Part shown: positions 1-64,000 of the stretch, piece after piece | Layout of the letters: every line of letters begins with the position of its first letter | Position numbering within the stretch: position 1 is the first letter of the stretch | From: a virus | Taxonomy: Duplodnaviria > Heunggongvirae > Uroviricota > Caudoviricetes | Length of the DNA: 64,000 bases | IMG/VR virus record: IMGVR_UViG_3300021256_000007 | Location: 32,440-96,439 of that record | Strand: one strand, 5' to 3' | Program-made: the position numbers and the translations under genes | The notes under the pieces: model-generated | Told to the model about the DNA's origin: nothing | What the model saw: only the letters and a program-made list of their open reading frames with translations | Database searches by the model: none

Positions 1-1
1 A

Positions 2-307
2 CCTGTCGGTGATGTTGCGGAACTTGGCGATAAACTCATCCGCAATGAGATTCTTACCCCGAATGAGATGCGCGGCATACTTGGCTTTAAGCCTTCCGAG
101 CAGGATGGTGCCGATGAACTGCGTAATCCCAACATGCCTATGGAGGCAGACCCAATGGCCGAATATGAGGACGAAGGTGCTGAAGGAGAAACACCTGACG
201 GAACCGAGTCTCCCGATGAAGCCGATACTGAAACTATGAATGAAGATTTACCGCCTGCTCCTGATGGATACGAGTATGTGGAAGATGAATACGACGACAC
301 GGAATGA
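2..307 (+). CDS. 5'-truncated CDS with a strongly acidic C-terminus; possibly the portal protein C-terminal end
   Basis: The frame is open from the window edge. The D/E-rich tail and its position immediately upstream of the protease-capsid gene fit the usual portal-protease-capsid order. Confidence 0.4.
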   Translation, partial: PVGDVAELGDKLIRNEILTPNEMRGILGFKPSEQDGADELRNPNMPMEADPMAEYEDEGAEGETPDGTESPDEADTETMNEDLPPAPDGYEYVEDEYDDTE

Positions 308-363
308 ATTCAAAATGGAAGTCAAGTATGGTAAATCTAACTTTATATTAGGAGGCTATTCGA

Positions 364-2358
364 ATGCCTAACGCAATTCCTGCTAAATACCAGGACTGCG
401 ATTTTGCTGGCTGGGCGACTCGAAACGATCTTCGTTGCTCGGATGGCCGCACAATTCGCCGCGATGCGTTTGCCCATCAGGACGGAGCTAAGGTTCCGCT
501 TGTATGGGGACACAATCACGATAGTCCTAATGCCGTCCTCGGACATGGTTTTCTTGAGAACCGTCCCGAGGGCGTTTTCTTTTACGGATATTTTAATGAC
601 AGTGAAGACGCCAAGCGTGCTAAGCAAGATGTGATGCACCGGGACGTAACTTCGCTTTCTATTTGGGCAAATCAGCTCAAGCAGAGTGGCGGAGATGTTC
701 TGCACGGTTCCATCAAGGAAGTAAGTCTTGTTCTGGCAGGAGCCAATATGGGTGCTCAGATTACTTATCCGATAATCATGCACGGCGACGATCCTGAAAC
801 TTTAATGGATGAAGCCTACATCTACATTGGCGAGGATTACGGCCTTGAGCTTGGACACGCAGATGAAGATGAGGATGGAGGAAACACTATGGATGAAGAA
901 AAGACCGTTCAGGATGTCATTGACACCATGGACGAAGACCAGCTGAAGGTCATGTCTTATCTGATTGCTAAGGCCGCTTCTGAAGGCAATGCCGATGACG
1001 AAGAGGATGAAGAGGAAATCGAGCATTCCGGCCTTGATGAAAACGCCACTGTTCAGGACGTTATCAACACTATGGATGACAATCAGATCAAGGTTATGAA
1101 CTTTCTTATTGCCAAGGCTGCGGAAGATGCTGCCGAAGAAATCAAACATTCCGATATGGAGGACAATACCATGAATTTCAACGCTTTTGATTCTAGCGCT
1201 GCTCAGGGCGGCGCCTACCTGTCTCACGACGATGAGATGTCCATTATTGCTACCGCGAAGAAGTATGGCAAGCTGAGCGATGCTCTGTCTGCTTATGCCG
1301 ATGAGAACAACCTGTCCCATGACGATCTGGCTCCTGTGAGCGGTGCCACTTCCTATCCCGATGGCCAGGATCCTGCTCAGGTCGACAGCTTCTTCCCCGA
1401 TTATCACGACGTTTATCCCGGTGCTCCTCAGCTCGTGATGAACGATCAGGCGTGGGTAAAGCAGGTTCTGAATAAGGTTCACAAGAGCCCCTTCAGCCGT
1501 ATTCGCACTAGCTACGTCGACATTCGCAACATTGAGGATCTTCGTGCCCGTGGCTATCTGAAGGGCAAGGAGAAGGTTCTGGCCGGTAATTATCCCGTTG
1601 CTCGTCGTGTCACCGATCCTCAGACCGTGTATGTTAAGTCTGCGCTGAACCATGACGATGTTGTGGACATCACTGATTTCGATTACATCGATTATCAGTA
1701 CAAGATCGATCGCATGGAGCTTGAGCTTGAGCTGGCCCGCGCGATCATGATCGGTGACGGCCGTGACGATGCCAGCGCCGACAAGATCAATCCTGAGCAC
1801 ATTCGTCCTATCTGGACCGATAATGATATTTTCACCATCCATAAGACTCTTGACCTTACCGGCGTGAATGGTGATTTCTCCGGTAACTTTGGTGACAGCT
1901 ACAAGTATGCTCAGGCCACTGAGGCTGCGATTCTCGATGCGAAGATCGACTTCAAGGGCACCGGTACTTCCGATATGTACTGCACTCAGGCTTTCTTCAA
2001 TAAGCTCATGCTTGCTAAGGATCTGAACGGTCGTCGTCTGTATGCCAATAAGGGTGAGCTTACCAGCGCTCTCGACGTTGGCGGCGTGTATAGTGTTCCC
2101 GAGTTTGCCAATAAGACCCGCACTGCCGGTGGTAAGACTTATCGTCTGCTTGCCATCATTGGTAACCTGGCTGACTATGCTCTGGGCCAGACCAAGGGCG
2201 GCGAGATCATCCATCGCACCCAGTTCGACATCGACTTCAACCAGGAGAAGAGCCTGCTTGAGACTCGCGTTTCCGGTGCTACCACTCGTCTGTACGCCTT
2301 CATTGTCATCGAGGAAGAGGTTACCGGTAACACTGGTAACGATGTTAGCGGCACCTGA
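364..2358 (+). CDS. Prohead protease (HK97/S78 family) - acidic scaffold-like repeats - major capsid protein fusion
   Basis: The N-terminus carries VPLVWGHNHD and IKEVSLVLAGAN, matching the HK97 gp4 LLWQHD and EISVVTFPAN motifs. The middle holds two tandem acidic repeats (TVQDVI(D/N)TMD(E/D)xQ(L/I)KVM(S/N)(Y/F)LIAKAA). The C-terminal ~350 aa are compatible with an HK97-fold capsid. An RBS (AGGAGG) precedes the ATG. Confidence 0.6.
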   Translation: MPNAIPAKYQDCDFAGWATRNDLRCSDGRTIRRDAFAHQDGAKVPLVWGHNHDSPNAVLGHGFLENRPEGVFFYGYFNDSEDAKRAKQDVMHRDVTSLSIWANQLKQSGGDVLHGSIKEVSLVLAGANMGAQITYPIIMHGDDPETLMDEAYIYIGEDYGLELGHADEDEDGGNTMDEEKTVQDVIDTMDEDQLKVMSYLIAKAASEGNADDEEDEEEIEHSGLDENATVQDVINTMDDNQIKVMNFLIAKAAEDAAEEIKHSDMEDNTMNFNAFDSSAAQGGAYLSHDDEMSIIATAKKYGKLSDALSAYADENNLSHDDLAPVSGATSYPDGQDPAQVDSFFPDYHDVYPGAPQLVMNDQAWVKQVLNKVHKSPFSRIRTSYVDIRNIEDLRARGYLKGKEKVLAGNYPVARRVTDPQTVYVKSALNHDDVVDITDFDYIDYQYKIDRMELELELARAIMIGDGRDDASADKINPEHIRPIWTDNDIFTIHKTLDLTGVNGDFSGNFGDSYKYAQATEAAILDAKIDFKGTGTSDMYCTQAFFNKLMLAKDLNGRRLYANKGELTSALDVGGVYSVPEFANKTRTAGGKTYRLLAIIGNLADYALGQTKGGEIIHRTQFDIDFNQEKSLLETRVSGATTRLYAFIVIEEEVTGNTGNDVSGT

Positions 2359-2398
2359 TCTAACTAAAATTTAATCAAAATGGAAGAGAAGTGAGTTA

Positions 2399-2740
2399 AT
2401 GGCACGTTATTATGGACGAATCGGTTTCCTGAAACGTGAAGAAGAATCGTCTGAGCGACCGAGTCGTTATATTCCCGTTATCGAGGAACGATTTTACTCA
2501 GGCGATACATACAAAATTCATGCAAATCAGCAAACTTCCGAAAAGCCGGTTGATGACTTTGGTATTAACAATGACATCTCCATCGTAGCGGATGCCTATG
2601 CATACAATAACTTCTCTTCCATGAAATACGTGGAGTTCATGGGTACACTTTGGGAAGTTAAGAGCGTTACCGTTGAACATCCGCGACTTCGGATTTCTTT
2701 TGGAGGTGTCTATCATGGACCAACAGGATCGACGCCTTAA
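2399..2740 (+). CDS. hypothetical head-tail connector/neck protein
   Basis: Small ORF between the capsid and major tail genes. The 13-mer variant ATCAAAATGGAAG lies 13 nt upstream. Confidence 0.35.
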   Translation: MARYYGRIGFLKREEESSERPSRYIPVIEERFYSGDTYKIHANQQTSEKPVDDFGINNDISIVADAYAYNNFSSMKYVEFMGTLWEVKSVTVEHPRLRISFGGVYHGPTGSTP

Positions 2741-3044
2741 ATTCGACGATGAACTTCGAGTTCTTCAAACAGAGATTTTAGGCTACCAGCATACGTATTT
2801 CGAGCCAACCGAAGAAGTTCGGATGAAGTACGATGCAGTGGTCTATAAGAAAACCGATATGAATGTTCGGAGAGCGAACAATAAAAGTTATTCGATACGC
2901 GATGGCTATCTTGTAACGGTTATCAGTCGTGATCCGGAAACTAAACTTCCATGGGCGATTCAGGAGCATTTTGAACGATGTGCCCCTGGTCGCCCTTTCG
3001 TTAGGGATAATCTTTACCATTTTCCCTTTACCATTTTCTATTAA
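2715..3044 (+). CDS. hypothetical neck/tail completion protein
   Basis: Internal ATG at 2715 preceded by GGAGGTG. The tracked ORF starts at 2673 without an RBS. Position is in the structural module. Confidence 0.35.
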   Translation: MDQQDRRLKFDDELRVLQTEILGYQHTYFEPTEEVRMKYDAVVYKKTDMNVRRANNKSYSIRDGYLVTVISRDPETKLPWAIQEHFERCAPGRPFVRDNLYHFPFTIFY

Positions 3045-3065
3045 TTATTAAGGAGGAAATCCCAA

Positions 3066-3764
3066 ATGGCTAAACTTGAGTGGGATAAGATCGGCGAACG
3101 TTTATACGAAACCGGTACTAAGAAGGGCGTTGTGTACCCCCAGGAGGGCGACGCCTATCCGAAGGGTTACGCCTGGAATGGTCTGACCGGCTTTAACGAA
3201 GAGCCTGACGGTGGTGAGGCCAATGATATTTGGGCGGATGACATCAAGTATCTGTCTATTCGTTCTCGTGAGAACTTTAAGGCCACCATTACTGCCTACA
3301 CCTATCCTGATGAATTTGCCGAGTGCGACGGTTCCGCTACTCCTGTTGCAGGTGTTGCTCTTGGCCAGCAGGCTCGTAAGCCCTTCGGCTTCTCTTGCGT
3401 AACCACAATTGGTAACGATACTGAATTTGAGGAACATGGCTATAAGCTGCATCTTGTTTGGGGTGCTTCCGTCTCTCCGTCGTCCAAGGACTACCAGACG
3501 ATCAACGATAGCCCCGAGGCTGTTGAGTTCAGCTGGGAAATCGACACCATTCCTGTCAATGTGACTGGCTATAAGCCCACCGCTCATATGGTCATCGATT
3601 CCACAAAGTTCCCGAAGCAGACCGGCGAAAATCCGGCCAAGACCAATCTTGAGAAGCTCGAGGATATCCTGTATGGTACCGAGAACACTCAGGCGCGTCT
3701 TCCGATGCCGGATGAGGTCATTGCCTGGCTGCGTGACGGTTCTTATACTCCCCCGGCCGGCTAA
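3066..3764 (+). CDS. major tail protein
   Basis: 232 aa, positioned before the chaperone and tape-measure genes and followed by a strong terminator. A strong RBS (AAGGAGGAAAT) precedes it. Confidence 0.5.
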   Translation: MAKLEWDKIGERLYETGTKKGVVYPQEGDAYPKGYAWNGLTGFNEEPDGGEANDIWADDIKYLSIRSRENFKATITAYTYPDEFAECDGSATPVAGVALGQQARKPFGFSCVTTIGNDTEFEEHGYKLHLVWGASVSPSSKDYQTINDSPEAVEFSWEIDTIPVNVTGYKPTAHMVIDSTKFPKQTGENPAKTNLEKLEDILYGTENTQARLPMPDEVIAWLRDGSYTPPAG

Positions 3765-3775
3765 TTTAGTTTATC

Positions 3776-3812
3776 AGAGGCTCTCGGATTATCTGGGAGC
3801 CTCTCTTTTTTA
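3776..3812 (+). terminator. rho-independent terminator after the major tail gene
   Basis: An 8-bp stem AGAGGCTC/GAGCCTCT followed by a T-tract. Confidence 0.6.
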
Positions 3813-3835
3813 TATTTGAAAGGAGAATTCTGAAC

Positions 3836-4303
3836 ATGCTTAAAAAGACTATTACTTACGAGAATTTCGATGGAGCAATCGAAACTGTCGACGCATATTT
3901 TAATCTCACAAAGACCGAATGTATCGATCTTAATCTTGAATACGAAGACGAGGGAGGTCTTATTGGACGCATCAAGAAGCTTATGATCGAAAAAGCTGAT
4001 GGTCAGATGCCTCGTAAGCCGGCCGTCGATTTCATTAAGCTTTTGATCGATAAGTCTTATGGTGTTCGTCCGAAAGATAATCCGTCTCTGTTTCTTAAGG
4101 AAGACGAAGATGGTCGTCCTCTTTATAAGAAGTTCCGTCAGTCCGCGGCTTATGATGCTTATGTGTTTGCGCTCTTGTCCGGCGATGAATCTCTTGAGGA
4201 ATTTGCCACGAACGTCCTTCCGAACATCAGCGACGCACAGAAGGCCGAAGCTGAGAAGATGTTGGAGGCTGAGGGTCTTTCTGGTCTTCTTCACGAGGTC
4301 TGA
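3836..4303 (+). CDS. tail assembly chaperone (gpG-like), putative
   Basis: Acidic 155-aa protein between the major tail and tape-measure genes. It ends with tandem stops TGA TGA. Confidence 0.4.
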   Translation: MLKKTITYENFDGAIETVDAYFNLTKTECIDLNLEYEDEGGLIGRIKKLMIEKADGQMPRKPAVDFIKLLIDKSYGVRPKDNPSLFLKEDEDGRPLYKKFRQSAAYDAYVFALLSGDESLEEFATNVLPNISDAQKAEAEKMLEAEGLSGLLHEV

Positions 4304-4309
4304 TGACGT

Positions 4310-4855
4310 GTGCCGCTCACGATAACTGTTCCCGGAAAAGATTTTTATGACCCGGTAAGTAACCGTTTTATTACGGTAAAAACTCAAAAGTTGACGCTTG
4401 AGCATTCACTTTTGAGTATTACGAAATGGGAATCGAAGTGGCATAAAGCGTATCTTTCGCGGGAAACAAAAACTGATGAAGAAAACTTCGATTATATTCG
4501 TTGCATGTGTGTTACGGAGCCTAGCGATCCGAACGTTTTCTTAGCGTTAACACAACAGAATGTGCAAGATATTGCAGATTACATTCAAAATCCGATGACA
4601 GCTACAACGATTAATAATCGAGATAAAAGGCCGTCCAGAGAGATCATTACCAATGAATTAATATATTTCTGGATGACTAATTTTAACATACCTTTTGATC
4701 CGTGTCAGAAATGGCATTTGAATCGGCTAATGACATTAATTGAAGTCGCTTCGATTAAAAATCAGCCACCGAAGAAAATGAGCAAAAAAGATATTCTAAG
4801 TCGTAATGCGGCTTTGAATGCTCAGCGACGCGCTAAGTACGGCACAAAAGGATAA
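4310..4855 (+). CDS. hypothetical protein (tail assembly region)
   Basis: GTG start 7 nt after the double stop of the previous gene, in the same frame, so not a frameshift product. 181 aa. Confidence 0.35.
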   Translation: MPLTITVPGKDFYDPVSNRFITVKTQKLTLEHSLLSITKWESKWHKAYLSRETKTDEENFDYIRCMCVTEPSDPNVFLALTQQNVQDIADYIQNPMTATTINNRDKRPSREIITNELIYFWMTNFNIPFDPCQKWHLNRLMTLIEVASIKNQPPKKMSKKDILSRNAALNAQRRAKYGTKG

Positions 4856-4878
4856 ACAAATTATTTAAGGAGACTTTT

Positions 4879-5256
4879 ATGATTCGCTGTAAGGTGAAAG
4901 GTGATTTTAAGAAGACTAAAGGTTTTCTGAGTCGCATTCGACGGTTAAATCTTGAAAGTCTCCTTAAACCATATGCAGAAGCGGGCGTAAAGGCGCTAGC
5001 ATCTGCCACACCGGTCGTTACCGGAAAAACAGCTGCTTCTTGGGGATACGAAATTGTCAGGGAGCGAGACAAAATTACAATATATTGGACAAACTCAAAT
5101 AAAAACGAAGGCGTACCGATCGCTGTCATTCTTGAATATGGACATGGCACCGGATGGGGCGGGTACGTTCAAGGCAGGCATTTTATTTCTCCTGCCATTC
5201 GGCCAGTTTTTGATGAAATAGCTGAAGCTGCCTGGAAGGAGGTTACGAAAGACTAA
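4879..5256 (+). CDS. hypothetical tail component (HK97 gp10-like features)
   Basis: 125 aa with the segment VILEYGHGTGWGGY. An RBS (AAGGAG) precedes it. The family call is weak. Confidence 0.3.
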   Translation: MIRCKVKGDFKKTKGFLSRIRRLNLESLLKPYAEAGVKALASATPVVTGKTAASWGYEIVRERDKITIYWTNSNKNEGVPIAVILEYGHGTGWGGYVQGRHFISPAIRPVFDEIAEAAWKEVTKD

Positions 5257-8200
5257 TGCCTAATACCGGAAATGTTGATGAACGCATTGTAGAAATGCAA
5301 ATTGACCACCAGAAATTTGAAGCTGGTGCAAAGAAAACAATTAGTATTCTTGAAAAACTTGATAGCGCTTTAAATTCTTTAGGTAAGAATAATTCCGACG
5401 GCTTAGATTCTATTACCGGTTCGCTTGAAAAAGTTACCAATAAGTTTTCTGTTATGGGAACGGTTGGCGATCAGGTTATTCGTAATCTGACTAATAAAGC
5501 GATTGCTCTCGTCGATCAGATGGGTAGGGTTGCAAAATCACTAAGTATTGATCAAGTATCGGCTGGTTGGGATAAATACGCTGAGAAAACACAAGGCGTA
5601 CAGACCATTATGGCTGCTACGTCGGACACCGTCGGTGATAGGTTTGCAACTCAAGCTGAACAGATGGAATGGGTTAACGAAGAGCTTGAAAAGTTAAACT
5701 GGTTTACTGACGAGACTTCGTATAACTTCCTTGATATGGTCAATAACATTGGTAAATTCACATCCAATGGTGTTGAACTTGAAACCGCTGTTACCGCTAT
5801 GCAGGGTATTTCAAACTGGGCTGCTATTTCCGGCGCAAATGTCGGAGAAGCCAGTCGTGCTATGTATAACCTGTCTCAAGCGATGGCCGCCGGTTCGGTG
5901 AAACTTATTGACTGGAAATCCATCGAAAACGCCAACATGGCGACGACGGAATTTAAGAAGACTGCACTTGAAACGGCAGTCGCACTTGGCACGCTTGAAA
6001 AAGTAGGAGAAGGTACATATCAGACTCTTGGCGGCAAATCATTTACGCAGGAACAATTTAACACACAACTTTCCGAAGGCTGGTTCACTTCTGATGTTTT
6101 GCTACAAACTCTTGATCAATACGGTGCGTTTACTGATGAACTCAATAAAGTTTATAATGCTACAGGTTTGCAGACTAAGCAAATTCTTGAACAAGTCGAG
6201 GCATATAAAGAAGGTAAAAAAGTTAGTGCTGAACTGATTCCTTATATCGAGAAGCTGGCAGATGCACAGTATGAACTTGGTTTCAGAGCTTTTCGTGCTG
6301 CCCAAGAAGCTAAAACGTTTGAAGACGTTATCAATGCTACGAAAGACTCTGTCAGTACAGCCTGGATGAACTTGTTTGAAACAATATTCGGCGATTATTT
6401 GACTGCCAAAAAGCTTTGGAGCGATATGGCCGAGTCGTTTTACAATATTTTTACAGAACCTGTAAATAAACTTATTGAGATATTTGATACCGCTTTTGGA
6501 GAAAAAAACCCTCTTCGTGATAAATTAGCAGAAGTTAATCTTTCCATGACTGAGTTTGAAGCAACCGCTTCAAATATGGAAGATGCTGAGATTAAAGGCC
6601 TTATTGAACAATATGGTTCTTTAGAAGCAGCTCTTCGTGCTGGTGCTGTTTCAGCAGAGTTACTAAATAAAGTAATGATGCAGTTACAGGATGATAAAGT
6701 TTCAAGTGTTGTTACAGAAGCCGGCGGAATAGTTGATCGGAAAATTGAAGAAATTCGAGATGCAGCACGTCAATTTAATGAAGGTAAGTTAACAAAGAAA
6801 GAAATACAAAATCGCGACCTTGACTTTAGTATGGTAAAGTGGTGGGCCAAGGTTTATAAAACTGCCAATAAAGATGACACTCTTGAAGGCTGGACCGATA
6901 AGTTTAAAGAACAATATTTCGACGAAATCGCAGCCTCGGTTGGCTATACCGAAGAAGAGATCGCTCGAATTAAAGAAATTCTTGCTGATAACGAAGGCGT
7001 TATAGATGGCATGCAATCGGAGGCAGTTAATCGTAGAAGTGGCCTCGATTTATTTGCCGAAAGTTTAATGAATCTTTTGCATGCAGTAGAAAATGTAGTT
7101 GAAGCAATTAGTGGTGCATTTGACATTATATTTGGTGATACGAACGAACAGGGTGAAGTCATCTATGGTTGGATCGAACGATTTAATAAATTTACGGAAG
7201 GAGTAAAATCGGCGACTGAAGATATTGAAGGATTGTCTGCAAAAATTGCCGGAATTCTTTCAATTTTTCATAGTGTTGCTGCTTTCGTAAAAGGCGCATT
7301 TCGCTTAGCATTTCATGCAGCGTTTACGGTTGTTGCCGTTGTCGCCAGTCTTTTACTTGAAGTTTTCGGCATTATTCAGAACAGCGGAGTTATTCAAGCT
7401 TTCGGATCTGCCATTACAACCGTTTTTCAGGCACTTCTGGTTCCGCTTAGTATCATAGGTGACTTAATAAAAGACTTATTTGATAAGTTATTTGGTAATA
7501 AGCTTAAAGACTTCGATTGGGCCGAGAGACTTGCATACTACTTAAATGATATTTCGGTTAGAGTTTCTATCGCGGCTTCTCGTTTTTCTCGTTTTCTTAA
7601 AAGTAAAACAGTAGCCGAGGCACTTTCGAATGCTTTTGAGAAATTGCATGAGACTGTTACAAAAGTTGCAGCAGCTTTTTCTAATGGCTATAAAAAGCTG
7701 AAAGCCTTTGTCGATCTTATGAAGCTTGGTTATGAAAAGAATGGAATAGTTGGCGTTTTTGATATTCTAAATTCAAAAATCAAGCTTACATTACGTAATC
7801 ATCCGACTTTATTAAAGGCATACCAAACTATCGGTTCTGTTTTTAAAAAAATTGGCGAAACTGTTGACACAAGCTTTGGGAAAGTGAAAGCTTGGTTTAA
7901 TAATTTAGTTGCATTTGCAAAAGAATTAAAAACAGCTTTTCAGTTAAATGGACTTAAAGGTGCGTTTGAACTGTTGTCCTCCAAAGTTAATGAGTTTCTT
8001 GAAAAACATCCTAAAATTATGGGGGTGCTTACAGGAATTCAAAACGCATTTTCGTCAGTCGGAACTTGGATAATGTCAACTGCTGAAGCTATAAAACGTT
8101 GGTTTAGTTCAATTGATTTTTCGAAGATAGGGACGTCGATTCAGTCTGCTATTAGTAAAATTAGAGCTTTTTTCGCTTCGTTGAAGCAGATTTATAAAGA

Positions 8201-11200
8201 TAAAGGTGTCAGCGGTTTATGGACCGCATTTACTGAAAAAATTAAAGAAGGATTTGCGAAGCTGAATCTTTCGACGATCTTTAATACAGTAAAAGAAAAG
8301 TTTACTGGTTTCTTTGGAAAAATTGGAGAAGCTTTTGGGAAATTGTCAGACATAAAATTATTTGATGGCGATTTCTTCGAAAATCTTTACGAGAGTTTGA
8401 CTGATTGGCTGCATTTATTTACCGGTTTTGCTATCTTTGGTTTAATTCGTTCTGCGAAAAAAGTAATTAATGCTATCGGAGATATTTTAAAAACACTTGG
8501 CGGTGTTCCGAAAGATATTAAGGCAAACCAGATGGGAACCGCTTTTCTTAAATTAGCTGGCGGTATTCTTTTAATTGCTCTTTCTTTAAAAATTATCTCG
8601 ACAATACCGACCGATATGCTGTTTGACGTATGGTCTACGATTATAAGTTTATTGATTGCCATTGGTGCATTTGCCGCCTATATTAAAATGATTAAGGGCG
8701 AAAGTGCTTTGAAATCTGTGCTTTCTGTAGCAGCCGGAATTGCTTTATTAGCGCTTACATTGTATGGCTTAAGTAAAATGACGTCTGGAGATTTCTTTTC
8801 TGGTGTTTGGAAATTAGGTCTTATTATGGTAATGCTTGTGGGATATCTTCATCTTACAGATGGCATTAAAGTCGACAGCATGAAGACATTGATCGGTATG
8901 GCTGTTGGCTTGCTTGCAATGGCTTTAGTTATTAAAAAATTATCAAAGATGTCAGATGAAAAATATAGCAACGGTGTAGCAAAATTATTCTTGATTATGG
9001 CGATGATGGTTGGCTATTTGCATCTAATTGATGGCGTTAAAGCCGGTAGCATGAAGGCTGCTATTGGTATGGCTGTTGGTGTGTACGTTTTATCACTTGT
9101 AGTTCAAAAATTATCTAAGAATACTATAGGCAAGGCTGTAACTGGAATTGTGCAGTTATTTTTCATTCTAGCAATGATGGCCGGATATATGAAGATAATT
9201 GACGGTATACACATTAGCGGTACGACGCTTGGGGCGATGGCTCTTATGATTCTTTCAGTTGTTGTTATAGCTGGCGCGTTAATGCGTCTAACTCACTATA
9301 ATTGGAAGGCACTGTTGGCGACTTCTGGTTCCATTGCACTTTGTTTAGTTACGATCGCCGGCTCAATTGCTTTAGTAAGTAAATTTGCTGACAAAATGAG
9401 TTTGTCTGCTTTTACAGCACTGGCTGTTGGTATAGCTGCATTTGTTGTGATCGCTGCGGTTCTTACTCGTTTAGCTGATTACGATTGGAAAACGATTGGA
9501 TTAGCGGCTCTGACATGCGTTCTTACATTAGCTGCTGTAGCGGGCGTTGTTGTACTTCTTGGCAACGTAAGTCCAGGCGCGGCGGCCAAAGGTATTGCCG
9601 TGTTAGCTATTATAGCAATCGGCTTTGGCGTTATTGTAGTCACTTTAACTGCCCTTGGTTTGGCGGCTGCTGCAATTGCTGTTGAAATGGCAAAAAAGCT
9701 TGATGAGTTTGCCACAGCTATGCAGCCCTTTGTAAATACAATTAGTAGCTTTGATGACGGAACTAAAGAGAGTTTTCAGCGCTTTGCTGGCATGATGCTA
9801 TCTCTTTTACAAGCTGAATTTTGGATGTTTTTGGCTGGAATTTTGTCAAAATTAACTGCTAGTGGCGATCTTGGAGTTAAATTGTCGCTTTTTATGGTTG
9901 CTTTACAACCATTTTTAACAAATGTTGGAAATGTAACATCCGCGCATGTTATTGGGGCTAGCATGCTGTCTTCGGTAATGAAGTCTATTGCCGGCATGGA
10001 ACTATGGGGCAAAGTATCTGAGATTTTAAACGGCCTCGATGGTGATATTGCTACCAGATTATCAGAATTTGGTACGAATCTTGGTCCGTTCTTAGCAGCT
10101 CTTGGTCTTGTGACTCCTGAAATGGAACAGCAAGCCGGATATCTGTCTGGTTTGATGAAGGCACTCGTTAAAGCTGAAATCTGGTCGACAATCAGCGAAT
10201 GGATTAACGGTTTAACTGGCGAAGATTCGATGGCGAATTTTGCCGAGCGCTTAAATACGTTTACAGGGGCATTGATTCCGTTTTTAACTGCGATGTCTTC
10301 GTTGAATGCCGGAACAATAGAGCAGACAAAAACGACACTTTCGGTGCTTTCAGATTTGACAAAGAATAAGACTATTTCGAATCTTGGTAGTCAAATTAAT
10401 TCTTTCTATAATAATTTCAACAAAGGCGGTAAGGGTGCAAACGGTGATCTTACGGCACTAAAAGATACTGTTTCTATCGTTACAGATCTTTCAACAGCTT
10501 TAAGTAATATTTCTACGTTTACCACCGATACAAGCTTCGGTTCCGATTTTATGATGTCATTGTCCACGAATATCTCAAATAGCCAGACGATTTTAACAAG
10601 TGGCATTGCTGTTACCGTTACGACCGCTATCTCGAACGCTTTTGCTGCTATCGTACCGGCAGTTGAATCTGACGGTTATAACGTTGGCGCAGGCGTTGCT
10701 CAGGGCATGTACAACAGCAGCTCGCTTATTACGAAAGCTGGCCTTCATCTCGCAAGATTAGCAGAGCGTAGCGTTGCTTCTGGTTTGCAAATCAAATCTC
10801 CTTCCCGTGTTATGGCGGCACTGGCGGCTTATATTCCGGCAGGTATTGCTAAGGGCGTAGAGGAGAATTCCGGTGTTGCAGTCGATTCTATGACGGTTCT
10901 TGGAAGTTCGATCATTGCGGCGATGCAAATGGCTATGCTTCGTGTGGCTACAGTCGCCGATGAGAATTTCGAGTTTAGTCCGACGATCACGCCAGTTGTT
11001 GATATGAGCAACGTGGCTTACGCTGCCGGTAATGCGAATCAGATGTTCGGTTCTATTTCGTCCGGTTTGCGTGGCTCTATGCGAATTACCACCGAAAACG
11101 CAGCTAATACTGCAGCTATGGTACGCTATGGCACCGGTTCAACCGGCATCGTTGATGAGATTCAGAATCTCTCGTCGAAACTTGATATGCTTGGCGAAGC

Positions 11201-11312
11201 AGTTGCTAACATGCAAATCGTGCTTGATACGGGCGAACTCGTCGGTGCCACTTCACATAAAATGGATAATGCTTTCGGCGAAATGCAAGTTCATAGGGGA
11301 AGGGGGAACTAA
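5256..11312 (+). CDS. tail tape measure protein
   Basis: 2018 aa with an N-terminal helical/coiled region and a central block of many hydrophobic transmembrane-like segments. It sits between the chaperone and Dit genes. Confidence 0.85.
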   Translation: MPNTGNVDERIVEMQIDHQKFEAGAKKTISILEKLDSALNSLGKNNSDGLDSITGSLEKVTNKFSVMGTVGDQVIRNLTNKAIALVDQMGRVAKSLSIDQVSAGWDKYAEKTQGVQTIMAATSDTVGDRFATQAEQMEWVNEELEKLNWFTDETSYNFLDMVNNIGKFTSNGVELETAVTAMQGISNWAAISGANVGEASRAMYNLSQAMAAGSVKLIDWKSIENANMATTEFKKTALETAVALGTLEKVGEGTYQTLGGKSFTQEQFNTQLSEGWFTSDVLLQTLDQYGAFTDELNKVYNATGLQTKQILEQVEAYKEGKKVSAELIPYIEKLADAQYELGFRAFRAAQEAKTFEDVINATKDSVSTAWMNLFETIFGDYLTAKKLWSDMAESFYNIFTEPVNKLIEIFDTAFGEKNPLRDKLAEVNLSMTEFEATASNMEDAEIKGLIEQYGSLEAALRAGAVSAELLNKVMMQLQDDKVSSVVTEAGGIVDRKIEEIRDAARQFNEGKLTKKEIQNRDLDFSMVKWWAKVYKTANKDDTLEGWTDKFKEQYFDEIAASVGYTEEEIARIKEILADNEGVIDGMQSEAVNRRSGLDLFAESLMNLLHAVENVVEAISGAFDIIFGDTNEQGEVIYGWIERFNKFTEGVKSATEDIEGLSAKIAGILSIFHSVAAFVKGAFRLAFHAAFTVVAVVASLLLEVFGIIQNSGVIQAFGSAITTVFQALLVPLSIIGDLIKDLFDKLFGNKLKDFDWAERLAYYLNDISVRVSIAASRFSRFLKSKTVAEALSNAFEKLHETVTKVAAAFSNGYKKLKAFVDLMKLGYEKNGIVGVFDILNSKIKLTLRNHPTLLKAYQTIGSVFKKIGETVDTSFGKVKAWFNNLVAFAKELKTAFQLNGLKGAFELLSSKVNEFLEKHPKIMGVLTGIQNAFSSVGTWIMSTAEAIKRWFSSIDFSKIGTSIQSAISKIRAFFASLKQIYKDKGVSGLWTAFTEKIKEGFAKLNLSTIFNTVKEKFTGFFGKIGEAFGKLSDIKLFDGDFFENLYESLTDWLHLFTGFAIFGLIRSAKKVINAIGDILKTLGGVPKDIKANQMGTAFLKLAGGILLIALSLKIISTIPTDMLFDVWSTIISLLIAIGAFAAYIKMIKGESALKSVLSVAAGIALLALTLYGLSKMTSGDFFSGVWKLGLIMVMLVGYLHLTDGIKVDSMKTLIGMAVGLLAMALVIKKLSKMSDEKYSNGVAKLFLIMAMMVGYLHLIDGVKAGSMKAAIGMAVGVYVLSLVVQKLSKNTIGKAVTGIVQLFFILAMMAGYMKIIDGIHISGTTLGAMALMILSVVVIAGALMRLTHYNWKALLATSGSIALCLVTIAGSIALVSKFADKMSLSAFTALAVGIAAFVVIAAVLTRLADYDWKTIGLAALTCVLTLAAVAGVVVLLGNVSPGAAAKGIAVLAIIAIGFGVIVVTLTALGLAAAAIAVEMAKKLDEFATAMQPFVNTISSFDDGTKESFQRFAGMMLSLLQAEFWMFLAGILSKLTASGDLGVKLSLFMVALQPFLTNVGNVTSAHVIGASMLSSVMKSIAGMELWGKVSEILNGLDGDIATRLSEFGTNLGPFLAALGLVTPEMEQQAGYLSGLMKALVKAEIWSTISEWINGLTGEDSMANFAERLNTFTGALIPFLTAMSSLNAGTIEQTKTTLSVLSDLTKNKTISNLGSQINSFYNNFNKGGKGANGDLTALKDTVSIVTDLSTALSNISTFTTDTSFGSDFMMSLSTNISNSQTILTSGIAVTVTTAISNAFAAIVPAVESDGYNVGAGVAQGMYNSSSLITKAGLHLARLAERSVASGLQIKSPSRVMAALAAYIPAGIAKGVEENSGVAVDSMTVLGSSIIAAMQMAMLRVATVADENFEFSPTITPVVDMSNVAYAAGNANQMFGSISSGLRGSMRITTENAANTAAMVRYGTGSTGIVDEIQNLSSKLDMLGEAVANMQIVLDTGELVGATSHKMDNAFGEMQVHRGRGN

Positions 11313-11315
11313 GCT

Positions 11316-12380
11316 ATGCCTAATGGTTTAATTGACGATCAGGGCAATTCTATTATTGCTATTATCGTTGAAGATCCGGCAACCGGGACAGAGGAATCGG
11401 TTCCAGTTAGCGCTGATCCTAAACTGCAAAGCAAAACGGTAACGCCTACTAGGGCTGGGCAAACAGTTTCTCCGGATTCGAATTATGACGGTTTGAGTTC
11501 CGTCACATTGCAGGGCATCCCGAATGAGTATGTTATTCCTTCGGGTACCCTTGCAATCAATCAAAATGGAATCAGAAATGTTGGTCAATATGCTCAAGTT
11601 AATGTAAACGTTGGTAGCTCAAAGCCTGCCGAAGGCGAAAGCTCAAAGCAGGCTCAGGCCTATCATTCAATTACAATCGGAACAAAAAACACTTGGGACG
11701 ACTGGCATCTGGTTCCAACATCCAGACCGACTTTCGCTATGCCGAATGTAAAAACCAATTATGTGGAAATACCGGGTGGCGATGGCGTTCTCGATCTTTC
11801 TACCGTGCTAACGGGCCGTCCGACTTACGGGAATCGTCAGGGAAGTTTCGAATTTCTCGTGATGAACGACTATGGTTACTGGGCTGATCGTTACAGTGAA
11901 ATAGCAAACTATCTGCATGGTAAGACGTTTAAAGCCGTTCTCGACGATGATCCTGAGTTTTTCTACGAAGGGCGATTCTCGCTGAATGAATGGCGAAGTG
12001 AAGAACAGTGGTCTAAGATCGTAATTGATTATAATGTCGGACCTTACAAACAGTATCTGAAATCGGCCGGTGATAGATGGCTTTGGGATCCGTTCGACTT
12101 TGAAAACGGTGTTATCAATAACTATCGTAATCTTATTGTAAACGGTACTCTGAACGTCACATATGTCGGCGATGTATATGAAACGTCTCCGATCATTACA
12201 TGTTCTAAGATCGATACCGATACTGCTTTTTCTATGAGCGTTACATTTAATAGTAAAACATACAAGCTAACAGCCGGTACTAATGTGCTTGATACGGTCA
12301 CGTTTGCGGCCGGAAATAATGAGCTCACTTTTACCGGAACTGGACGAATTAATATTGAAAATACGGGAGGCCGGTTATAA
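11316..12380 (+). CDS. distal tail protein (Dit-like) with an N-terminal repeat module shared with a fibre gene
   Basis: Position directly after the tape measure. The N-terminus carries LQSKTVTPTRAGQTVSPDSNYDGLSSVTLQGI, the same repeat type found in the 18527 fibre. Confidence 0.55.
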   Translation: MPNGLIDDQGNSIIAIIVEDPATGTEESVPVSADPKLQSKTVTPTRAGQTVSPDSNYDGLSSVTLQGIPNEYVIPSGTLAINQNGIRNVGQYAQVNVNVGSSKPAEGESSKQAQAYHSITIGTKNTWDDWHLVPTSRPTFAMPNVKTNYVEIPGGDGVLDLSTVLTGRPTYGNRQGSFEFLVMNDYGYWADRYSEIANYLHGKTFKAVLDDDPEFFYEGRFSLNEWRSEEQWSKIVIDYNVGPYKQYLKSAGDRWLWDPFDFENGVINNYRNLIVNGTLNVTYVGDVYETSPIITCSKIDTDTAFSMSVTFNSKTYKLTAGTNVLDTVTFAAGNNELTFTGTGRINIENTGGRL

Positions 12381-14395
12381 TGTTTAATATTTTTGCGGAT
12401 AACCGGTTAATCTATCAGCCGGGCAACGAAAAGCTTCGGCTGATTTCTCCGAAACTTACAGTGGAAATGGGTAAAGCGGGATCTCTTGAATTTACGATCC
12501 CGCCTACTCATACATATTTTAATGACTTAACACAACTGAAAACTATTTTAACGGTCACGATGGACGACGATGAGCTCTTTCGTGGCCGTGTTTTTTCCAA
12601 TAAGCGAAATTTTAATAATACCCGTGATATTTACGGTGAAGGTAATCTTGCCTATTTGGTCGATAGTGTCCAGAAAGGTGAGAAGTATACCGGCAAAGCG
12701 CATGCTCTCTTTAAAAAGATTATCGCGGCCCATAATAAAATGGTGCAGGATAAGGAAAAGCAGTTTACAGTTGGCAGTATTACCGTAGAAGATCGAGACG
12801 TGTTTCTTGCCGGACAATCTGACGAAATTATCGACCAGGAAACCAGCAAGTTTAACTATAAGCAGATAGCTATTAACTCGATTTCCGAGGAGTGGAAGAC
12901 GAGTTTTGACTACATCGAGTCTTGTCTGCTTGATTATGCCGGTGGATATTTGAGGACCAGACGCGATGATGCAACCGGAACCAATTATATTGACTGGCTG
13001 AAAGATTATTACGCCAAATCCACACAGACGATCGAGTTTGGTAAAAATATGCTTGACCTGACGGAAGAGATCAATGCCGAAGATGTATTTACGGTTTTGA
13101 TTCCCCTTGGCGATGAGAATCTGACAATTGCATCGGTCAACAAAGGAAGCATTGAACTTTCTGATCCAGTGGCTGTTGCAAAGTACGGGCGTATTGTTAA
13201 GACCAACGTGTTCGATGCCGTTACGAATCCTCAGACGTTGCTTGAAAACGGAAAAAGATATTTGGCGAACAATTCTGAGATGCCGATCACAATTACCGTA
13301 ACGGCTGTGGATCTGCATTTGCTGAATCCAAATATTCGGGCAATTTATGTTGGCGATAAGGTTCACGTTCTCTCTCACGGTCATGACATCGATAATTCTG
13401 ATCTTGTATGCACAAAAATTGAATATGATCTTTCGAATCCTGCCAATACAGTTTATACGTTCGGAAATCCTAAGCAAACTCTTACCGAGCGATACCGTAA
13501 GGATAAGAAACAGCAAGATAAGAGTGCCGGACGAGGCGGTGGCGGTGGCGGTGCGGCTGCTGAGGAAGCCGAAGAAAAAAACGCTGGAGATATTAAAGAG
13601 ATTTTTGACGCTTATATTGATGTTAAGCCTGAGGATGGAAAAATTACGCTTAAAGCTCTTTATGAGAAGCAAGTTAAGACTGAAACCGTTTTAAAAAATA
13701 ATGTCGGAATAAATCTTGATGCACCCTCCGGAAAAATTAATATTTATGCTGATCATGACAAAGTTGAAGAATTTATCGAAAACAATAAAGAATTAAAAAA
13801 TAATATAACACGTAAATTGGGAATAGATTTAGATGCTCCTGGTGGAACGTTAAATCTATACTCAATGTACAAAGACACACAAGATAATAAAAATAATATT
13901 GCGAGCATTGAACTCTGGTCCGGAAAAGATGGAAGCAAGGTTGCTATGAAAGCGGATCTTGTGAAAATTAAAGCTAAAGTTACCGAGATTACAGGTGCAC
14001 TTACTGTTGGTAGTAGAATTACAGCTGGAAGAGAAGTCGAAGCTCCGGGATTTTATGGAACATTATTATTTAGACAAAATATAGAAGTGGCTCAGCATAC
14101 ACATTCTCTAAGCGTATCAAGTGTTGGGACAGTAACGCTTGGCACTGCAACTAAATGGGGCGACGGAGTTACATCGTCTTTTAATATAGCCGACACTAAG
14201 TTTTATAAAGACGCAGTAGCGTCGGCGGCAAAAAATGTAAAAGCGTCTGGCATTAAATTAAAAGACGGTATGATTAAGAAAGGCGCGTCAAGAGCTAAAG
14301 TAAAAGTTACATTGTCAAATGGCACGACTCAATTTTTAACGCTCAGTCTTTATTATTATCCTGAAAGTAGTGGTGGAGGTAGCAGTCCACAGTAA
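12380..14395 (+). CDS. tail-associated protein (Tal / prophage tail endopeptidase-like N-terminus)
   Basis: 671 aa immediately after Dit. Contains a Gly/Ala linker GGGGGGGAAAEEAEE and a C-terminal extension. Confidence 0.55.
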   Translation: MFNIFADNRLIYQPGNEKLRLISPKLTVEMGKAGSLEFTIPPTHTYFNDLTQLKTILTVTMDDDELFRGRVFSNKRNFNNTRDIYGEGNLAYLVDSVQKGEKYTGKAHALFKKIIAAHNKMVQDKEKQFTVGSITVEDRDVFLAGQSDEIIDQETSKFNYKQIAINSISEEWKTSFDYIESCLLDYAGGYLRTRRDDATGTNYIDWLKDYYAKSTQTIEFGKNMLDLTEEINAEDVFTVLIPLGDENLTIASVNKGSIELSDPVAVAKYGRIVKTNVFDAVTNPQTLLENGKRYLANNSEMPITITVTAVDLHLLNPNIRAIYVGDKVHVLSHGHDIDNSDLVCTKIEYDLSNPANTVYTFGNPKQTLTERYRKDKKQQDKSAGRGGGGGGAAAEEAEEKNAGDIKEIFDAYIDVKPEDGKITLKALYEKQVKTETVLKNNVGINLDAPSGKINIYADHDKVEEFIENNKELKNNITRKLGIDLDAPGGTLNLYSMYKDTQDNKNNIASIELWSGKDGSKVAMKADLVKIKAKVTEITGALTVGSRITAGREVEAPGFYGTLLFRQNIEVAQHTHSLSVSSVGTVTLGTATKWGDGVTSSFNIADTKFYKDAVASAAKNVKASGIKLKDGMIKKGASRAKVKVTLSNGTTQFLTLSLYYYPESSGGGSSPQ

Positions 14396-14408
14396 AGGAG
14401 ATTCCTGA

Positions 14409-14627
14409 ATGATTACATTAAATGAGCTGACTGACGAGGTCATTCAGATTCAGCGACTTATCGATAGTCTTGAGGTTCGCGGTGGCAAGAATGCTTCTAT
14501 TCTTGCGGTTGCGTACGAGCATTGCGATTCGCTGATTCATAATCTGAAAGATGCTCTTCAAGAAATTCAAAATGAAAGTAAAAAAGTAGGTGAAGAGAAT
14601 GCCGAGATCGATACAAGACCTGCTTGA
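14409..14627 (+). CDS. hypothetical small coiled-coil protein
   Basis: 72 aa, RBS AAGGAG, overlaps the start of the next gene. Confidence 0.3.
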   Translation: MITLNELTDEVIQIQRLIDSLEVRGGKNASILAVAYEHCDSLIHNLKDALQEIQNESKKVGEENAEIDTRPA

Positions 14628-17205
14628 CGCTATTTCGAACGCACGGTACGGTGAAGATGTTCGAAGCGCTATACACGATAGCATTGAAACCTGCTATGAT
14701 AATGTAGCAGCATCTCAAACACTTGCGGACACTGCTGCTACACGAGCCAATACCGCAGCTGATTCAGCTGAAGATGCTACGATTGCTGCTAATAGTGCAG
14801 CGACTTCAGCTTCAACAGCTGCTTCTAGTACAGCAACAGCAATTACTAACGCAAATGCAGCAGCTGACAGTGCCAACGCTGCTGCTAGCTCCGCAAACCA
14901 GGCAGCGACAAATGCCAATACAGCTCGCGGAAACGCTGCTACGGCTGCTATTACCGCGAATCAAGCTGCGGCGTTCGCCAATCAAGCAAGAGACGCTGCT
15001 GTCACGGCAACGAGTGCTGCACAAACTGCAACTACCGCAGCGGAAACGGCTACGACGAGAGCTAACAATGCAGCCGATAGTGCAACCGCTGCTGCAAATG
15101 AAGCGACCTTAGTAAAAGATGATTGCTCTAGAGCCAGAATTGATACCGTTGCTGCGACAAATAGCGCGAATACCGCGACAGCTAGAGCTAATACGGCATC
15201 GGCTAGTATCGAAGGTCTTACTGTAACTTCTGAAACGGTTGGTCCAGATGCACAAGGCGGGGCCGAAGTCAGTGATGTCGATGGCCATAAGAATATTCAT
15301 TTTATTCTTAAACAAGGTCCCCAGGGCGCTCCAAATATCGTCAAGGGTTCTGCTTATGCGTCTCTTTCCGATCTGGAAGCTGAAATTGTAAATCCTGCAA
15401 TCGGCGATCAGTATAACGTAGGTACCGAAGCTCCTTACAATATTTATCGTTGGACCGGAGAAGATTGGGAAGATCAGGGACAGATCGGCGTTAACATTGA
15501 CAACCTTACGACATCTGAGATCGATACAATCTGGAACGGTACGACGATTCCTGGAACGAACAGCCGTTATATCAATCATACCGGTTTATTTCATTTGATC
15601 GTGAATAAAATCAAGGCTGCACTGAATAATAAAGTCGATAAGGTTACTGGCAAGGGCCTTAGTAGTAATGACTTCACGTCTACTTATATTAATCAGATTA
15701 ATAATCACGATTCGCAGATTCAGGCGCTTAGTTCGACCAAGGTTGACAAAGTAACCGGTAAAGATCTTAGTACAAATGATTTTACTGATGCTTACAAAGC
15801 TCAGATCGGAACAAATACGACTGATATTACGTCTTTGCGCTCTCAGTTTAATAATACTCCGATCGCAAATACGGTAAATGGCAAAACCGGAACTGTTGTT
15901 CTTGATTCCAAGGACATTGATATTTCCGAAGCTTTGTATTTCACGTCTGAGCCTTCTGATGTTCCTATTCAGCAGGCTATCGATGAAACTGAAAAAGCGG
16001 ATGCACGGATCTATGGCGGACTTACGAACTTTATGTACGCCTATCGTGTACCTTCAACAGAAAGCTTTACGGCGCAGGATATTTTGACGGCTGCTGCGAA
16101 TGAAAAGCAGGTTTACAGCACTTATAGCTGGGACTATATTACGACTGTAGATCCTGATGGAACTTACCCGCTTTCAGGCATTCCGTTATACGACGCAAAT
16201 AATCCGTCAAACGTTCTTAATCCTAACGGCAAAGTAACTTCCTGTGCTACTGCTATTACGAATATTCTCTATCGTCTTGGTCTGACTGATATTTCGAATC
16301 CGTCGGCTTCTGATACTGAGATTCGCGGTAAGACTCGTTACTCAGAGGCTCGCCGTCCCGAATGCAGTTTGCCGCATTATCTGCAGCAGCGTGGCTGGAC
16401 GATGATCCATACGGAAAGTGAACTGACGGCCGGTGATATTGTTTTCTGTCGCCGTTGTGTCTATCCGGATGAGAGACGTTATAATCCAGCTCATGCGTTT
16501 ATTTATGCGACGGCTACGACCGCTTATGATTTCGGTTCCCAGACGAATGTACGAAGCGGTGGTACTGACGCAATTGACTGGCGTACCGGCGGCTCTATCG
16601 CGAGCTTTGGCTGGAGACCGACGCTGTTCGGTTTTGTTGGTGATGCGAACGATCCTTACGTAGCTGGCGATACATTATGGTCCGGTAGAACTACTCAGAG
16701 AATTCTTTCCGATGGTACTCCGGCGCTCGTTGCTGAGCTTCAGAATGCAGATTCGCTTCGGTATGTGGATATTATTACGTCTGTAAATGCGGAAAGTGGA
16801 CAGCTTGTAAGTAATAGAATTCAATACCCTATCACAGTAACAACACCGTTTACCAACCATTCCGGTTTGTTTACAAAAGTTAAACTATATAAATCTGGTA
16901 CAATTCGCTGTAGCTTTTTCGGAACATCGAATAACATTTCGAAGTCCGTCGGTTATTACATAATCTTTAGCTTTAACAGTTTTACGAATCCAAAACATAA
17001 ATTTTTCACGTACGATACAGTTGGTGATGCTGCTGCAAATGCTGAAAAAGCGTTAGATATTTATACGCCCATTACGGCATCAGGCGTCATTGGACATTTT
17101 TATACGCACACTGAAAACAATATTACTACGATTCGCATGAGTGTTTCAGCTGATATTCCTAATGGAACTGCTATTTCGGCGTTCTGGCAAATGCAGCTTA
17201 ATTAA
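14599..17205 (+). CDS. tail fibre protein with an Ala-rich low-complexity N-terminal region and a C-terminal Cys/His peptidase-like (NlpC/P60 or CHAP-like) domain
   Basis: The ATG at 14599 has an AGGTGA RBS; the track starts at a GTG at 14590. About 200 aa are of A/N/S/T repeats (AANSAATSASTAAS...). The C-terminus has Cys (VTSCATAITNILYRLG) and His (NPAHAFIYA) about 85 aa apart. Confidence 0.45.
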   Translation: MPRSIQDLLDAISNARYGEDVRSAIHDSIETCYDNVAASQTLADTAATRANTAADSAEDATIAANSAATSASTAASSTATAITNANAAADSANAAASSANQAATNANTARGNAATAAITANQAAAFANQARDAAVTATSAAQTATTAAETATTRANNAADSATAAANEATLVKDDCSRARIDTVAATNSANTATARANTASASIEGLTVTSETVGPDAQGGAEVSDVDGHKNIHFILKQGPQGAPNIVKGSAYASLSDLEAEIVNPAIGDQYNVGTEAPYNIYRWTGEDWEDQGQIGVNIDNLTTSEIDTIWNGTTIPGTNSRYINHTGLFHLIVNKIKAALNNKVDKVTGKGLSSNDFTSTYINQINNHDSQIQALSSTKVDKVTGKDLSTNDFTDAYKAQIGTNTTDITSLRSQFNNTPIANTVNGKTGTVVLDSKDIDISEALYFTSEPSDVPIQQAIDETEKADARIYGGLTNFMYAYRVPSTESFTAQDILTAAANEKQVYSTYSWDYITTVDPDGTYPLSGIPLYDANNPSNVLNPNGKVTSCATAITNILYRLGLTDISNPSASDTEIRGKTRYSEARRPECSLPHYLQQRGWTMIHTESELTAGDIVFCRRCVYPDERRYNPAHAFIYATATTAYDFGSQTNVRSGGTDAIDWRTGGSIASFGWRPTLFGFVGDANDPYVAGDTLWSGRTTQRILSDGTPALVAELQNADSLRYVDIITSVNAESGQLVSNRIQYPITVTTPFTNHSGLFTKVKLYKSGTIRCSFFGTSNNISKSVGYYIIFSFNSFTNPKHKFFTYDTVGDAAANAEKALDIYTPITASGVIGHFYTHTENNITTIRMSVSADIPNGTAISAFWQMQLN

Positions 17206-17221
17206 TTTTTATATTCTATGG

Positions 17222-17253
17222 GGAAAGCTCCTTCGGGGGCTTTCTCTTTTTTA
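17222..17253 (+). terminator. rho-independent terminator
   Basis: Stem GAAAGCTCC/GGGGCTTTC followed by a T-tract. Confidence 0.55.
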
Positions 17254-17278
17254 TTCCTTAGCGCGGAGGTGATATCCG

Positions 17279-17608
17279 TTGATTCGAGGTACAACACCGA
17301 CTTTTACGTTTACGATCCGAGACGAAAATCTCAATCTGAACGAAGCGGCAAATGTATATGTAACGATCGCTCAAAGCGGTAAACTGATTGAAAGATCTAC
17401 GGGAGACGCATCACTTAACGTTGATGGTCGAACCGTATCTTTATGGCTTACTCAGGAAGAATCTCTGCGTCTAACGGAAGGAGTTAACGCGGAAGTTCAG
17501 ATCAACTGGACTTACATGGATTCCGACGGAGTTACCGTTCGGCGAGCGGCGACCAAACTTAAAACGATTCCGATCACGAAGCAGTTGTTAAAGCGGGTGA
17601 TTGAATGA
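17279..17608 (+). CDS. hypothetical structural protein
   Basis: TTG start with GGAGGTGA RBS, 109 aa. Confidence 0.4.
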   Translation: MIRGTTPTFTFTIRDENLNLNEAANVYVTIAQSGKLIERSTGDASLNVDGRTVSLWLTQEESLRLTEGVNAEVQINWTYMDSDGVTVRRAATKLKTIPITKQLLKRVIE

Positions 17609-17910
17609 TAGCCACTGCTCTTGAACCGATCTATTTGGACGTAGATCTTTCCATCGAAGAGTATGACTTTGAGCTTGAAGAAATCGCCGAATTTGACTGT
17701 GAGTTAGAAACAGCAATTATCATCAATACGATCACAGGGGACATGTATGAAGGTCCGTATCATGTGATTCCGACATTTGATGACCAGGAATTGCTGACAA
17801 AAGACAAGACCATGCGTGAAGACGTGACGGTCGAACCAATTCCTGTAAGCCGAACCAGCAATCTGGCTGGCGGCACGACAGTATATATTGGAGGAAACTT
17901 AAATGGCTAA
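17605..17910 (+). CDS. hypothetical acidic protein
   Basis: 101 aa, overlapping start/stop with neighbours. Confidence 0.4.
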   Translation: MIATALEPIYLDVDLSIEEYDFELEEIAEFDCELETAIIINTITGDMYEGPYHVIPTFDDQELLTKDKTMREDVTVEPIPVSRTSNLAGGTTVYIGGNLNG

Positions 17911-18499
17911 TCAATACAACTCTAAAGTAGTTCTCGCATCCGGCGAGGTACTTATTGACCTGACTTCGGATACCGTCGACGCTGCGCATTTACTTAAGAA
18001 CTATACGGCGCATGGTAAGGACGGCGCTCCGATTACAGGTTCCTGCACTTACGATTCCGACACCAGTGCTGATACCGCTGCTGTTGGCGAAATTCTTTCC
18101 GGCAAGACTGCGCATGCCCGTGGTACCCAGCTTACGGGTACGATGACGAACAATGGCGGCGTTACCGGTACGATTACGACCGTTGGCGGCAGCTATACGA
18201 TCCCCCAGGGCTATCATGACGGCTCCGGCACGGTAAGCATTTCCTCGACCGAGCAGGCCAAGATTATTGCTGAGAATATTCGTGAGGGTATTACGATTCT
18301 GGGCGTTGAGGGTACGATGAGTGGCTCTGAGGATATGAGCGCTCAGGCAAAGACCGTTACCCCGACGTTTACTCAGCAGGTAATTTCTCCTGATACTGGC
18401 TACAACTGCCTTAGTCAGGTGACTGTTAATGCGATTACGGTTACCTATACCGATAACTCCGCCGGCGGTAAGACGGTGACTATCGGCTCGGCCGCGTAA
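17903..18499 (+). CDS. tail fibre family protein (shared N-terminal anchor domain), paralog 1
   Basis: N-terminus MANQYNSKVVLASGEVLIDLTSDTVDAAHLLKNYTAHGKDGAPITG matches the N-termini of 18527, 21570 and 22674. The C-terminus has the repeat TPTFTQQVISPDTGYNCLSQVTV. Confidence 0.5.
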   Translation: MANQYNSKVVLASGEVLIDLTSDTVDAAHLLKNYTAHGKDGAPITGSCTYDSDTSADTAAVGEILSGKTAHARGTQLTGTMTNNGGVTGTITTVGGSYTIPQGYHDGSGTVSISSTEQAKIIAENIREGITILGVEGTMSGSEDMSAQAKTVTPTFTQQVISPDTGYNCLSQVTVNAITVTYTDNSAGGKTVTIGSAA

Positions 18500-18526
18500 A
18501 TTCAAAATGGAAGGAGAGTGCCTTGA

Positions 18527-20203
18527 ATGGCAAACAATCGCGTAGAACTTGCCAATGGCACTGTTCTTATTGATCTTACAGATACTACGGCCGTAGCAGA
18601 AGATGTTGCGGCCGGTAAGTATTTTTATGGAGCAAATGGCGTAAAGACACTTGGTACGGCCACACATGATACCGGAGTTGTTTTAACCGGTGAAATCGAT
18701 GCCAAGGGCGGTAAGATCCTGCATATCAATGGCCCGTCTACGGAAACGATCGTTGTCGACCTGAACGGCGGGGAAATTGAGAACATCAGTGCTACCGTTT
18801 TGCTTGATATTTCTGATGACACGGTTACTGCGGAAAGTTTACTGCGTGGCTATACTGCCCATGATTCGATGGGTAGAGCGATCGTCGGTCAAGCTGTTCC
18901 GTCGACAGACAATATCAGCGGCGTTTACGTGACTGATCCTGAGACCGGAGAGAAACTTATTGATTTCGAGCTTCCGTCTGGAACGCTTAACATTACGGCA
19001 AATGGCCAGTACAATGTGGCGGAATACGCCGGAGTAAATGTCGCTGTTCCTACGTCCGGAGGCGGTTCTACCCTTGGCACGAAGACCGTCACGGCAAACG
19101 GAACTTATAACGCGACTGATGATTCTCTAGACGGATATTCTTCGGTGACTGTTAATGTCCCAAGCTCAGCTCCAAATCTCCAAACCAAATCGGCAACTCC
19201 TTCTACCAGCGCTCAGACCATTACACCTGATAGCGGATACGACGGGCTTAGTTCCGTTTCGATTTCTGCTATTCAGACACAGACCAAGAGCGCCACACCG
19301 TCTGAGACAGCTCAAACAGTTACTCCTGACAGCGGCAAGTATTTGACTTCTGTTTCTGTTGGAGCGATCAGTAAAACATATGTCGGTTCTGAGGTTGCAA
19401 GAAAGTCTTCGACCGATTTGACGACAAGCGGAGCCACGGTTTCTGTTCCGGCAGGTTATTACGCGGAAGCGGCAAGTAAGGCCGTTGCAAGCGGTTCTGC
19501 TTCCACTCCTGCAACGACAATTACGGCTAATCCGACGATTTCGGTAAGTGCAACCGGATTGATCACGGCAACTGCTTCGGCAAGCGAAAGTGTTACGCCG
19601 TCCGTTTCTGCGGGTTATATTTCTTCCGGTACTGCCGGGACGATTTCTGTGAGTGGTTCCAAGACACAGCAGCTTACTGCACAGGCAGCCAAGACCGTAA
19701 CTCCTACCGAAACGGAACAGACGGCGGTTGCTTCCGGTGTCTATACGACTGGTGTTGTGAAAGTCGGAGCTATTAGTAGCACTTATGTTGGCTCCGGAAT
19801 AACGCGGCGAGACGGTGATGATCTCTCGGCTTCTGGCGCAACGGTTACTGTTCCTGCTGGTTATTACTCTGCACAGCAGACTAAGAGCGTTGCAAGCGGA
19901 ACAGCGGGTACACCGACTGCGACCAAAGGCACAGTCAGCAATCATTCTATTACGGTAACTCCGAGTGTAACCAATACGACTGGTTATATTTCCGGCGGCA
20001 CAAAGAATGGTACAGCGGTCACGGTTTCTGCGAGTGAGCTTGTTAGTGGAAGTACGACGATAACTTCGAACGGAACGACTGATGTTACGAATCTGGCTTC
20101 GGTTACGGTAGCCGTTCCCATCGTTACATATTATACGGGAAGCTCTGATCCGGCGTCATCCCTCGGTTCTGATGGGGATATTTATCTGAAGACGGGAGCG
20201 TGA
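18527..20203 (+). CDS. tail fibre protein, paralog 2 (tandem N-terminal anchor domains plus Ser/Thr-rich repeats)
   Basis: The N-terminal anchor domain occurs twice in tandem (residues ~1-45 and ~85-125). There are three copies of the ~32-aa TPxxxAQTxTPDSGYDGLSSVS repeat and a duplicated SGATV(S/T)VPAGYY segment. The exact 13-mer lies 14 nt upstream. Confidence 0.55.
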   Translation: MANNRVELANGTVLIDLTDTTAVAEDVAAGKYFYGANGVKTLGTATHDTGVVLTGEIDAKGGKILHINGPSTETIVVDLNGGEIENISATVLLDISDDTVTAESLLRGYTAHDSMGRAIVGQAVPSTDNISGVYVTDPETGEKLIDFELPSGTLNITANGQYNVAEYAGVNVAVPTSGGGSTLGTKTVTANGTYNATDDSLDGYSSVTVNVPSSAPNLQTKSATPSTSAQTITPDSGYDGLSSVSISAIQTQTKSATPSETAQTVTPDSGKYLTSVSVGAISKTYVGSEVARKSSTDLTTSGATVSVPAGYYAEAASKAVASGSASTPATTITANPTISVSATGLITATASASESVTPSVSAGYISSGTAGTISVSGSKTQQLTAQAAKTVTPTETEQTAVASGVYTTGVVKVGAISSTYVGSGITRRDGDDLSASGATVTVPAGYYSAQQTKSVASGTAGTPTATKGTVSNHSITVTPSVTNTTGYISGGTKNGTAVTVSASELVSGSTTITSNGTTDVTNLASVTVAVPIVTYYTGSSDPASSLGSDGDIYLKTGA

Positions 20204-20207
20204 CGGT

Positions 20208-21566
20208 ATGCCCACAATACGATTAATACCAAGCATTTTCTATAACGCTGCCGGCACGTCCTATCTGACTGTCAGCAATCAGAGCAATGCATATACCAAT
20301 ACCGACAGTACAACGTACGCGACAGTAGATAATACTTACGCATCCACGACAAACCGATACGTCTATCTTCAGGGTTTTAACTTCAATGATATTCCGGCTT
20401 CTGCTGTTATAAATTCATTCAATATCAAACTTAAAGCGAATGAATCTGGCGGTTCTACGTCTTCATCTTACCGACCGGTTCTGTGTAAAGGAACGGCGAC
20501 ATACAGTAACGCTTATTGCAATGCGATTACGACAACTGTTTCGGTTCATGAGTTTTCGTTTACTCAGGACTTCGCAACGTTCCGGGATGACGGCGAGGAG
20601 TTCGGCATTCGTATTAACTGTAGACGAGGATCTAGAAATACTGAGGCTTCGTTTCATATTTACGGTGCTGAGATCGAAGTCGATTATACGATCCCGAATC
20701 CTTGCACGATTACGACAACACTGAACGGCAACGGAACAATTTCTCCAAGCGGGACAACCGAAACCGTTGAAGGCACTGAGTTCGAGCTTACGATTACACC
20801 GACCGATAAGAGTGAACAGGTCACTGTCACTAATAACGGTACTGATGTAACCAGTCAGCTTGTGGCTCATGGTACAGGAGGAAGCGGATCGTATACGGCT
20901 GACGATGTAACGACAAGCGGAATCCAGAGCGGCTCGTCTTATGCAGAGTATGCTGTAGGCCATACGGCTGAAAATCCGTCAAGTTCCGGAACTAGCAGCA
21001 ACATGTACGCATCCAGCAGCTCAACAGGCTATGCTGCGTATTCGTTTGACTTCAGTTCTATTCCGAGTAATGCGACGATCGAGGCTGTTGAAGTTCGATG
21101 CTATGGACATCGTGAATCCAGTACGATCAGCTCGACCTATGTTTCGCAGTGTGTTTTATATCAGGGTTCTACGGCGATTAGCGATGAAGTCGATTTTCCA
21201 TCTACGTCGAACAGTCTGATAACGGTAACACCGACATCCCTTCCGACAAGATCGCAACTTGATAACGTGACGCTTCGGCATTACGTCGGCTATTACGGTG
21301 GTCTTGTTCTTGGTATTACGTTCGAAGTTACTTATTCTACCGGAACCGGGATCGATCATTATACCTATACGTTCACGACGACCGGAAACACGGCAATTGT
21401 GGTTACGATCGGAAGCGTTCAGACGGATAAACTGTACTTTAAACAAAACGGCTCGTGGGTTGCCGCTACGAAAGCCTACAAAAAAGTAAACGGAGTCTGG
21501 GTCGAACAAACAGATCTGACTACGGTATTTCAAAATGGAATTAATTACGTGAAAGGAGTGGTCTAA
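20208..21566 (+). CDS. tail protein with an internal domain duplication
   Basis: 452 aa. The N-terminal ~130-aa domain recurs at residues ~250-380. A 13-mer variant lies in its 3' end. Confidence 0.45.
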   Translation: MPTIRLIPSIFYNAAGTSYLTVSNQSNAYTNTDSTTYATVDNTYASTTNRYVYLQGFNFNDIPASAVINSFNIKLKANESGGSTSSSYRPVLCKGTATYSNAYCNAITTTVSVHEFSFTQDFATFRDDGEEFGIRINCRRGSRNTEASFHIYGAEIEVDYTIPNPCTITTTLNGNGTISPSGTTETVEGTEFELTITPTDKSEQVTVTNNGTDVTSQLVAHGTGGSGSYTADDVTTSGIQSGSSYAEYAVGHTAENPSSSGTSSNMYASSSSTGYAAYSFDFSSIPSNATIEAVEVRCYGHRESSTISSTYVSQCVLYQGSTAISDEVDFPSTSNSLITVTPTSLPTRSQLDNVTLRHYVGYYGGLVLGITFEVTYSTGTGIDHYTYTFTTTGNTAIVVTIGSVQTDKLYFKQNGSWVAATKAYKKVNGVWVEQTDLTTVFQNGINYVKGVV

Positions 21567-21569
21567 TCT

Positions 21570-22661
21570 ATGGCAAATGCAAAAGTAACCCTGAATGAAA
21601 CCACTCTGATGGATGTTACCGGGACGACTGTAGATGCCGACCATCTGCTGGAAGGCACTACAGCTATTGGCCCGGACGGGGAATTGGTTGTTGGAACTGC
21701 AAGTGGTGGAGGAGACACTCTGGCCGCGCTGCTTAGCAATGAGCTTACCGAGTATTCTTACAATGGAACATCTATTCAACCATATATGTTTCGAGATAGA
21801 ACAAATTTGGAGAGTATTGAATTACCTAATGTTGCGACGATTCCGTCATACGCATTCAGAGGTTGTTCGTCTTTAAACGATGTCGATATCTCCAGTGCAA
21901 CAAGTATTGGTGAATATGCGTTTAGCAACTGCGTTGCTTTAGATGAGATAAGTTTGCCATCTGTAACAACTATTAATAATTATGCTTTTGATGGTTGCAC
22001 AGCGTTGTCTAGTATAAGCAGTGATACAGTAACATCAGTTGGACTTTCTACAAACAATTATGGAAGAAGTTTTCAGTCATGCACTTCTTTGCAAAGTGTT
22101 TCATTCCCAAACGCGACTTACATTGCCGATAGAACATTTATAAGTTGCTCAAATTTAGTATCTGTTAATTTTCCAAATTTATTGACTTGTGGACGTGCCG
22201 GTACCGACGCACATATTTTTGACGGTTGCAAAAAACTACAGCTGTTACATTTGCCAAAATTAACAAATGCATATGGAGTTGGAGCGTTCTGGGGGATTGG
22301 ATCGTCAACAAGTTATGTTACTATCGTTCTTCCGGCTATTACAGGAGTAGTATCATCTTTTCGCCAATCGTATTGTGAAGCTGTTGATATCGGACCAGGA
22401 TTCGCAGGTCCACTCGATGCCTATAATTTTTATTCAGGAACTTATAGAAATATAATTCTTCGTAATCCAGACGCAGTTGTTACTTGCACTGCGGCAAATT
22501 CGATTTACAGCATTAACAGTTCAACTAAGGTATTCGTTCCTTCAAGTCTGGTTACTGCTTATAAAGAAGCCACTAACTGGAGCACAAAAGGCGATATTTT
22601 CTACTCCATCGAAGGCAGTATTTATGAAAACGCCTATGCTGATGGAACGCCGATTTCTTAA
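21570..22661 (+). CDS. tail fibre / receptor-binding protein with BspA-type leucine-rich repeats, paralog 3
   Basis: Shared N-terminal anchor (MANAKVTLNETTLMDVTGTTVDADHLLEGTTAIG). Repeats of the form SxxxIGxxAFxxCxxLxxIxLP. Conserved C-terminus EGSIYENAYADGTPIS. Confidence 0.55.
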   Translation: MANAKVTLNETTLMDVTGTTVDADHLLEGTTAIGPDGELVVGTASGGGDTLAALLSNELTEYSYNGTSIQPYMFRDRTNLESIELPNVATIPSYAFRGCSSLNDVDISSATSIGEYAFSNCVALDEISLPSVTTINNYAFDGCTALSSISSDTVTSVGLSTNNYGRSFQSCTSLQSVSFPNATYIADRTFISCSNLVSVNFPNLLTCGRAGTDAHIFDGCKKLQLLHLPKLTNAYGVGAFWGIGSSTSYVTIVLPAITGVVSSFRQSYCEAVDIGPGFAGPLDAYNFYSGTYRNIILRNPDAVVTCTAANSIYSINSSTKVFVPSSLVTAYKEATNWSTKGDIFYSIEGSIYENAYADGTPIS

Positions 22662-22673
22662 GGAGGTGACGTA

Positions 22674-23498
22674 ATGGCCATTGCTAAAATTACTTTAAAC
22701 GGTACAACTCTTATGAACGCCACAGACGTCACAGCCACGGCTGAAGATATTATCGCTCCTGCCACGGCCATGATCGCCAACGGAACGAAACCGGTTGGAA
22801 CGGCAAGTGGAGGAACCCAGATCGATTGGGATGGATTTGTTGATGGCTCTTGGCCAATCGGCGACGTAGAAGTGTCTTCGGCCATCACATCAATAGCGAA
22901 CTATGCTTTATATAATAGATCTGGAATTACATCACTTTCAGCATCTAGCGTAACCTCGATCGGCAGTAATGCAATGTCAGGATGCCATACTCTCAGCAGT
23001 ATTGAATTACCAGAATGCGTAAGCATTGGTGCAAGTGCTTTTTATGCTTGTTATTTATTAACGAATGTTTCTCTTCCTAAATGCACAACATTAGCGCAAT
23101 CATCATTTTACGGAGCCGGTCAAGATGTCCCAAGCGGAAATAGAATTTGGGTTTTCCCGGCTTTAACGGCAGTACCTTCTGACGGATTTCGTCAGTTTGG
23201 TTGTGACACATTAGATCTTGGCCCATCGTGTGCATCACTCGGAACACGCGCTTTTTATCAGCCTACCTACGGCGGTTATGTTAAAGCGCTGATCTTACGG
23301 AAATCCGATGCTGTTGTTACGGCTACAGCAACCAATACACTTGATAAAGTAAATGCGTCTACAAAAGTTTATGTTCCATCGGCTTTGATCAACTCGTATA
23401 AAGAAGCCACTAACTGGAGCGCAAAAGGTGATATTTTTTACCCCATTGAAGGCAGTATTTACGAAAACGCCTATGCTGACGGCACACCGATTACTTAA
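22674..23498 (+). CDS. tail fibre / LRR protein, paralog 4
   Basis: Shared N-terminal anchor, LRR-like repeats, C-terminus EGSIYENAYADGTPIT. Confidence 0.55.
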   Translation: MAIAKITLNGTTLMNATDVTATAEDIIAPATAMIANGTKPVGTASGGTQIDWDGFVDGSWPIGDVEVSSAITSIANYALYNRSGITSLSASSVTSIGSNAMSGCHTLSSIELPECVSIGASAFYACYLLTNVSLPKCTTLAQSSFYGAGQDVPSGNRIWVFPALTAVPSDGFRQFGCDTLDLGPSCASLGTRAFYQPTYGGYVKALILRKSDAVVTATATNTLDKVNASTKVYVPSALINSYKEATNWSAKGDIFYPIEGSIYENAYADGTPIT

Positions 23499-23510
23499 AG
23501 GAGGCAAACA

Positions 23511-23732
23511 ATGATAATTCAAGAACATTTTGATATTAACGGTCGAGACTTCATTCGTACGGTCTCCGATGCAAATCGGTATGTCGTGCGCGATGGCGTT
23601 TCGTATTCTGAGGCTTGCGATCCGGCCGAATTTAATCGCGAGTATACTGAAGGCGATCTGATGGATCAGGAAGAAATCGAATCTAACGCACAGGAGATCC
23701 TTGATATTCTTATGGGAGGCAAAGAAGCATGA
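23511..23732 (+). CDS. hypothetical acidic protein
   Basis: 73 aa, RBS AAGGAGG. Confidence 0.35.
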   Translation: MIIQEHFDINGRDFIRTVSDANRYVVRDGVSYSEACDPAEFNREYTEGDLMDQEEIESNAQEILDILMGGKEA

Positions 23733-24127
23733 CACGAGAAAAAGCCTATGCTCTTAGAGCAATGATTGAAAAAGCCAGCGCCTCTCTCGATGATGAGGAT
23801 GCACTTGAGGCCATTGAACTTTTCCCAAACTGGACGAGTGACAAACATTATACGGTTGGGGTAAGGGTGCGATTCGAAGGTACCCTTTATTCGTGTCTGC
23901 AGGAGCATGATTCTCAGGAATCTTGGACACCTGCTGCTGCGCCCTCTCTTTGGGCAAAGGTTCTTATTCCCGAACCTGAAGTGATTCCGGAATGGGAACA
24001 GCCCGACAGTACGAATCCCTATAAGATTGGTGACAAAGTACGTCATAATGGACTTATTTGGGTCTCTACAGTTGACGGCAATGTTTGGGAACCAGGCGCA
24101 TATGGATGGGAGGTTGTCTCTGAATGA
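23729..24127 (+). CDS. putative carbohydrate-binding protein (two CBM5/12-like modules)
   Basis: Two W/Y-rich modules: YTVGVRVRFEGTLYSCLQEHDSQESWTPAAAPSLWAKV and YKIGDKVRHNGLIWVSTVDGNVWEPGAYGWEVV. They resemble the chitin-binding type-3 pattern. Confidence 0.35.
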   Translation: MTREKAYALRAMIEKASASLDDEDALEAIELFPNWTSDKHYTVGVRVRFEGTLYSCLQEHDSQESWTPAAAPSLWAKVLIPEPEVIPEWEQPDSTNPYKIGDKVRHNGLIWVSTVDGNVWEPGAYGWEVVSE

Positions 24128-25380
24128 GTGTAACCGGTTTTTTAATTAACGGTGAAAAACAAAAGTATGATCATCGGGCTTTAGATAATGCTCCGATTCA
24201 GCCTGGCGAAGGTGATAATAGTTTTGTTGCAGTAAATGAAACCGATCCAAATGAAGCTACGGAGTATGGTGCTGTTGTTCTCGGAGGATCGAGCAATACG
24301 GCAAGTGGAAGAAATTCAGCAGCACTTGGCTCAAATAATATTGCTTCCGGGCAATCGAGCATCTCTTTCGGCGGTAAGATTTCAGGTTTTAATGCAAATG
24401 AATCCAGTAACAACGGAACAATAGTTATTGGTTCATCGAGTCAGGCAACGATGCCTTATGCAGTCGCTATTGGAGCAAAAAATGCAGCAACGGCAAGTTA
24501 TGCAGTCGCCATGGGCTGCCAAACTACAGCGTCTGGTAATCTCGGTTTTACCAGTGGATATTCAACTACTGCGTCTGGTGCTGCATCCGTTGCCATGGGA
24601 CGTGAAACGACCGCTTCTGCCCAATATGCTATGTCCGTGGGTTATGGAACAAATGCTTCCGGTGCTTCCTCCACGGTTATCGGCCAGTATAACGTAGTCG
24701 ATACGGGTGACACATCGGCGACTCACGGTGCGGGCGCAAAGAATTATCTTATGATCGTAGGTAACGGAGCTGCCGATAATGATCGTTCAAACGCCTTAAC
24801 ACTTGATTGGGACGGTAATCTCGATGTCGCCGGTAGTGTTCGTGTAAATGGTACTCCGATTGGTTCAAATACATTTGTAGCCACCTACGGCACAACTACC
24901 AGTGCAGAAATCGAAGCGGCATTTCAGGCAGGGAAATTCATTTATGTGGAAGTTCCGAGTAATGGCCGCAGGATGTACCTTACGGTTCGCATAAGTGCAA
25001 CAGAGCATCGCTTTGGCAGTATACATTATTCTGACGGTATTCCCGCGATGTACGCAGCTACCTGTGTGAATGATAGCTGGAGTGGCATCGGTAGAACCCT
25101 TGTAAACCAGAATTCGTTCGCCACATCTTTCGGCGATTCTCAAGCATATGCGATCGGCGACTATTGTATTCACGACGGATATTTATATCGCTTTACTTCA
25201 GCGCACGCAGCCGGGGCATGGAGTGACAGCCACGCGACGCAGGTTAAACTGGTAGATGAAGTGCAGAATAAAGTCAATGCTAACCAAGGCACTGCCAATG
25301 CCGGAAAGTTCTTGGTGGTCGGCTCGGATGGTATCGTGACTCCTGTTACAATGCAGGCATGGAGTGGAGGTAGTTACTGA
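24124..25380 (+). CDS. tail fibre protein with Gly/Ser/Ala-rich hemagglutinin-like repeats
   Basis: Repeats of the form AxGxxSxAxGxxSxA (TASGRNSAALGSNNIASGQSSISFGG...). 418 aa. Confidence 0.5.
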   Translation: MSVTGFLINGEKQKYDHRALDNAPIQPGEGDNSFVAVNETDPNEATEYGAVVLGGSSNTASGRNSAALGSNNIASGQSSISFGGKISGFNANESSNNGTIVIGSSSQATMPYAVAIGAKNAATASYAVAMGCQTTASGNLGFTSGYSTTASGAASVAMGRETTASAQYAMSVGYGTNASGASSTVIGQYNVVDTGDTSATHGAGAKNYLMIVGNGAADNDRSNALTLDWDGNLDVAGSVRVNGTPIGSNTFVATYGTTTSAEIEAAFQAGKFIYVEVPSNGRRMYLTVRISATEHRFGSIHYSDGIPAMYAATCVNDSWSGIGRTLVNQNSFATSFGDSQAYAIGDYCIHDGYLYRFTSAHAAGAWSDSHATQVKLVDEVQNKVNANQGTANAGKFLVVGSDGIVTPVTMQAWSGGSY

Positions 25381-26246
25381 TGGCACTTGATAAATTAGTT
25401 GACAGTGCTCAGCTCGATGCTGATCTCACCTCTGTTGCCAATGCCATCCGCACCAAGGGTGGGACAAGCGGGAGCCTCGCGTTCCCGGCTGGGTTTGTGA
25501 GTGCTGTTGAGGCGATTGAGACAGAGGGAGGCGGGATCTCATTCGACGAGATCGCCATGCGAACATTTTCCGAGGATGTGGTTGTCTCAACGGAAGGACT
25601 CAAGCCATATGCCTTTTCTGATTCAAGTATTACCAGTTTTGTAGGTAACAGCGTAATTGGCAACGACTATGTCGCGTCGAAAACTGTCGGGTCAAATGTT
25701 TTCGCTGGCTGCAAAAGCCTGAAACGCATCGAAATGAGAGAGTTTATAAACAGCGTTTCCAATGCCGACTATCTTTTTGATGGATGTACAGCGCTTGAAA
25801 CGGTCATACTTCCCAAGTTTCAGCGAGGCCGCAATTATGTGTTTCGGAATTGCTCTTCGCTCACCGGAATTGTGCTGCCGAGCTATCGGTATTCCAACAC
25901 AGGTGCATTTTCCGGCTGTTCCAACCTTGAATATGCCGATATGGGGCAACTTGTGACACCAGGTTCCGGAATTCCCGGTGCAGATTTCCAGAACTGCGCG
26001 AAGCTTAAGACACTGATTCTACGCTACTCATCCATGCGATCTCTTGGGAATATCAGTGCTTTTACAGGTACGCCGTTCGCATCTGACGGCTCAGGCGGCA
26101 CACTCTATGTACCGTCAGCACTAATTTCCAACTACCAATCGGCGACCAACTGGTCAACCATTCTCGGCTATGAAAACAATAGCATCCAAGCCATCGAGGG
26201 TAGTATCTATGAGACGCAGTATGCCGACGGTACACCAATTACTTAA
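25380..26246 (+). CDS. LRR-type fibre paralog 5 (divergent N-terminus, conserved C-terminus)
   Basis: LRR-like repeats. C-terminus EGSIYETQYADGTPIT is shared with 21570 and 22674. Confidence 0.5.
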   Translation: MALDKLVDSAQLDADLTSVANAIRTKGGTSGSLAFPAGFVSAVEAIETEGGGISFDEIAMRTFSEDVVVSTEGLKPYAFSDSSITSFVGNSVIGNDYVASKTVGSNVFAGCKSLKRIEMREFINSVSNADYLFDGCTALETVILPKFQRGRNYVFRNCSSLTGIVLPSYRYSNTGAFSGCSNLEYADMGQLVTPGSGIPGADFQNCAKLKTLILRYSSMRSLGNISAFTGTPFASDGSGGTLYVPSALISNYQSATNWSTILGYENNSIQAIEGSIYETQYADGTPIT

Positions 26247-26269
26247 ATATTAATCGGAGGTCATGCCCT

Positions 26270-26908
26270 ATGGATGACTTTAATTCTTTAGTTAAACAGA
26301 TCCTCGAATATCGTACGATTGGATTAAATAATACTCAGATTGTAGAAAAACTTGGATTAACTGGTGAAACAGATGAGCCACTAGACCCTACTTACATTGA
26401 TAGTTTAGTTGCCAGCTATCGCAGAAACGTATTTCACAACTTAAGTAAAAACGACAGAAATACGGAATGTGTAATTAAGTTTACTCACGAGGGTCCCAAT
26501 GCAACTGACAATAATTTTCCGTTTAAAACAGATATTTCTTTTACCGAAGTTGCCTCGGCCATTATCGGCAATCGTCCAATAACCATTAGTATAAAAGTGA
26601 AAAATTCCGATGTAGACTTGCAGTTTGTTGTATCGGTTCTTTATGCTGAGCGTTGGACACAAAGTAACGGTTATGACAGAATCGCAATGCTCTTGTCGAA
26701 TGATAATATTTCGGCCGCAAAAGCTCATGGTTTAATTAATTTCTATGATACATACAATTATAGTGCAATAACCGATCCGCATTTCGAATATCAATGGCTT
26801 GGAATGTCGGAAGCTGGTGAATTTAAGTTATTTACGAATTACGAAGCCATTGGCGATTGGGAACCTAATTCTGAACCGTCATCCGGCGGCGGCGTTGTTG
26901 TAAAGTGA
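26270..26908 (+). CDS. hypothetical protein (last gene of the late operon)
   Basis: 212 aa, followed by a strong terminator. Confidence 0.4.
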   Translation: MDDFNSLVKQILEYRTIGLNNTQIVEKLGLTGETDEPLDPTYIDSLVASYRRNVFHNLSKNDRNTECVIKFTHEGPNATDNNFPFKTDISFTEVASAIIGNRPITISIKVKNSDVDLQFVVSVLYAERWTQSNGYDRIAMLLSNDNISAAKAHGLINFYDTYNYSAITDPHFEYQWLGMSEAGEFKLFTNYEAIGDWEPNSEPSSGGGVVVK

Positions 26909-26917
26909 ATTTATTAA

Positions 26918-26956
26918 AGTCCCTCTAAGATCACTCTTAGAGGGACTATTTTTTTA
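26918..26956 (+). terminator. rho-independent terminator ending the structural operon
   Basis: A 13-bp stem AGTCCCTCTAAGA/TCTTAGAGGGACT followed by a T-tract. Confidence 0.65.
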
Positions 26957-26980
26957 CACCGTCTATTTTTTTTTGCTCAG

Positions 26981-27012
26981 TTCGTAAAATCTGCAATTCC
27001 TATAGTGAAGGT
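26981..27012 (+). promoter_or_regulatory. first copy of the conserved promoter-like element (TCGTAAAATCTGCAATTCCTATAGTGAAGG)
   Basis: Conforms to the consensus T-tract-TCGTA-N6-TTT(A/G)CAAC-N3-CTATAATGA(A)GG seen at 22 or more sites. Confidence 0.45.
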
Positions 27013-27043
27013 ACATTAATTTTATGAAAAGGAGGGAAACAAT

Positions 27044-27148
27044 ATGATGAGAAAGATCCAGCGCTTACTGACGTTAATGTCGCTTGGTATGAGCCAGGCA
27101 CACACGACGGCGGCGCTCGGAGGAGACATCTATGTTCCGATGATCTAA
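27044..27148 (+). CDS. small ORF (34 aa), leader-peptide-like
   Basis: Strong RBS AAAAGGAGGG, then a terminator-like hairpin. Confidence 0.2.
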   Translation: MMRKIQRLLTLMSLGMSQAHTTAALGGDIYVPMI

Positions 27149-27244
27149 TAGATGTTCTTCGGCGGAGGAGTCGTTTTATTGAAAGCGGCTTCTCTTTTTT
27201 TTGTCCTTCGCTGGAAATTCAAAATGGAAGAAGAGGTGGTAACT

Positions 27245-27844
27245 ATGAGCGATGTAATCATCAGCACAAAAGAAGGAACAGTATTTCATGAACTATTCTG
27301 TCCGTATGTTCAGCGGATCCAGAGCCGGCACAGAAAACAAGTAACTGAAGAAAAAGCAATCAAGAAGGGATATTGCGAATGTAAATTCTGTAGAAGTGTT
27401 CGCGGTATTGCTTACAAATATCGTCAGCTTTGTGAAGAGAACATTAGCTACGATGCAACCGATAACGCTATTTGTATCAAGACCGACGTAGGTTTTTGGA
27501 AACTCATATGGCGTGAAAATACGCAGGACTGGCATTTATTTCATATGAATCACAGGGGGTGGAAATGCTTTGATAAAACTTTACCGGATGAGAAATTAAT
27601 GCGCGGATCGTTTCATCGGCAGGAGGACTTTGCGCCAACCACGAACGTATCAAAGGCACTTAAGTACATTCGAAGTCATGACAAAAACTATAAGATCGCA
27701 GAGGAAGATATTCGCAAACTGAATAAGGGAAATTCCAAACAGAAGAAACACTACCAGCAGCAGAAAAACAGAAAGAAACGGGAAAGCATCCGTAATGTCT
27801 ATCGAATTTTTCATAATCTAGAAAAAGAAAAGGAGAATGCCTAA
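27245..27844 (+). CDS. Cys-rich hypothetical protein with a basic C-terminus
   Basis: CPYV...CECKFC pattern. The RBS GAGGTG sits 6 nt upstream of ATG 27245; the track start at 27152 lies in the terminator. The 13-mer is 15 nt upstream. Confidence 0.4.
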   Translation: MSDVIISTKEGTVFHELFCPYVQRIQSRHRKQVTEEKAIKKGYCECKFCRSVRGIAYKYRQLCEENISYDATDNAICIKTDVGFWKLIWRENTQDWHLFHMNHRGWKCFDKTLPDEKLMRGSFHRQEDFAPTTNVSKALKYIRSHDKNYKIAEEDIRKLNKGNSKQKKHYQQQKNRKKRESIRNVYRIFHNLEKEKENA

Positions 27845-28494
27845 TGAAAAACATCCTGCATGAAAAAGCCGAAAGAACCAGAGCTCTTGAGAGAAAGTAT
27901 CCGCTTGTCCCGATCGTGGTGAACTGCATTATCGCGGTTCTGATGGTTGTGCTCATGGCGAGTCTGATCGGCTGGAGAGCACAAATCGTTTCTGAGAAGA
28001 AAGAAGCTATCCGTGAAGCTCAGGCTTTGGCGGAATACCAGGCTCAGCAAGCCGAAGAAGCACAGAGATATCATGCACAGGTTTTAGCTGAACAAAAAGC
28101 CGAAGAAGCCAAACGGGACAGCGATGCAATCCTCATGGCAAAAATGCTCGCCGGTATTAATGGCTTCGTTGAAAACTACGGATATTCTGACGGCGATCTG
28201 AAAACCTATCTCGAATGTGTCATTAATCGCGTGATTCAGACTGGTTACGGTTACGGAGATCTGGATACGATCGAAGAAGTCGTTATGCAGAAAAGTCAGT
28301 GGCTAGGTTTTTCCGAATCGAACCAGGTAATTGACAAGTATTACCGTATTGCGAGAGAAATCGTTGACAATTACTACGATGGAAAAGCGAGACCATGCAG
28401 TTCCGACTATTGCTGGGCTGAACTTCGTCGCGACGGTGTTTGGCTCAAGAACGAATTTGGCGATTCCAAGTATGCGAGAACATGGAGGTATTGA
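27844..28494 (+). CDS. membrane-anchored protein with a coiled coil and a C-terminal SleB/CwlJ-like cell-wall hydrolase-like domain (tentative)
   Basis: N-terminal transmembrane segment, an A/Q/E coiled coil, and the C-terminal segment CVINRVIQTGYGYGDLDTIEEVVMQKSQW...YYDGK resembling the PF07486 pattern. Confidence 0.35.
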   Translation: MKNILHEKAERTRALERKYPLVPIVVNCIIAVLMVVLMASLIGWRAQIVSEKKEAIREAQALAEYQAQQAEEAQRYHAQVLAEQKAEEAKRDSDAILMAKMLAGINGFVENYGYSDGDLKTYLECVINRVIQTGYGYGDLDTIEEVVMQKSQWLGFSESNQVIDKYYRIAREIVDNYYDGKARPCSSDYCWAELRRDGVWLKNEFGDSKYARTWRY

Positions 28495-28497
28495 GAT

Positions 28498-28755
28498 ATG
28501 AAAGAACTGGTTGCTACTTATAAATGTAAACTTTGCGGAAAGTCTTTTGAAACAGGACGTACTGGTCCAAACGTGGCCCAGTCAATTTTAATCGCTTTTG
28601 AGATCGGAGATCCGTCACTAATGAAAAACATCATGGGCGCGAGCTATATGCATCCGACGTGCACTCATTGCTGCGCTGATGGATCATATGGATTAGCTGA
28701 ATTTCTAGGATTCAAAATGGAAGAAAATGAGGAGGATGCTGAGAATGACGGATGA
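28498..28755 (+). CDS. small zinc-ribbon protein
   Basis: CKLCGK...HPTCTHCC. The 13-mer sits inside its 3' end. Confidence 0.4.
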   Translation: MKELVATYKCKLCGKSFETGRTGPNVAQSILIAFEIGDPSLMKNIMGASYMHPTCTHCCADGSYGLAEFLGFKMEENEEDAENDG

Positions 28756-29359
28756 AGCTTACGTGTTTAATGAAACCAATCGTGAGCGAGCAATAACCCG
28801 TAGATCCGCATCGCATAAACGTAGTGGCAGTAAATCTAAGAAATGCACGTTGGAGGTGGATAAAATGAGCAATAAACAGATCGAAAAACAGCATGGGCCG
28901 ATAAGTACCTGGAATCTGAACGATTTATATACTTATGCAGAGTTCTGTAGCATGCCAAAACATATTCAGGCCGAATATCTTCAACATCTGATGGACAAGT
29001 ATTCAATCGGTCTGTCTGCTATTTCGTCAAAGCTTTTTAATCATTCTCCAAATTCTTTATATAAATATTTAAAGAACCATGATGTGGCGCAGAGTCTTCG
29101 TCTTTGCAAGAAACCTGCCAATTCACAAATCAGACAGTTCGAAGCAGATATTAGAGCAAAATTTGAGCCGTCTGACGTGACAGATACTCGAACAGTTCGA
29201 GAAATTGCATTTGGAAGCGATCCCGAAATCGAAGTCGAAGCTCAGGAGTTTTCTACGACTTATATTTCGAGTAAATTTGACGAAAGCGTTATCTGGCTTA
29301 TCAATTCCATGTTTGCCGGGACGAAAATGCGCGTGACAATCACTGTCGAGCGGGCATAA
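28745..29359 (+). CDS. hypothetical protein
   Basis: ATG 28745 with GAGGAGG 7 nt upstream, 204 aa. A terminator at 29363-29401 follows. Confidence 0.4.
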   Translation: MTDEAYVFNETNRERAITRRSASHKRSGSKSKKCTLEVDKMSNKQIEKQHGPISTWNLNDLYTYAEFCSMPKHIQAEYLQHLMDKYSIGLSAISSKLFNHSPNSLYKYLKNHDVAQSLRLCKKPANSQIRQFEADIRAKFEPSDVTDTRTVREIAFGSDPEIEVEAQEFSTTYISSKFDESVIWLINSMFAGTKMRVTITVERA

Positions 29360-29362
29360 AAT

Positions 29363-29401
29363 TATAAGGGGCTGCACTTTCCGCAGCTCCTTATTTTTTT
29401 T
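29363..29401 (+). terminator. rho-independent terminator
   Basis: Stem GGGGCTGC/GCAGCTCC followed by T9. Confidence 0.55.
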
Positions 29402-29507
29402 CAAAGTACACAAAACTATTGCACAGATGAAAGTAAAGTTTGGAGCGTGGTTATTTCAGGTCTAAACTATTTCTTTCATTTCGGCAACAATTTTCGACAA
29501 AGTAGGT

Positions 29508-29536
29508 TTGACTTTGCATTTTGTATATGCTATGGT
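29508..29536 (+). promoter_or_regulatory. canonical sigma-A-type promoter (TTGACT-17-TATGGT)
   Basis: Near-consensus -35 with a 17-nt spacer to the -10. It precedes the HTH gene at 29583. Confidence 0.5.
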
Positions 29537-29582
29537 GACCTCACCGGCCGGTAATCTTATGCTTAAAAAGGAGATTGCCGTT

Positions 29583-29879
29583 ATGAAAGTTATGCTTTCA
29601 GAAAAAGATAGAGAAGAAGAAAAACTCAGAAAACGTATGGATCGCTTTGATTCCGTCGTTCATGAATACCTCCGATCCAATAGAAAAACCGTGGAAGAAC
29701 TGTCGCTTAAAGTCGGATGCGATCCGTCGAGTCTGTGGCGCTATAGAAGGAAAGTAGAGTATTTCCAAAAGGCTCCGCTTGAAATCATAGCGTCATGCTT
29801 ACGGCTTGCTAACGTATCAAACGAAAATCTCAGATACATTCTCGGCTTACCGACGGGACGAATCACATATGAAAACTGA
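29583..29879 (+). CDS. HTH DNA-binding regulator (Cro/CI-like), putative
   Basis: 98 aa with LSLKVGCDPSSLWRYRRK as a helix-turn-helix. RBS AAAAAGGAG. Preceded by a sigma-A-type promoter. Confidence 0.5.
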   Translation: MKVMLSEKDREEEKLRKRMDRFDSVVHEYLRSNRKTVEELSLKVGCDPSSLWRYRRKVEYFQKAPLEIIASCLRLANVSNENLRYILGLPTGRITYEN

Positions 29880-30171
29880 ATATGAACTTAGTAAGCATCG
29901 CTTTTACGAACTTAAACACTTCTGTCTGCAATATTCAAAATGGAAGGAAATGTACGAAAATGCAGACGGATGGAATGGGGAGGGCGACACGACTTCTAAA
30001 GATGGGATCAAGCGTGCCGATTTGAAGACCTATATTTTCATGATCGAAGATTGCGCTCGATTAACCGGGACTGATATTCTGTGTTACGTTACGACAGAAG
30101 GCCTTAAGGTGCCGGTTGAGTTGCGCTATTCCTATAGGCAGTTTTTCTGGTTATTGAGCCAGCGCCGATAA
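29869..30171 (+). CDS. hypothetical protein (possible regulator)
   Basis: ATGA overlap with the upstream HTH gene. 100 aa. Contains a 13-mer copy internally. Confidence 0.35.
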   Translation: MKTEYELSKHRFYELKHFCLQYSKWKEMYENADGWNGEGDTTSKDGIKRADLKTYIFMIEDCARLTGTDILCYVTTEGLKVPVELRYSYRQFFWLLSQRR

Positions 30172-30226
30172 TCGTAATTTTCGCACCTCGTATAATGAGA
30201 CTATATTTAAAAGAGGAGGAATGTTG

Positions 30227-30448
30227 ATGTATTGGCACAAACTGAAAATGAACTGGTTCCATTTCTGGTATAAGATTCATCGGTCTTTTGCGGAGTTTTA
30301 CCTCGGTCTGGAGCATGTAAATCTCATATTTAAGAGTGACTTGTTCTGGACCGTGGCGGATAACTTCTCCAAGAGCCTGGATAAATCCAATCAGACCTGG
30401 AGCAAGTACATGAAAGAGTACCAGACAGTAAGACAACTTGCGGCTTAA
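30227..30448 (+). CDS. hypothetical Trp-rich small protein
   Basis: Promoter and RBS cassette nearly identical to the one at 33357-33410. Confidence 0.35.
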   Translation: MYWHKLKMNWFHFWYKIHRSFAEFYLGLEHVNLIFKSDLFWTVADNFSKSLDKSNQTWSKYMKEYQTVRQLAA

Positions 30449-30564
30449 ATTAGAGCAACAAAGAGGGACTTTTACAAGGTCTCTCTTTTTTTTCGTAAGA
30501 AATGCAACGCCTATAATGAAGGATGATGACGCTTCGTAAATAAATAAAAAGGAGAAAAAATCAA

Positions 30565-30888
30565 ATGAAATCATGCGAAGTGTATAGATGTAGACGTATA
30601 GCATTACGTCTAAGTCGCGAAGAGATCGCAGACAGAGCAGGAATTCAAGCCGACTATGTTCGGTTCTTTGAAGACGGAAAGAACATTCGTAGTGACTTTG
30701 TTGACAAGATCAAGAAAGTCATTGACGATGCGTTCCGGGAGTTGGACGAGATCGAACATTACAAAACGAGAATTCTCGAGCTGGCCTACGAAATCCGGTT
30801 CGACTCAGACACAAAACAAACGCTAAGCCGTACTAGTCATATGATAGTTGAGTTAGGAAAATTACAGAGAAGTATTATTAATTACTGA
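30565..30888 (+). CDS. XRE-family HTH transcriptional regulator
   Basis: LRLSREEIADRAGIQADYVRFFEDGK helix-turn-helix. 107 aa. Preceded by the conserved promoter-like element. Confidence 0.55.
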   Translation: MKSCEVYRCRRIALRLSREEIADRAGIQADYVRFFEDGKNIRSDFVDKIKKVIDDAFRELDEIEHYKTRILELAYEIRFDSDTKQTLSRTSHMIVELGKLQRSIINY

Positions 30889-30946
30889 ATAAACTGCGTT
30901 GTCATCCGAAGATTTGGGAAGTGTTACAGCTTCCCAGTCTTCTGGA

Positions 30947-30976
30947 TTGACTCGTATTTTTTACAGGGGTTATAAT
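30947..30976 (+). promoter_or_regulatory. canonical sigma-A-type promoter (TTGACT-18-TATAAT)
   Basis: Consensus hexamers, preceded by the GGGAAG/CTTCCC hairpin. Confidence 0.5.
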
Positions 30977-31001
30977 GGAATCGTTGAAAGGAGGTTCATA
31001 C

Positions 31002-31145
31002 ATGAGTAATTGGATGAAACAGTGTGTGGCGTTGATCGTCGGAGCGGGGATCGGAGCTATGGGATATTTTGTTATTGAAAAGATCCGGCACCCGTTCGGT
31101 AAGATCCGAGCGCCGAAGTTTGTCCTGCTTGAGGATGAACTGTAA
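31002..31145 (+). CDS. small membrane protein (47 aa)
   Basis: RBS AAAGGAGG, one predicted transmembrane helix. Confidence 0.3.
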   Translation: MSNWMKQCVALIVGAGIGAMGYFVIEKIRHPFGKIRAPKFVLLEDEL

Positions 31146-31275
31146 TTTCATCACGAAAGGAGTCGTTGCACTTGCAGCGGCTTCTTTTTTTTTCAAAATG
31201 GAAGTAAACGCAAATTCTGCACCGCCTATAATGAAGGATAAGAGAACAATAACGTTTAAATAGGAGGAATTTATT

Positions 31276-31473
31276 ATGAAAAATATATTTACGCAGATTT
31301 GTGAATTCGGGCTGCTGATCGGCCTGCTGGTCGCTTGGCATCTGGTTGGTAAAGTGAACCCCAGCTTTGGGTGGTTTCTGAGCCAGCCGGTTGTCATGAT
31401 CACGGAAATCATGGTCATTCTTGGTGCTGCCGTACATACTGTCATGAGCATTGTTACTATCAATAAACAATAA
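31276..31473 (+). CDS. small membrane protein
   Basis: 65 aa with two hydrophobic helices. RBS TAGGAGG. Confidence 0.4.
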   Translation: MKNIFTQICEFGLLIGLLVAWHLVGKVNPSFGWFLSQPVVMITEIMVILGAAVHTVMSIVTINKQ

Positions 31474-31545
31474 AGATATTATCCTTCAGAGGGAGGACTC
31501 GTTACAGAGTCTTCCTTTCTTTTTTTTGCGAAGGGAGGTGAAGTC

Positions 31546-31785
31546 GTGAAAGATTACATTATTCTCGCAGCGATCATTGTTATTTGTCTGGTTTCCGGTT
31601 TTCTTATCGGCAGATTTGGCATGAAGCGTACCTACGACGGGGATATTATCATCGAACCAACAGAAGACACCGATCGAGACGCCATTCGATTTGTACTGAA
31701 TCTGGAGCTCGATGAAATTGAAAAAAAGCAGCATCTCGTATTTAAAGTCAGAAATCATCTATCGCAAAAATCACAGCCCGTATAA
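31546..31785 (+). CDS. small membrane protein
   Basis: GTG start after GGAGGTGA. N-terminal transmembrane helix. Confidence 0.35.
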   Translation: MKDYIILAAIIVICLVSGFLIGRFGMKRTYDGDIIIEPTEDTDRDAIRFVLNLELDEIEKKQHLVFKVRNHLSQKSQPV

Positions 31786-31822
31786 CGGAGTGATCCAAAT
31801 TTATTTTTATGGAGGTAGATTT

Positions 31823-32227
31823 ATGGTTATGGACGAATTGAAATCCATTGATGAACTGAGGGAAGATCAGCTTCGTGGAGCTTATATCGAGCTCAAGGAT
31901 CTCAAGCGAGACGATCCGAACTATGGCAAAGTCATGAGCGAGATCAAAACCCTGGAAGAGATCAAGCTTTCATCCGAGCAAGCTGAGAGCAATCGTCTCA
32001 ACAATAATGCTAAGATCTCCGTTGAGGAGGAAAAGATTATGGTTGATCGCGAGCGCAATCAGATTGAGCGGAAGAAGGTTCGGTCTGTTTGGGGGCAGAT
32101 CGGCGCGTATTTTGTCATGGGATTCGGAAGCTTCGGCATGAGTTATGTGCTCGAACCGTGGTTCCAGAAAAATCCCAACATTCAGAGGTTTTCTGAGAGA
32201 TGCAGAGATCTGATCATTAAAAAATAA
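31823..32227 (+). CDS. coiled-coil protein with a C-terminal transmembrane segment
   Basis: ATG 31823 after GGAGGTAG. 134 aa. Confidence 0.4.
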   Translation: MVMDELKSIDELREDQLRGAYIELKDLKRDDPNYGKVMSEIKTLEEIKLSSEQAESNRLNNNAKISVEEEKIMVDRERNQIERKKVRSVWGQIGAYFVMGFGSFGMSYVLEPWFQKNPNIQRFSERCRDLIIKK

Positions 32228-32338
32228 GGAACATTCTAAAGGGGACGTTGTTTTTACAGCGTCTCTCTTTTTTCGTAAAAATGGCAGCCTTTAAGATAGG
32301 AAAGATGATTTCCAAATTCATATTTAAGGAGATTAATT

Positions 32339-32584
32339 ATGAAAAAGGCTGTTTACATGAGACTAGGTATTTTGGCTATTCTTATGCTGATCAGTGCGCT
32401 TACGGGCTTTGCAGAGCTCGGTGTGGCCACTGCTTTCGACATGAAGTTCGAAGGTATGGGCTATCTTGAGTATCTGCACGCATTCTATAGCGTTCCGTGG
32501 CATACGGCACTAGCTGGAATCGTGTTGGTTGTTGTGTTCACGGTTGCAACAGAAGTGATCTACCGTGGAATGAAGGAAAACTAA
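32339..32584 (+). CDS. small membrane protein
   Basis: 81 aa, three hydrophobic helices. RBS AAGGAG. Confidence 0.4.
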   Translation: MKKAVYMRLGILAILMLISALTGFAELGVATAFDMKFEGMGYLEYLHAFYSVPWHTALAGIVLVVVFTVATEVIYRGMKEN

Positions 32585-32625
32585 TCCTAAAAAGAGCTGT
32601 TGCACTTGCAGCGGCTCTCTTTTTT

Positions 32626-32885
32626 CACCATCGCAAAATCTGCAACGTCTATAATGAGAGGAAGAAGACTATCATTATAGGTCTGGCTAGGATTCCGGAC
32701 GACTATGAAGTTCAATACTATTGGACGGACTAGAACCGGACAAACGCCTGACAAAAAATTGGAGTTGACTTCTGGGCGAAAGAGGATTGTATGATAAGAT
32801 TCGTATCCAAAAATGTAATGGATTTTTTCCCATATGATTTGAAGAGATATGAAGACTAAATGATTACAACTTCTCTTTTTTTTCG
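32626..32885 (+). ncRNA. candidate small RNA region: two promoter-terminator units without a convincing CDS
   Basis: A copy of the conserved promoter-like element at 32626-32655 and a TTGACT-type promoter near 32768 are each followed by T-tract terminators. Only micro-ORFs of 8-13 aa without an RBS are present. Confidence 0.3.
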
Positions 32886-32940
32886 TATTTTTTACAGATG
32901 CTAATATGAGCAGATTAACATTTGAAAGGAGCAATTCAAA

Positions 32941-33315
32941 ATGGAAGAAAACAAGACTGCCGAAATTACGAAGGAGAAGAAGGATAACATTCTTGTCAGA
33001 GGTAAGAAATGGATGCAGAACAAACTGGATTCTATTGCCAAGTTTACATCTGACAATCCGCAGATGATCTTTCCGATCGTGACTGCCTTTGGATCATTGG
33101 CCTTGACAGGGCTCAGAATGATCGCTGGAGCAGGGGCGAATCAGATTGATCATTGCCGGGTTGAAGACGATGTAACCGGCGAGGAATTTATCACGAAGCA
33201 TCCTCTCACAAACGACGAGATCCTCGAACTCGGGAATCGTATGATCGACGGAGAATGGAAGGGAAGTGCCCTAAACGACATGGGGCTGCTCAAAAACGAA
33301 AAACATAGGAAGTAA
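32941..33315 (+). CDS. hypothetical protein
   Basis: The start codon is the ATG inside the 13-mer TTCAAAATGGAAG. RBS AAAGGAGC. Confidence 0.45.
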   Translation: MEENKTAEITKEKKDNILVRGKKWMQNKLDSIAKFTSDNPQMIFPIVTAFGSLALTGLRMIAGAGANQIDHCRVEDDVTGEEFITKHPLTNDEILELGNRMIDGEWKGSALNDMGLLKNEKHRK

Positions 33316-33410
33316 TTCCGAAAGGAGGCGTTGTTTTTACAGCGTCTCTCTTTTTTCGTAATTTTCGCAACCGTTATAATGAGACTATATTTAAAAGAGG
33401 AGGAATGTTA

Positions 33411-33530
33411 ATGAACGAAGGATCCATGAAGTTACTGCTAGTGGGTGCCGGAGCGATAATTGCGTTTAGCCAATTTGGCCCAATAGGAATTATCGTGCTC
33501 GGCGTCGTGCTGATGCTGGTAAACAAGTGA
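33411..33530 (+). CDS. small membrane protein (39 aa)
   Basis: Driven by the duplicated promoter-RBS cassette. Confidence 0.3.
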   Translation: MNEGSMKLLLVGAGAIIAFSQFGPIGIIVLGVVLMLVNK

Positions 33531-33625
33531 GATTCTTGAGGAGCTAAATATTACAGCTCCTCCTTTTTTTCGTAATTTTCGCACCTATTTAGATGAAAGA
33601 AACCTAATTTTAAGGAGGAAATATT

Positions 33626-33820
33626 ATGAAAAGAGTTATCTATGCAATGCTGATGGTGCCATTGGCTTTGTGCGTGGCCTACGGTCTGGTGAATTTTGGT
33701 ACAGATATCGTATCTGGAAACCTGAATATCCTGGACTGGATAGCCGGCCATAAAGTCATTCTGGCATTCGTGGCGTGCTACATAGGGCTCCAGTTCATTG
33801 GACCCTTCAAGAAGAGTTAA
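33626..33820 (+). CDS. small membrane protein
   Basis: 64 aa, two transmembrane helices. RBS AAGGAGG. Confidence 0.4.
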   Translation: MKRVIYAMLMVPLALCVAYGLVNFGTDIVSGNLNILDWIAGHKVILAFVACYIGLQFIGPFKKS

Positions 33821-33871
33821 TTTCAATCAAAATGGAAGTAGTTTTTACAGCTACTTTCATTTTTTTTTGAG

Positions 33872-34117
33872 CGTGTGCAATTTCGTGTGCATTTTTATCT
33901 ATTTCGTGTGCAATTTCGGTTTCTTGCATGAAAGATATTCTGTACATACAAGTGGTCAAAAACTGCATGAAATCAAAGAAAAAGCCCCGAACCATTGCGG
34001 CTCAGGGCTTTGGAAATTGGTGGAGATGGGGGGAGTTGAACCCCTATAGAAAAGACCTTCAAATATGCATGAAATCAGGAAAGTTTACTCGTTGTGTGCA
34101 TTTTCGTGTGCAGTTTT
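33872..34117 (+). other. candidate attP region: five direct arm-type repeats (C/T)GTGTGCA(A/T/G)TTT flanking a tRNA 3'-end-like core
   Basis: Repeats at 33872, 33884, 33905, 34093 and 34105, all in the same orientation. They bracket the tRNA-like segment at 34018-34045 and abut the 3' end of the integrase gene. Confidence 0.4.
34018..34045 (-). other. tRNA 3'-end-like fragment (T-arm + acceptor 3' strand + CCA), putative attP core
   Basis: The minus strand reads AGGGGTTCAACTCCCCCCATCTCCACCA: a T-stem/loop, a 7-nt acceptor strand, a discriminator and CCA. No 5' half is present. Confidence 0.4.
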
Positions 34118-35137
34118 GGAGTCTAAAAAGAGCGACTCCATATGAGAGTCGATTAAATCTGAGAACGAATCCTCTTTTTCAATCATCGTGTGCTGGTATA
34201 CTGTCTTCAGCATATTGTCAGTTTTGTGCCCCATACGTTTCATGGCGTATTTATCAGGGACGCCAAGAGAGTGGGCTTCAGATGCTGCGAAATGTCTGAG
34301 ATCATGGAAGCGGCATTGTGTGATATTTGCCTTTTCACAAAGTCGAATAAATCCTTTGTAGATCGCAGCCTGAGTTAGGGAAACTACGTAATCTGAATCG
34401 TGTGGCTGCTGGTCAATAATGGTTTTAATCTCCTTCGGGCATTTAATCCAGCGGTCTCCGGCGAGAGATTTCGTAAGTTTTTCGGCAGGTCCGTCTTCTC
34501 CTTCGACAATTGCACGCTGAATGTGGATTCGGTCACCAATGATATCTGAAAACTTAAGGCCACGAATTTCACTCATACGAAGGCCGAGCCAAGATGCCAA
34601 AACAATCGGAAGGTAATATTTTGTTCCTTCGGCAGTTTGGTAAAGTTTCTTAAGCTCATCTTCGGTAAGAATCGAGATTTCGTGAGGTTCTTTCTGAGGA
34701 AGAGTAGTTCTCAGGACAAAATTTGGACGGTACTCCTTTAAAACTGCACTGAGAAGTCCGTGAGCATTCCTGACAGATTTGCTACTAGCACCGCGTTTAA
34801 AATCAGCATTGATAGCTTTTTGTACCTGTTCCTGCGTGAGATCCGTGATATTTTCCTTCATGAGAGGTTGAAGGTAATTCTTACGGATCTTTTTATAGCC
34901 TCGGATGGTAGCAGGAGAGAGAACACTGTCTTTTACTTCGATATACTGATCGAAAGCTTTTCCGACTGTAAGAGGTATGCGCTTTTCGAACTGAAGGCCT
35001 GCATAAAGTTCTTTCGCTTTCTGCTTGACAACTTTCGGATCAGGATCGGTTATGCTGTACCGTTTGCCGTCAACTGCGATTTGAATCCGCCAATTTCCAG
35101 ATGGTAGTTTCTTTGCCTTTGGTAGTTTCATCGGCAT
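34085..35137 (-). CDS. int: tyrosine site-specific integrase
   Basis: C-terminal R..HxLRH..A......Y motif (RFHDLRHFAASEA...LKTVYQHT). The MPMKLPKAK start has GGAGGA upstream on the minus strand. An upstream in-frame Met at 35254 is also possible. Confidence 0.8.
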   Translation of the reverse strand: MPMKLPKAKKLPSGNWRIQIAVDGKRYSITDPDPKVVKQKAKELYAGLQFEKRIPLTVGKAFDQYIEVKDSVLSPATIRGYKKIRKNYLQPLMKENITDLTQEQVQKAINADFKRGASSKSVRNAHGLLSAVLKEYRPNFVLRTTLPQKEPHEISILTEDELKKLYQTAEGTKYYLPIVLASWLGLRMSEIRGLKFSDIIGDRIHIQRAIVEGEDGPAEKLTKSLAGDRWIKCPKEIKTIIDQQPHDSDYVVSLTQAAIYKGFIRLCEKANITQCRFHDLRHFAASEAHSLGVPDKYAMKRMGHKTDNMLKTVYQHTMIEKEDSFSDLIDSHMESLFLDSKTAHENAHNE

Positions 35138-35210
35138 TCCTCCTTCAAAATGGAAGTATAACACGAAAACGTAAGATTTACAACTAATATAATGAAAGGA
35201 GATGTCAATA

Positions 35211-35444
35211 ATGGATTTTGATTGGACTGATTCGTCATCCGATGAGTTCAGCATACATTTAACAAAACAAGAAGAAGCTTGTTATGCGGCAATGTTCGAG
35301 GATCGTCCACGGTTATTCGAATATCGTGAAAACGAGTATCCTAAATATTGTGCAGATAGCAAGAAAATAATAGCGATGTATGTTGAAGAATTCGGCTTAG
35401 GGAAAGAATCTATCAACAGAATCTTTGAACATTATTTTATGTAA
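35211..35444 (+). CDS. hypothetical acidic protein
   Basis: RBS AAAGGAG. 77 aa. Confidence 0.4.
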   Translation: MDFDWTDSSSDEFSIHLTKQEEACYAAMFEDRPRLFEYRENEYPKYCADSKKIIAMYVEEFGLGKESINRIFEHYFM

Positions 35445-35472
35445 CCTGAGGCTACAACGCCTTAGGTTTTTT
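35445..35472 (+). terminator. terminator, one of three near-identical copies
   Basis: Stem CCTGAGG/CCTTAGG plus T6. The same module recurs at 35765-35792 and 37041-37064. Confidence 0.5.
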
Positions 35473-35527
35473 CGTATATTTTACAACGTCTATAATGAAG
35501 GATAAAAAATAAAGGAGGAAAATCTAA

Positions 35528-35764
35528 ATGACTAGTGTAAACGGTATGATTGTCGGTACAGCTGCCGAGATCAAGGCCGTAGAGAAGTCCATGCGTAGAG
35601 CTTGGCGAACGGATAAGTCGGCTATCTGGCCGTCGCATTCCGATGCACCTCGCTTTACCCCGTGGAAGATCTACGGAATTGCTCTCGAACCGGGCGACCG
35701 GCACACCACGTATTACGTGGTCAATGCGGACACTATCCTACGGGATATGTTGTCCTTCGCTTAG
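35528..35764 (+). CDS. hypothetical protein
   Basis: 78 aa. RBS AAGGAGG. Confidence 0.4.
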   Translation: MTSVNGMIVGTAAEIKAVEKSMRRAWRTDKSAIWPSHSDAPRFTPWKIYGIALEPGDRHTTYYVVNADTILRDMLSFA

Positions 35765-35883
35765 ACCTGGGGCTACAACGCCTTAGGTTTTTTCGTATAT
35801 TTTACAACGGCTCTTTTTTTTTCGCAAAACCTACAACCTCATAAATGAAGCAATATGCTTACATTATATTTGGAGGTAAAAAT

Positions 35884-36186
35884 ATGGATAGAGAAGACGC
35901 AAAAGAGTATCTGCGGGCTTGGCTGAAATATATGAAGATCATACCGAAATACTGGATCGTTTACAAGTTCGGGCACTGGTCGCGTCTCATCGGAAAGTTT
36001 TATTCGAACCTGATCAATAAATCGGTAAATAAGCCGAAGTTGTTCAAGTTCTTTGGGCTCCGGTGGTGCGCCTGGATGTTGCGAGCCAATTACTGGTTCG
36101 ATCGGTGTGATGCGTTAAGAGCTGATGTGCAAGACCCTTTGGATACCATGGATTATATCGTGAAATTTTATCGCTTTGATATGTAA
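35884..36186 (+). CDS. hypothetical Trp/Tyr-rich protein
   Basis: ATG 35884 after GGAGGTAAAA. 100 aa. Confidence 0.4.
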   Translation: MDREDAKEYLRAWLKYMKIIPKYWIVYKFGHWSRLIGKFYSNLINKSVNKPKLFKFFGLRWCAWMLRANYWFDRCDALRADVQDPLDTMDYIVKFYRFDM

Positions 36187-36221
36187 GTACAGCGAAAGTA
36201 GAGCTGGCAACGGCTTTACTT

Positions 36222-36404
36222 TTTCGCATATTTTACAGCGCCTATAGTGAGAGGAGGCGAATGGTCAAGCGGAAAGCTTTATAAATCGGTTATGCAAGGC
36301 CGGGGATGAAAGGGCCCCAACGATCCGTAATAGCTCAATGGTAGAGCGCCGGGAAACCGGAGACGTGGGTTCGAAGCCCACAACTCTCACAGTTTTTATT
36401 TTTT
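36222..36404 (+). ncRNA. promoter-driven short transcript carrying a tRNA-like structure that lacks an acceptor stem and anticodon loop
   Basis: A promoter-like element at 36222-36252 and a T-tract terminator at 36391-36404 bracket it. Internal to it are a canonical D-arm (TAGCTCAATGGTAGAGC), a CCGG-GAAA-CCGG tetraloop hairpin and a T-arm (GTGGGTTCGAAGCCCAC). The 5' GTGAGAG can pair with the 3' CTCTCAC. Confidence 0.35.
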
Positions 36405-36446
36405 TTTTCGTATATTTTGCAACTTCATAAATAAGGAGGCGATTAT

Positions 36447-36728
36447 ATGTTTTTTGAAAGTATGAAAAAAATTTATCCGCTTGGAACAAAAGTTGGATAT
36501 CGTTACCGGCTGGACCAGCCATATATACTTGGCACAATCGTCGGGCATCAGCGTGGGCTTTATGGTGAGCCTGCTTATCCTGGCGATAAAAGACCATTTT
36601 ATATTAAAATACGGAACTGGGACAATCCGGATTATACTACAACTTTTGATCCAGTTGGCGGATTCGTGAAAGCATATTTTACGAAAGACGCGATTGATCG
36701 TGACTTTAAAAACGGGAAGCTAATTTAA
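36447..36728 (+). CDS. hypothetical protein
   Basis: 93 aa. Promoter cassette identical to that of the 36785 gene. Confidence 0.45.
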   Translation: MFFESMKKIYPLGTKVGYRYRLDQPYILGTIVGHQRGLYGEPAYPGDKRPFYIKIRNWDNPDYTTTFDPVGGFVKAYFTKDAIDRDFKNGKLI

Positions 36729-36784
36729 CAGCTTCCTAGTTTTTTCGTATATTTTGCAACTTCATAAATGAGGAGGCGAAAACT

Positions 36785-37039
36785 ATGAAAGAATTAGTTA
36801 TAGACAACAGGAAACGCACTAATGAACTAATGGATATTGTTTCAAGATTTAGCGCAAAAGTAGGTAACGCTTATGTCGAGCTGCTTAGCGATCTTATCAA
36901 ATACGGAGAAGATCCTAAAAATGTAGAGCTGTATAAGAGTACCGGCTATGACTGGGTAGTGAAACCTGAAATTGGGGCGTTATACAGCACGGAAAAAACT
37001 ATAAATAATCTATTAGAAAACTTCTACATCAAAGCCTAG
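36785..37039 (+). CDS. hypothetical protein
   Basis: 84 aa. RBS GAGGAGG. Confidence 0.45.
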   Translation: MKELVIDNRKRTNELMDIVSRFSAKVGNAYVELLSDLIKYGEDPKNVELYKSTGYDWVVKPEIGALYSTEKTINNLLENFYIKA

Positions 37040-37126
37040 GGTTGCAACGCCTTAGGTTTTTTCGCAATTTCAGCAGCTCCTATGATGGAATGACCAAGAT
37101 TCCAATAAAATTATAGGAGGAAATCT

Positions 37127-37495
37127 ATGAAAACTTTGAAAGAAATCAAGGAAGACGTCGATCTTAAGCTCTGGGAGCTCAAGTACAAAGCGACGAAGAA
37201 AGCTGAAAAAGCCATCAAATGGTGCGAAGAAAACAAGGAACTAGCGATTGCTATGATTCCGGTAGGTCTCGTGGCTATTCGTTCGATCGGTAACACGATT
37301 CGTTCGGTAGACCGAAAGATCGATCTGAAGAAAGAGCAGGAACTCCAGGACCTGTATGTCTATGACCATTCGTTGGGGATGTATCACAAGCTTCGGCGTC
37401 CGCTGAAACCGAGCGAAAAAATTGAGATCGATCGGCGCCGTGCCAACGGAGAATCCAAGGTACAGATTTTGTCCAGTATGGGTCTCTTGGACTAA
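37127..37495 (+). CDS. hypothetical protein
   Basis: 122 aa. The 13-mer sits immediately after its stop codon, followed by a terminator hairpin. Confidence 0.45.
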   Translation: MKTLKEIKEDVDLKLWELKYKATKKAEKAIKWCEENKELAIAMIPVGLVAIRSIGNTIRSVDRKIDLKKEQELQDLYVYDHSLGMYHKLRRPLKPSEKIEIDRRRANGESKVQILSSMGLLD

Positions 37496-37592
37496 TTCAA
37501 AATGGAAGCTGTTGCGCTTGCAGCGGCTTCTTTTTTTTTCGTAATAATTACAGGCCCTATAATGCAAGATTTAATTTAAAGGAGGATATTTT

Positions 37593-37871
37593 ATGAACGA
37601 GAACATCCTGTATGAACTTAATGCAAAAGTTTGCGAGGAAAAGGACCTGTACGATCCTGAAGAAATCGAATTGATGAAAGCAAACGGTAAAGCCGGCGCG
37701 CAGAGACTCTATATGGTGTTCAATAACATTGTTAATGAACATATAAATAATGGTTCTGCGACGGAAGCCACTGCTTTTCTGAACGAGATGCTCAGTATTA
37801 TCAGTCAAATTATGCCTCAAGAAAAATTCATTGAGTTCGAACGGATTGTTCAAAATTCCCTAGCGAATTAA
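37593..37871 (+). CDS. hypothetical protein
   Basis: 92 aa. RBS AAGGAGG. Confidence 0.45.
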   Translation: MNENILYELNAKVCEEKDLYDPEEIELMKANGKAGAQRLYMVFNNIVNEHINNGSATEATAFLNEMLSIISQIMPQEKFIEFERIVQNSLAN

Positions 37872-37969
37872 TCGAGCATTGGCTAAGCGCTGATAATACA
37901 GTGTCTTAGCTTTTTTCGTAAAGTCTACAACTACATAAATGAAGATAATTTTTAAAGGAGGAGTTTAGT

Positions 37970-38119
37970 ATGCCCGATAAAGAAACGAATGAATACGAAC
38001 AGATGTTCCCCATCATGATGAACAAATGGCTTAATGGGGAAATTGATGATGAGGAAATTCATGAATTTCTTGACGAGTTCATGAGTGCTCCTGGACAAAA
38101 AAGAATGATATTTGAATAA
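37970..38119 (+). CDS. small acidic protein (49 aa)
   Basis: RBS AAGGAGGAG. Promoter-like element upstream. Confidence 0.3.
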   Translation: MPDKETNEYEQMFPIMMNKWLNGEIDDEEIHEFLDEFMSAPGQKRMIFE

Positions 38120-38208
38120 GGGCCACAGCGGCTCTTATTCTTTCGTAAAAATTGCAGCCTTTAAAATGAAGGGTAATGCCCAAATTTAATCTAAAGGAGA
38201 GAATTAAC

Positions 38209-38406
38209 ATGAAAGAGAAACTGAGCAATATTTGGAACAAGACGAAGAAATTCGCAGAGGATCACAGTGAAGGTCTCGTCACTGCGGCCTATATGGTCTA
38301 CATGATGGCGATCCTTGGTGGAAGCCTGCGGAGTCTTCATCTGGCCAACGAAAAAACTCGGCTGGAGATTGCGACACTCAACGAGAACACCAGCATTCCC
38401 TGCTAA
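38209..38406 (+). CDS. small membrane protein
   Basis: ATG 38209 after AAGGAGAG. 65 aa. Confidence 0.4.
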   Translation: MKEKLSNIWNKTKKFAEDHSEGLVTAAYMVYMMAILGGSLRSLHLANEKTRLEIATLNENTSIPC

Positions 38407-38455
38407 AAGGAGCCTACAACGGCTCCGCTTTTTTCATTCAAAATGGAAGTAAATC

Positions 38456-38797
38456 ATGAAGTATTACTACGAAAAACCTGAATCATGGCTTGGCGCTGGC
38501 AAGATCTATCGCTGTGATCATCCGCTATATAACCAGTGCACTTTGTTTCAAAGCGGGGAAGTCGGTCTAGCAATCATTCAGGAAAAATACAATAAAAAGA
38601 CCAAAGCCCGATGGTGGAGTTCCATCGAGCCCTGGCTTGCTGGTGATATTTACTTAAACAAAGGATTCGAAATGTACTTCATCGATCATGCAGGTCCGCC
38701 GGATGAAAACGGACTATACCCGACCGTTCCCGTGCGAAAGATCATGTGGGCTCTTCGCATGAAGCCGCTTAAGAAAGAGGAATGGGAAACCGATTAA
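38456..38797 (+). CDS. hypothetical protein
   Basis: 113 aa. The 13-mer lies 7 nt upstream, after a terminator. Confidence 0.45.
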   Translation: MKYYYEKPESWLGAGKIYRCDHPLYNQCTLFQSGEVGLAIIQEKYNKKTKARWWSSIEPWLAGDIYLNKGFEMYFIDHAGPPDENGLYPTVPVRKIMWALRMKPLKKEEWETD

Positions 38798-38958
38798 ACC
38801 TCATCCACATTCCCGACAATAATCTGGCTATCGCCAATGTAGTTTGGTGCCTGGGCGAACAGCGTGTCGAGTTCTGCTTGCGCGTCAACTCTGGTTTCGT
38901 ATTCTTCATTGGTAGAATACACTTCTCCGTCTTCGGTCATAAGGCGAATTACGAACAT
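38794..38958 (-). CDS. small acidic protein on the minus strand (54 aa)
   Basis: Strong RBS TAGGAGGT on the minus strand. One of only two minus-strand genes in the window. Confidence 0.4.
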   Translation of the reverse strand: MFVIRLMTEDGEVYSTNEEYETRVDAQAELDTLFAQAPNYIGDSQIIVGNVDEV

Positions 38959-39091
38959 TTTAGAATACCTCCTACATTCTAAAAGATCACTTTAAAAGCT
39001 AACATAATCCTTTCAAAAATGCAATCGGGAGAATAAACAAAGTTTTGGTCGAAATTTCTACAAATCCTCTAATGGAAAGGAAGTGAAAATT

Positions 39092-39307
39092 ATGGACGAA
39101 GAAGAACGCGAATGGACAAAGAACAAGCGTAATCTCATTCTGACTATGATGCGGCAGAAGTTTGAAGAAACCGTTTATTCCTATCTCGAGAAAGGTGAAT
39201 ACAAATCTCTCGAAGAAATGGATGAATGGGTCGACAACAAGCTGCGTCAATTCGAAGATGAAAGAAGCGCGGTACGCGAATACTATAACGCGAAAATGTA
39301 TTCGTAA
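39092..39307 (+). CDS. hypothetical acidic protein
   Basis: ATG 39092 with GGAAAGGAAG upstream. The track starts at a GTG at 39083. Confidence 0.4.
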   Translation: MDEEEREWTKNKRNLILTMMRQKFEETVYSYLEKGEYKSLEEMDEWVDNKLRQFEDERSAVREYYNAKMYS

Positions 39308-39382
39308 AATTTGCAATTCCTATAGTGAGAGAGAAGCTTATATTTACGGCTTCTCTCATTTTTTGTTCAAAATGAAAGGAGA

Positions 39383-39605
39383 AATGAGCATGTTTGAAAA
39401 GATCAAAAAATTCTGTAAAGAAAACAAAACCAAACTTATTATTGGAGGTCATGTGATTGCGTGCTGTGGCGTCTGCTATTATTTATGGTGGATCGGCTAT
39501 CGAAGCGGCTGTGAAGCAGCTGCTGAGGCAAATATTCAGTACATTAAGGAAACGTATCCCGACGCATATAAATTGATCGTTACGCAGTGGCCTCAGACTA
39601 ACTGA
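39383..39605 (+). CDS. small membrane/Cys protein
   Basis: RBS inside the 13-mer variant TTCAAAATGAAAGGAG. 73 aa. Confidence 0.4.
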
Positions 39606-39627
39606 TTGATATGAAAGGGGCTAATAT

Positions 39628-39960
39628 ATGAACGAATTTCCAGACGCCGTAAAACTTCATTCCAAACTCAAGCCGATGCTGTGGCACGATAGAGCCGGGT
39701 TAGATGGCATTATCTATCATGCGAGTAGTGTCGACGATTATACGATTTGCAAGTCGCGCATTTATATTCGTTATGATGTAGACGCACCGACAGATAGAGA
39801 AAATGAATGCTATGCGCTTATTCAATTTCCTGGCGGCAACGTTATTAGTAAAAAAGTAGAATCTTTCGATCACGGTCTTTTGTGGTGCGAATCCAGACGA
39901 GAAATTTTCTGGAATGAACTGTGGCGCACGATCACAGAAGAGATATTCATCGAAAAATAA
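39628..39960 (+). CDS. hypothetical protein
   Basis: 110 aa. Confidence 0.45.
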   Translation: MNEFPDAVKLHSKLKPMLWHDRAGLDGIIYHASSVDDYTICKSRIYIRYDVDAPTDRENECYALIQFPGGNVISKKVESFDHGLLWCESRREIFWNELWRTITEEIFIEK

Positions 39961-39969
39961 GGAGCTAAT

Positions 39970-40269
39970 ATGAGTAACATTGTATTTTATGAACGTTACG
40001 AAGCTGAAATGGTCTTGAACTATCTTAGTTCTTGTATAAAAAACGTTGAAAGAGTAAGTCTTTCGATTTTAAACGACCTTTGCGGCATCGTAAATGAAAA
40101 AGAAAACGATTCGATTGGATGGACAGAAAGCGACTCTTTTAGAATTGAAAAACTAGGAGAGCATGAATGGATAATAAACTTTCCTCAGCCCAAGCCAATC
40201 GAGCCGATAAATTTACATGATTTTCTGTTAGGTCCTTCTTGGAAATTCCGTTATCACAGTACACATTAA
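39970..40269 (+). CDS. hypothetical protein
   Basis: 99 aa. Confidence 0.45.
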   Translation: MSNIVFYERYEAEMVLNYLSSCIKNVERVSLSILNDLCGIVNEKENDSIGWTESDSFRIEKLGEHEWIINFPQPKPIEPINLHDFLLGPSWKFRYHSTH

Positions 40270-40283
40270 TTAGGAGGAAATGC

Positions 40284-40763
40284 ATGAGTAAATTCAATGT
40301 CAAGAACATCAATTGGACAAAGGTCGGCTGCTGGACGGCGGATATGCTGAAATCGAATTCCGGGACGATCGTCGGCGGGCTCAGTATGATCGGGCTTGCT
40401 ATGCTGTGCCGGAAGCTTAACATTCCATATACGGTTCTGACGGAGCCATATACTGGAAAGAGCTACGTCAAACCGGAAGTGCCTAAGCCAGCTACGTCAA
40501 TCTTATATTTTCCGAGTGATGCGGTTGAAGCCAGCATTCAAGCGATTTACGACGGAGCTTTAAATGCCGACTTCGATTCTCAGCGTTGTGCAGCCGGTAG
40601 GGAAATCATGAGTATTGTATCGGCTCGCAAGAATGATATTTCCGAGGCGACAAAGACCTATGCCATCAGTTATTTAAGACTGATTGCTGATGAAATGGAC
40701 TTTGACTCCGGCCGTAAGACCATAATGAGTTATATTTCCAAAATTGCGAAGGGGGAGTATTAA
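40284..40763 (+). CDS. hypothetical protein with an N-terminal transmembrane segment
   Basis: ATG 40284 after TAGGAGGAAAT. 159 aa. Confidence 0.45.
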   Translation: MSKFNVKNINWTKVGCWTADMLKSNSGTIVGGLSMIGLAMLCRKLNIPYTVLTEPYTGKSYVKPEVPKPATSILYFPSDAVEASIQAIYDGALNADFDSQRCAAGREIMSIVSARKNDISEATKTYAISYLRLIADEMDFDSGRKTIMSYISKIAKGEY

Positions 40764-41083
40764 TGAAAGATCTTAGTACAAGTAACATATTGTCAGTCAT
40801 CGAAGAAACAAAAGCAAATCTTTCAAAAGATCCCGGCCCATCAGAGAGTACCGTTAATCCACCGCCGTATATCGAACAGCATCTAAACGGAATCGAACGT
40901 CGACTTAAGGAGCGCCAACCCAAACGAAAAGGCGCTCTCGTTTTCTGTGTGGCCTGCGGAGCTGTAAACCGTACGCTTCGGAAATGGCATAATTCATATC
41001 TTTGCACAGACTGCTTCAAGATCGCACAGAACGTCGGCGATGAGAAGTTTATTGCCGCTTTGAAAGGGAAGGAGACTGAATAA
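40763..41083 (+). CDS. zinc-ribbon protein
   Basis: CVACGAVNRTLRKWHNSYLCTDCFK. Confidence 0.45.
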   Translation: MKDLSTSNILSVIEETKANLSKDPGPSESTVNPPPYIEQHLNGIERRLKERQPKRKGALVFCVACGAVNRTLRKWHNSYLCTDCFKIAQNVGDEKFIAALKGKETE

Positions 41084-41343
41084 TTGTTTGACTGTAAGAA
41101 TCTGACTACCGAAGAATACAAGAACATTATCGACCACTGGTATTGGGAAAGTCGTGAGCTTCCGATTAACCAGTGGAGTATATTTGACAGGGCGAGGAGG
41201 TGGCTTTGGTGATCAAACGGTACAAGAAATGGAAGCTCTGGAGAAAATACACCTATTTCAACACGTTTCAACAGATACTGGTTTTATTAGGTCTGAAGCA
41301 CTCTATGCATTTCGACCGATTTTTAACGAATTAAGGAGGTTAT

Positions 41344-41976
41344 ATGGACGATATTATTGGCATTCACGAAGAAATTGACCCGGATGATCCTATTGAAAGC
41401 CTTATTCGTCAGAGTCTGGCACTGAGCGAAGAGGCGCATCGAAGAAGGCTTATCGGTTTCAGCTCCTATGAAGAACTTCAGGAAGTCAAGCGCATGGAAG
41501 CAGAGGGAGAAGAACTCTGGGCCAAGGCAAAAGAACTAGGCAGTCCATACGTTAGCAGAAAAAACTATGAGGATCTCGTGATCGCGATTTTCAAAAGTGC
41601 CGCAAGAGACTATGAGAAACTCATCTGCGGAAGCATCACCGAAACGCCTAATACGAGCAAAATCCTGATCGAAGGTCTGATTCCCAAGGAAACGGAAATC
41701 ATTCGCGATACGTATCATAAGCGATTTATTCCCTATGTTGAAAAACACGCGTATGATATTGCAAAACAGTGGGAAAAATTCGATCGACAGAAACTAGATG
41801 TTTACGATCGGGTCATTACCACGAAGTATCGCTGTCCGAATTGCCATGGATGCTTGAAACCCATGGACGGATTATCGCCCGCACACATTGGCTGTACCAA
41901 CTGTAATCTGAATTATTATATGCCCGGCAAAGTATCCGTAAAGCGGCAGACTTATACGAAGGGAGTCATACTATAA
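41344..41976 (+). CDS. hypothetical protein with a C-terminal zinc finger
   Basis: YRCPNCHGCL...CTNCNLNYY. 210 aa. Confidence 0.45.
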   Translation: MDDIIGIHEEIDPDDPIESLIRQSLALSEEAHRRRLIGFSSYEELQEVKRMEAEGEELWAKAKELGSPYVSRKNYEDLVIAIFKSAARDYEKLICGSITETPNTSKILIEGLIPKETEIIRDTYHKRFIPYVEKHAYDIAKQWEKFDRQKLDVYDRVITTKYRCPNCHGCLKPMDGLSPAHIGCTNCNLNYYMPGKVSVKRQTYTKGVIL

Positions 41977-41978
41977 GA

Positions 41979-42173
41979 ATGAACACATTCGTAATTAAGA
42001 CAGTAGACGGCAGTTTATATTTGATTGACGGAGAAAGTGTCAAAGAAATCTTCAGCAAGATCGATGGGCTTCGCCTGATGGGAAAGCGCTGGCTGGAAAC
42101 TTATATTATCGCTGATCTCGGCGAGGCACAGCCAGTATACGTTAATATCGATCAGATCGTAAGTATTCAATAA
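41979..42173 (+). CDS. hypothetical small protein
   Basis: 64 aa. Confidence 0.4.
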   Translation: MNTFVIKTVDGSLYLIDGESVKEIFSKIDGLRLMGKRWLETYIIADLGEAQPVYVNIDQIVSIQ

Positions 42174-42231
42174 TATGTTCGACATTTTAAATGCGAATGA
42201 AATTTATTATTTAAAAAAGGAGAAATTACAA

Positions 42232-42459
42232 ATGTTCAATCTCGTATCCATGAACGCCATCCGCACGGACTTCGATGCCGCGATGGAAAAGCAGGGCTAT
42301 CTCAGGGCCACTGTTATGTATAAAAACTGGGGAATCACCGCGAAGAAGTTTGGCTCTCTTGTGAAGAAAGGCTACGATTGCGATTCCTTTATCGTGAACG
42401 GTGTGCGTTATATTCATAAGGACGCTCCCAATCCGCTCGACGGTCCCATGGAGGTTTAA
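42232..42459 (+). CDS. hypothetical protein
   Basis: ATG after AAGGAGAAATTACAA. 75 aa. Confidence 0.4.
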   Translation: MFNLVSMNAIRTDFDAAMEKQGYLRATVMYKNWGITAKKFGSLVKKGYDCDSFIVNGVRYIHKDAPNPLDGPMEV

Positions 42460-42461
42460 TC

Positions 42462-42620
42462 ATGGTAAGCGACAGCGAAGTCAAGGAAGTAAAGTTCGCA
42501 AAATATTGTCAAACCTGCAAAAACTGGGCCGATGGCAAAGAAATTCCAGTATGCGATGACTGCCTGGAAGAGAGCATGCGATATGGCACGGAGGTACCTC
42601 TGAAGTGGGAGAAGAAATAA
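42462..42620 (+). CDS. mini zinc-ribbon protein (52 aa)
   Basis: CQTCKN...CDDCLEE. RBS GGAGG. Confidence 0.35.
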   Translation: MVSDSEVKEVKFAKYCQTCKNWADGKEIPVCDDCLEESMRYGTEVPLKWEKK

Positions 42621-42838
42621 AGGTTGCTTATCTCTGTGACGGTTTATGCTCATGTTCAGACAGCATCATGTGTTTTCGGCGCGGAGTTCCGGGAGCGGAC
42701 TGCAAGCATACGTTTGATCCCGATCACGCGGCCAATAAGCGTGTAGGACATCCTGAAAACTATCCGGATCGCTTTCATTTAATTCAAAATGGAATCGAAG
42801 AACCTTGCTGGTGGGAAGGAGACATAGATATTCCATGA
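42605..42838 (+). CDS. Cys-rich small protein
   Basis: CDGLCSCSDSIMC. Contains a 13-mer variant in its 3' part. Confidence 0.35.
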   Translation: MGEEIKVAYLCDGLCSCSDSIMCFRRGVPGADCKHTFDPDHAANKRVGHPENYPDRFHLIQNGIEEPCWWEGDIDIP

Positions 42839-43086
42839 CGATCGAAGAATTCACTAAGAAATGCCCGGTTGAAGTAGGCGATTATTTTTATCGGAAACGC
42901 GCAAATGATACGATCCCCGATAGGCTTCAGGTTACGGCCATCAAAGAAGTCGTCGGGGGTTTCTTTATTACGGCAAAATATATTTACCATACGATCGGGC
43001 CGAACATGGAGAGAACCTTCAGCGATGTGATATTTAAAGATCCGGATTGGGTTATTGAAAAGAGAGGTTCTGGAAGTCGTGGATAA
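42835..43086 (+). CDS. hypothetical protein
   Basis: 83 aa. Confidence 0.4.
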   Translation: MTIEEFTKKCPVEVGDYFYRKRANDTIPDRLQVTAIKEVVGGFFITAKYIYHTIGPNMERTFSDVIFKDPDWVIEKRGSGSRG

Positions 43087-43357
43087 TGTCACGAAAAAGA
43101 TCTTATTCACAAATACATGGACACTGGAACAACTGAGAGAAACTCGTAAACAACTTGGCCTGACGCAGCAAGACATAGCAGACATAATCGGATCCACAAA
43201 GCCTGTGATATCCTCACTTGAACGAGGAATCAATTTTCTGGGTCCGACTTTTTATGCCTACTGTAACGTCATCGAAAAGTGTTATGCCTACGAAATGGGT
43301 TATGTTCCATGCTATCGAAAAGTCGGCACATCGGAATATTCGGAGGTGATTACGTGA
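43055..43357 (+). CDS. HTH (XRE-like) DNA-binding protein
   Basis: LGLTQQDIADIIGSTKPVISSLERG helix-turn-helix. Confidence 0.45.
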   Translation: MKREVLEVVDNVTKKILFTNTWTLEQLRETRKQLGLTQQDIADIIGSTKPVISSLERGINFLGPTFYAYCNVIEKCYAYEMGYVPCYRKVGTSEYSEVIT

Positions 43358-43944
43358 CATTCAAAGGAATCTCCACTCCGTTTACGGACATTGATTTTCA
43401 AAATAAATTACTTAACGATGTTCAAAACGAATGGAAAAAAATAACCGGAACGAGCCTAACGGACTTAACATGTGAGCCGGACAATATCAATCACGTTTGG
43501 TGTCTTAAAAGAAAAGACGGACAAGTATATGAAATGTCGTATGATACCTATTTCGTTAGTGATTACAACTACTACGCACGGATGGTAAAAGACGCAGCCA
43601 TATGCTTACTTGCAGCTAATGATATTGCAGGCGCCGTTTGTACACCAATTCGTACTAAAAAGGAGAAAGAATTAATGAAAAAAGACAACACTCTCGCCGA
43701 AACCGTTTATCAGAACACTGTGGAAGCCATCCAGGATGAAACGAAGGACAAGAAGAAAGCCCTGGACGCCGAAGAAGCGGAAAAGCTCGCCAAAGCTTAC
43801 GCAGATCTTGAGCATGATTACATGATCGAGCACGTAGACAAATGGGCCGACGAACTTTACGCCCGTTATGAAGCGCTTCACAGGAAGGGTTTCGCTGATG
43901 AACTTGCGATCGAGATTCTTAAGATTTATATTTCCAACCACTAA
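43354..43944 (+). CDS. hypothetical protein
   Basis: GTG start after GGAGGTGA. 196 aa with a C-terminal helical acidic region. Confidence 0.45.
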   Translation: MTFKGISTPFTDIDFQNKLLNDVQNEWKKITGTSLTDLTCEPDNINHVWCLKRKDGQVYEMSYDTYFVSDYNYYARMVKDAAICLLAANDIAGAVCTPIRTKKEKELMKKDNTLAETVYQNTVEAIQDETKDKKKALDAEEAEKLAKAYADLEHDYMIEHVDKWADELYARYEALHRKGFADELAIEILKIYISNH

Positions 43945-43975
43945 AACATGAGCAGCACGAAAGGAGAATCCAACT

Positions 43976-44158
43976 ATGCAGGTAAAATGCATCCGGTGTA
44001 AAACAGAGTTCGAACTTCAAGACCAGACAAGAAATCAGCTGGTCATAGGAATCGACGCGAAGAACCGTCCTACCATTTTAAATCTGTGCGACGATTGCGA
44101 CAAGAAACTTGAACGCTTCCTGAATGGAGAATTTCTCTATCAGGATTACGACGCCTAA
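43976..44158 (+). CDS. small zinc-ribbon protein, CxRC...(N/D)LCxxC family
   Basis: CIRCKTEF...NLCDDCDKKLERFL. Confidence 0.45.
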   Translation: MQVKCIRCKTEFELQDQTRNQLVIGIDAKNRPTILNLCDDCDKKLERFLNGEFLYQDYDA

Positions 44159-44192
44159 TTGATATTTGCATTACGAAAGGAGAATTCTGAAT

Positions 44193-45257
44193 ATGTTAGG
44201 AATTATTTTAGCAGTTATCATTCTTATTGCGGGATTCGGAATTACATTCGCCGTCAATAAGGTAAAGCAGGCAGAGTACAACGAAAAGTATGAAGACTGG
44301 GAAAACGCCAAACAGATCGCAGCGGCTCGGTTTCCGAACAACGTATGGAAGAAACCGGAACCGAAGAAGCCCGAGACAATTAAGTTTCCGGTGCTGATTG
44401 CGATTCCGTTGGCCGTGATTATTCTCATCGCAAGCTGTCTGGCTATTGTTCCGACCGGGTATACCGGCATTCTGACAACTTTCGGCAAAGTGGAAAACCG
44501 CACGATTCCGTCCGGTATCAGTTTCATTGCTCCTTGGCAGAATGTCATTAAAATGGATAACCGGACACAGAAAGTTCAGATCCAGACAAGTGCATTTTCC
44601 AGTGATATTCAGCAGGTCGACGTTCAGCTTTCAGTAAACTACTGCATCGATCAGGAAACGGCTCAGGTTCTCTATCGAACAGTTGGTACGAACTATTACG
44701 AAAACATTATGTTCCCGCGTATCCAGGAGAATCTGAAGGCTGTTTTCTCTCAGTATTCGGCTGAAAACCTGATTGCCAAGCGTGACAGCCTCTCGGATTC
44801 CATTGCTTCGGCTACGGCGAACGACATGAAGAACTATGGTATTACCATTGTTTCCATTGCCATCGAGGACATTGATTTCACCGATGCGTTCACCAATGCC
44901 GTTGAAGCCAAGCAGGTAGCAGCACAGAATAAGCTCACGGCTGAAACTCAGCAGGCCCAGAAGACAATGGAGGAAGAAGCCGCTGCCAAACGAGCTGTTA
45001 TTGCTGCGAATGCAGAAGCCGATAAAGCTATTATTGCCGCGAATGCCGATCTCGAAGTTGTAAAGGTTCAGGCTGAAGCTGCTCTCTATGCCGGCGAACG
45101 GGAAGCGGAAATGAATAAGCGTATTTCCGAATCTCTCGGCAACGGCATTATTGATTACTATTGGATCAAGCAGTGGAATGGCGAACTTCCGACTACGATT
45201 CTCGGCGGAGATGCGAACTATATGATCGATCTGACGAAGGGTGATGCTGCGGAATGA
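44193..45257 (+). CDS. SPFH/band-7 (prohibitin/HflK-like) membrane protein
   Basis: N-terminal transmembrane helix, then an SPFH-like core (TGYTGILTTFGKVENRTIPSGISFIAPWQNV...VDVQLSVNY) and a C-terminal A/Q/E coiled coil. Confidence 0.6.
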   Translation: MLGIILAVIILIAGFGITFAVNKVKQAEYNEKYEDWENAKQIAAARFPNNVWKKPEPKKPETIKFPVLIAIPLAVIILIASCLAIVPTGYTGILTTFGKVENRTIPSGISFIAPWQNVIKMDNRTQKVQIQTSAFSSDIQQVDVQLSVNYCIDQETAQVLYRTVGTNYYENIMFPRIQENLKAVFSQYSAENLIAKRDSLSDSIASATANDMKNYGITIVSIAIEDIDFTDAFTNAVEAKQVAAQNKLTAETQQAQKTMEEEAAAKRAVIAANAEADKAIIAANADLEVVKVQAEAALYAGEREAEMNKRISESLGNGIIDYYWIKQWNGELPTTILGGDANYMIDLTKGDAAE

Positions 45258-45442
45258 TATTCTTTTCGACAAGACTGGAAATGGAACGTGCTTTTCGAGA
45301 CTGGTGCGATAAAACTCATGTGGCAATAACACCCAATACGATGCTGGCCTGGCTTGAAGGGCATGGATATTTAAACGAAGAGAAGATTAAGAAAGACTTT
45401 CCGTATCCGGGAATTAAGATTAAGGAGGAAACTAGTAAATGA
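45254..45442 (+). CDS. hypothetical small protein
   Basis: 62 aa. Confidence 0.35.
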   Translation: MIFFSTRLEMERAFRDWCDKTHVAITPNTMLAWLEGHGYLNEEKIKKDFPYPGIKIKEETSK

Positions 45443-45762
45443 TGACTGCGCTTTATGTATTTATCGGTGTTCTGGCGGCGGCTTTGGTTATTTATATTTT
45501 TGATCAGCTCGCGGGCTTTATACGAAGAATCAAACGCAAGCTCGACGAAAACAACGTAACGAATCGAGTTAACTGCGTGCCGCCTCGAAACCTATATAAT
45601 AGTTGTTACGGAATGTACGGACAATATTCTGCATATGTCGGAGATAATTTCCAGCGACTGATAGCTATTCACGACAAACTTGACCGCATCGAAAATAAGA
45701 TCGATACGCTCATCGAAGACGCTGCGGAACTCATGGTTGCAAAGGAACGTCCGGAGGAGTAA
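45439..45762 (+). CDS. membrane-anchored hypothetical protein
   Basis: N-terminal transmembrane helix. 107 aa. Confidence 0.4.
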   Translation: MMTALYVFIGVLAAALVIYIFDQLAGFIRRIKRKLDENNVTNRVNCVPPRNLYNSCYGMYGQYSAYVGDNFQRLIAIHDKLDRIENKIDTLIEDAAELMVAKERPEE

Positions 45763-45821
45763 ATGATATTTAGGGTCATTGGAGAAATCTGATGGCCCTT
45801 TTTCTTTTAGGAGGAAATAAC

Positions 45822-45908
45822 ATGGAATACTGCGTCTGCTGCGGACGAATCATCCCGGAAGGGCGAATGGTTTGCCTTATCTGTGAAAAGATTCTGGAGG
45901 AAGACTAA
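45822..45908 (+). CDS. mini zinc-ribbon ORF (28 aa)
   Basis: CVCCGR...CLICEK. RBS TAGGAGGAAAT. Confidence 0.3.
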   Translation: MEYCVCCGRIIPEGRMVCLICEKILEED

Positions 45909-45909
45909 T

Positions 45910-46176
45910 ATGAATAAAACAATCATCAAAATCGTAAGTCTGATTATTTTGATCTTGGCGTTTATGATCATCGCATTATTTCTCAGCGGTTGTAATCGTC
46001 AGATGATCGATCTTAATTACAACTTTAATTATGCGATCATCAATACTTTTAACGGAACGGTTGAGGGGAAGGTGAGTTCCTGGCGAGACTTTGACGATGG
46101 AGATCAGCTTCAGGTAACAATTGATGGCGTCACCTATCTCACAAGCGCGACGAACGTGATATTGGAGCATAGATAA
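45910..46176 (+). CDS. putative lipoprotein
   Basis: Signal-like hydrophobic segment followed by LSGC, a lipobox-like motif. Confidence 0.4.
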   Translation: MNKTIIKIVSLIILILAFMIIALFLSGCNRQMIDLNYNFNYAIINTFNGTVEGKVSSWRDFDDGDQLQVTIDGVTYLTSATNVILEHR

Positions 46177-46370
46177 TGGAAGATTCTAAAGTGGTTTTCT
46201 GGGAGAAACGAATGAAAATTACAAGCGGAACAAAAAATAAAAATGGAGATGCGGAGGAAGCGATCCGAGGCCATAGATCTAAGATATTGCCGTTTGATGA
46301 CGCTCTTGTCGATTCGAACATAGTTAACGAAATTGTAAAACCTATCAAAATTGATTTGGAGGGACATTAA
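46176..46370 (+). CDS. hypothetical small protein
   Basis: 64 aa. Confidence 0.35.
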   Translation: MEDSKVVFWEKRMKITSGTKNKNGDAEEAIRGHRSKILPFDDALVDSNIVNEIVKPIKIDLEGH

Positions 46371-47179
46371 TGATTAAACTTGAAAATACTGAAGTTCTCG
46401 GTTGGGAGGCTGCTATTCGCGGAATGAGAAATCCGATGAATAGTTGGGAGAAGAGCGATAGTATATTTTTTTCTGCATTCGCGACAGTCGGACATGATAT
46501 TAATGGTACTACATATGATAAAGACGACGGCGACTGCGATTACCCAGAATGGTTTGATTGGGTTCGATTCAACACGAATCATAGAATGGAATATTTTCAA
46601 CTGGGCCCCAACGATCATAAACTCATGATGAACCTCGCTAAAGCTGGTTCGGTAGATGCCAAGTATCGCCGGATGATTGTTGTTACGGTTGATATTACGG
46701 CTCCGCTTTACTGGTGGAAAGAATTTGATACCTATAAGGTTGGAACAGTCGCAAATAGCTGTTCTACCATGCATAAGATTCATGCAAAGGAATTCACACG
46801 ACAAGATTTTTCAGATGAACAATTGCTTCCTGATGGAAGTTCTATGGAAATTCCGACAATTGCAGTCGGTTTTGGAAGCAATGATCTCGAAGAAGAACTT
46901 GCTCGTTTTTCACCATCAAATTTGCTCGATCTTACAATTTCAATGCTGAATCGGGCACGCGAAATGTTCCTCGAAACTAAAGATAAAAAGTATTGGTGGC
47001 AAATGATTCAGCTTCTTCCGAGTTCCTATAATCAGCGAAGAACCGTTATGCTGAACTATGAAGTGCTGGCCGGAATCTATCCGAAGCGCAAGGAACATAA
47101 GCTTGACGATTGGAGAGAGTTCTGCAAATGGATCGAGAATCTTCCGTATAGTGAGATTATTACATTGGAGGAAAGCTAA
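46370..47179 (+). CDS. hypothetical protein (faint ThyX-fold resemblance, no RHR motif)
   Basis: 269 aa. ITAPLYWWKEFDTYK weakly resembles the ThyX segment VKAPIFVARQWFRHR but lacks the catalytic residues. Confidence 0.35.
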   Translation: MIKLENTEVLGWEAAIRGMRNPMNSWEKSDSIFFSAFATVGHDINGTTYDKDDGDCDYPEWFDWVRFNTNHRMEYFQLGPNDHKLMMNLAKAGSVDAKYRRMIVVTVDITAPLYWWKEFDTYKVGTVANSCSTMHKIHAKEFTRQDFSDEQLLPDGSSMEIPTIAVGFGSNDLEEELARFSPSNLLDLTISMLNRAREMFLETKDKKYWWQMIQLLPSSYNQRRTVMLNYEVLAGIYPKRKEHKLDDWREFCKWIENLPYSEIITLEES

Positions 47180-47545
47180 ATGTACGAACCGGGAAAAGTC
47201 GTTAAAAAAGAAGGTTTCGCGGATTTCGAAAGTTGCTATACGATGTTTAAGCGCGGAATCTTTGAGAATCAATTATATTCCAAAATTTTACAAGACATTC
47301 AGGATAAGTATGACGCAATCGTAATCGCATGCTTTGCGCAGAAAGGTTTCTCGGAAAAATATATTCGAGAGAATATCAATGAGTTTTGCACAGAAGTTTC
47401 CAGAAGTAGTTTTTGCGAGAGCCGCGGATATTTCTATAAGGGCGATCTCCTGTTCGTTATTACAACAGACTATAAGTGCATTAATAACTGTGATATTCCG
47501 AACAAAGAGGAATGCATAATCGGTTTTCGAGTAGAAATGCAGTGA
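47180..47545 (+). CDS. hypothetical protein
   Basis: 121 aa. Confidence 0.4.
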   Translation: MYEPGKVVKKEGFADFESCYTMFKRGIFENQLYSKILQDIQDKYDAIVIACFAQKGFSEKYIRENINEFCTEVSRSSFCESRGYFYKGDLLFVITTDYKCINNCDIPNKEECIIGFRVEMQ

Positions 47546-47563
47546 GGTAAAAACTGAAATTAT

Positions 47564-47950
47564 ATGAAGCTTACTTATATTTTAGTTCCACTCGGAATTA
47601 TTCTGAGTATTTACTTTATTTACTATTTTGCCTTCTATCGAAATTGGATTTACGGATGCGTTGGCAAGATTACTTTTAAGTCATTTAAAGTTCTGTATAC
47701 TTTAAATTCGGAGAATTGGTCTCTTTGGCAAGGGTATGTTGAATACAGTAAACGCACAAGAAAAGGTGAATTTTGGGAAACCAGAGTCGGTGGCCGACTC
47801 GGATTTAATCAAATCGATGCTATAAAGTATCAAATTTGGCGTAAGCGATTAAGCGTGCAAAAAGAGCGAGAACGTAATACGCAGTCGTTTAAAGAAATTC
47901 TTAATGAATTTCAAAACGACATCAATACTTATGGAAAGGATCTTAAATGA
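47564..47950 (+). CDS. membrane-anchored hypothetical protein
   Basis: N-terminal transmembrane helix. 128 aa. Confidence 0.4.
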   Translation: MKLTYILVPLGIILSIYFIYYFAFYRNWIYGCVGKITFKSFKVLYTLNSENWSLWQGYVEYSKRTRKGEFWETRVGGRLGFNQIDAIKYQIWRKRLSVQKERERNTQSFKEILNEFQNDINTYGKDLK

Positions 47951-48459
47951 ACGGAGTAATCATTTGCGGTTATCCAGGAGTAGGAAAAACAACAATCGCA
48001 GGAAAAGACAATATTGTGGATCTGGAGAGCAGTAATTTTAAGTTTTTCGGACCGCCAGATTGCGAACATTATTGGGTTGAGCAGTACGGTCGTGTAGCTC
48101 TTGATCTTGCCAAACAGGGCTATATTGTTCTTTGCTCAACACATGTGGATACTATCGAATGGATGCATGACCACGCTCCGGAGATGCGAAGACTTGCTGT
48201 TTCCGGCCCTTATATTGTTTGTCCAGCAAAAGAACTGAAATACGAATGGCTCAAGAGACTGCATGATCGCTTTATGACCGATCAAACATCTAAAAACTAT
48301 CGAGCTTATGAACGGGCGAAGGAACATTTCGACGAAGATATCGATTATCTGCTCTCTTTTGCACCAAGCCATGTCTTTAAAGTCGGAATCTTTAATGACA
48401 CGCTCGAAAGCCGAATCGAAGAAATTCTATGGAAAAGAGAAAGGGATAAATTACTATAA
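47947..48459 (+). CDS. P-loop NTPase, probable nucleotide/nucleoside kinase
   Basis: Walker A GYPGVGKT at the N-terminus. 170 aa. Confidence 0.5.
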   Translation: MNGVIICGYPGVGKTTIAGKDNIVDLESSNFKFFGPPDCEHYWVEQYGRVALDLAKQGYIVLCSTHVDTIEWMHDHAPEMRRLAVSGPYIVCPAKELKYEWLKRLHDRFMTDQTSKNYRAYERAKEHFDEDIDYLLSFAPSHVFKVGIFNDTLESRIEEILWKRERDKLL

Positions 48460-48698
48460 TGAACCTTAATATCATTCCACGAGTTCGTCCATGTTTCGTA
48501 AATAATAAAGAAACTGGAGAAAATGAATCTGCTCTATTTCATATGTGGTTTCTTGCGCCAGACGGATGGCCTATGGCTTTAGTTGAGTTAGATACGGGAA
48601 AAATGATTGGCGTTGGATATAGGCGTATAGTATTTGTTCAAGAGCAAGATGAGTCTGATCTTTTTGAATTTCTAAAAATACATAAAGAAAGGAACTAG
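48459..48698 (+). CDS. hypothetical protein
   Basis: 79 aa. Confidence 0.4.
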   Translation: MNLNIIPRVRPCFVNNKETGENESALFHMWFLAPDGWPMALVELDTGKMIGVGYRRIVFVQEQDESDLFEFLKIHKERN

Positions 48699-48704
48699 AT
48701 TTTT

Positions 48705-48899
48705 ATGATGATTCGTTTCGTCCTCAATAGATATGTATACGATTATAGTAAAAAGGCTATATTCAACAATGCTGAGCAATCTATTATCGATGTGCCGATC
48801 CCGGAAGCCGTTGAAAATGCGATCAAGGACGGCTTTTCCCTTGAACGGGTCGGTTTGATCCAAGACACATCGAATATTCCGACAGGTATTTATTCATAA
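48705..48899 (+). CDS. hypothetical protein
   Basis: 64 aa. Confidence 0.35.
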   Translation: MMIRFVLNRYVYDYSKKAIFNNAEQSIIDVPIPEAVENAIKDGFSLERVGLIQDTSNIPTGIYS

Positions 48900-48916
48900 G
48901 ATGGGAGGTAGTTTAA

Positions 48917-49201
48917 ATGATTATTACAAAATGTGATCGTTGCCGAAAGGTTATGGAAACTCCGGCGTATGCTCTTGGAATGTTTCCGATGATATTTCCG
49001 AATGCAAACCCAAAACAGAACATTCCGAAGTATATGATCATTCGCTGTGAGCCGAATGAAGGACGAGATACGTTGAATCTTTGCCCGGAATGCGAAAGAG
49101 ATTTCGATGTGTTTTTGGACAATCCGCCTGGAATCAGAAATAACGAAGACGAGCCGAAGTATCGGGAATTAAAATATAATTCTCAATTATTACAGAAATA
49201 A
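48917..49201 (+). CDS. small zinc-ribbon protein, CxRC...(N/D)LCxxC family
   Basis: CDRCRK...NLCPECERDFDVFL. Confidence 0.45.
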   Translation: MIITKCDRCRKVMETPAYALGMFPMIFPNANPKQNIPKYMIIRCEPNEGRDTLNLCPECERDFDVFLDNPPGIRNNEDEPKYRELKYNSQLLQK

Positions 49202-49213
49202 GAGTAAAAACAA

Positions 49214-49414
49214 ATGACTACTAAGTATAATGTTGGAGATACGATTTTTATTCCTTATCGTATTAGTGGTATACGTATTGACGAGAAAGGCGTTTCGTAT
49301 CTCGTAAACGTAGATTCGTTTAAGAGTGACGACCAACTGACATATTTTCTGGATACACCGGCTGCAATTAGTGAAGAGAATATAACAAAGCTAATTGAAA
49401 GGAGAACTAAATGA
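49214..49414 (+). CDS. hypothetical protein
   Basis: 66 aa. Confidence 0.4.
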   Translation: MTTKYNVGDTIFIPYRISGIRIDEKGVSYLVNVDSFKSDDQLTYFLDTPAAISEENITKLIERRTK

Positions 49415-49920
49415 ACTATAAGTATCTGAGTAAGTACCATCATATTTACCGAGTTCGTTTAACCGGAAATATTCAAATGCAGGTTGAAAAGCTGCCGATT
49501 GCGTACTCAAATAAGCGCTATATATATGTAATTGCACCGGGACAAGATACACTTGAGCGTTTGACTTTACAGCCTTATACTCCATACGAGATCAGTGATG
49601 TGTATACTGAAATAACTGACAAAGCTAAAGAAGATATCAATCGAAAATTATTTAATGGCATTTCTAACTATGGAACCAGTTACGCTGGATTTACCATGTA
49701 TTTTCTTGTTGACGATCCTGCAGAATTGGAAAAAATTCGTACTAGCATTAATTTGAAAGCTTATGAATTATCACTTTTAGACGCTGACGTAGCTTCAAAA
49801 GAAAAAGATGTTGAGCGATGTGAAAAAATCTTAGCCGAAGCCAAATCACAATTAGCTAACGCCAAGTATAAACTTTCTAAATATAGTGAAGGCCTTCCTG
49901 AAGGAGTTACTCTCGGATGA
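49411..49920 (+). CDS. hypothetical protein
   Basis: 169 aa with a C-terminal coiled coil. Confidence 0.45.
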   Translation: MNYKYLSKYHHIYRVRLTGNIQMQVEKLPIAYSNKRYIYVIAPGQDTLERLTLQPYTPYEISDVYTEITDKAKEDINRKLFNGISNYGTSYAGFTMYFLVDDPAELEKIRTSINLKAYELSLLDADVASKEKDVERCEKILAEAKSQLANAKYKLSKYSEGLPEGVTLG

Positions 49921-50117
49921 AGATTACTGTCGAACTGAACGAAAGTGATATTTGTCAGATCATTGCCGAGCACTATAACAATCTCACACAGGAAGACGTG
50001 AATCTCTTTGTTACGAAGGAAACAAGAGGTTATGGGCCCGGAGAGTATGAAGCGAACGTTGTTAAAGCCAAGATCGAGTTTGATTCGGAAGGAGAGGCCG
50101 GAGCATGTCTCAGATAG
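49917..50117 (+). CDS. hypothetical acidic protein
   Basis: 66 aa. Confidence 0.4.
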   Translation: MKITVELNESDICQIIAEHYNNLTQEDVNLFVTKETRGYGPGEYEANVVKAKIEFDSEGEAGACLR

Positions 50118-50386
50118 AAGGACGCCTTACAACTTGTTCAATTTGTAAAAAGACTGCTTTTAGTAAATTGGTAGAAGGCAATACATTTCAAGACGGTGGA
50201 TTTCGCCCCAGAGACTACATGTTTGAAAACCTTCCAGAAGGTTGGGTACATACCGAAATGCGAATTTTTAATGAAAGCCTGCCTGTTGAAGATCTTTGTC
50301 CGGATTGCAGACGTAGAATTGTAGAAGCTATGAAATACGAAATAAATACAATCATTAATGCTGCAAAAGAGACAGAGGCATCGTAA
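50105..50386 (+). CDS. small zinc-ribbon protein, family member
   Basis: CSICKK...DLCPDCRRRIVEAM. Confidence 0.45.
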   Translation: MSQIEGRLTTCSICKKTAFSKLVEGNTFQDGGFRPRDYMFENLPEGWVHTEMRIFNESLPVEDLCPDCRRRIVEAMKYEINTIINAAKETEAS

Positions 50387-50441
50387 ATATTACAACTCTT
50401 TAAATGAAGCATAATGCTTACAAAATTTAAGGAGGATATTT

Positions 50442-50711
50442 ATGAGACTTTTTGAAAGAACAGTAAGAGCAATGGTGCGGGATAAACGCCTGCATAATAA
50501 GTGCCATAAGATCTTTTGGAAGTGCATTGGGTCGCCAATTGCGACTTTCGATTTGGGATATGTACTCATCAAAACGAAAGGAAATATTGACGAAGATGCA
50601 TTCTGGAATGAACTTACGCATGAATTATATAGTGCAGGATACATCGATGTAGTTCGCCATCTCTATGGACTAGAATACTCATATCGAAGAGCATTCCTTG
50701 AAGAAGCATAA
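50442..50711 (+). CDS. hypothetical protein
   Basis: 89 aa. Promoter-like element upstream. Confidence 0.4.
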   Translation: MRLFERTVRAMVRDKRLHNKCHKIFWKCIGSPIATFDLGYVLIKTKGNIDEDAFWNELTHELYSAGYIDVVRHLYGLEYSYRRAFLEEA

Positions 50712-50763
50712 GCATCACGAAAGGAGCTTGTCAGTATTGGCAGGCTCCTTTGCTTTTATATTT

Positions 50764-50848
50764 GCCGCTGTGGTGGAATAGGCAGACACAGCAGACTTAA
50801 AATCTGCCGACGAAAGTCGTGAGGGTTCGAACCCCTTCAGCGGTACCA
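50764..50848 (+). tRNA. tRNA-Leu (anticodon TAA), class II with a long variable arm
   Basis: Acceptor GCCGCTG/CAGCGGT (one G-U pair). Anticodon stem GCAGA/TCTGC with loop CTTAAAA. Variable arm GACGAAAGTCG. T-arm GAGGGTTCGAACCCCTT. Ends ACCA. Confidence 0.75.
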
Positions 50849-51017
50849 TATCCTGGATCTAATAAGATCATTATGCTAATACAGCATCAAAAAACATAGT
50901 GAAGAATACTGCCCGATGAGTCAGTAAGAAGCTATGGATCAGATTTTGAAGGTTTTGCTGATCGCATTAGAGCGAGGTTAAGGAGTCCAGAGAGGCTCTA
51001 CCTCGTTCTTTATATTT

Positions 51018-51093
51018 TGAGGCGTGGTGAAGCGGGTAACACAGCGGACTTTGACTCCGTTATTCGCAGGTTCAAATCCTGCCGCCTCAGCCA
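51018..51093 (+). tRNA. tRNA-Gln (anticodon TTG), probable
   Basis: Acceptor TGAGGCG/CGCCTCA. Anticodon stem GCGGA/TCCGT with loop CTTTGAC. T-arm GCAGGTTCAAATCCTGC. Ends GCCA. Confidence 0.65.
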
Positions 51094-51137
51094 AAGTCGT
51101 AGATTTTACAACTGTTTATATGGAGGTGAAAAGAAAT

Positions 51138-51320
51138 ATGGCTTATCGTTTAATTATTGAAATGACAGATGGAAGTAAAATAAATAAATGCTATGAGCAT
51201 GAAGAATATGCTACAAATCTTTATGCGACTGCACTATTTAAGAAACTTGCCAAATATGCTTCGGTAATTGATACGAGCAATGGCGATATTCTTTTCGAAT
51301 TCGGCACAAAAAAGAGCTAG
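51138..51320 (+). CDS. hypothetical small protein (60 aa)
   Basis: Internal ATG with GGAGGTGA RBS. The longer tracked ORF, which begins at 51024, would overlap the tRNA. Confidence 0.35.
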   Translation: MAYRLIIEMTDGSKINKCYEHEEYATNLYATALFKKLAKYASVIDTSNGDILFEFGTKKS

Positions 51321-51379
51321 CTTAACAGCGGCTCTATTTTTCGTATAATTTGCAGTTTGTTAAATGGAGGTGACTAAAC

Positions 51380-51745
51380 ATGGATTATGAAGATCCTATT
51401 GTTGCAGTTAGTGAAAACTTTGTTGGTTACAAGTTCCGTCTACGAAATTCTTTACTAAATGATCTCGTACGTAATCTGAATACAAAAATCGAACAGCAAG
51501 GTCATTTAAGTGTAAACCAATACATAGAAACTATTAACGATTTTATTAATGAAGACGGGGAATCGTTTACGTTACCTATGCTTGGTGCACTTGGCGAAAT
51601 TGCAAGATTTACACATAAAGATACGCACGAAATATTTGGTGCTCAGTGTATGTGGACTTGCGAGGAACCATCAAAAGCGATTGGATTTCTAACTTTTGCA
51701 GAAGATGCCATAGATATGTCAACTCTGCACTATAAGAGAAGCTAA
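51380..51745 (+). CDS. hypothetical protein
   Basis: 121 aa. Confidence 0.45.
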   Translation: MDYEDPIVAVSENFVGYKFRLRNSLLNDLVRNLNTKIEQQGHLSVNQYIETINDFINEDGESFTLPMLGALGEIARFTHKDTHEIFGAQCMWTCEEPSKAIGFLTFAEDAIDMSTLHYKRS

Positions 51746-51816
51746 TTGCGGCTTCTCTTAATTTTTTCATGGATCATTAGCTCAATTGACAACTGATTAA
51801 ATAGAGGTGAAAAAGC

Positions 51817-52038
51817 ATGAAAGGACCGTTTATTGTTAAATTCAAAAACGTATACGGCGGAGAGAAAAATAGCGATATTTATCCTGTGCGAGTTTGGGCT
51901 GATTCTAAAAAAGAAGCAAAAGAATCATTCTTAGCAAGGCAATATGAACCGATGTATCTCGAAGTTGTTTCGGTTGAATTTGATTCGACTTTCGTTATGC
52001 AATTGGTTGAAATGATGAAACGAGAAGAGCTAGCTTAA
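51817..52038 (+). CDS. hypothetical protein
   Basis: 73 aa. Confidence 0.4.
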   Translation: MKGPFIVKFKNVYGGEKNSDIYPVRVWADSKKEAKESFLARQYEPMYLEVVSVEFDSTFVMQLVEMMKREELA

Positions 52039-52072
52039 CAGCGGCTCTTCTTTTATTTTTGTGGAGGTTTCT

Positions 52073-52270
52073 ATGATAAAAAAGTGGCTTGTTACCTGTC
52101 AGTGCGATCTGAATGCTAATAAAATTTTATCTACTGTAGTCAAAGCAAATACAGAACGAAAAGCTAAAATATTTGCAGAAGAAAAATGGAAAAAAGAAGG
52201 GCATTTTAATATTTGGATCAGAAAATGCGAAGAAGTAAGTTTCTTGGAGGATAAAAATGGGACAACATAA
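52073..52270 (+). CDS. hypothetical protein
   Basis: ATG 52073 after GGAGG. Confidence 0.4.
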   Translation: MIKKWLVTCQCDLNANKILSTVVKANTERKAKIFAEEKWKKEGHFNIWIRKCEEVSFLEDKNGTT

Positions 52271-52448
52271 ATATAATCCTACTGCAATAGCAGCTAAAAA
52301 TGGTGAATTGCCTCCGAAAAAGAAGAAAATGAGTAAAGCTGAAGAACAATTTTTTATGTATAACGCGCTTGAAAAAGCCATGCATGATCGAGGCCTTTTG
52401 ACGCCTAATGATATTTGTAAAATTGGTAAAATTGATCCTTATTATTAA
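52257..52448 (+). CDS. hypothetical protein
   Basis: 63 aa. Confidence 0.35.
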   Translation: MGQHKYNPTAIAAKNGELPPKKKKMSKAEEQFFMYNALEKAMHDRGLLTPNDICKIGKIDPYY

Positions 52449-52454
52449 CATAAC

Positions 52455-52531
52455 GGATCGTTAGCTCAGTCGGTCAGAGCAGTGGTCTCATAAACCTCAG
52501 GTCCGGGGTTCAAGTCCCTGACGGTCCACCA
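52455..52531 (+). tRNA. tRNA with CAT anticodon (Met, or Ile via lysidine)
   Basis: Acceptor GGATCGT/ACGGTCC (one G-U pair). D-arm GCTCAGTCGGTCAGAGC. Anticodon loop CTCATAA. T-arm CGGGGTTCAAGTCCCTG. Ends ACCA. One mismatch in the anticodon stem. Confidence 0.65.
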
Positions 52532-52533
52532 AT

Positions 52534-52758
52534 GCAATATAGTTTATAGGTTCATAGAGTAAGCATGGTTCTGAATGGTAACCCGATAGACATGGCGAAA
52601 GGAACGGAGCGAATACCAGCCAAACTTCGAGGTAGGTGGAGAGCCACTGAAACGCCAGATATTTATACGTGCGGATTCAGTATACAGCAACGGGCCGGAG
52701 CATATGCTTGAAATAGCTATGCGAGTAGATGCGGCGTGGTCCCTATAAACTATATTGC
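52534..52758 (+). ncRNA. 225-nt non-coding element bounded by perfect 17-bp inverted repeats, immediately 3' of the tRNA-Met
   Basis: GCAATATAGTTTATAGG at 52534-52550 and its reverse complement CCTATAAACTATATTGC at 52742-52758. No ORF lies between them. Confidence 0.4.
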
Positions 52759-52792
52759 TTTTATATTTTGATACTGGAAAGGAGACTAGAAA

Positions 52793-53182
52793 ATGCTAAA
52801 CTGCCCAAATTGTGCGGCGCCAATCGAAAGTGATATTTGTCCTTACTGCGGTTCTGTCTTTCTGGATTGGGCGTCATTTGACATGAAAAGGCCAACTTTT
52901 GTTAAGGTATTTGACGAAAATGGAAACCTTAATCTAATGAAGATAAAACCAGTTTCGGTAGGAATTAAGTATGAAAGCGATGATGGATATTTCTATGGTG
53001 ATAATAATAGGATACTTAGTGTCACAACTTCTCCAACGCTAAAAATTGAAGCGGAATTTGAAGCCGTTCCATTTAAACTTAAAACATTAGATAAAGCCTC
53101 TGTCCTTAGACTGCTAATTAAACCAGATGTTGCTGATACAGACACGATTCGAGATATTTTAAAGGAGACTAGAAATGAGTAA
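52793..53182 (+). CDS. hypothetical protein with an N-terminal zinc ribbon
   Basis: CPNCAAPIESDICPYCGS. Confidence 0.45.
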   Translation: MLNCPNCAAPIESDICPYCGSVFLDWASFDMKRPTFVKVFDENGNLNLMKIKPVSVGIKYESDDGYFYGDNNRILSVTTSPTLKIEAEFEAVPFKLKTLDKASVLRLLIKPDVADTDTIRDILKETRNE

Positions 53183-53507
53183 AACCGATGATATTTTAAG
53201 ACAACTTGGATGGCAGCGATTGATTGGAAATCCAGATCCAAACATTTTGTGGTACGTATTTACCGGACGATCTGATTTAAACGAATTAGACATTTCGAAC
53301 CGTGATATTCGAGTAGATTGCATTGTAAGGCTCATTCGTGAGCCAGATGACGACGTTCCTGAAGAACTCAGACCTTTCTGGCGTCTGACGTATAAATCTA
53401 ATGTCGGAGAGGGCAAAGAAGATTCTGGTCTGTCTTTCGATGAACTTGAGGCGTTCTATAAAAAGCTTAAAGAATTGATTCGAAAGGAGAAAAATGCGAA
53501 TGGCTGA
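53175..53507 (+). CDS. hypothetical protein
   Basis: 110 aa. Confidence 0.45.
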   Translation: MSKTDDILRQLGWQRLIGNPDPNILWYVFTGRSDLNELDISNRDIRVDCIVRLIREPDDDVPEELRPFWRLTYKSNVGEGKEDSGLSFDELEAFYKKLKELIRKEKNANG

Positions 53508-53928
53508 AACTGAACTATTGCAGCAAAAAATTCAGGAACTGGAAGCCGAGGTCAAGCAGCTTAAGGCTATGCTTCCAAAAGAAAAAGAGCCAAGACGATC
53601 GATGTGCCCAAAGGAAGTCGCCGAAAAACACGGTGGTTTAAAGAAAAAGGGTATCGCATGGGAGTACAATCACTTCCCGTTTATGAGCTATAAAGATCTT
53701 ATGAACCTTAGTAGTCTAATTCGGAGATGCTGTTTCTTAAGAGGCAGCAAAAGCCGGACTGATATTTCGGCAGATTCCAACAGCTACCGGGCAAAACAAA
53801 TAAAGTACGATACCGCCAAGACTCTGAAAGAACTGACTGATGAAGAATATGCCACATACTGTGAGGTCCTGGACAAGCTTCTCGAAGTATTTCAGGAATA
53901 TGGCTGTTGCTTAAATGATAATTGGTAA
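53494..53928 (+). CDS. hypothetical protein
   Basis: 144 aa. Its 3' end is duplicated at 55217-55287. Confidence 0.45.
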   Translation: MRMAETELLQQKIQELEAEVKQLKAMLPKEKEPRRSMCPKEVAEKHGGLKKKGIAWEYNHFPFMSYKDLMNLSSLIRRCCFLRGSKSRTDISADSNSYRAKQIKYDTAKTLKELTDEEYATYCEVLDKLLEVFQEYGCCLNDNW

Positions 53929-53939
53929 AGGAGAATTTA

Positions 53940-54320
53940 ATGAATCCTTATATAACTGAAAAACGATTGGATGCTAATTCGAAAGATCGTTTTAGAATTG
54001 CTGCTGGAACTATTAATGCGTATCTCTATTTACTAACCGAAGAAGGCATTAAAAAGCTGGTCGGTACGCTAACAAAAAATGCCAGAGGTCATGCCAAATT
54101 CGTATATTATGATGGGAATTCATGCTCTAATAAATATTTTATTGTGAATCAGATTGAAGGTTTGGCATACAACAATAAGTTATGGCTTCGGGACGACAAC
54201 GTGGAAAAAGCAAAGCAACTATTTATTGAAATTAAGAATAAAGACTTTAATTATTATAAGAAAAAACTCGAACAAATTCAGCAGGAGTTACTAGTTTTAC
54301 ATACTCAAAAGGAGAATTGA
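53940..54320 (+). CDS. hypothetical protein
   Basis: ATG 53940 after AAGGAGAAT. Confidence 0.45.
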   Translation: MNPYITEKRLDANSKDRFRIAAGTINAYLYLLTEEGIKKLVGTLTKNARGHAKFVYYDGNSCSNKYFIVNQIEGLAYNNKLWLRDDNVEKAKQLFIEIKNKDFNYYKKKLEQIQQELLVLHTQKEN

Positions 54321-54743
54321 ATGAGCGAAGTTATGAAAACATTCTGGAGAGAAAGATTGGGAATAGGTCCTGACGATAAATTTACTGCAATCGATGGACG
54401 CGAATATTTTATTAGTGATATTCATGTAAATAATCGCGGTATAGTTCTTGATTATGAGTCTGATTTCAGTCTTGAGCACGGAACTCTGTATAACATTTTC
54501 GATATGATCGATTGGAATCGGACGAAGCTATTTAATAAGTATGGCCAAGTTTTGGGTAAATGTAAACGAAATTATCTTGAAAATCCGCCAACGTTAGCCT
54601 ATGAACCGTTCTTTACCCCGAAGCGTCATAAACTCAAAGGCTATAAAGTACGAACTCCAGGAATCGATGGCGGAGTTATAAAGTACACACCTAAAGAATT
54701 TGAGGAACGTTTTGATATTACTGAGCCTTTTAAAGGAGAATAA
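54321..54743 (+). CDS. hypothetical protein
   Basis: 140 aa. Confidence 0.45.
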   Translation: MSEVMKTFWRERLGIGPDDKFTAIDGREYFISDIHVNNRGIVLDYESDFSLEHGTLYNIFDMIDWNRTKLFNKYGQVLGKCKRNYLENPPTLAYEPFFTPKRHKLKGYKVRTPGIDGGVIKYTPKEFEERFDITEPFKGE

Positions 54744-54745
54744 GA

Positions 54746-54925
54746 ATGACTCGATATAAACAAATTAAAAAAGGATATTGGCATAATGAATTAGCGAAAG
54801 CTCAGAAAGCACTCATTGAGATCGAAGATTCTGATATCGCCAGTGAGCTAAAAGAATATATGTGTGAAATTCTAAAGGATGAAATAGCAAGATGTAAAGA
54901 AGCAATAAAATATGTAGGAGATTAA
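54746..54925 (+). CDS. small hypothetical protein (59 aa)
   Basis: RBS AAAGGAGAA. Confidence 0.3.
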   Translation: MTRYKQIKKGYWHNELAKAQKALIEIEDSDIASELKEYMCEILKDEIARCKEAIKYVGD

Positions 54926-54927
54926 AT

Positions 54928-55170
54928 ATGGCAACAATTGATTTTCTTCCGGTGTGCAGCCACTGTCATCAAGTTTTGTGGGGTGAAACAATAGATGTGA
55001 TTCGCGAGAAAGAACTTATTAACCAAAGTAATATTATGGCCATGCTGAACACTAATATTTATCCGGCGAGATGCCCTTATTGCAAAGAGCCATTTACTTC
55101 AGTTACTATTCCTACTAAACTTCCGTATTGCTGTGAACCGCTTTGGCCAATAAAGATCGAGGAGGACTAA
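54928..55170 (+). CDS. zinc-ribbon protein
   Basis: CSHCHQ...CPYCKE. Confidence 0.4.
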   Translation: MATIDFLPVCSHCHQVLWGETIDVIREKELINQSNIMAMLNTNIYPARCPYCKEPFTSVTIPTKLPYCCEPLWPIKIEED

Positions 55171-55172
55171 TC

Positions 55173-55312
55173 ATGCAGACAGTGTATCTTCTGACACTTG
55201 ACGATAAGGAATTTCTGAAGTGCTGGACAAGCTTCTCGACATCTTTCATGAATATGGCTGCTGTGTGAATGATAATTGCTATTAATGAAATGGAGGTGTA
55301 CGACGAAGAACG
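55173..55312 (+). pseudogene. recombination scar: truncated duplicate of the 55313 gene's 5' end fused to a frame-shifted copy of the 3' end of the 53494-53928 gene
   Basis: MQTVYLLTLDDKEFLK closely matches MQTLYLLTLDDMEFLK of the next gene. 55217-55287 is ~80% identical to 53865-53930, where another frame reads VLDKLLDIFHEYGCCVNDNCY against VLDKLLEVFQEYGCCLNDNW. Confidence 0.5.
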
Positions 55313-55492
55313 ATGCAAACACTATATCTTCTGACACTTGACGACATGGAATTTTTAAAGAAAAATTTGACTGAAATACAAAAGATTCTCGACGAAGAGG
55401 GAACTATACCCGAAAGCTATGCAAAAAGTGCAATTCGACAAAATCTAGATAATATTAAGATCGTTTTAAAAGAAAGGAGACCGTATATTTGA
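55313..55492 (+). CDS. small hypothetical protein (59 aa)
   Basis: RBS GGAGGTG. Intact copy of the duplicated N-terminus. Confidence 0.35.
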   Translation: MQTLYLLTLDDMEFLKKNLTEIQKILDEEGTIPESYAKSAIRQNLDNIKIVLKERRPYI

Positions 55493-55683
55493 CTAAAGAA
55501 GAACGTGTCATCGTTTCTGCTTATACAGGTTATTTAATGTGTGATTTTGATGATCTGCATAAGTATATTGAAGAGAAAGTCGGCAGGCCGGTTTGGACAC
55601 ATGAACTTGCTGACGCCGAAGTTCTAAAAGAAATTCGTGAAAAGATTAAACCTGATTTTCTGGCACTGTGCGGAAAGGATTAA
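55489..55683 (+). CDS. hypothetical protein
   Basis: TTG start, 64 aa. Confidence 0.35.
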   Translation: MTKEERVIVSAYTGYLMCDFDDLHKYIEEKVGRPVWTHELADAEVLKEIREKIKPDFLALCGKD

Positions 55684-55686
55684 TGA

Positions 55687-56229
55687 ATGAGCCTTAGAAA
55701 CATCTATCTTATTGTCGGTCCATCCGGAAGCGGTAAGACATCCATCGCTAACGAACTGCAAACAACCTACGGATACAAAGCTGTTGAATCTTACACAACA
55801 AGACCTCCTCGCTACGATGGTGAGAGAGGTCATATTTTTGTCTCGGATGAGGAGTTCGACGCTCTCGGCCCCATGTGCGCCTATACCGAGTACAACGGCT
55901 ATCGCTACGGAGTTACCGACGATGTTATCGATTCCCATGATATTTATGTCATTGATCCGTATGGGGTGAAGTATTTAAAGGCGAAGTATAGAGGAAATAA
56001 AGATATTAAGTGTATTCGTCTGGAAGTTAATGAACTTGTTCGCTATCGTCGCATGAAAGACCGTGGAGACAGCAAAGAAATGATCGTAAAACGCCATGCA
56101 CAAGATAAGATCAGTTTCGGAAAAGAAGAATGGTTCATTCAGTACGACATGGTAATTCCAAACAATGATTTCACAAACACAGTCGAAGCGATCTATAGCT
56201 TCATTCAGTGTTGGGAAGGAGAAGGGTGA
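55687..56229 (+). CDS. gmk: guanylate kinase
   Basis: GPSGSGKTS P-loop, TTRPPRYDGERGHIFVSDEEF and YGV(T)DDV, the hallmarks of the guanylate kinase family. Confidence 0.75.
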   Translation: MSLRNIYLIVGPSGSGKTSIANELQTTYGYKAVESYTTRPPRYDGERGHIFVSDEEFDALGPMCAYTEYNGYRYGVTDDVIDSHDIYVIDPYGVKYLKAKYRGNKDIKCIRLEVNELVRYRRMKDRGDSKEMIVKRHAQDKISFGKEEWFIQYDMVIPNNDFTNTVEAIYSFIQCWEGEG

Positions 56230-56232
56230 TAT

Positions 56233-56661
56233 TTGATGGATAATAGCAACGAAGCTAAGAAAATCTATGTAATAACGAGCGGTGAATATTCGGACTATGC
56301 GATTTGCGCTCTAACTTCCGACTACGAACGGGCAAAAGTTCTGGCTAAGTATTATACCAAATACGGCAATGAAGCTCAGATCGAAGAATATATCGACGGC
56401 GATCCAGCTTCCGGCGATCTTAAGAATTTAAAACCAGTATGGACTGTCCGCGCTGATATACAGAAATCTGGACCTGAATGGCGCGCATGGATTCATCATT
56501 ATACACAGGAACCATTTAAAACTAAAGCCGAACTTTATACTCATACTATGTCCGGTAGAAAATCTTTTGATGCCAAAGTCATGGCCGAAACCGAAGAAAA
56601 AGCCCTTAAAATCGCTCAGGATCTATATGCCAAACTAAGGGCAGAAGAACTCGGATTATAA
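56233..56661 (+). CDS. hypothetical protein
   Basis: 142 aa. Confidence 0.45.
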   Translation: MMDNSNEAKKIYVITSGEYSDYAICALTSDYERAKVLAKYYTKYGNEAQIEEYIDGDPASGDLKNLKPVWTVRADIQKSGPEWRAWIHHYTQEPFKTKAELYTHTMSGRKSFDAKVMAETEEKALKIAQDLYAKLRAEELGL

Positions 56662-56676
56662 AAGAAAGGAGGAATT

Positions 56677-56910
56677 ATGAGAATGACCGCTTTCAAATGC
56701 GACCGCTGCGGAAAACTGTTCGCCGTAAGGCCAAGCGGAAAAGAGCACAGCTTCGACCGTCCTGAAGACAGCACAGTTCAGCGAATCGGCTGGGGTACGG
56801 AAGTATATTTAACGCCGCCGAAAGATCTCTGCGATGAGTGTTCGGCTGCATTTGTACTCTGGTGGAAGGAGCCGGCACTAGCCGCTATTACCAACGAAGA
56901 AAAACTATAA
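56677..56910 (+). CDS. small zinc-ribbon protein, family member
   Basis: CDRCGK...DLCDECSAAFVLW. Confidence 0.45.
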   Translation: MRMTAFKCDRCGKLFAVRPSGKEHSFDRPEDSTVQRIGWGTEVYLTPPKDLCDECSAAFVLWWKEPALAAITNEEKL

Positions 56911-56925
56911 AGAGAGGACCCTTTT

Positions 56926-57549
56926 ATGAAACGCATGATCGCTTTTATCCTGATATTTACACTTCTCGGTTCGACCGTAGCATTTGCCGAAGAAGCGAAA
57001 TACACAGAACGAAAGAGCATGGAAGACGAAGCCTGGCTATGGGAGGAACTCAACAAGCATAGTCCAAGCGACGAAATTACGGCAGGCATCTTAGGATATT
57101 TCTGGCGCGAATCACGTTACAAGTCCGACAGTGTAGCCGGTTGGGAATACCATGATATTTTCAACGGTGGAGACTTGTGTGAAACCGTGCGGACAAAGAC
57201 CGATAAGAAACTGGCGGAAGGCGAGAGCAAAGAATACTTCATCCGTAAAGCTCGAAACCATGGCGGTTACGGTCTTGGTCAGTGGTATTCCATGCATGGA
57301 CTGGAAGCGCTTTACGACTTCGCTTCGGAATACGGAACCTCGATCGGAGACGCCAGAATGCAGTGCGAGTTCGTAATCGAGTCTCTGAAATCCGATGAAG
57401 AACTCTGGGAGAAACTGGAAAAATGCAAGGATGCTGAAAGAGCCGGTATGCTGATCGCGGTGTACTACGACGGAACGGAAACTGGAGTCGACTATATCAG
57501 CTACAAAGCAGGAGTGCTTTACGAAAAATACCATACGGAGGCGGAGTAA
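56926..57549 (+). CDS. secreted lysozyme-like peptidoglycan hydrolase (putative)
   Basis: Signal peptide MKRMIAFILIFTLLGSTVAFA. GYGLGQW motif typical of phage lysozyme-like domains. Confidence 0.45.
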   Translation: MKRMIAFILIFTLLGSTVAFAEEAKYTERKSMEDEAWLWEELNKHSPSDEITAGILGYFWRESRYKSDSVAGWEYHDIFNGGDLCETVRTKTDKKLAEGESKEYFIRKARNHGGYGLGQWYSMHGLEALYDFASEYGTSIGDARMQCEFVIESLKSDEELWEKLEKCKDAERAGMLIAVYYDGTETGVDYISYKAGVLYEKYHTEAE

Positions 57550-57663
57550 ATGACTTTTCTGGAGGCATTTCTCAGTGTGTTGGCGCTGATCCTCGCCGGA
57601 GGATTTGGCGTCTTTTTTGGTTGGCTTGAAAAACACTATCTTACGAAAAGGAGAGAAAAATGA
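57550..57663 (+). CDS. mini membrane protein (37 aa), holin-like candidate
   Basis: One transmembrane helix and a basic C-terminus. Overlapping start/stop with neighbours. Confidence 0.3.
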   Translation: MTFLEAFLSVLALILAGGFGVFFGWLEKHYLTKRREK

Positions 57664-58127
57664 GCACTTATATTCTTATCGGAGCCATCGTTATTGTGGA
57701 GCTGACCGTCGTCTATTTCGGCATAAAGTGCTACCGGACCATCATGAGATATTGTGGCGAGATCGTTCCTATATACAGCGAAACGGTGAAGCTCGTATCT
57801 GAAAAATTCGTTGCTATCCAGAAGCTCGACGAAGCCAGAGAGCGGGTCTACAACAAAATGCTCGAAATTAATGATCTCATTGTGAAACACGACGCATCGC
57901 TCTCGGAACAGCACCGGAAGCTTCTGGACTGCTGGAAGAACATTGAAGCCAGATATTCGGATGCTTACGAGGAATTTCGTGAATGCAGCGAGAGACTTCA
58001 GAAGTTTGAGGTGGATATTCCGAACAATCTTGTAAATCAGATCGCCGAACGGATCCTTGAAACGAGCACCGCAAACGAAGAGGATGACGATGGCGCTTAT
58101 ATTGCAGGGAGTTTACCGATGCGATGA
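57660..58127 (+). CDS. membrane-anchored coiled-coil protein
   Basis: N-terminal transmembrane helix. 155 aa. Confidence 0.4.
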   Translation: MSTYILIGAIVIVELTVVYFGIKCYRTIMRYCGEIVPIYSETVKLVSEKFVAIQKLDEARERVYNKMLEINDLIVKHDASLSEQHRKLLDCWKNIEARYSDAYEEFRECSERLQKFEVDIPNNLVNQIAERILETSTANEEDDDGAYIAGSLPMR

Positions 58128-58309
58128 TGAATCACGATGTATGCCATTGCTCCGATTATCTTCCAAATGATTGTCCAAAAACCTGCTATCGGGCAAAAGT
58201 AACACAAGACTTAAGGGACAACATGGAAAAACTAAAAGATATTCCGATGAGTTTCGCGCACTTCAAAAGAACTCCATACTGTGAAAAGGAGAATAAGAAA
58301 ACTCTATGA
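58124..58309 (+). CDS. Cys-rich small protein
   Basis: 61 aa with CHCSDYLPNDCPKTC. Confidence 0.35.
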   Translation: MMNHDVCHCSDYLPNDCPKTCYRAKVTQDLRDNMEKLKDIPMSFAHFKRTPYCEKENKKTL

Positions 58310-58503
58310 TGAAATTTCTGTTTATTGCCGCTGTCGCCTGTTTTCTGCTCGGAATCGGATACAGCAATGCCTATCAGGAGCGCAAGAAAATCGCCTACGA
58401 TGACAAGTGCAACAATTATTACGTATGGTCAACTTCCTGTACGGTTGTCGGAATTGTACTGATCATCGTCGTGGTCGGTATGCTTGTGTTCCACATGTCT
58501 TAA
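58306..58503 (+). CDS. small two-transmembrane protein
   Basis: 65 aa. Confidence 0.4.
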   Translation: MMKFLFIAAVACFLLGIGYSNAYQERKKIAYDDKCNNYYVWSTSCTVVGIVLIIVVVGMLVFHMS

Positions 58504-58517
58504 GGAGGGATTGAGTA

Positions 58518-59366
58518 ATGAGTGTAGAATACGACAATTATATTCACGAACATATTGACAATCTGAAGCGCGGACTCGAATGGATGCAGAACAATCTCGC
58601 AGGTCTCGACGGGGATAAGATGGCCGAAGCGATTCTGAACGCGGACGCCCACGATCTCAGCAAGTGGACAGCCGAAGAATACCCGGCCTACGATGACTAT
58701 TTCTACGGTAAAAACCGAAGCTTTGAAGTTGTCGATAATTTCAATCTCGCGTGGCTCCATCACATCCACGAGAATCCGCACCACTGGCAGCACTGGGTTT
58801 TGATCGAAGACGATCCCAATGTCGGCTCCTTCGGCAAGGTTCTGGAAATGCCGCTGGAGTATGTCTATGAAATGATTGCGGACTGGTGGACTTTCAGCTG
58901 GCGAAACAACAATCTCATGTCGATATTTGAGTGGTATAACGCTCATCGCGGACATATGATGCTAAACATTAAGACCCGTGCCATTGTCGAGGGCATTCTG
59001 AAAGACATGTACGTGATTCTCAAGATGCAGATGACCTTAGAGCATCCTGAGACAGAGATCGTAAGCATCGACTGGGCAAACGGACAGGACATGACGGCAA
59101 TCATGCACGCCGACGGGGACGAAGAGGAACTCAAGTATGGTGTTCCGGAACTCAAGAAATTCCCGATGCCGGATGCCAGACACGTTCGCAGTGCCATTCG
59201 ATTCTTCAATTATATTGACCCGAAACATGAAAAAGAGCTCGCCGATGCCATTCTCGAGCGTATGAAGGAGTATGGCATGAGCTTTGACGATTTCGGAGTC
59301 GGGGACGAGAACCGATTCAAGAATTATATTCCCAAGGAAGAAAAGAAAGATGATACACATGAGTAA
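58518..59366 (+). CDS. His-rich putative metal-binding protein
   Basis: HHIHENPHHWQHW cluster. 282 aa. Confidence 0.4.
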   Translation: MSVEYDNYIHEHIDNLKRGLEWMQNNLAGLDGDKMAEAILNADAHDLSKWTAEEYPAYDDYFYGKNRSFEVVDNFNLAWLHHIHENPHHWQHWVLIEDDPNVGSFGKVLEMPLEYVYEMIADWWTFSWRNNNLMSIFEWYNAHRGHMMLNIKTRAIVEGILKDMYVILKMQMTLEHPETEIVSIDWANGQDMTAIMHADGDEEELKYGVPELKKFPMPDARHVRSAIRFFNYIDPKHEKELADAILERMKEYGMSFDDFGVGDENRFKNYIPKEEKKDDTHE

Positions 59367-59544
59367 AGAGAGTCTGACCGAATCCAACCGCTGCTATCGA
59401 TGTGGTAATCTCGCTCCGGCATACGTAAACGGTGTGCAAGTTGTACGCTACGGATATTCCGGAGGCCAGATTAACCTCTGTACAGACTGTTTCCGTGAGT
59501 TTAAATCCTGGTTGGACGTTAACAGAAAGGATGAGTTTACTTAA
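59359..59544 (+). CDS. small zinc-ribbon protein, family member
   Basis: CYRCGN...NLCTDCFREFKSWL. ATG 59359. Confidence 0.4.
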   Translation: MSKESLTESNRCYRCGNLAPAYVNGVQVVRYGYSGGQINLCTDCFREFKSWLDVNRKDEFT

Positions 59545-59870
59545 TGCAGCATGTTGTCAATGTAGCTTTTGATTTTGATGACGATCGAGTCAAAAAGATT
59601 CTGGAAGACACTACCGTTGAGAAAGTCCAAAAAGATATTAAGCAAGCGATTATCGACGAAGTATTCGAAAAGAGCGATTGGGGTCGAGGTTCACACGCAA
59701 ACCCAGAAAACGATCCTCTTAGCGCGTGGGTAACCCGCTACATTAAGGAGCTCATCGGAGAATACAAAGAAGACATTATCAAGCAGGCCGGTAAAGAAAT
59801 TGCGCAAAGTATGATGAAGTCCAGTAAATGGAAACAAATGGTTATTGAGGAGACAAAAGCGCATGAGTGA
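59544..59870 (+). CDS. hypothetical protein
   Basis: 108 aa. Confidence 0.4.
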   Translation: MQHVVNVAFDFDDDRVKKILEDTTVEKVQKDIKQAIIDEVFEKSDWGRGSHANPENDPLSAWVTRYIKELIGEYKEDIIKQAGKEIAQSMMKSSKWKQMVIEETKAHE

Positions 59871-60432
59871 TATTTCGGTGAGTCACGGTATTTTGAGCGG
59901 GAATCGGATTCTGGAAGAAGTCGAAAAAGGAACCATCGTCATCGATCCCTTTGACAAAAAGTTTCTGAATCCGAACAGCTACAATCTTCATCTGGCAGAC
60001 GAGCTTCTCACTTATGAGCATGCCATCCTCGATATGAAGAAAGAGGAACCTTACATACTGGAACGTATTCCAACAGGAGGCAAACTTCTGATTCCGGACA
60101 AGTTATATTTGGGCAGAACCATGGAACGAACTTTCACTGATGGATTTGTTCCGATGCTGGAAGGCAGAAGCTCGATCGGACGCCTTGGAATATTTATTCA
60201 CGCAACCGCAGGCTTTGGCGATAACGGTTTTGACGGGTTTTGGACACTGGAGATCTCCTGTGTGCAGCCCGTCATTCTTTATGCCGGCGTGGAGATCGGA
60301 CAGATCTATTACCACACCATTGCCGACAGTAACGGAATGGGAGAAGTAGGCGTTCCGGTACACTATACAAACGGCAAATACCAGAAGAACACCGGAATTC
60401 AACCGAGCATGATCTGGAAGGAATTTCTGTAA
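59863..60432 (+). CDS. dcd: dCTP deaminase family protein
   Basis: GRSSIGRLGIFIHATAGFGDNGFDGFWTLEIS matches the dCTP deaminase/dUTPase-superfamily motif. Confidence 0.7.
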   Translation: MSDISVSHGILSGNRILEEVEKGTIVIDPFDKKFLNPNSYNLHLADELLTYEHAILDMKKEEPYILERIPTGGKLLIPDKLYLGRTMERTFTDGFVPMLEGRSSIGRLGIFIHATAGFGDNGFDGFWTLEISCVQPVILYAGVEIGQIYYHTIADSNGMGEVGVPVHYTNGKYQKNTGIQPSMIWKEFL

Positions 60433-60632
60433 TGACTAATTTAGAGCGTCTTAAAAACATAAACAATGCTGAAGAAATGGAAAAAGCCATTCAGCATGCA
60501 CTTAGAGTTAGTCGATATTATACGGATTCAAGACAAGGAATGATCAAATGGCTAAATGATATTGTTTGGGATCCGTATGAAAATGTATTAAACGGCAGGA
60601 TCCAGAAACCATATGGCGTGCATAACTGGTAA
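60432..60632 (+). CDS. hypothetical protein
   Basis: 66 aa. Confidence 0.4.
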   Translation: MTNLERLKNINNAEEMEKAIQHALRVSRYYTDSRQGMIKWLNDIVWDPYENVLNGRIQKPYGVHNW

Positions 60633-60661
60633 TACTACGTGAATGGAAAGGAGCATAAACA

Positions 60662-60892
60662 ATGTTACTATCAATTTGTGATCGTTGCGGAAAGCAAATC
60701 GATCGTTTTGTAAATCCAGATCCTCCTCCATATCAAATTTATATTCGGCATCACGGAGAACGGGCAGGATGGGTCAGACCTATGAAATTTTGTAAAGAAT
60801 GTGAAGAATATCTTTCAGATAAGATCGATCGAGAATTAAGGAGCAAGCCTAAGTCTGTCACTTTAGATACTAACGAAATTTGGGAAGCATAA
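60662..60892 (+). CDS. small zinc-ribbon protein, family member
   Basis: CDRCGK...KFCKECEEYL. Confidence 0.45.
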   Translation: MLLSICDRCGKQIDRFVNPDPPPYQIYIRHHGERAGWVRPMKFCKECEEYLSDKIDRELRSKPKSVTLDTNEIWEA

Positions 60893-60919
60893 TTGTAAAT
60901 AAAACTAGGAGGTTTTTAG

Positions 60920-61747
60920 ATGATTGGAGCTATTATTGGTGATATTTGTGGTTCTCGTTTTGAAGCTGACAACATTAAGACAAAAGACTTTGAATTGATG
61001 CCGCTAATGAAAGGCTGTAGGTTAACGGATGACAGTATCATGACGATGGCGATTGCGCTCGCAATTCTAGATTGTCATTGGGGAAATGGTACGATCGAAG
61101 AACTCAAAGAGCGCGCCATCTTTCGAATGCAAGAAGGAGGAAGAGGTTATCCGAATGCCGGATACGGTCATCGATTCTACCAGTGGATATTTTCATCTAA
61201 TCCAAAACCTTATAACAGTTATGGAAACGGAGCAGCTATGCGGGTCAGTCCCTGTGGATTTGCGGCGCGAACTCTTCAGGAAGCGATCGAGATGGCGGTT
61301 GCGGTTACGGAAGTCACACACAATCATCCGGAAGCTCTTAAAGCCGCTGAGACAGTAGCAGCTGTGATATTTCTTGCAAGAAGTGGAAAGAGCATGACCG
61401 AACTTAAAGATTATGTAGAGAAACATTATTGCACTCTCAATTTTACGCTTGATGATATTCGTCCGACATATAGATTCGACGTCTCTTGTCAGGGCAGCGT
61501 TCCGGTAGCATTAGAAGCGTTCTTTGAAGCAACGGACTTTGAGGATGCAATTCGTAATGCTATTTCAGTCGGAGGAGACAGTGATACGATTGCTGCGGTT
61601 GTCGGTGGAATGGCTGAAGCAAAATGGGGTGTTCCTCAAGGTATTCGTCATAAAGCCGAATGGTTCCTTAATAAATCTCAAAAAGAACTGATCGAGAAAT
61701 TTGAAAGTCAGGCTTGGACAGATTCTGGTATGGCGCCGCTCTGGTAA
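60920..61747 (+). CDS. ADP-ribosylglycohydrolase (ARH/DraG family)
   Basis: N-terminal GAIIGDICGSRFE and LTDDSIMTMAIA, C-terminal GGDSDTIAAVVGGMAEA. These are the metal-binding motifs of the family. Confidence 0.7.
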   Translation: MIGAIIGDICGSRFEADNIKTKDFELMPLMKGCRLTDDSIMTMAIALAILDCHWGNGTIEELKERAIFRMQEGGRGYPNAGYGHRFYQWIFSSNPKPYNSYGNGAAMRVSPCGFAARTLQEAIEMAVAVTEVTHNHPEALKAAETVAAVIFLARSGKSMTELKDYVEKHYCTLNFTLDDIRPTYRFDVSCQGSVPVALEAFFEATDFEDAIRNAISVGGDSDTIAAVVGGMAEAKWGVPQGIRHKAEWFLNKSQKELIEKFESQAWTDSGMAPLW

Positions 61748-61801
61748 TGGTGCACTAATCGTAACTCTTACAACTCCTTAAATAGGAAAGGAGTGATATT
61801 C

Positions 61802-62059
61802 ATGGCCGACGCCAAGATGTGGAATTACGGAGACTGGATGCTTCGTGCGATCGCTTCCAAAGAGAAAGCACGCAAGAAATCCAAAACCGTAGATCCCTTA
61901 AGAGGATTCAGCCTGGAAGATTTTTCAGTCCGAACCAGGAACGGGAGGCATGAAAGCTACAACATTCGAACAGGCGAAGTTTTATACCGCTATCCGATCG
62001 AATCTTTTACGGAATCGGAAGCGTGGGCAGATCTTCGCGAAGAGTTCGGAGGCAGCTGA
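61802..62059 (+). CDS. hypothetical protein
   Basis: ATG 61802 after AAGGAGTG. Confidence 0.4.
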   Translation: MADAKMWNYGDWMLRAIASKEKARKKSKTVDPLRGFSLEDFSVRTRNGRHESYNIRTGEVLYRYPIESFTESEAWADLREEFGGS

Positions 62060-62083
62060 CAGTGCCTCCCTCTTTTTGAAGAA

Positions 62084-62641
62084 ATGAAAAAGTTATATTT
62101 GAGTAGTGTAATAGCAGATCCTAAGAAACATTGGACAGAACGTGTAAGGAGAGAATTAATGGGCGAAGAAAACAATCTTGAAAAAAGCATGATTTTTTCA
62201 GGTATGGTGAGTGCTCCGGCGTTTCAACCAACCGTTATCGCAGAACCTATTTCCGGAGTAAAGCTCTACGACGGACTTTGTCTAAACGAATTCGGCCCGG
62301 AATTAACGTGGAGCCATAGCGTTACAACAGAACCGATCGGAACAGTCAAAGATGTTTTAAAGACCGAGGGTAGTTTTGTATGCACCGTGGAACCTATAGA
62401 TATGAAAGCTTATCGTCGGATATTTGGCCTTCCTGAAGTACCGCTTTCCAAGGTTAAGCATCGAAGAAAAACCTTCAAGAAAGCGCTGATGGCCTATGGA
62501 TATTCCAGAAATCGAACGGAAGCAATCATTTCTCATATGGAGTCGCTTACTAAACTGTACGGTTTTGGGTATTCCTGGTATATGGAGCATGTACTTTATT
62601 CGATCAGCGGAGATATTTCAACTAAGAAAAAGAAAGGATAA
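62084..62641 (+). CDS. hypothetical protein
   Basis: 185 aa. Confidence 0.45.
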   Translation: MKKLYLSSVIADPKKHWTERVRRELMGEENNLEKSMIFSGMVSAPAFQPTVIAEPISGVKLYDGLCLNEFGPELTWSHSVTTEPIGTVKDVLKTEGSFVCTVEPIDMKAYRRIFGLPEVPLSKVKHRRKTFKKALMAYGYSRNRTEAIISHMESLTKLYGFGYSWYMEHVLYSISGDISTKKKKG

Positions 62642-62647
62642 ACGAAA

Positions 62648-62875
62648 ATGGATACGTCAACCAGTAGCATTACCAGTAGTGCATACTCCTTTTGCGGAAA
62701 TCGTTTGCCATGTGGCATATGCAGAATGACAAACAGTATGTGTCCACTTAGATATAATGGGACGTCGATTACGTGGACATGCGGTGATGGTCCTTATACT
62801 TCTTCGCAAACTGCATCGACCTGCACAGCACAATCCGGAACGACAAAAGCGACAATGAATACAGAAAAGGAGTAA
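62648..62875 (+). CDS. Cys- and Ser/Thr-rich small protein
   Basis: 75 aa with CGNRLPCGICRMTNSMC. Confidence 0.35.
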   Translation: MDTSTSSITSSAYSFCGNRLPCGICRMTNSMCPLRYNGTSITWTCGDGPYTSSQTASTCTAQSGTTKATMNTEKE

Positions 62876-62879
62876 TTAA

Positions 62880-63107
62880 ATGACAAAAGACACGATTCGA
62901 ACTGAGATTGAGAAACGTATTACAAATTTTCTAGAAAAACCTGATCTATCAGCTCTTGAAATTAAATATTTAGCAGAAGCGTATTCGGAGCTCAATAAAA
63001 ACGATTTGATGCAAGAGATCATAAGTCAGCCTACTTATTTGGGCAATGGATTTGGTGGTTTAGAAAATTCGAATGTTACACTATTCAATACAAAGGAGAA
63101 CAACTAA
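62880..63107 (+). CDS. hypothetical protein
   Basis: 75 aa. Confidence 0.4.
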   Translation: MTKDTIRTEIEKRITNFLEKPDLSALEIKYLAEAYSELNKNDLMQEIISQPTYLGNGFGGLENSNVTLFNTKENN

Positions 63108-63109
63108 TC

Positions 63110-63415
63110 ATGGCTAGAACGAAAATGGAACAGTACGTCTTTGAAAAACGCCAGAGCGGCATGAACGACAAACAGATCGCGACCTCGCTCGGTATGAGCC
63201 TGAAGCACTTCTACAAGGAGCTTGGAGACAAAAAGGCCGAGATCAAGACCGAAAATAAGCCTATTACAAGTAAGCCTACAGGGCCCGAAAAGAAGCCTGA
63301 GAGCAAGCCGGAACCAAAGCATGAAACTGTACAGAAAGTTCCCGAAAAGCCCGTAGAAAGCGAAAAAATGGCCTCTGAGAGCAAAACTGAGGAAGATTTG
63401 AGCTGGATGGAGTAA
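63110..63415 (+). CDS. possible DNA-binding protein with a low-complexity K/P/E C-terminus
   Basis: N-terminal RQSGMNDKQIATSLGMS is HTH-like. C-terminal KP(E/T) repeats. Confidence 0.4.
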   Translation: MARTKMEQYVFEKRQSGMNDKQIATSLGMSLKHFYKELGDKKAEIKTENKPITSKPTGPEKKPESKPEPKHETVQKVPEKPVESEKMASESKTEEDLSWME

Positions 63416-63492
63416 GTTTGTCGTAATTTTCACAAAGTCTATAGTGAGGAGCAGAAATGCTTACTACATTATGAAATAAGGAGATTTACGAA

Positions 63493-63762
63493 ATGATTAA
63501 CTTCAACGAAATGAACCAGCGGGCTATGGCCATTATCGCGGCGTATGAAACCGTTCAGACTGGTCTGGAGGCAGATACGGAGAAGAAGGCTGCTATCGAA
63601 GCGCCCATTGATGAGAACTATACTCTCATCGGTGTGCGCGGAGGTGAGACCTTCATCATCCAGTCTGCCGACGGGACGGAGCAGATGGACTTCATCCCCG
63701 ACGACGAGTGGGAGCCCGGCGATATCGTCGGAGCTTATCTTAGTCTCTACTTTCAGAAGTGA
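63493..63762 (+). CDS. hypothetical acidic protein
   Basis: 89 aa. Promoter-like element with TCTATAGTGAGG upstream. Confidence 0.4.
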   Translation: MINFNEMNQRAMAIIAAYETVQTGLEADTEKKAAIEAPIDENYTLIGVRGGETFIIQSADGTEQMDFIPDDEWEPGDIVGAYLSLYFQK

Positions 63763-63841
63763 AAGTAAGGCGAAGACCTCAACAAGGGAACTTGTACCAA
63801 TTACAGGTTCCCTTAGTTTTTCATTGAGGAGGTGAAACACT

Positions 63842-64000
63842 ATGAGATTGCTGATATGGATCATCGACAAAATCGCATTACGACGCTGGAATCGATACTG
63901 CGACTCCTTTGCCAAGCGGGAAGACAGCCCTAAGACCATGCGATTATATTCACGCTGGAGCCAAATACACAGGCTAAGCGTAAGATTGGAGAATCACTAC
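63842..64000 (+). CDS. 3'-truncated CDS (continues beyond the window)
   Basis: RBS GAGGAGGTG. The preceding GGGAAC/GTTCCC terminator ends the previous unit. Confidence 0.3.
   Translation, partial: MRLLIWIIDKIALRRWNRYCDSFAKREDSPKTMRLYSRWSQIHRLSVRLENHY

What the first reader, a model, noticed from the sequence alone, without database searches (positions are those of the whole stretch)
36222..36404. Independently transcribed tRNA-like RNA with a GNRA-tetraloop hairpin in place of the anticodon arm and no acceptor stem
A promoter-like element at 36222 and a T-tract terminator at 36391 bracket a ~140-nt unit. It contains a textbook tRNA D-arm (T-A-GCTC-AATGGTA-GAGC) and T-arm (GTGGG-TTCGAAG-CCCAC) separated by only 17 nt forming CCGG-GAAA-CCGG. 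No 5' acceptor strand is complementary to the 3' AACTCTC. Instead the 5' region GTGAGAG immediately downstream of the -10 can pair with the 3' CTCTCAC. The only ORF is a 7-codon micro-ORF after GAGGAGG. This is not a conventional tRNA gene. It could be a tRNA-mimic decoy, for example against tRNA-targeting host nucleases or for hijacking tRNA-binding factors, a degenerate tRNA, or a cis-acting element.
Basis: seen in the sequence. Interest (0 to 1): 0.6.

Follow-up and report, generated by a model that had tools for sequence, protein, structure and literature searches.

The report
Phage tRNA look-alike without an anticodon
A temperate phage carries a small, separately expressed gene for an RNA that keeps the body of a tRNA but has a capped stub in place of the anticodon, so it cannot decode. 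It belongs to a wider set of such tRNA mimics in phages that annotation tools miss and that I could not find described.

Summary
Window 36331-36381 is a textbook tRNA D-arm and T-arm joined by a 4-bp stem capped by GAAA. Rfam scores it as a local tRNA fragment (34.8 bits, model positions 8-63) and ARAGORN calls nothing.

It is not a decaying tRNA. Three other metagenomic phage lineages (L174/L176, L177, L217/L218) carry the same 59-nt core at about 97% identity, with no other detectable similarity to the window where tested. They show compensatory changes (T-stem G-C to A-U, insert hairpin U-A to C-G), and the loop changes GAAA to GUAA, still GNRA.

The acceptor stem is not missing but split. 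GTGAGAG (36247-36253) pairs with CTCTCAC (36384-36390), and a lineage-specific 77-nt hairpin domain sits between acceptor position 7 and U8. Related phages (L037, L091 family, Streptomyces phage Yara) carry the same anticodon-truncated design with a normal 7-bp acceptor stem. A strict pattern search found about 40 such sequences in IMG/VR.

The most likely function is a non-decoding, trans-acting mimic of the tRNA body. That function is inferred, not shown. I found no description in the literature I could search. I rate it a new variant of a known kind, interest about 0.65.

The parts
36220..36248 (+). Cassette promoter unit: T-run, CG, first box CATATT (36227-36232), ACA, second box TATAGT (36243-36248).
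   Evidence: It matches the motif that precedes 13 other single-gene cassettes in the window. It is homologous to the units upstream of the L174/L177/L217 and L037/L091 elements. Which box is the -10 is unresolved. The generic scan did not call it.
36247..36253 (+). 5' strand of the closing (acceptor-equivalent) helix, GTGAGAG.
   Evidence: It is a perfect 7-bp complement of 36384-36390. Pair probability is 0.93-0.95, and 1.7% of shuffles reach 7 bp. Relatives have GAGGAG/CTCCTC or a canonical acceptor stem at the same place.
36254..36330 (+). 77-nt lineage-specific insertion between acceptor position 7 and U8. It holds an SD-like GGAGG, a non-conserved micro-ORF (36261-36284), hairpin AAGC-GGAAA-GCTT (36267-36279), and hairpin ATCG (36285-8)/CGAT (36321-4) with a GC-rich distal part, GGGG 36302-5/CCCC 36315-8.
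   Evidence: RNAfold. Only TAAATCGGT.AT and CGAT are shared with the 54-nt insert of L174. There is no other homolog in any fetched locus. The equivalent hairpin in L174/L177/L217 shows a U-A to C-G compensatory change and G-U wobbles.
36331..36347 (+). U8-A9 and D-arm GCTC-AATGGTA-GAGC, with A14, G18 and G19.
   Evidence: Rfam tRNA alignment, posterior probability at the maximum (*). Invariant in all four lineages.
36348..36364 (+). G26, the mini anticodon arm CCGG-GAAA-CCGG, and the 4-nt variable region AGAC.
   Evidence: Rfam places 4 nt where 9 model positions are expected. The loop is GTAA in L217/L218, still GNRA. In relatives the stem varies with pairing kept (CCAC/GTGG, CTGC/GCAG, and others).
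36365..36381 (+). T-arm GTGGG-TTCGAAG-CCCAC.
   Evidence: Rfam alignment. The third pair is G-C here and A-U in L174/L176/L177/L217, a compensatory change.
36382..36392 (+). AA bulge (36382-3), 3' strand of the closing helix CTCTCAC (36384-90), discriminator-like A36391, G36392.
   Evidence: AA followed by a CU-rich 3' strand is conserved in all four lineages (AACTCCTC in the others).
36393..36408 (+). T-tract (T5-A-T10). It is the likely transcript end and at the same time the T-run of the next cassette's promoter unit.
   Evidence: It was not called by the generic terminator scan. It lies 2 nt after the closing helix.

Best explanation
This is a real, selectively maintained phage gene for a non-decoding, tRNA-derived RNA of roughly 145-160 nt.

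Structure. The tRNA core is intact: D-arm, T-arm, and the nucleotides that build the L-shaped elbow (U8, A14, G18-G19, the T-loop TTCGA, G26/A44). The anticodon arm is replaced by a 4-bp stem capped by a GNRA tetraloop, so the RNA cannot read a codon. The acceptor stem exists but is split. Its 5' strand (36247-53) lies 77 nt before the D-arm, and a lineage-specific hairpin domain is inserted between acceptor position 7 and U8. Its 3' strand (36384-90) follows the T-arm after an AA bulge and runs into a U-tract that ends the transcript.

Proposed mechanism. The RNA is made from its own cassette promoter in the early, integrase-proximal region. It acts in trans as a mimic of the tRNA body. It presents the elbow plus an acceptor-like helix to proteins that read those features. 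Candidates are RNase P, RNase Z and the CCA-adding enzyme, or, more interestingly, tRNA-targeting toxins and defence nucleases. At the same time it stays invisible to decoding.

Shown here: the sequence anatomy, conservation, covariation, and membership of a wider group of anticodon-truncated phage tRNA-like genes.

Inferred: transcription start and end, folding of the closing helix in vivo, any processing, and the identity of the partner.
For: - Rfam tRNA local hit of 34.8 bits, above the gathering score, covering model positions 8-63 with a 4-nt loop.
- The same 59-nt core at 96.6% identity in L174/L177. This is the only blastn or tblastx similarity between those contigs and the window.
- A fourth lineage, L217/L218, has the core with a GUAA loop instead of GAAA.
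- Compensatory changes: T-stem G-C to A-U, and insert hairpin U-A to C-G plus wobbles.
- The 5' and 3' flanks are complementary in every lineage: GTGAGAG/CTCTCAC, GAGGAG/CTCCTC, GAGAGGAG/CTCCTCTT.
- In related phages a canonical 7/7 acceptor stem starts at the same place after the same box. These are L037 (Rfam 53.8 bits, full length) and L091 (50.0 bits). L037 and L091 share integrase and ORF homologs with the window.
- 40 distinct IMG/VR sequences have intact acceptor, D- and T-arms but only 9-19 nt in place of the anticodon/variable region.
- 5 of 14 independent 4-nt loops are GNRA or UNCG, binomial p = 3e-4.
- There is an unannotated example in the cultured Streptomyces phage Yara.
- The element has its own cassette motif and T-tract, like 13 neighbouring gene cassettes.
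Against: - There is no expression data.
- The second box, TATAGT, fits the cassette -10 consensus. If it is the -10, the start site would be near 36255 and would exclude the 5' strand of the closing helix.
- The closing helix uses a different register in the window than in L174/L217, and purine/pyrimidine runs pair easily. Its covariation is therefore weaker than it looks.
- Overall folding energy is not exceptional (z = -1.27).
- The closest relatives of this phage (L207-L210) lack the element, so it is dispensable.
- There are only four lineages, and three of them are close to one another.
- No partner protein, and no tRNA-repair or tRNA-targeting gene, was seen among the ORFs scanned.
- The decoy idea is compatible with everything seen here but is supported by nothing specific.
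Confidence: 0.45

Rival explanations
1. It is a cis-acting RNA element rather than a trans-acting RNA. The tRNA-shaped fold would serve as a terminator or insulator, and/or as an RNase P/RNase Z entry site that punctuates neighbouring mRNAs, like plant mitochondrial t-elements or the MALAT1-mascRNA junction.
For: - A U-tract directly follows the closing helix and doubles as the T-run of the next cassette.
- The upstream gene (35845-36186) has only a weak hairpin before the element.
- In phage Yara the element lies between gp58 and gp57, and the gp57 RBS starts right after the discriminator.
- In L091 it lies about 40 nt upstream of a DUF6353-type gene, with no visible promoter between them.
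- Neither RNase P nor RNase Z needs an anticodon arm (established knowledge). That would explain why only this arm is lost.
Against: - In L174/L177/L217 a strong terminator precedes the element and a fresh promoter unit follows it, so there is no mRNA to punctuate.
- Every other cassette uses an ordinary short hairpin terminator.
- The elbow nucleotides and the D-arm are conserved beyond what a terminator needs.
Confidence: 0.2
2. It is a tRNA-scaffolded regulatory small RNA. The variable 5' insert would be the effector, for example a base-pairing or protein-binding module. The constant tRNA-like part would only give stability, processing and termination.
For: - The core is constant while the insert varies: 77 nt in the window, 54 nt in L174-type, and only about 16 nt are shared.
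- The insert hairpin is kept by compensatory change within the L174/L177/L217 group.
- A (C)CGTGAGAGG-plus-hairpin motif recurs in the 5' domains of the unrelated L001 family.
Against: - The core is far more conserved than the insert.
- L037, the L091 family and Yara have the truncated tRNA-like RNA with no insert at all, so the core has a role of its own.
- No target was sought or found.
Confidence: 0.15
3. It is a non-functional remnant: a tRNA pseudogene or recombination scar. A phage tRNA gene would have lost its anticodon loop and been broken by the insertion of a promoter/RBS cassette fragment.
For: - There is no proximal acceptor strand.
- The 5' part resembles the phage's own promoter/SD unit, TGAG(AG)GAGGCGA.
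- The element is absent from the closest relatives.
- Partial tRNA genes are common by-products of mobile-element integration (PMC9897764).
Against: - About 97% identity of the core across phages that share nothing else detectable.
- Compensatory changes in the T-stem and the insert hairpin.
- The loop stays GNRA when it changes.
- Stable tetraloops are enriched across the class.
- Integration scars are 3'-terminal tRNA pieces at element ends. This element is an internal D-to-T piece, and the phage's own att-like fragment is elsewhere, at 34018-34050.
Confidence: 0.1
4. It is a chargeable or tmRNA-like RNA. The split acceptor would be processed, receive CCA and be aminoacylated. The micro-ORF between the acceptor 5' strand and the tRNA core would then act like a tmRNA tag frame.
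For: - The topology is reminiscent of tmRNA: 5' acceptor strand, short ORF with stop, tRNA-like core, 3' acceptor strand.
- The phage appears to integrate at a tmRNA-like site.
Against: - There is no G3-U70; the helix is G-C, U-A, G-C.
- No CCA is encoded.
- The micro-ORF is not conserved in sequence or length.
- The only Rfam tmRNA match in 33000-38000 is a 12.5-bit local hit at the att-like fragment, far below the gathering score of 47, and ARAGORN finds no tmRNA in the window.
- tmRNA lacks a true D-arm, whereas this element has a canonical one.
Confidence: 0.03

Closest known systems
Canonical tRNA (Rfam RF00005)
   Same: D-arm, T-arm, U8, A14, G18-G19, the TTCGA T-loop, G26 and a 4-nt variable region. 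A 7-bp terminal helix followed by a discriminator-like A.
   Different: - A 4-nt GNRA loop on a 4-bp stem replaces the 5-bp stem and 7-nt anticodon loop.
- A 77-nt insertion lies between position 7 and U8.
- There is an AA bulge between the T stem and the acceptor 3' strand.
- No CCA is encoded.
- ARAGORN does not call it, and Rfam scores only positions 8-63.
Anticodon-truncated phage tRNA-like genes with a normal acceptor stem (L037, L091 family, Streptomyces phage Yara; a provisional group defined here, with no published name found)
   Same: The same core design, G26-CC..GG-AGA(C/T), with a short capped stem. The same promoter-box context (L037, L091). Related phages that share integrase and ORF homologs.
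   Different: They have a contiguous 7/7 acceptor stem and no insert, and are 66-68 nt long. The window/L174 type has the split acceptor, the insert and the AA bulge.
YrlA, the bacterial and phage Y RNA with a tRNA-like domain (Chen et al. 2014 RNA; Wang et al. 2018 Structure; recalled from my own knowledge)
   Same: A non-decoding tRNA mimic with conserved D- and T-arm tertiary contacts. Also found in phages.
   Different: In YrlA the RNA enters through the anticodon-like stem and the acceptor end is closed, so the T-arm should precede the D-arm. Here the D-arm precedes the T-arm, the anticodon stem is the closed one, and the ends are at the acceptor. There is no Rfam hit other than tRNA. No Ro60/Rsr gene turned up among the 20 larger ORFs scanned, but the window was not searched for one.
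tmRNA tRNA-like domain
   Same: A tRNA mimic without an anticodon. The acceptor strands are separated in sequence by a long internal segment that contains a short ORF.
   Different: tmRNA has no true D-arm, has G3-U70 and an encoded CCA, pseudoknots, and a conserved tag frame. None of these is present here.
mascRNA / MEN-beta tRNA-like small RNAs (Wilusz et al. 2008; recalled from my own knowledge) and plant mitochondrial t-elements (PMC1920247; title and abstract seen only in the search listing)
   Same: tRNA-shaped RNAs with a degenerate anticodon arm that are recognised by tRNA-processing enzymes rather than used in decoding.
   Different: They are eukaryotic or organellar, and are cut out of a long precursor. 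Here the RNA is a stand-alone phage cassette with its own promoter-like unit and U-tract.

Membership tests
Canonical tRNA gene | D-arm and T-arm with conserved tertiary nucleotides | tested here: met
   Rfam alignment of 36331-36381 at high posterior probability.
Canonical tRNA gene | 5-bp anticodon stem with a 7-nt loop carrying an anticodon | tested here: not met
   4-bp stem with a GAAA loop.
Canonical tRNA gene | Contiguous 7-bp acceptor stem, with the 5' strand directly before U8 | tested here: not met
   Only 1 of 7 pairs with the adjacent 7 nt. The 7-bp partner lies 77 nt upstream.
Canonical tRNA gene | Called by a tRNA gene finder | tested here: not met
   ARAGORN finds only the Leu, Gln and Met genes at 50.7-52.5 kb. 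It also misses L037, L091, L174, L177 and L217.
Anticodon-truncated phage tRNA-like genes (provisional group) | tRNA D- and T-arms separated by about 9-20 nt that form at most a short capped hairpin | tested here: met
   17 nt, G-CCGG-GAAA-CCGG-AGAC.
Anticodon-truncated phage tRNA-like genes (provisional group) | Terminal acceptor-type helix | tested here: inconclusive
   A 7-bp helix is possible and is positionally equivalent to the L037/L091 acceptor. It depends on an unmapped transcription start.
tmRNA | Model match; G3-U70; encoded CCA; conserved tag ORF; pseudoknots | tested here: not met
   ARAGORN finds no tmRNA in the window, and Rfam finds none at the element. The only Rfam tmRNA match is a 12.5-bit local hit at 34030-34044, against a gathering score of 47. 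The helix is G-C, U-A, G-C. The micro-ORF is not conserved.
YrlA / bacterial Y RNA | Permuted tRNA-like domain (T-arm before D-arm) attached to a Ro-binding stem | tested here: not met
   The D-arm precedes the T-arm and the anticodon stem is closed. There is no Rfam hit besides tRNA at E up to 5. The arm order of YrlA is recalled from memory.
YrlA / bacterial Y RNA | Adjacent rsr (Ro60) gene | not tested
   Only 20 of the larger ORFs were scanned against Pfam. None was a TROVE/Ro60 protein, but the scan was not exhaustive.
tRNA gene fragment left by integration (att duplicate) | A 3'-terminal part of a host tRNA or tmRNA at the element boundary next to the integrase | tested here: not met
   The element is an internal D-to-T piece 1.1 kb from the integrase. 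A separate tmRNA-3'-end-like fragment lies at 34018-34050.
Intrinsic terminator | GC-rich hairpin ending within about 2 nt of a U-tract | tested here: inconclusive
   Not called by the scan. The T-arm ends 11 nt before the T-run. The long-range closing helix ends 2 nt before it.

The most novel reading that the evidence does not exclude
Phages of several host phyla encode a previously unrecognised class of anticodon-less tRNA mimics. Members range from minimal forms of about 60-68 nt to this split-acceptor form with an added domain. They would act as decoys or inhibitors of tRNA-targeting immune nucleases and toxins, such as OLD/PARIS/Septu-type Toprim nucleases, retron effectors, anticodon nucleases and acceptor-modifying toxins. 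On this reading the palindromic CCGG/CCGG mini-stem, which carries the paired CNG motif that P2 OLD cuts (PMC12445682), would be a bait.
Probability: 0.2. Interest if true: 0.85.

Novelty: new variant of a known kind. Interest (0 to 1): 0.65.

Why it matters
Phage tRNAs are currently being reinterpreted as counter-measures against host nucleases that destroy tRNAs (for example PMC12445682, PMC11555353). A genome-encoded RNA that keeps the tRNA body and deliberately discards the anticodon cannot replace a cleaved tRNA. It must therefore work by being recognised, not by decoding.

Such RNAs appear to be common in phages. They are invisible to ARAGORN and are unannotated even in a cultured phage.

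If confirmed, they would be an untapped set of natural tRNA mimics. They would give a direct handle on which host or phage proteins read the tRNA elbow and acceptor during infection or lysogeny. The split-acceptor form in this window shows that the scaffold tolerates, or exploits, a large added domain.

Tried and rejected
- **Ordinary tRNA after coordinate shift.** Rejected by ARAGORN and Rfam.
- **Other Rfam families.** In E-value mode up to 5 over 33-38 kb, nothing overlaps the element except tRNA.
- **Nucleotide relatives in INPHARED.** None for the 301-nt region or for 24 kb around it. A relaxed search with the 63-nt core found only D-arm matches to ordinary tRNAs, plus the truncated element of phage Yara.
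- **Flanking proteins as bait in IMG/VR.** No relatives.
- **GTDB genome scan with the core pattern.** 20 loci, none from a Firmicutes-named genome. I did not inspect them individually; from match length most look like ordinary tRNAs.
- **GTGAGAG upstream of a D-arm as a family signature.** In IMG/VR all hits other than the L001 family were ordinary tRNAs or chance.
- **T-arm plus AACTC tail pattern.** One chance hit in coding-like DNA.
- **L001-L009 family as a direct homolog.** Its 3' tail has no partner for a closing helix, and an alternative fold competes with its mini-arm. I kept it only as an unexplained parallel.
- **Micro-ORF as a gene.** Not conserved, and the SD spacing is too short.
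- **Antisense ORF 36265-36597.** It overlaps the next gene in antisense, and part of it is simply the reverse translation of the tRNA-like core.
- **Literature.** Six full-text searches found no description of anticodon-truncated phage tRNA-like genes. The supplement of PMC10690425, which might list matching candidate RNAs, is not held.

Full report
**1. What is in the sequence**

From 36331 the + strand reads U8-A9, D-arm GCTC-AATGGTA-GAGC, G26, CCGG-GAAA-CCGG, AGAC, T-arm GTGGG-TTCGAAG-CCCAC (to 36381), then AA, CTCTCAC, AG and a T5-A-T10 tract (36393-36408).

Rfam's tRNA model matches 36331-36381 locally: model positions 8-63, 34.8 bits against a gathering score of 29. It finds 4 nt where 9 anticodon-loop and stem positions are expected. 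In E-value mode nothing else overlaps the element. ARAGORN finds three normal tRNAs at 50.7-52.5 kb and nothing here.

The 7 nt before U8 pair with only 1 of 7 bases after the T stem. GTGAGAG (36247-53) is a perfect complement of CTCTCAC (36384-90). Only 1.7% of shuffles of the two flanks reach 7 bp. If the RNA starts at 36237, RNAfold gives the helix probabilities of 0.93-0.95, and gives the D, mini-anticodon and T helices 0.91-1.0. The whole-RNA energy z-score is unremarkable at -1.27.

**2. Genomic setting**

The window is a temperate siphovirus-type phage:
- a tape-measure gene at 5256-11312 and a tyrosine integrase at 34085-35254 on the minus strand;
- a tmRNA/tRNA 3'-end-like fragment at 34018-34050, which is probably the attP core.

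To the right of the integrase lies a long run of single-gene cassettes. Each consists of a terminator hairpin, T-run, CGTA-N7-ACA-N4-5-TATAAT-GA(A/G)G, an SD and a small ORF. The tRNA-like element occupies one such cassette but has no protein gene. Its 7-codon micro-ORF has an SD-ATG spacing of only 3 nt and is not conserved (see section 3).

Phages that carry 73-97% identical homologs of the downstream ORF (L207-L210) have ordinary short intergenic gaps and no tRNA-like element. The element is therefore an accessory, moron-like cassette.

**3. Homologs**

There is no nucleotide match in INPHARED. A metagenome pattern scan returned three true homologs, L174, L176 and L177. Walking from a homolog of their upstream protein gave a further lineage, L217/L218, and a 35.9-kb contig, L212.

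- Between the window and L174/L177, the 59-nt core (96.6% identity) is the only similarity detectable by blastn or tblastx.
- The differences are informative. The third T-stem pair is G-C in the window and A-U in the others. The loop is GAAA in three lineages and GUAA in L217/L218, so it stays GNRA.
- The hairpin in the 5' insert is TAAATCG/CGATTTA in L174, TAAACCG/CGGTTTA in L217 (a U-A to C-G change), and has G-U wobbles in L177.
- The insert is 54 nt in those lineages and 77 nt in the window. Only TAAATCGGT.AT and CGAT are shared, and the window insert has no other homolog in anything fetched.
- The micro-ORFs differ: MVKRKAL* in the window and MEYKP* in the others.

**4. The acceptor stem is split, not absent**

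In every lineage the purine-rich segment right after the second promoter box is complementary to the CU-rich tail that follows T-stem-AA:
- window: GTGAGAG/CTCTCAC;
- L174/L177: GAGGAG/CTCCTC, with GGAGT/ACTCC as an alternative;
- L217: GAGAGGAG/CTCCTCTT.

(See.) The register differs between the window and the others, and GA/CU runs pair easily. This is suggestive rather than strict covariation.

The stronger argument is positional. Two related phage groups carry the same truncated core with a contiguous, perfect 7-bp acceptor stem. One is L037, which shares an integrase homolog with the window. The other is the L091 family, which shares a homolog of window ORF 38456-38797. Rfam scores these as full-length tRNA, at 53.8 and 50.0 bits. 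In both, the stem begins 1-5 nt after the same box: L037 reads TATAGT-A-GAAATAA and L091 reads TTTAAT-GAGAG-AAATAGG. The window's GTGAGAG begins inside its TATAGT box.

The window form therefore looks like an L037-type gene in which about 77 nt were inserted between acceptor position 7 and U8, and an AA bulge was added at the T/acceptor junction.

**5. Where transcription starts (unresolved)**

The second box (TATAGT, 36243-8) fits the cassette -10 consensus. That would put +1 near 36255, downstream of the 5' strand.

Three observations argue that the region after this box is transcribed in these genes:
- In L037 a selected acceptor strand starts 1 nt after that box.
- Three window cassettes (36399, 36740, 51337) place a well-spaced SD immediately after the second box, and these have the best first boxes (TATATT or TATAAT).
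- The U-tract can act as a terminator only if the closing helix forms, because the T-arm ends 11 nt before it.

On this view the first box (CATATT, 36227-32) is the -10 and +1 is near 36237. I put the closing helix forming in vivo at about 60%.

**6. A wider group**

- Of 124 distinct matches across all the loci fetched, 70 have D and T stems.
- 40 of those also have 6-7 of 7 acceptor pairs, yet only 9-19 nt where a tRNA has about 26.
- Some have no anticodon hairpin at all, only a 9-nt connector.
- Mini-stems differ in sequence but stay paired (CCGG/CCGG, CCAC/GTGG, CTGC/GCAG, CCGT/ACGG, GTCCC/GGGGC, and others).
- 5 of 14 independent 4-nt loops are GNRA or UNCG, binomial p = 3e-4.
- ARAGORN misses these elements or labels them 'tRNA-???'.
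- The cultured Streptomyces phage Yara has an unannotated example between gp58 and gp57: GGACGGA-TA-GCTC-AATGGCT-GAGC-G-CCGG-GACG-CCGG-AGTT-GCAGG-TTCGAAT-CCTGC-TCTGTCC-A.

A Bacteroides-type family (L001-L009) also lacks a proximal acceptor strand. It shares the 10-mer CCGTGAGAGG followed by a hairpin with the L174 insert, and has GTGAGAGG 82 nt before its D-arm, against 83 nt in the window. I could not explain this. It may be chance, since other GTGAGAG hits were ordinary tRNAs.

**7. How it most likely works**

Shown here: a conserved tRNA-shaped core that cannot decode, a probable terminal helix, a variable added domain, and an independent cassette in the early, integrase-proximal region.

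Inferred: the RNA is transcribed, folds into an L-shape with an extra arm, and is recognised through its elbow and acceptor-type helix. The natural readers of those features are RNase P, RNase Z, the CCA-adding enzyme and T/D-loop modification enzymes (established knowledge). tRNA-targeting toxins and defence nucleases are also candidates. Removing the anticodon loop keeps the RNA out of translation while leaving the body available. That is what a mimic, decoy or sponge would need.

One lead only: P2 OLD cuts tRNAs at paired CNG motifs in the anticodon stem (PMC12445682), and the window's CCGG/CCGG mini-stem carries CNG on both strands.

**8. Rivals**

- A cis-acting terminator or processing signal. 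This fits Yara and L091, but fits poorly with L174-type cassettes, which have their own terminator upstream and a promoter downstream.
- A tRNA-scaffolded small RNA whose effector is the insert. The insert-less relatives argue that the core matters by itself.
- A dead pseudogene or scar. Conservation, covariation and tetraloop retention argue against this.
- A chargeable or tmRNA-like RNA. There is no G3-U70, no CCA, no conserved ORF and no model hit.

**9. Comparison with known families, and novelty**

The element works like a tRNA mimic, as do YrlA, the tmRNA tRNA-like domain, mascRNA and viral tRNA-like structures. It is not a member of any of them:
- it fails the tRNA tests for anticodon loop and contiguous acceptor stem;
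- its arm order is not the permuted one I recall for YrlA (from memory, not tested);
- it lacks all the tmRNA hallmarks.

Six full-text literature searches found no description of genome-encoded anticodon-truncated tRNA-like RNAs in phages. A large survey of candidate structured RNAs in viruses mentions 'tRNA-like' candidates only generically (PMC10690425).

I rate the finding a new variant of a known kind, with interest 0.65. The anatomy is solid and the group looks widespread and unannotated, but function and even expression are untested.

Noticed in passing
window 34018-34050 (minus strand), next to integrase 34085-35254(-): GGGGTTCAACTCCCCCCATCTCCACCA is a T-arm half plus acceptor 3' strand plus CCA, resembling the 3' end of a tmRNA or tRNA (Rfam tmRNA local hit of 12.5 bits). 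It is probably the attP core of a phage that integrates into ssrA or a tRNA gene. There is no full tmRNA in the window.
   Followed up: partly
window 30.1-38 kb and 51337: The early region is built from single-gene cassettes. Each has a terminator hairpin, T-run, CGTA-N7-ACA-N4-5-TATAAT-GA(A/G)G, an SD and a small ORF. Two terminator hairpins (35443-35468 and 35763-35790) are near-identical repeats. An exact 28-mer recurs at 36405 and 36742. L174, L177, L217 and L091-type phages share the same layout.
   Followed up: partly
IMG/VR loci L010-L128 (for example L030, L083, L085, L101, L074, L063): Some phage tRNA-like genes have a perfect acceptor stem, D-arm and T-arm but only a 9-nt connector in place of the whole anticodon arm and variable loop. 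These are more extreme than the window's form.
   Followed up: partly
Streptomyces phage Yara MH019215.1 42269-42317 (L219 about 1494-1561): An unannotated anticodon-truncated tRNA-like element (CCGG-GACG-CCGG mini-arm, 7-bp acceptor) lies between gp58 and gp57. The gp57 RBS starts directly after its discriminator base.
   Followed up: partly
L001-L009 (for example L004 6155-6281, minus strand); L174/L177/L217 inserts; window 36247-36254: The motif (C)CGTGAGAGG followed by a hairpin recurs in the 5' domains of otherwise unrelated tRNA-like RNAs that lack a proximal acceptor strand. The distance from GTGAGAGG to the D-arm is 82 nt in L001 and 83 nt in the window. This is unexplained and may be chance.
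   Followed up: partly
L212 11477-12247 and 13728-14633; L217 2246-3013 and 4477-5382; L177; L091 7053-7826 and 8040-8894: In L212 and L217, paired DUF6353 genes (Pfam PF19880) lie about 1 kb downstream of the tRNA-like element. L177 has a similar-looking 262-aa ORF about 1.2 kb downstream, and L091 has two directly downstream; I judged these similar by eye and did not scan them against Pfam. No DUF6353 match was found among the larger window ORFs scanned.
   Followed up: no
window 50764-50848, 51018-51093, 52455-52531: Three bona fide phage tRNA genes (Leu-TAA, Gln-TTG, Met-CAT) lie 14-16 kb from the tRNA-like element.
   Followed up: no
window 44166-45257, 55687-56229, 59845-60432, 60920-61747: Auxiliary genes found by Pfam: an SPFH/Band 7 protein, a guanylate-kinase-like protein, a dCTP deaminase-like protein and an ADP-ribosylglycohydrolase. 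The last may be relevant to ADP-ribosylation-based conflicts.
   Followed up: no
L104 6272-6348: An Rfam int-alpA RNA hit (37.9 bits) lies in a contig that also carries a GAAA-capped truncated tRNA-like gene at about 11439-11507.
   Followed up: no

Follow-up and report, generated by a model that had tools for sequence, protein, structure and literature searches.

A Non-Coding Cassette Closed by a Perfect 17-bp Inverted Repeat next to tRNA-Met in Rumen Phages: A Candidate Small RNA Gene

Introduction

The tRNA regions of bacteriophage genomes repeatedly house non-coding RNAs, such as the stable RNAs of phage T4, the GOLLD and ROOL RNAs and the theta ribozymes. In the 64-kb stretch of phage DNA analysed here (the window), a gap directly after a tRNA-Met(CAT) gene is bounded by a long perfect inverted repeat, and the question that this locus raises is what such a repeat closes. 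The original prediction had left several answers side by side: a structured regulatory RNA, a miniature mobile element (MITE), the remnant of a self-splicing or endonuclease-associated element, or a processing signal for the adjacent tRNA. Neither an invertible DNA switch nor the terminator-like tail was among them.

The window is part of a 96-kb ENA contig, and an identical stretch is present in the Logan assembly SRR873596 of a sheep-rumen metagenome. Judging by its tail genes, its integrase and its capsid-protease fusion, the genome looks like that of a temperate siphovirus; among 50,697 deposited phages no close relative of it was found.

Results

The Closing Repeat and the Content of the Cassette

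The perfect 17-bp repeat was confirmed in both position and sequence. Its arms, GCAATATAGTTTATAGG and the exact reverse complement, are separated by 191 nt and close a non-coding cassette of 225 bases (Table 1). All pairs of the stem are Watson–Crick and AU-rich (29% GC), and the stem begins 2 nt past the encoded CCA of the tRNA, which was called by both ARAGORN and Rfam. A repeat search stretches the pair to 20 nt with 95% complementarity and one mismatch (52531–52550/52742–52761). No other perfect inverted repeat of at least 17 bp with a spacer of 20–400 is present in the window, and the arm 17-mer has no copies there beyond these two arms. When 64-kb sequences were simulated 100 times with a first-order Markov model, the longest such repeat was 16 bp, obtained once, and 17 bp never occurred; the inverted repeat is far beyond chance.

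Table 1. Features of the locus in window positions, with the numbers of variable alignment columns among six variants
Feature	Position	Strand	Basis or conservation	Variable columns
tRNA-Met(CAT) with encoded CCA, upstream neighbour	52455–52531	+	ARAGORN; Rfam tRNA, 65.4 bits	
2-nt spacer from CCA to stem (AT, GC or GT)	52532–52533	+	Alignments	2/2
5′ arm of the closing stem	52534–52550	+	Invariant in 6 variants from 14 assemblies	0/34 (both arms)
Interior, 191 nt, non-coding, 49% GC, moderately constrained	52551–52741	+	GC content, broken ORF, column counts	19/191
3′ arm of the inverted repeat	52742–52758	+	Invariant in all copies	0/34 (both arms)
U-rich tail TTTTATATTTT directly past the stem	52759–52769	+	Invariant in all copies	0/10
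Ribosome-binding linker GATACTGGAAAGGAGACTAGAAA of the next gene	52770–52792	+	Conserved; also at the empty sites of L008 and L009	
Adjacent 63-aa gene, third-codon positions				15/63
Adjacent 63-aa gene, first and second positions				4/126

The arms had been said to enclose some 190 nt without any ORF. The stretch is indeed non-coding, although a single ORF of 48 aa with an ATG start (52565–52711) is present in it. This ORF carries two in-frame stops in L024, the commonest variant, and is frameshifted in the variants L020 and L021; a search of 5.8 billion proteins with a chimeric six-frame translation gave no match at a cutoff as loose as E ≤ 10. On both counts the element is non-coding.

Variable columns were counted across the six variants and compared by Fisher test with those of the adjacent 63-aa gene (Table 1). 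The interior varies less than the third-codon positions (p = 0.009), and so does the stem (p = 0.0009), while the comparison of the stem with the interior gave p = 0.09; the stem is at least as constrained as the interior. The two spacer nucleotides are the only fully variable positions of the tRNA/stem junction. For the interior, the counts are consistent either with moderate purifying selection or with an age younger than that of the flanks, that is, with recent acquisition.

Copies, Relatives and Empty Sites

Copies of the element were gathered via the flanking proteins and by one metagenome scan with degenerate patterns. The element was found in 13 further contigs, which together with the window represent 14 ruminant-gut assemblies and 6 distinct sequences (alignment A5) that are 94–100% identical. 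The order is the same in every copy: the 63-aa gene, tRNA-Met, the element and the conserved ribosome-binding linker. The gene past the linker varies and encodes a 129-aa Zn-ribbon protein, a protein beginning with MHPLAF or a 53-aa ORF product; the element is therefore tied to the tRNA side and not to one regulated gene.

Relatives without the element define its limits. Filled sites read CCACCA-(AT/GC/GT)-[element]-TTTTATATTTTGA, and the sequences at empty sites are CCACCATGATATTTTGA and CCACCAAATTATATTTGA. In L009, TGATATTTTGATACTAGAAAGGAG comes straight after the same tRNA-Met; L008 has this arrangement after a tRNA-Ile, and in L072 and L073 the empty sites read CCACCAAATTATATTTGAAAGGAG. 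These clean empty sites identify the cassette (about 52532–52762) as a discrete insertion or deletion, and the linker, being present at empty sites too, lies outside the insertion.

Searches further afield returned no diverged homologue. At the loci of distant relatives, blastn, nhmmer and the covariance model R1 found terminator-like hairpins only, and analogous repeat-bounded modules near the tRNAs of related phages were not found. Matches among the INPHARED phages (in near and distant modes) and the PLSDB plasmids were confined to tRNAs. In IMG/VR neither a 24-mer of the interior nor six degenerate patterns of the pseudo-ORF had a match, and the protein of the downstream gene had no relative there.

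Several observations bear on a possible mosaicism of the surrounding DNA. The tRNA-Met of L020 (865–941) is only about 80% identical to that of the window, while the elements are 97% identical; the differences in the D-arm and the anticodon stem point to mosaicism, or to replacement of the tRNA, beside an element that stayed conserved. Different genes are preceded by nearly the same ribosome-binding linker, TTTTGATACTRGAAAGGAGACTAGAAA, at 52770–52792 and 53153–53175 of the window and in L008, L009, L020 and L021. Gene order is shuffled among the relatives: in L008 a 130-aa gene precedes the 63-aa gene, and some relatives have a 123-aa gene that others lack. Shared linkers together with shuffled gene order suggest recombination at the linkers. 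L008 also possesses a perfect 16-bp inverted repeat (592–607/923–938) around a 97-aa ORF, with a third copy of the arm at 514–528.

RNA Folding and Known RNA Families

Of the proposal that the repeat is the closing stem of a structured RNA, the discrete non-coding element with invariant arms was borne out, and a structured interior gained no support from folding. The fold of the whole element (−69.7 kcal/mol) has a z-score of −2.9 because of the closing stem; the interior alone, with z = −0.04, is no stabler than its shuffles. The closing stem is present in the minimum-free-energy fold of every variant and is the sole constant part. The RNAalifold folds of the interior differ between 3 and 6 sequences, and the single-sequence folds also differ between variants. 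Compared with the window fold, the other variants showed 7 pairs that were one-sided compatible, 3 that were disrupted and 0 that were compensatory, which is not significant, and copies at least 94% identical are too alike to reveal covariation. A GAAA loop is changed to GAGA and several C-to-U changes retain G–U pairs, which is within chance.

The suggested search of known RNA families likewise gave nothing over the element. A gathering-threshold Rfam scan of the whole window returned tRNAs only, and with Rfam 15 at a permissive E ≤ 10 neither the window nor any of three variant loci had a match over 52532–52769. The families without a match include riboswitches, T-box, 6S, Y RNA, tmRNA, RNase P, ROOL/GOLLD, ribozymes and group I and II introns; a remnant of a self-splicing or endonuclease-associated element accordingly went undetected in these searches. 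Relaxed ARAGORN settings revealed no tRNA-like fold in the interior.

Three more specific candidates were considered and dropped. The interior contains GGUGG and three UGGU motifs reminiscent of a T-box, which was rejected on account of the wrong topology and the lack of a T-box match in Rfam. By a hand count, GGA motifs of the CsrA type are not enriched (about 5 observed versus about 5 expected). A retron non-coding RNA (msr-msd) is closed by a1/a2 inverted repeats and accompanied by a reverse-transcriptase gene next to it; an inverted repeat is present here, but no RVT domain was found in the 109 ORFs of the window, and the downstream gene encodes the Zn-ribbon protein. Domains for RNA binding, RNA processing, reverse transcription or DNA inversion were found neither in the neighbouring nor in the other ORFs of the window.

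The Terminator-Like Tail

The last two bases of the 3′ arm are GC, and TTTTATATTT comes next, so that the stem directly precedes the U-tract UUUUAUAUUUU. The last two stem bases and the tail together form the 12-mer GCTTTTATATTT (52757–52768). The same 12-mer is found at 50752–50763, after a canonical 14-bp terminator hairpin (50720–50751) just upstream of tRNA-Leu, and related motifs follow hairpins at about 52019–52060 and about 50968–51017. L072 has a hairpin followed by TTTATATTTG at 1138–1189, immediately upstream of tRNA-Leu, and this hairpin is the best non-self match of model R1, a weak one. Throughout the phage group GCTTTTATATTT or TTTATATTTG recurs right after hairpins and directly before the starts of tRNAs or genes, a pattern that resembles a tail for termination or processing shared by the group.

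By this shared tail the closing stem resembles the terminators of this phage, save for the conserved 191-nt "loop". As in an intrinsic terminator, a stable stem stands directly before a U-tract; the G+C-rich stem and the loop of 3–8 nt that are typical of such terminators are replaced here by a stem of 29% GC and a loop of 191 nt. The 17-bp stem was not called in a terminator scan, and no outward-facing sigma-70 promoter was found in the 3′ arm.

In the same tRNA-rich region a 170-nt non-coding spacer on the + strand (50849–51017), between tRNA-Leu(TAA) and tRNA-Gln(TTG), has a z-score of −2.75 versus shuffles and ends in a hairpin with TTCTTTATATTTTGA. The spacer may represent a further small RNA, or else act as a terminator module.

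Discussion

For this discrete non-coding insertion, with its invariant stem, constrained interior, terminator-type tail and no match to a known RNA family, the best reading in our view, put forward tentatively, is a stable non-coding RNA that is co-transcribed with tRNA-Met and has its ends set by tRNA processing and by the closing stem with its U-tract. The cassette (about 52532–52769) would then be a lineage-specific gene for an RNA of ~225–235 nt in a clade of temperate rumen siphophages. Transcribed from the + strand jointly with tRNA-Met, the RNA would have its 5′ end released 0–2 nt before the stem by the 3′ maturation of the tRNA (tRNA punctuation); of the roles originally considered, a link to the processing of the adjacent tRNA is plausible in this form. 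The 3′ end would be provided by the closing stem and UUUUAUAUUUU, resembling that left by an intrinsic terminator, or alternatively by an RNase III cut in the roughly two-turn helix, which would span about 20 positions when the flanking A–U or G–U pairs and one mismatch are included. With both ends locked in a long helix the RNA may be protected from exonucleases, and its function would reside in the conserved 191-nt interior. The transcription, processing and stability of this RNA, and any function in trans, we infer from the architecture and conservation of the locus.

The invariance of the stem (0/34) beside a freely varying 2-nt spacer favours the small RNA, as do the GC content of the interior, which rises above the local background (about 31–37%) and approaches that of the three tRNAs (55–57%), the location of the element on the strand of all neighbouring genes, and its site in a tRNA-rich early region. 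The existence of relatives without the element (L008, L009, L072/L073) counts against it, and so does the combination of an AU-rich stem with a 191-nt "loop", which makes a non-canonical terminator.

A more far-reaching version, in which the cassette is the first known representative of a new phage RNA family, its helix doubles as a terminator and tRNA punctuation frees the RNA, seems rather doubtful to us. The interior could in that case be a new ribozyme, a decoy for a protein or defence system, or a domain that senses a ligand and thereby adjusts read-through into the early genes. Within the reach of our searches the candidate new RNA family is limited to one clade of rumen phages. If the helix does serve both as terminator and as end protection, it would represent an unusual and reusable design for stable RNAs; if it does not, the element would be an ordinary lineage-specific spacer of limited interest.

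Precedents for small stable RNAs encoded within a phage tRNA cluster are the "species 1/2" RNAs of T4 (rnaC/rnaD). They are similar to the proposed RNA in being non-coding, 100–250 nt long, co-transcribed with tRNAs and freed by tRNA processing, these last two being proposed here for the element. The two are unrelated in sequence, the T4 RNAs are partly tRNA-like whereas the element has no tRNA-like fold, and the T4 RNAs are not known to have a perfect stem of 17 bp that joins their two ends and leads into a terminator tail. Stems cleaved by RNase III flank stable RNAs in rRNA operons, in the scRNA precursor of B. subtilis and in the early RNA of T7. There too a helix of about two turns is formed by the 5′ and 3′ flanks, and it excises the RNA from a polycistronic transcript, a role that is proposed for our element, whose stem differs in being fully Watson–Crick, AU-rich and followed by a U-tract as at an intrinsic terminator. 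ROOL RNAs were first found in rumen metagenomes, and GOLLD and ROOL are structured RNAs that often lie next to tRNA genes. They share with the element their nature as non-coding RNAs of phages and prophages and the proximity to tRNA genes; they are, however, 500–800 nt long and show strong covariation, and neither family matches the element. The cassette thus sits among the tRNA-cluster-associated non-coding RNAs of phages, and its end architecture is unusual.

The stem and its tail may instead act in cis, as a terminator or attenuator that insulates the downstream genes from the tRNA unit by cutting read-through, which we consider unlikely. The interior would then merely join the arms or, in the manner of a riboswitch, sense a signal on which formation of the stem depends. 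That a canonical terminator of this region has exactly the same tail, GCTTTTATATTT, and that other short transcription units nearby end in a hairpin with a U-tract, agrees well with a cis-acting role, as do the invariance of stem and tail and the cross-match of model R1 to the L072 hairpin with its similar tail. A terminator, however, would leave the conserved GC-rich interior of 191 nt unexplained, the ordinary terminators of this phage having loops of 4–6 nt, and the genes to be insulated vary among the copies. An attenuator is further at odds with the perfect 17-bp stem, which would form whatever the ligand, and a riboswitch-like function with the absence of any riboswitch or leader family match, even at E ≤ 10.

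The clean presence/absence pattern, with the linker standing straight after the tRNA in L009, L008 and L072/L073, would also be expected if a MITE-like or other non-autonomous mobile element had inserted a single time in the gap from the tRNA to the next gene and were now inherited vertically as a relic. Perfect terminal inverted repeats and a GC content unlike that of the surrounding phage DNA point the same way, yet we regard such a relic as improbable. The element occurs as one copy per genome and always at the same site (14 metagenomic copies), and no direct repeat that could be a target-site duplication is present at the junctions. Of the hallmarks of a MITE the terminal inverted repeats are thus present, while the target-site duplication is absent and no dispersed copies turned up in the window, IMG/VR or the GTDB genomes. 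Further copies of the repeat, which the original prediction had expected of a MITE, amounted to isolated chance matches: the arm 17-mer is found at 5 IMG/VR loci and at 31 loci in 185,579 GTDB species genomes, each time as a single arm with unrelated flanks and without similarity to the interior, in numbers that fit the chance expectation. Paired copies were found in none of IMG/VR, GTDB, INPHARED and PLSDB, the window encodes no transposase, and the interior evolves slower than the neighbouring third-codon positions. Occurrence as a single copy at one site, without a duplication, does not support a MITE, although foreign DNA may have been inserted here on one occasion.

The nearest parallel among mobile elements is provided by the Correia elements, MITEs of Neisseria, whose repeats form an RNase III-sensitive hairpin when transcribed. 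Like the cassette they are non-coding, 100–230 bp long and bounded by perfect or near-perfect inverted repeats. They differ in having hundreds of copies and TA duplications, whereas our element is single-copy, lacks a duplication and is absent from the 185,579 genomes.

Inverted repeats of this size also bound DNA segments that are flipped by site-specific recombinases, as in the cwpV and flgB switches of C. difficile and the polysaccharide promoters of Bacteroides. Inversion of the 191-bp segment might in this way alter transcription into the downstream genes, and the anatomy of the locus fits the known switches, in which a segment of about 150–300 bp with inverted repeats of 15–30 bp lies directly upstream of a gene; the repeats are, moreover, more conserved than the interior. 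We nevertheless find it highly improbable that the cassette is such a switch, since all 13 full-length copies (13/13, from independent assemblies) have one orientation relative to the 63-aa gene, and the sole recombinase among the 109 ORFs of the window, a tyrosine integrase (34085–35254), is encoded 17 kb away, so that no invertase is near, although an enzyme of the host might act in its place. A weak promoter-like TTGCTG-N17-TATAAA can be read from the sequence on the minus strand of the interior, but it is not convincing: the putative −35 box is TTACTG in 5 of the 6 variants, the −10 box lies in the most indel-prone stretch, and 49% GC is atypical of a promoter segment. A general description of invertible switches is available (PMC13501310).

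Theta ribozymes, which are minimal HDV-like motifs, adjoin the tRNAs of gut phages, with tRNA-Met among their commonest partners, and these partner tRNAs mostly lack an encoded CCA, only 4.5% encoding it (PMC10879173). A permissive HDV-like descriptor (a nested double pseudoknot of P1, P1.1, P2 and P3 with the catalytic C in J4/2) was for that reason run here. That the cassette is a self-cleaving ribozyme, whether theta or of another class, which trims the 3′ trailer of the tRNA, is barely credible: theta ribozymes do lie within ±5 nt of tRNA 3′ ends in gut Caudoviricetes and the element, equally non-coding, starts a few nucleotides from such an end, but it is about 225 nt long instead of a minimal double pseudoknot, follows an encoded CCA, matches no ribozyme family in Rfam 15 at E ≤ 10, has its first 17 nt committed to a long-range stem that conflicts with the P1/P2 order of an HDV-like fold, and yielded to the descriptor no fold with a cleavage site at the tRNA end, the single match being at chance level and cutting inside the acceptor stem.

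Among the non-coding elements of phage tRNA regions the cassette represents a compact and cleanly bounded example, and its natural presence/absence alleles offer a ready-made genetic comparison. Because matched rumen metagenomes (SRR873595–602) and metatranscriptomes (SRR873450–SRR873457) from the same sheep exist (PMC4158751), its expression, RNA ends and inversion are directly testable.

Some features elsewhere in the window were also recorded. A tRNA-like piece at 36320–36385 on the + strand (Rfam tRNA, 34.8 bits, model positions 8–63) retains the D and T arms; in place of the anticodon arm it has a 4-bp stem capped by a GAAA tetraloop, and acceptor pairing is absent. Given its distance of about 1 kb from the integrase gene, which is on the minus strand, it may be attP or a tRNA remnant. 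The ORFs of the window include three BspA-type leucine-rich-repeat proteins, an SPFH/Band-7 protein (44166–45257), a guanylate-kinase-like protein (55687–56229), a dCTP-deaminase-like protein (59845–60432) and an ADP-ribosylglycohydrolase (60920–61747).
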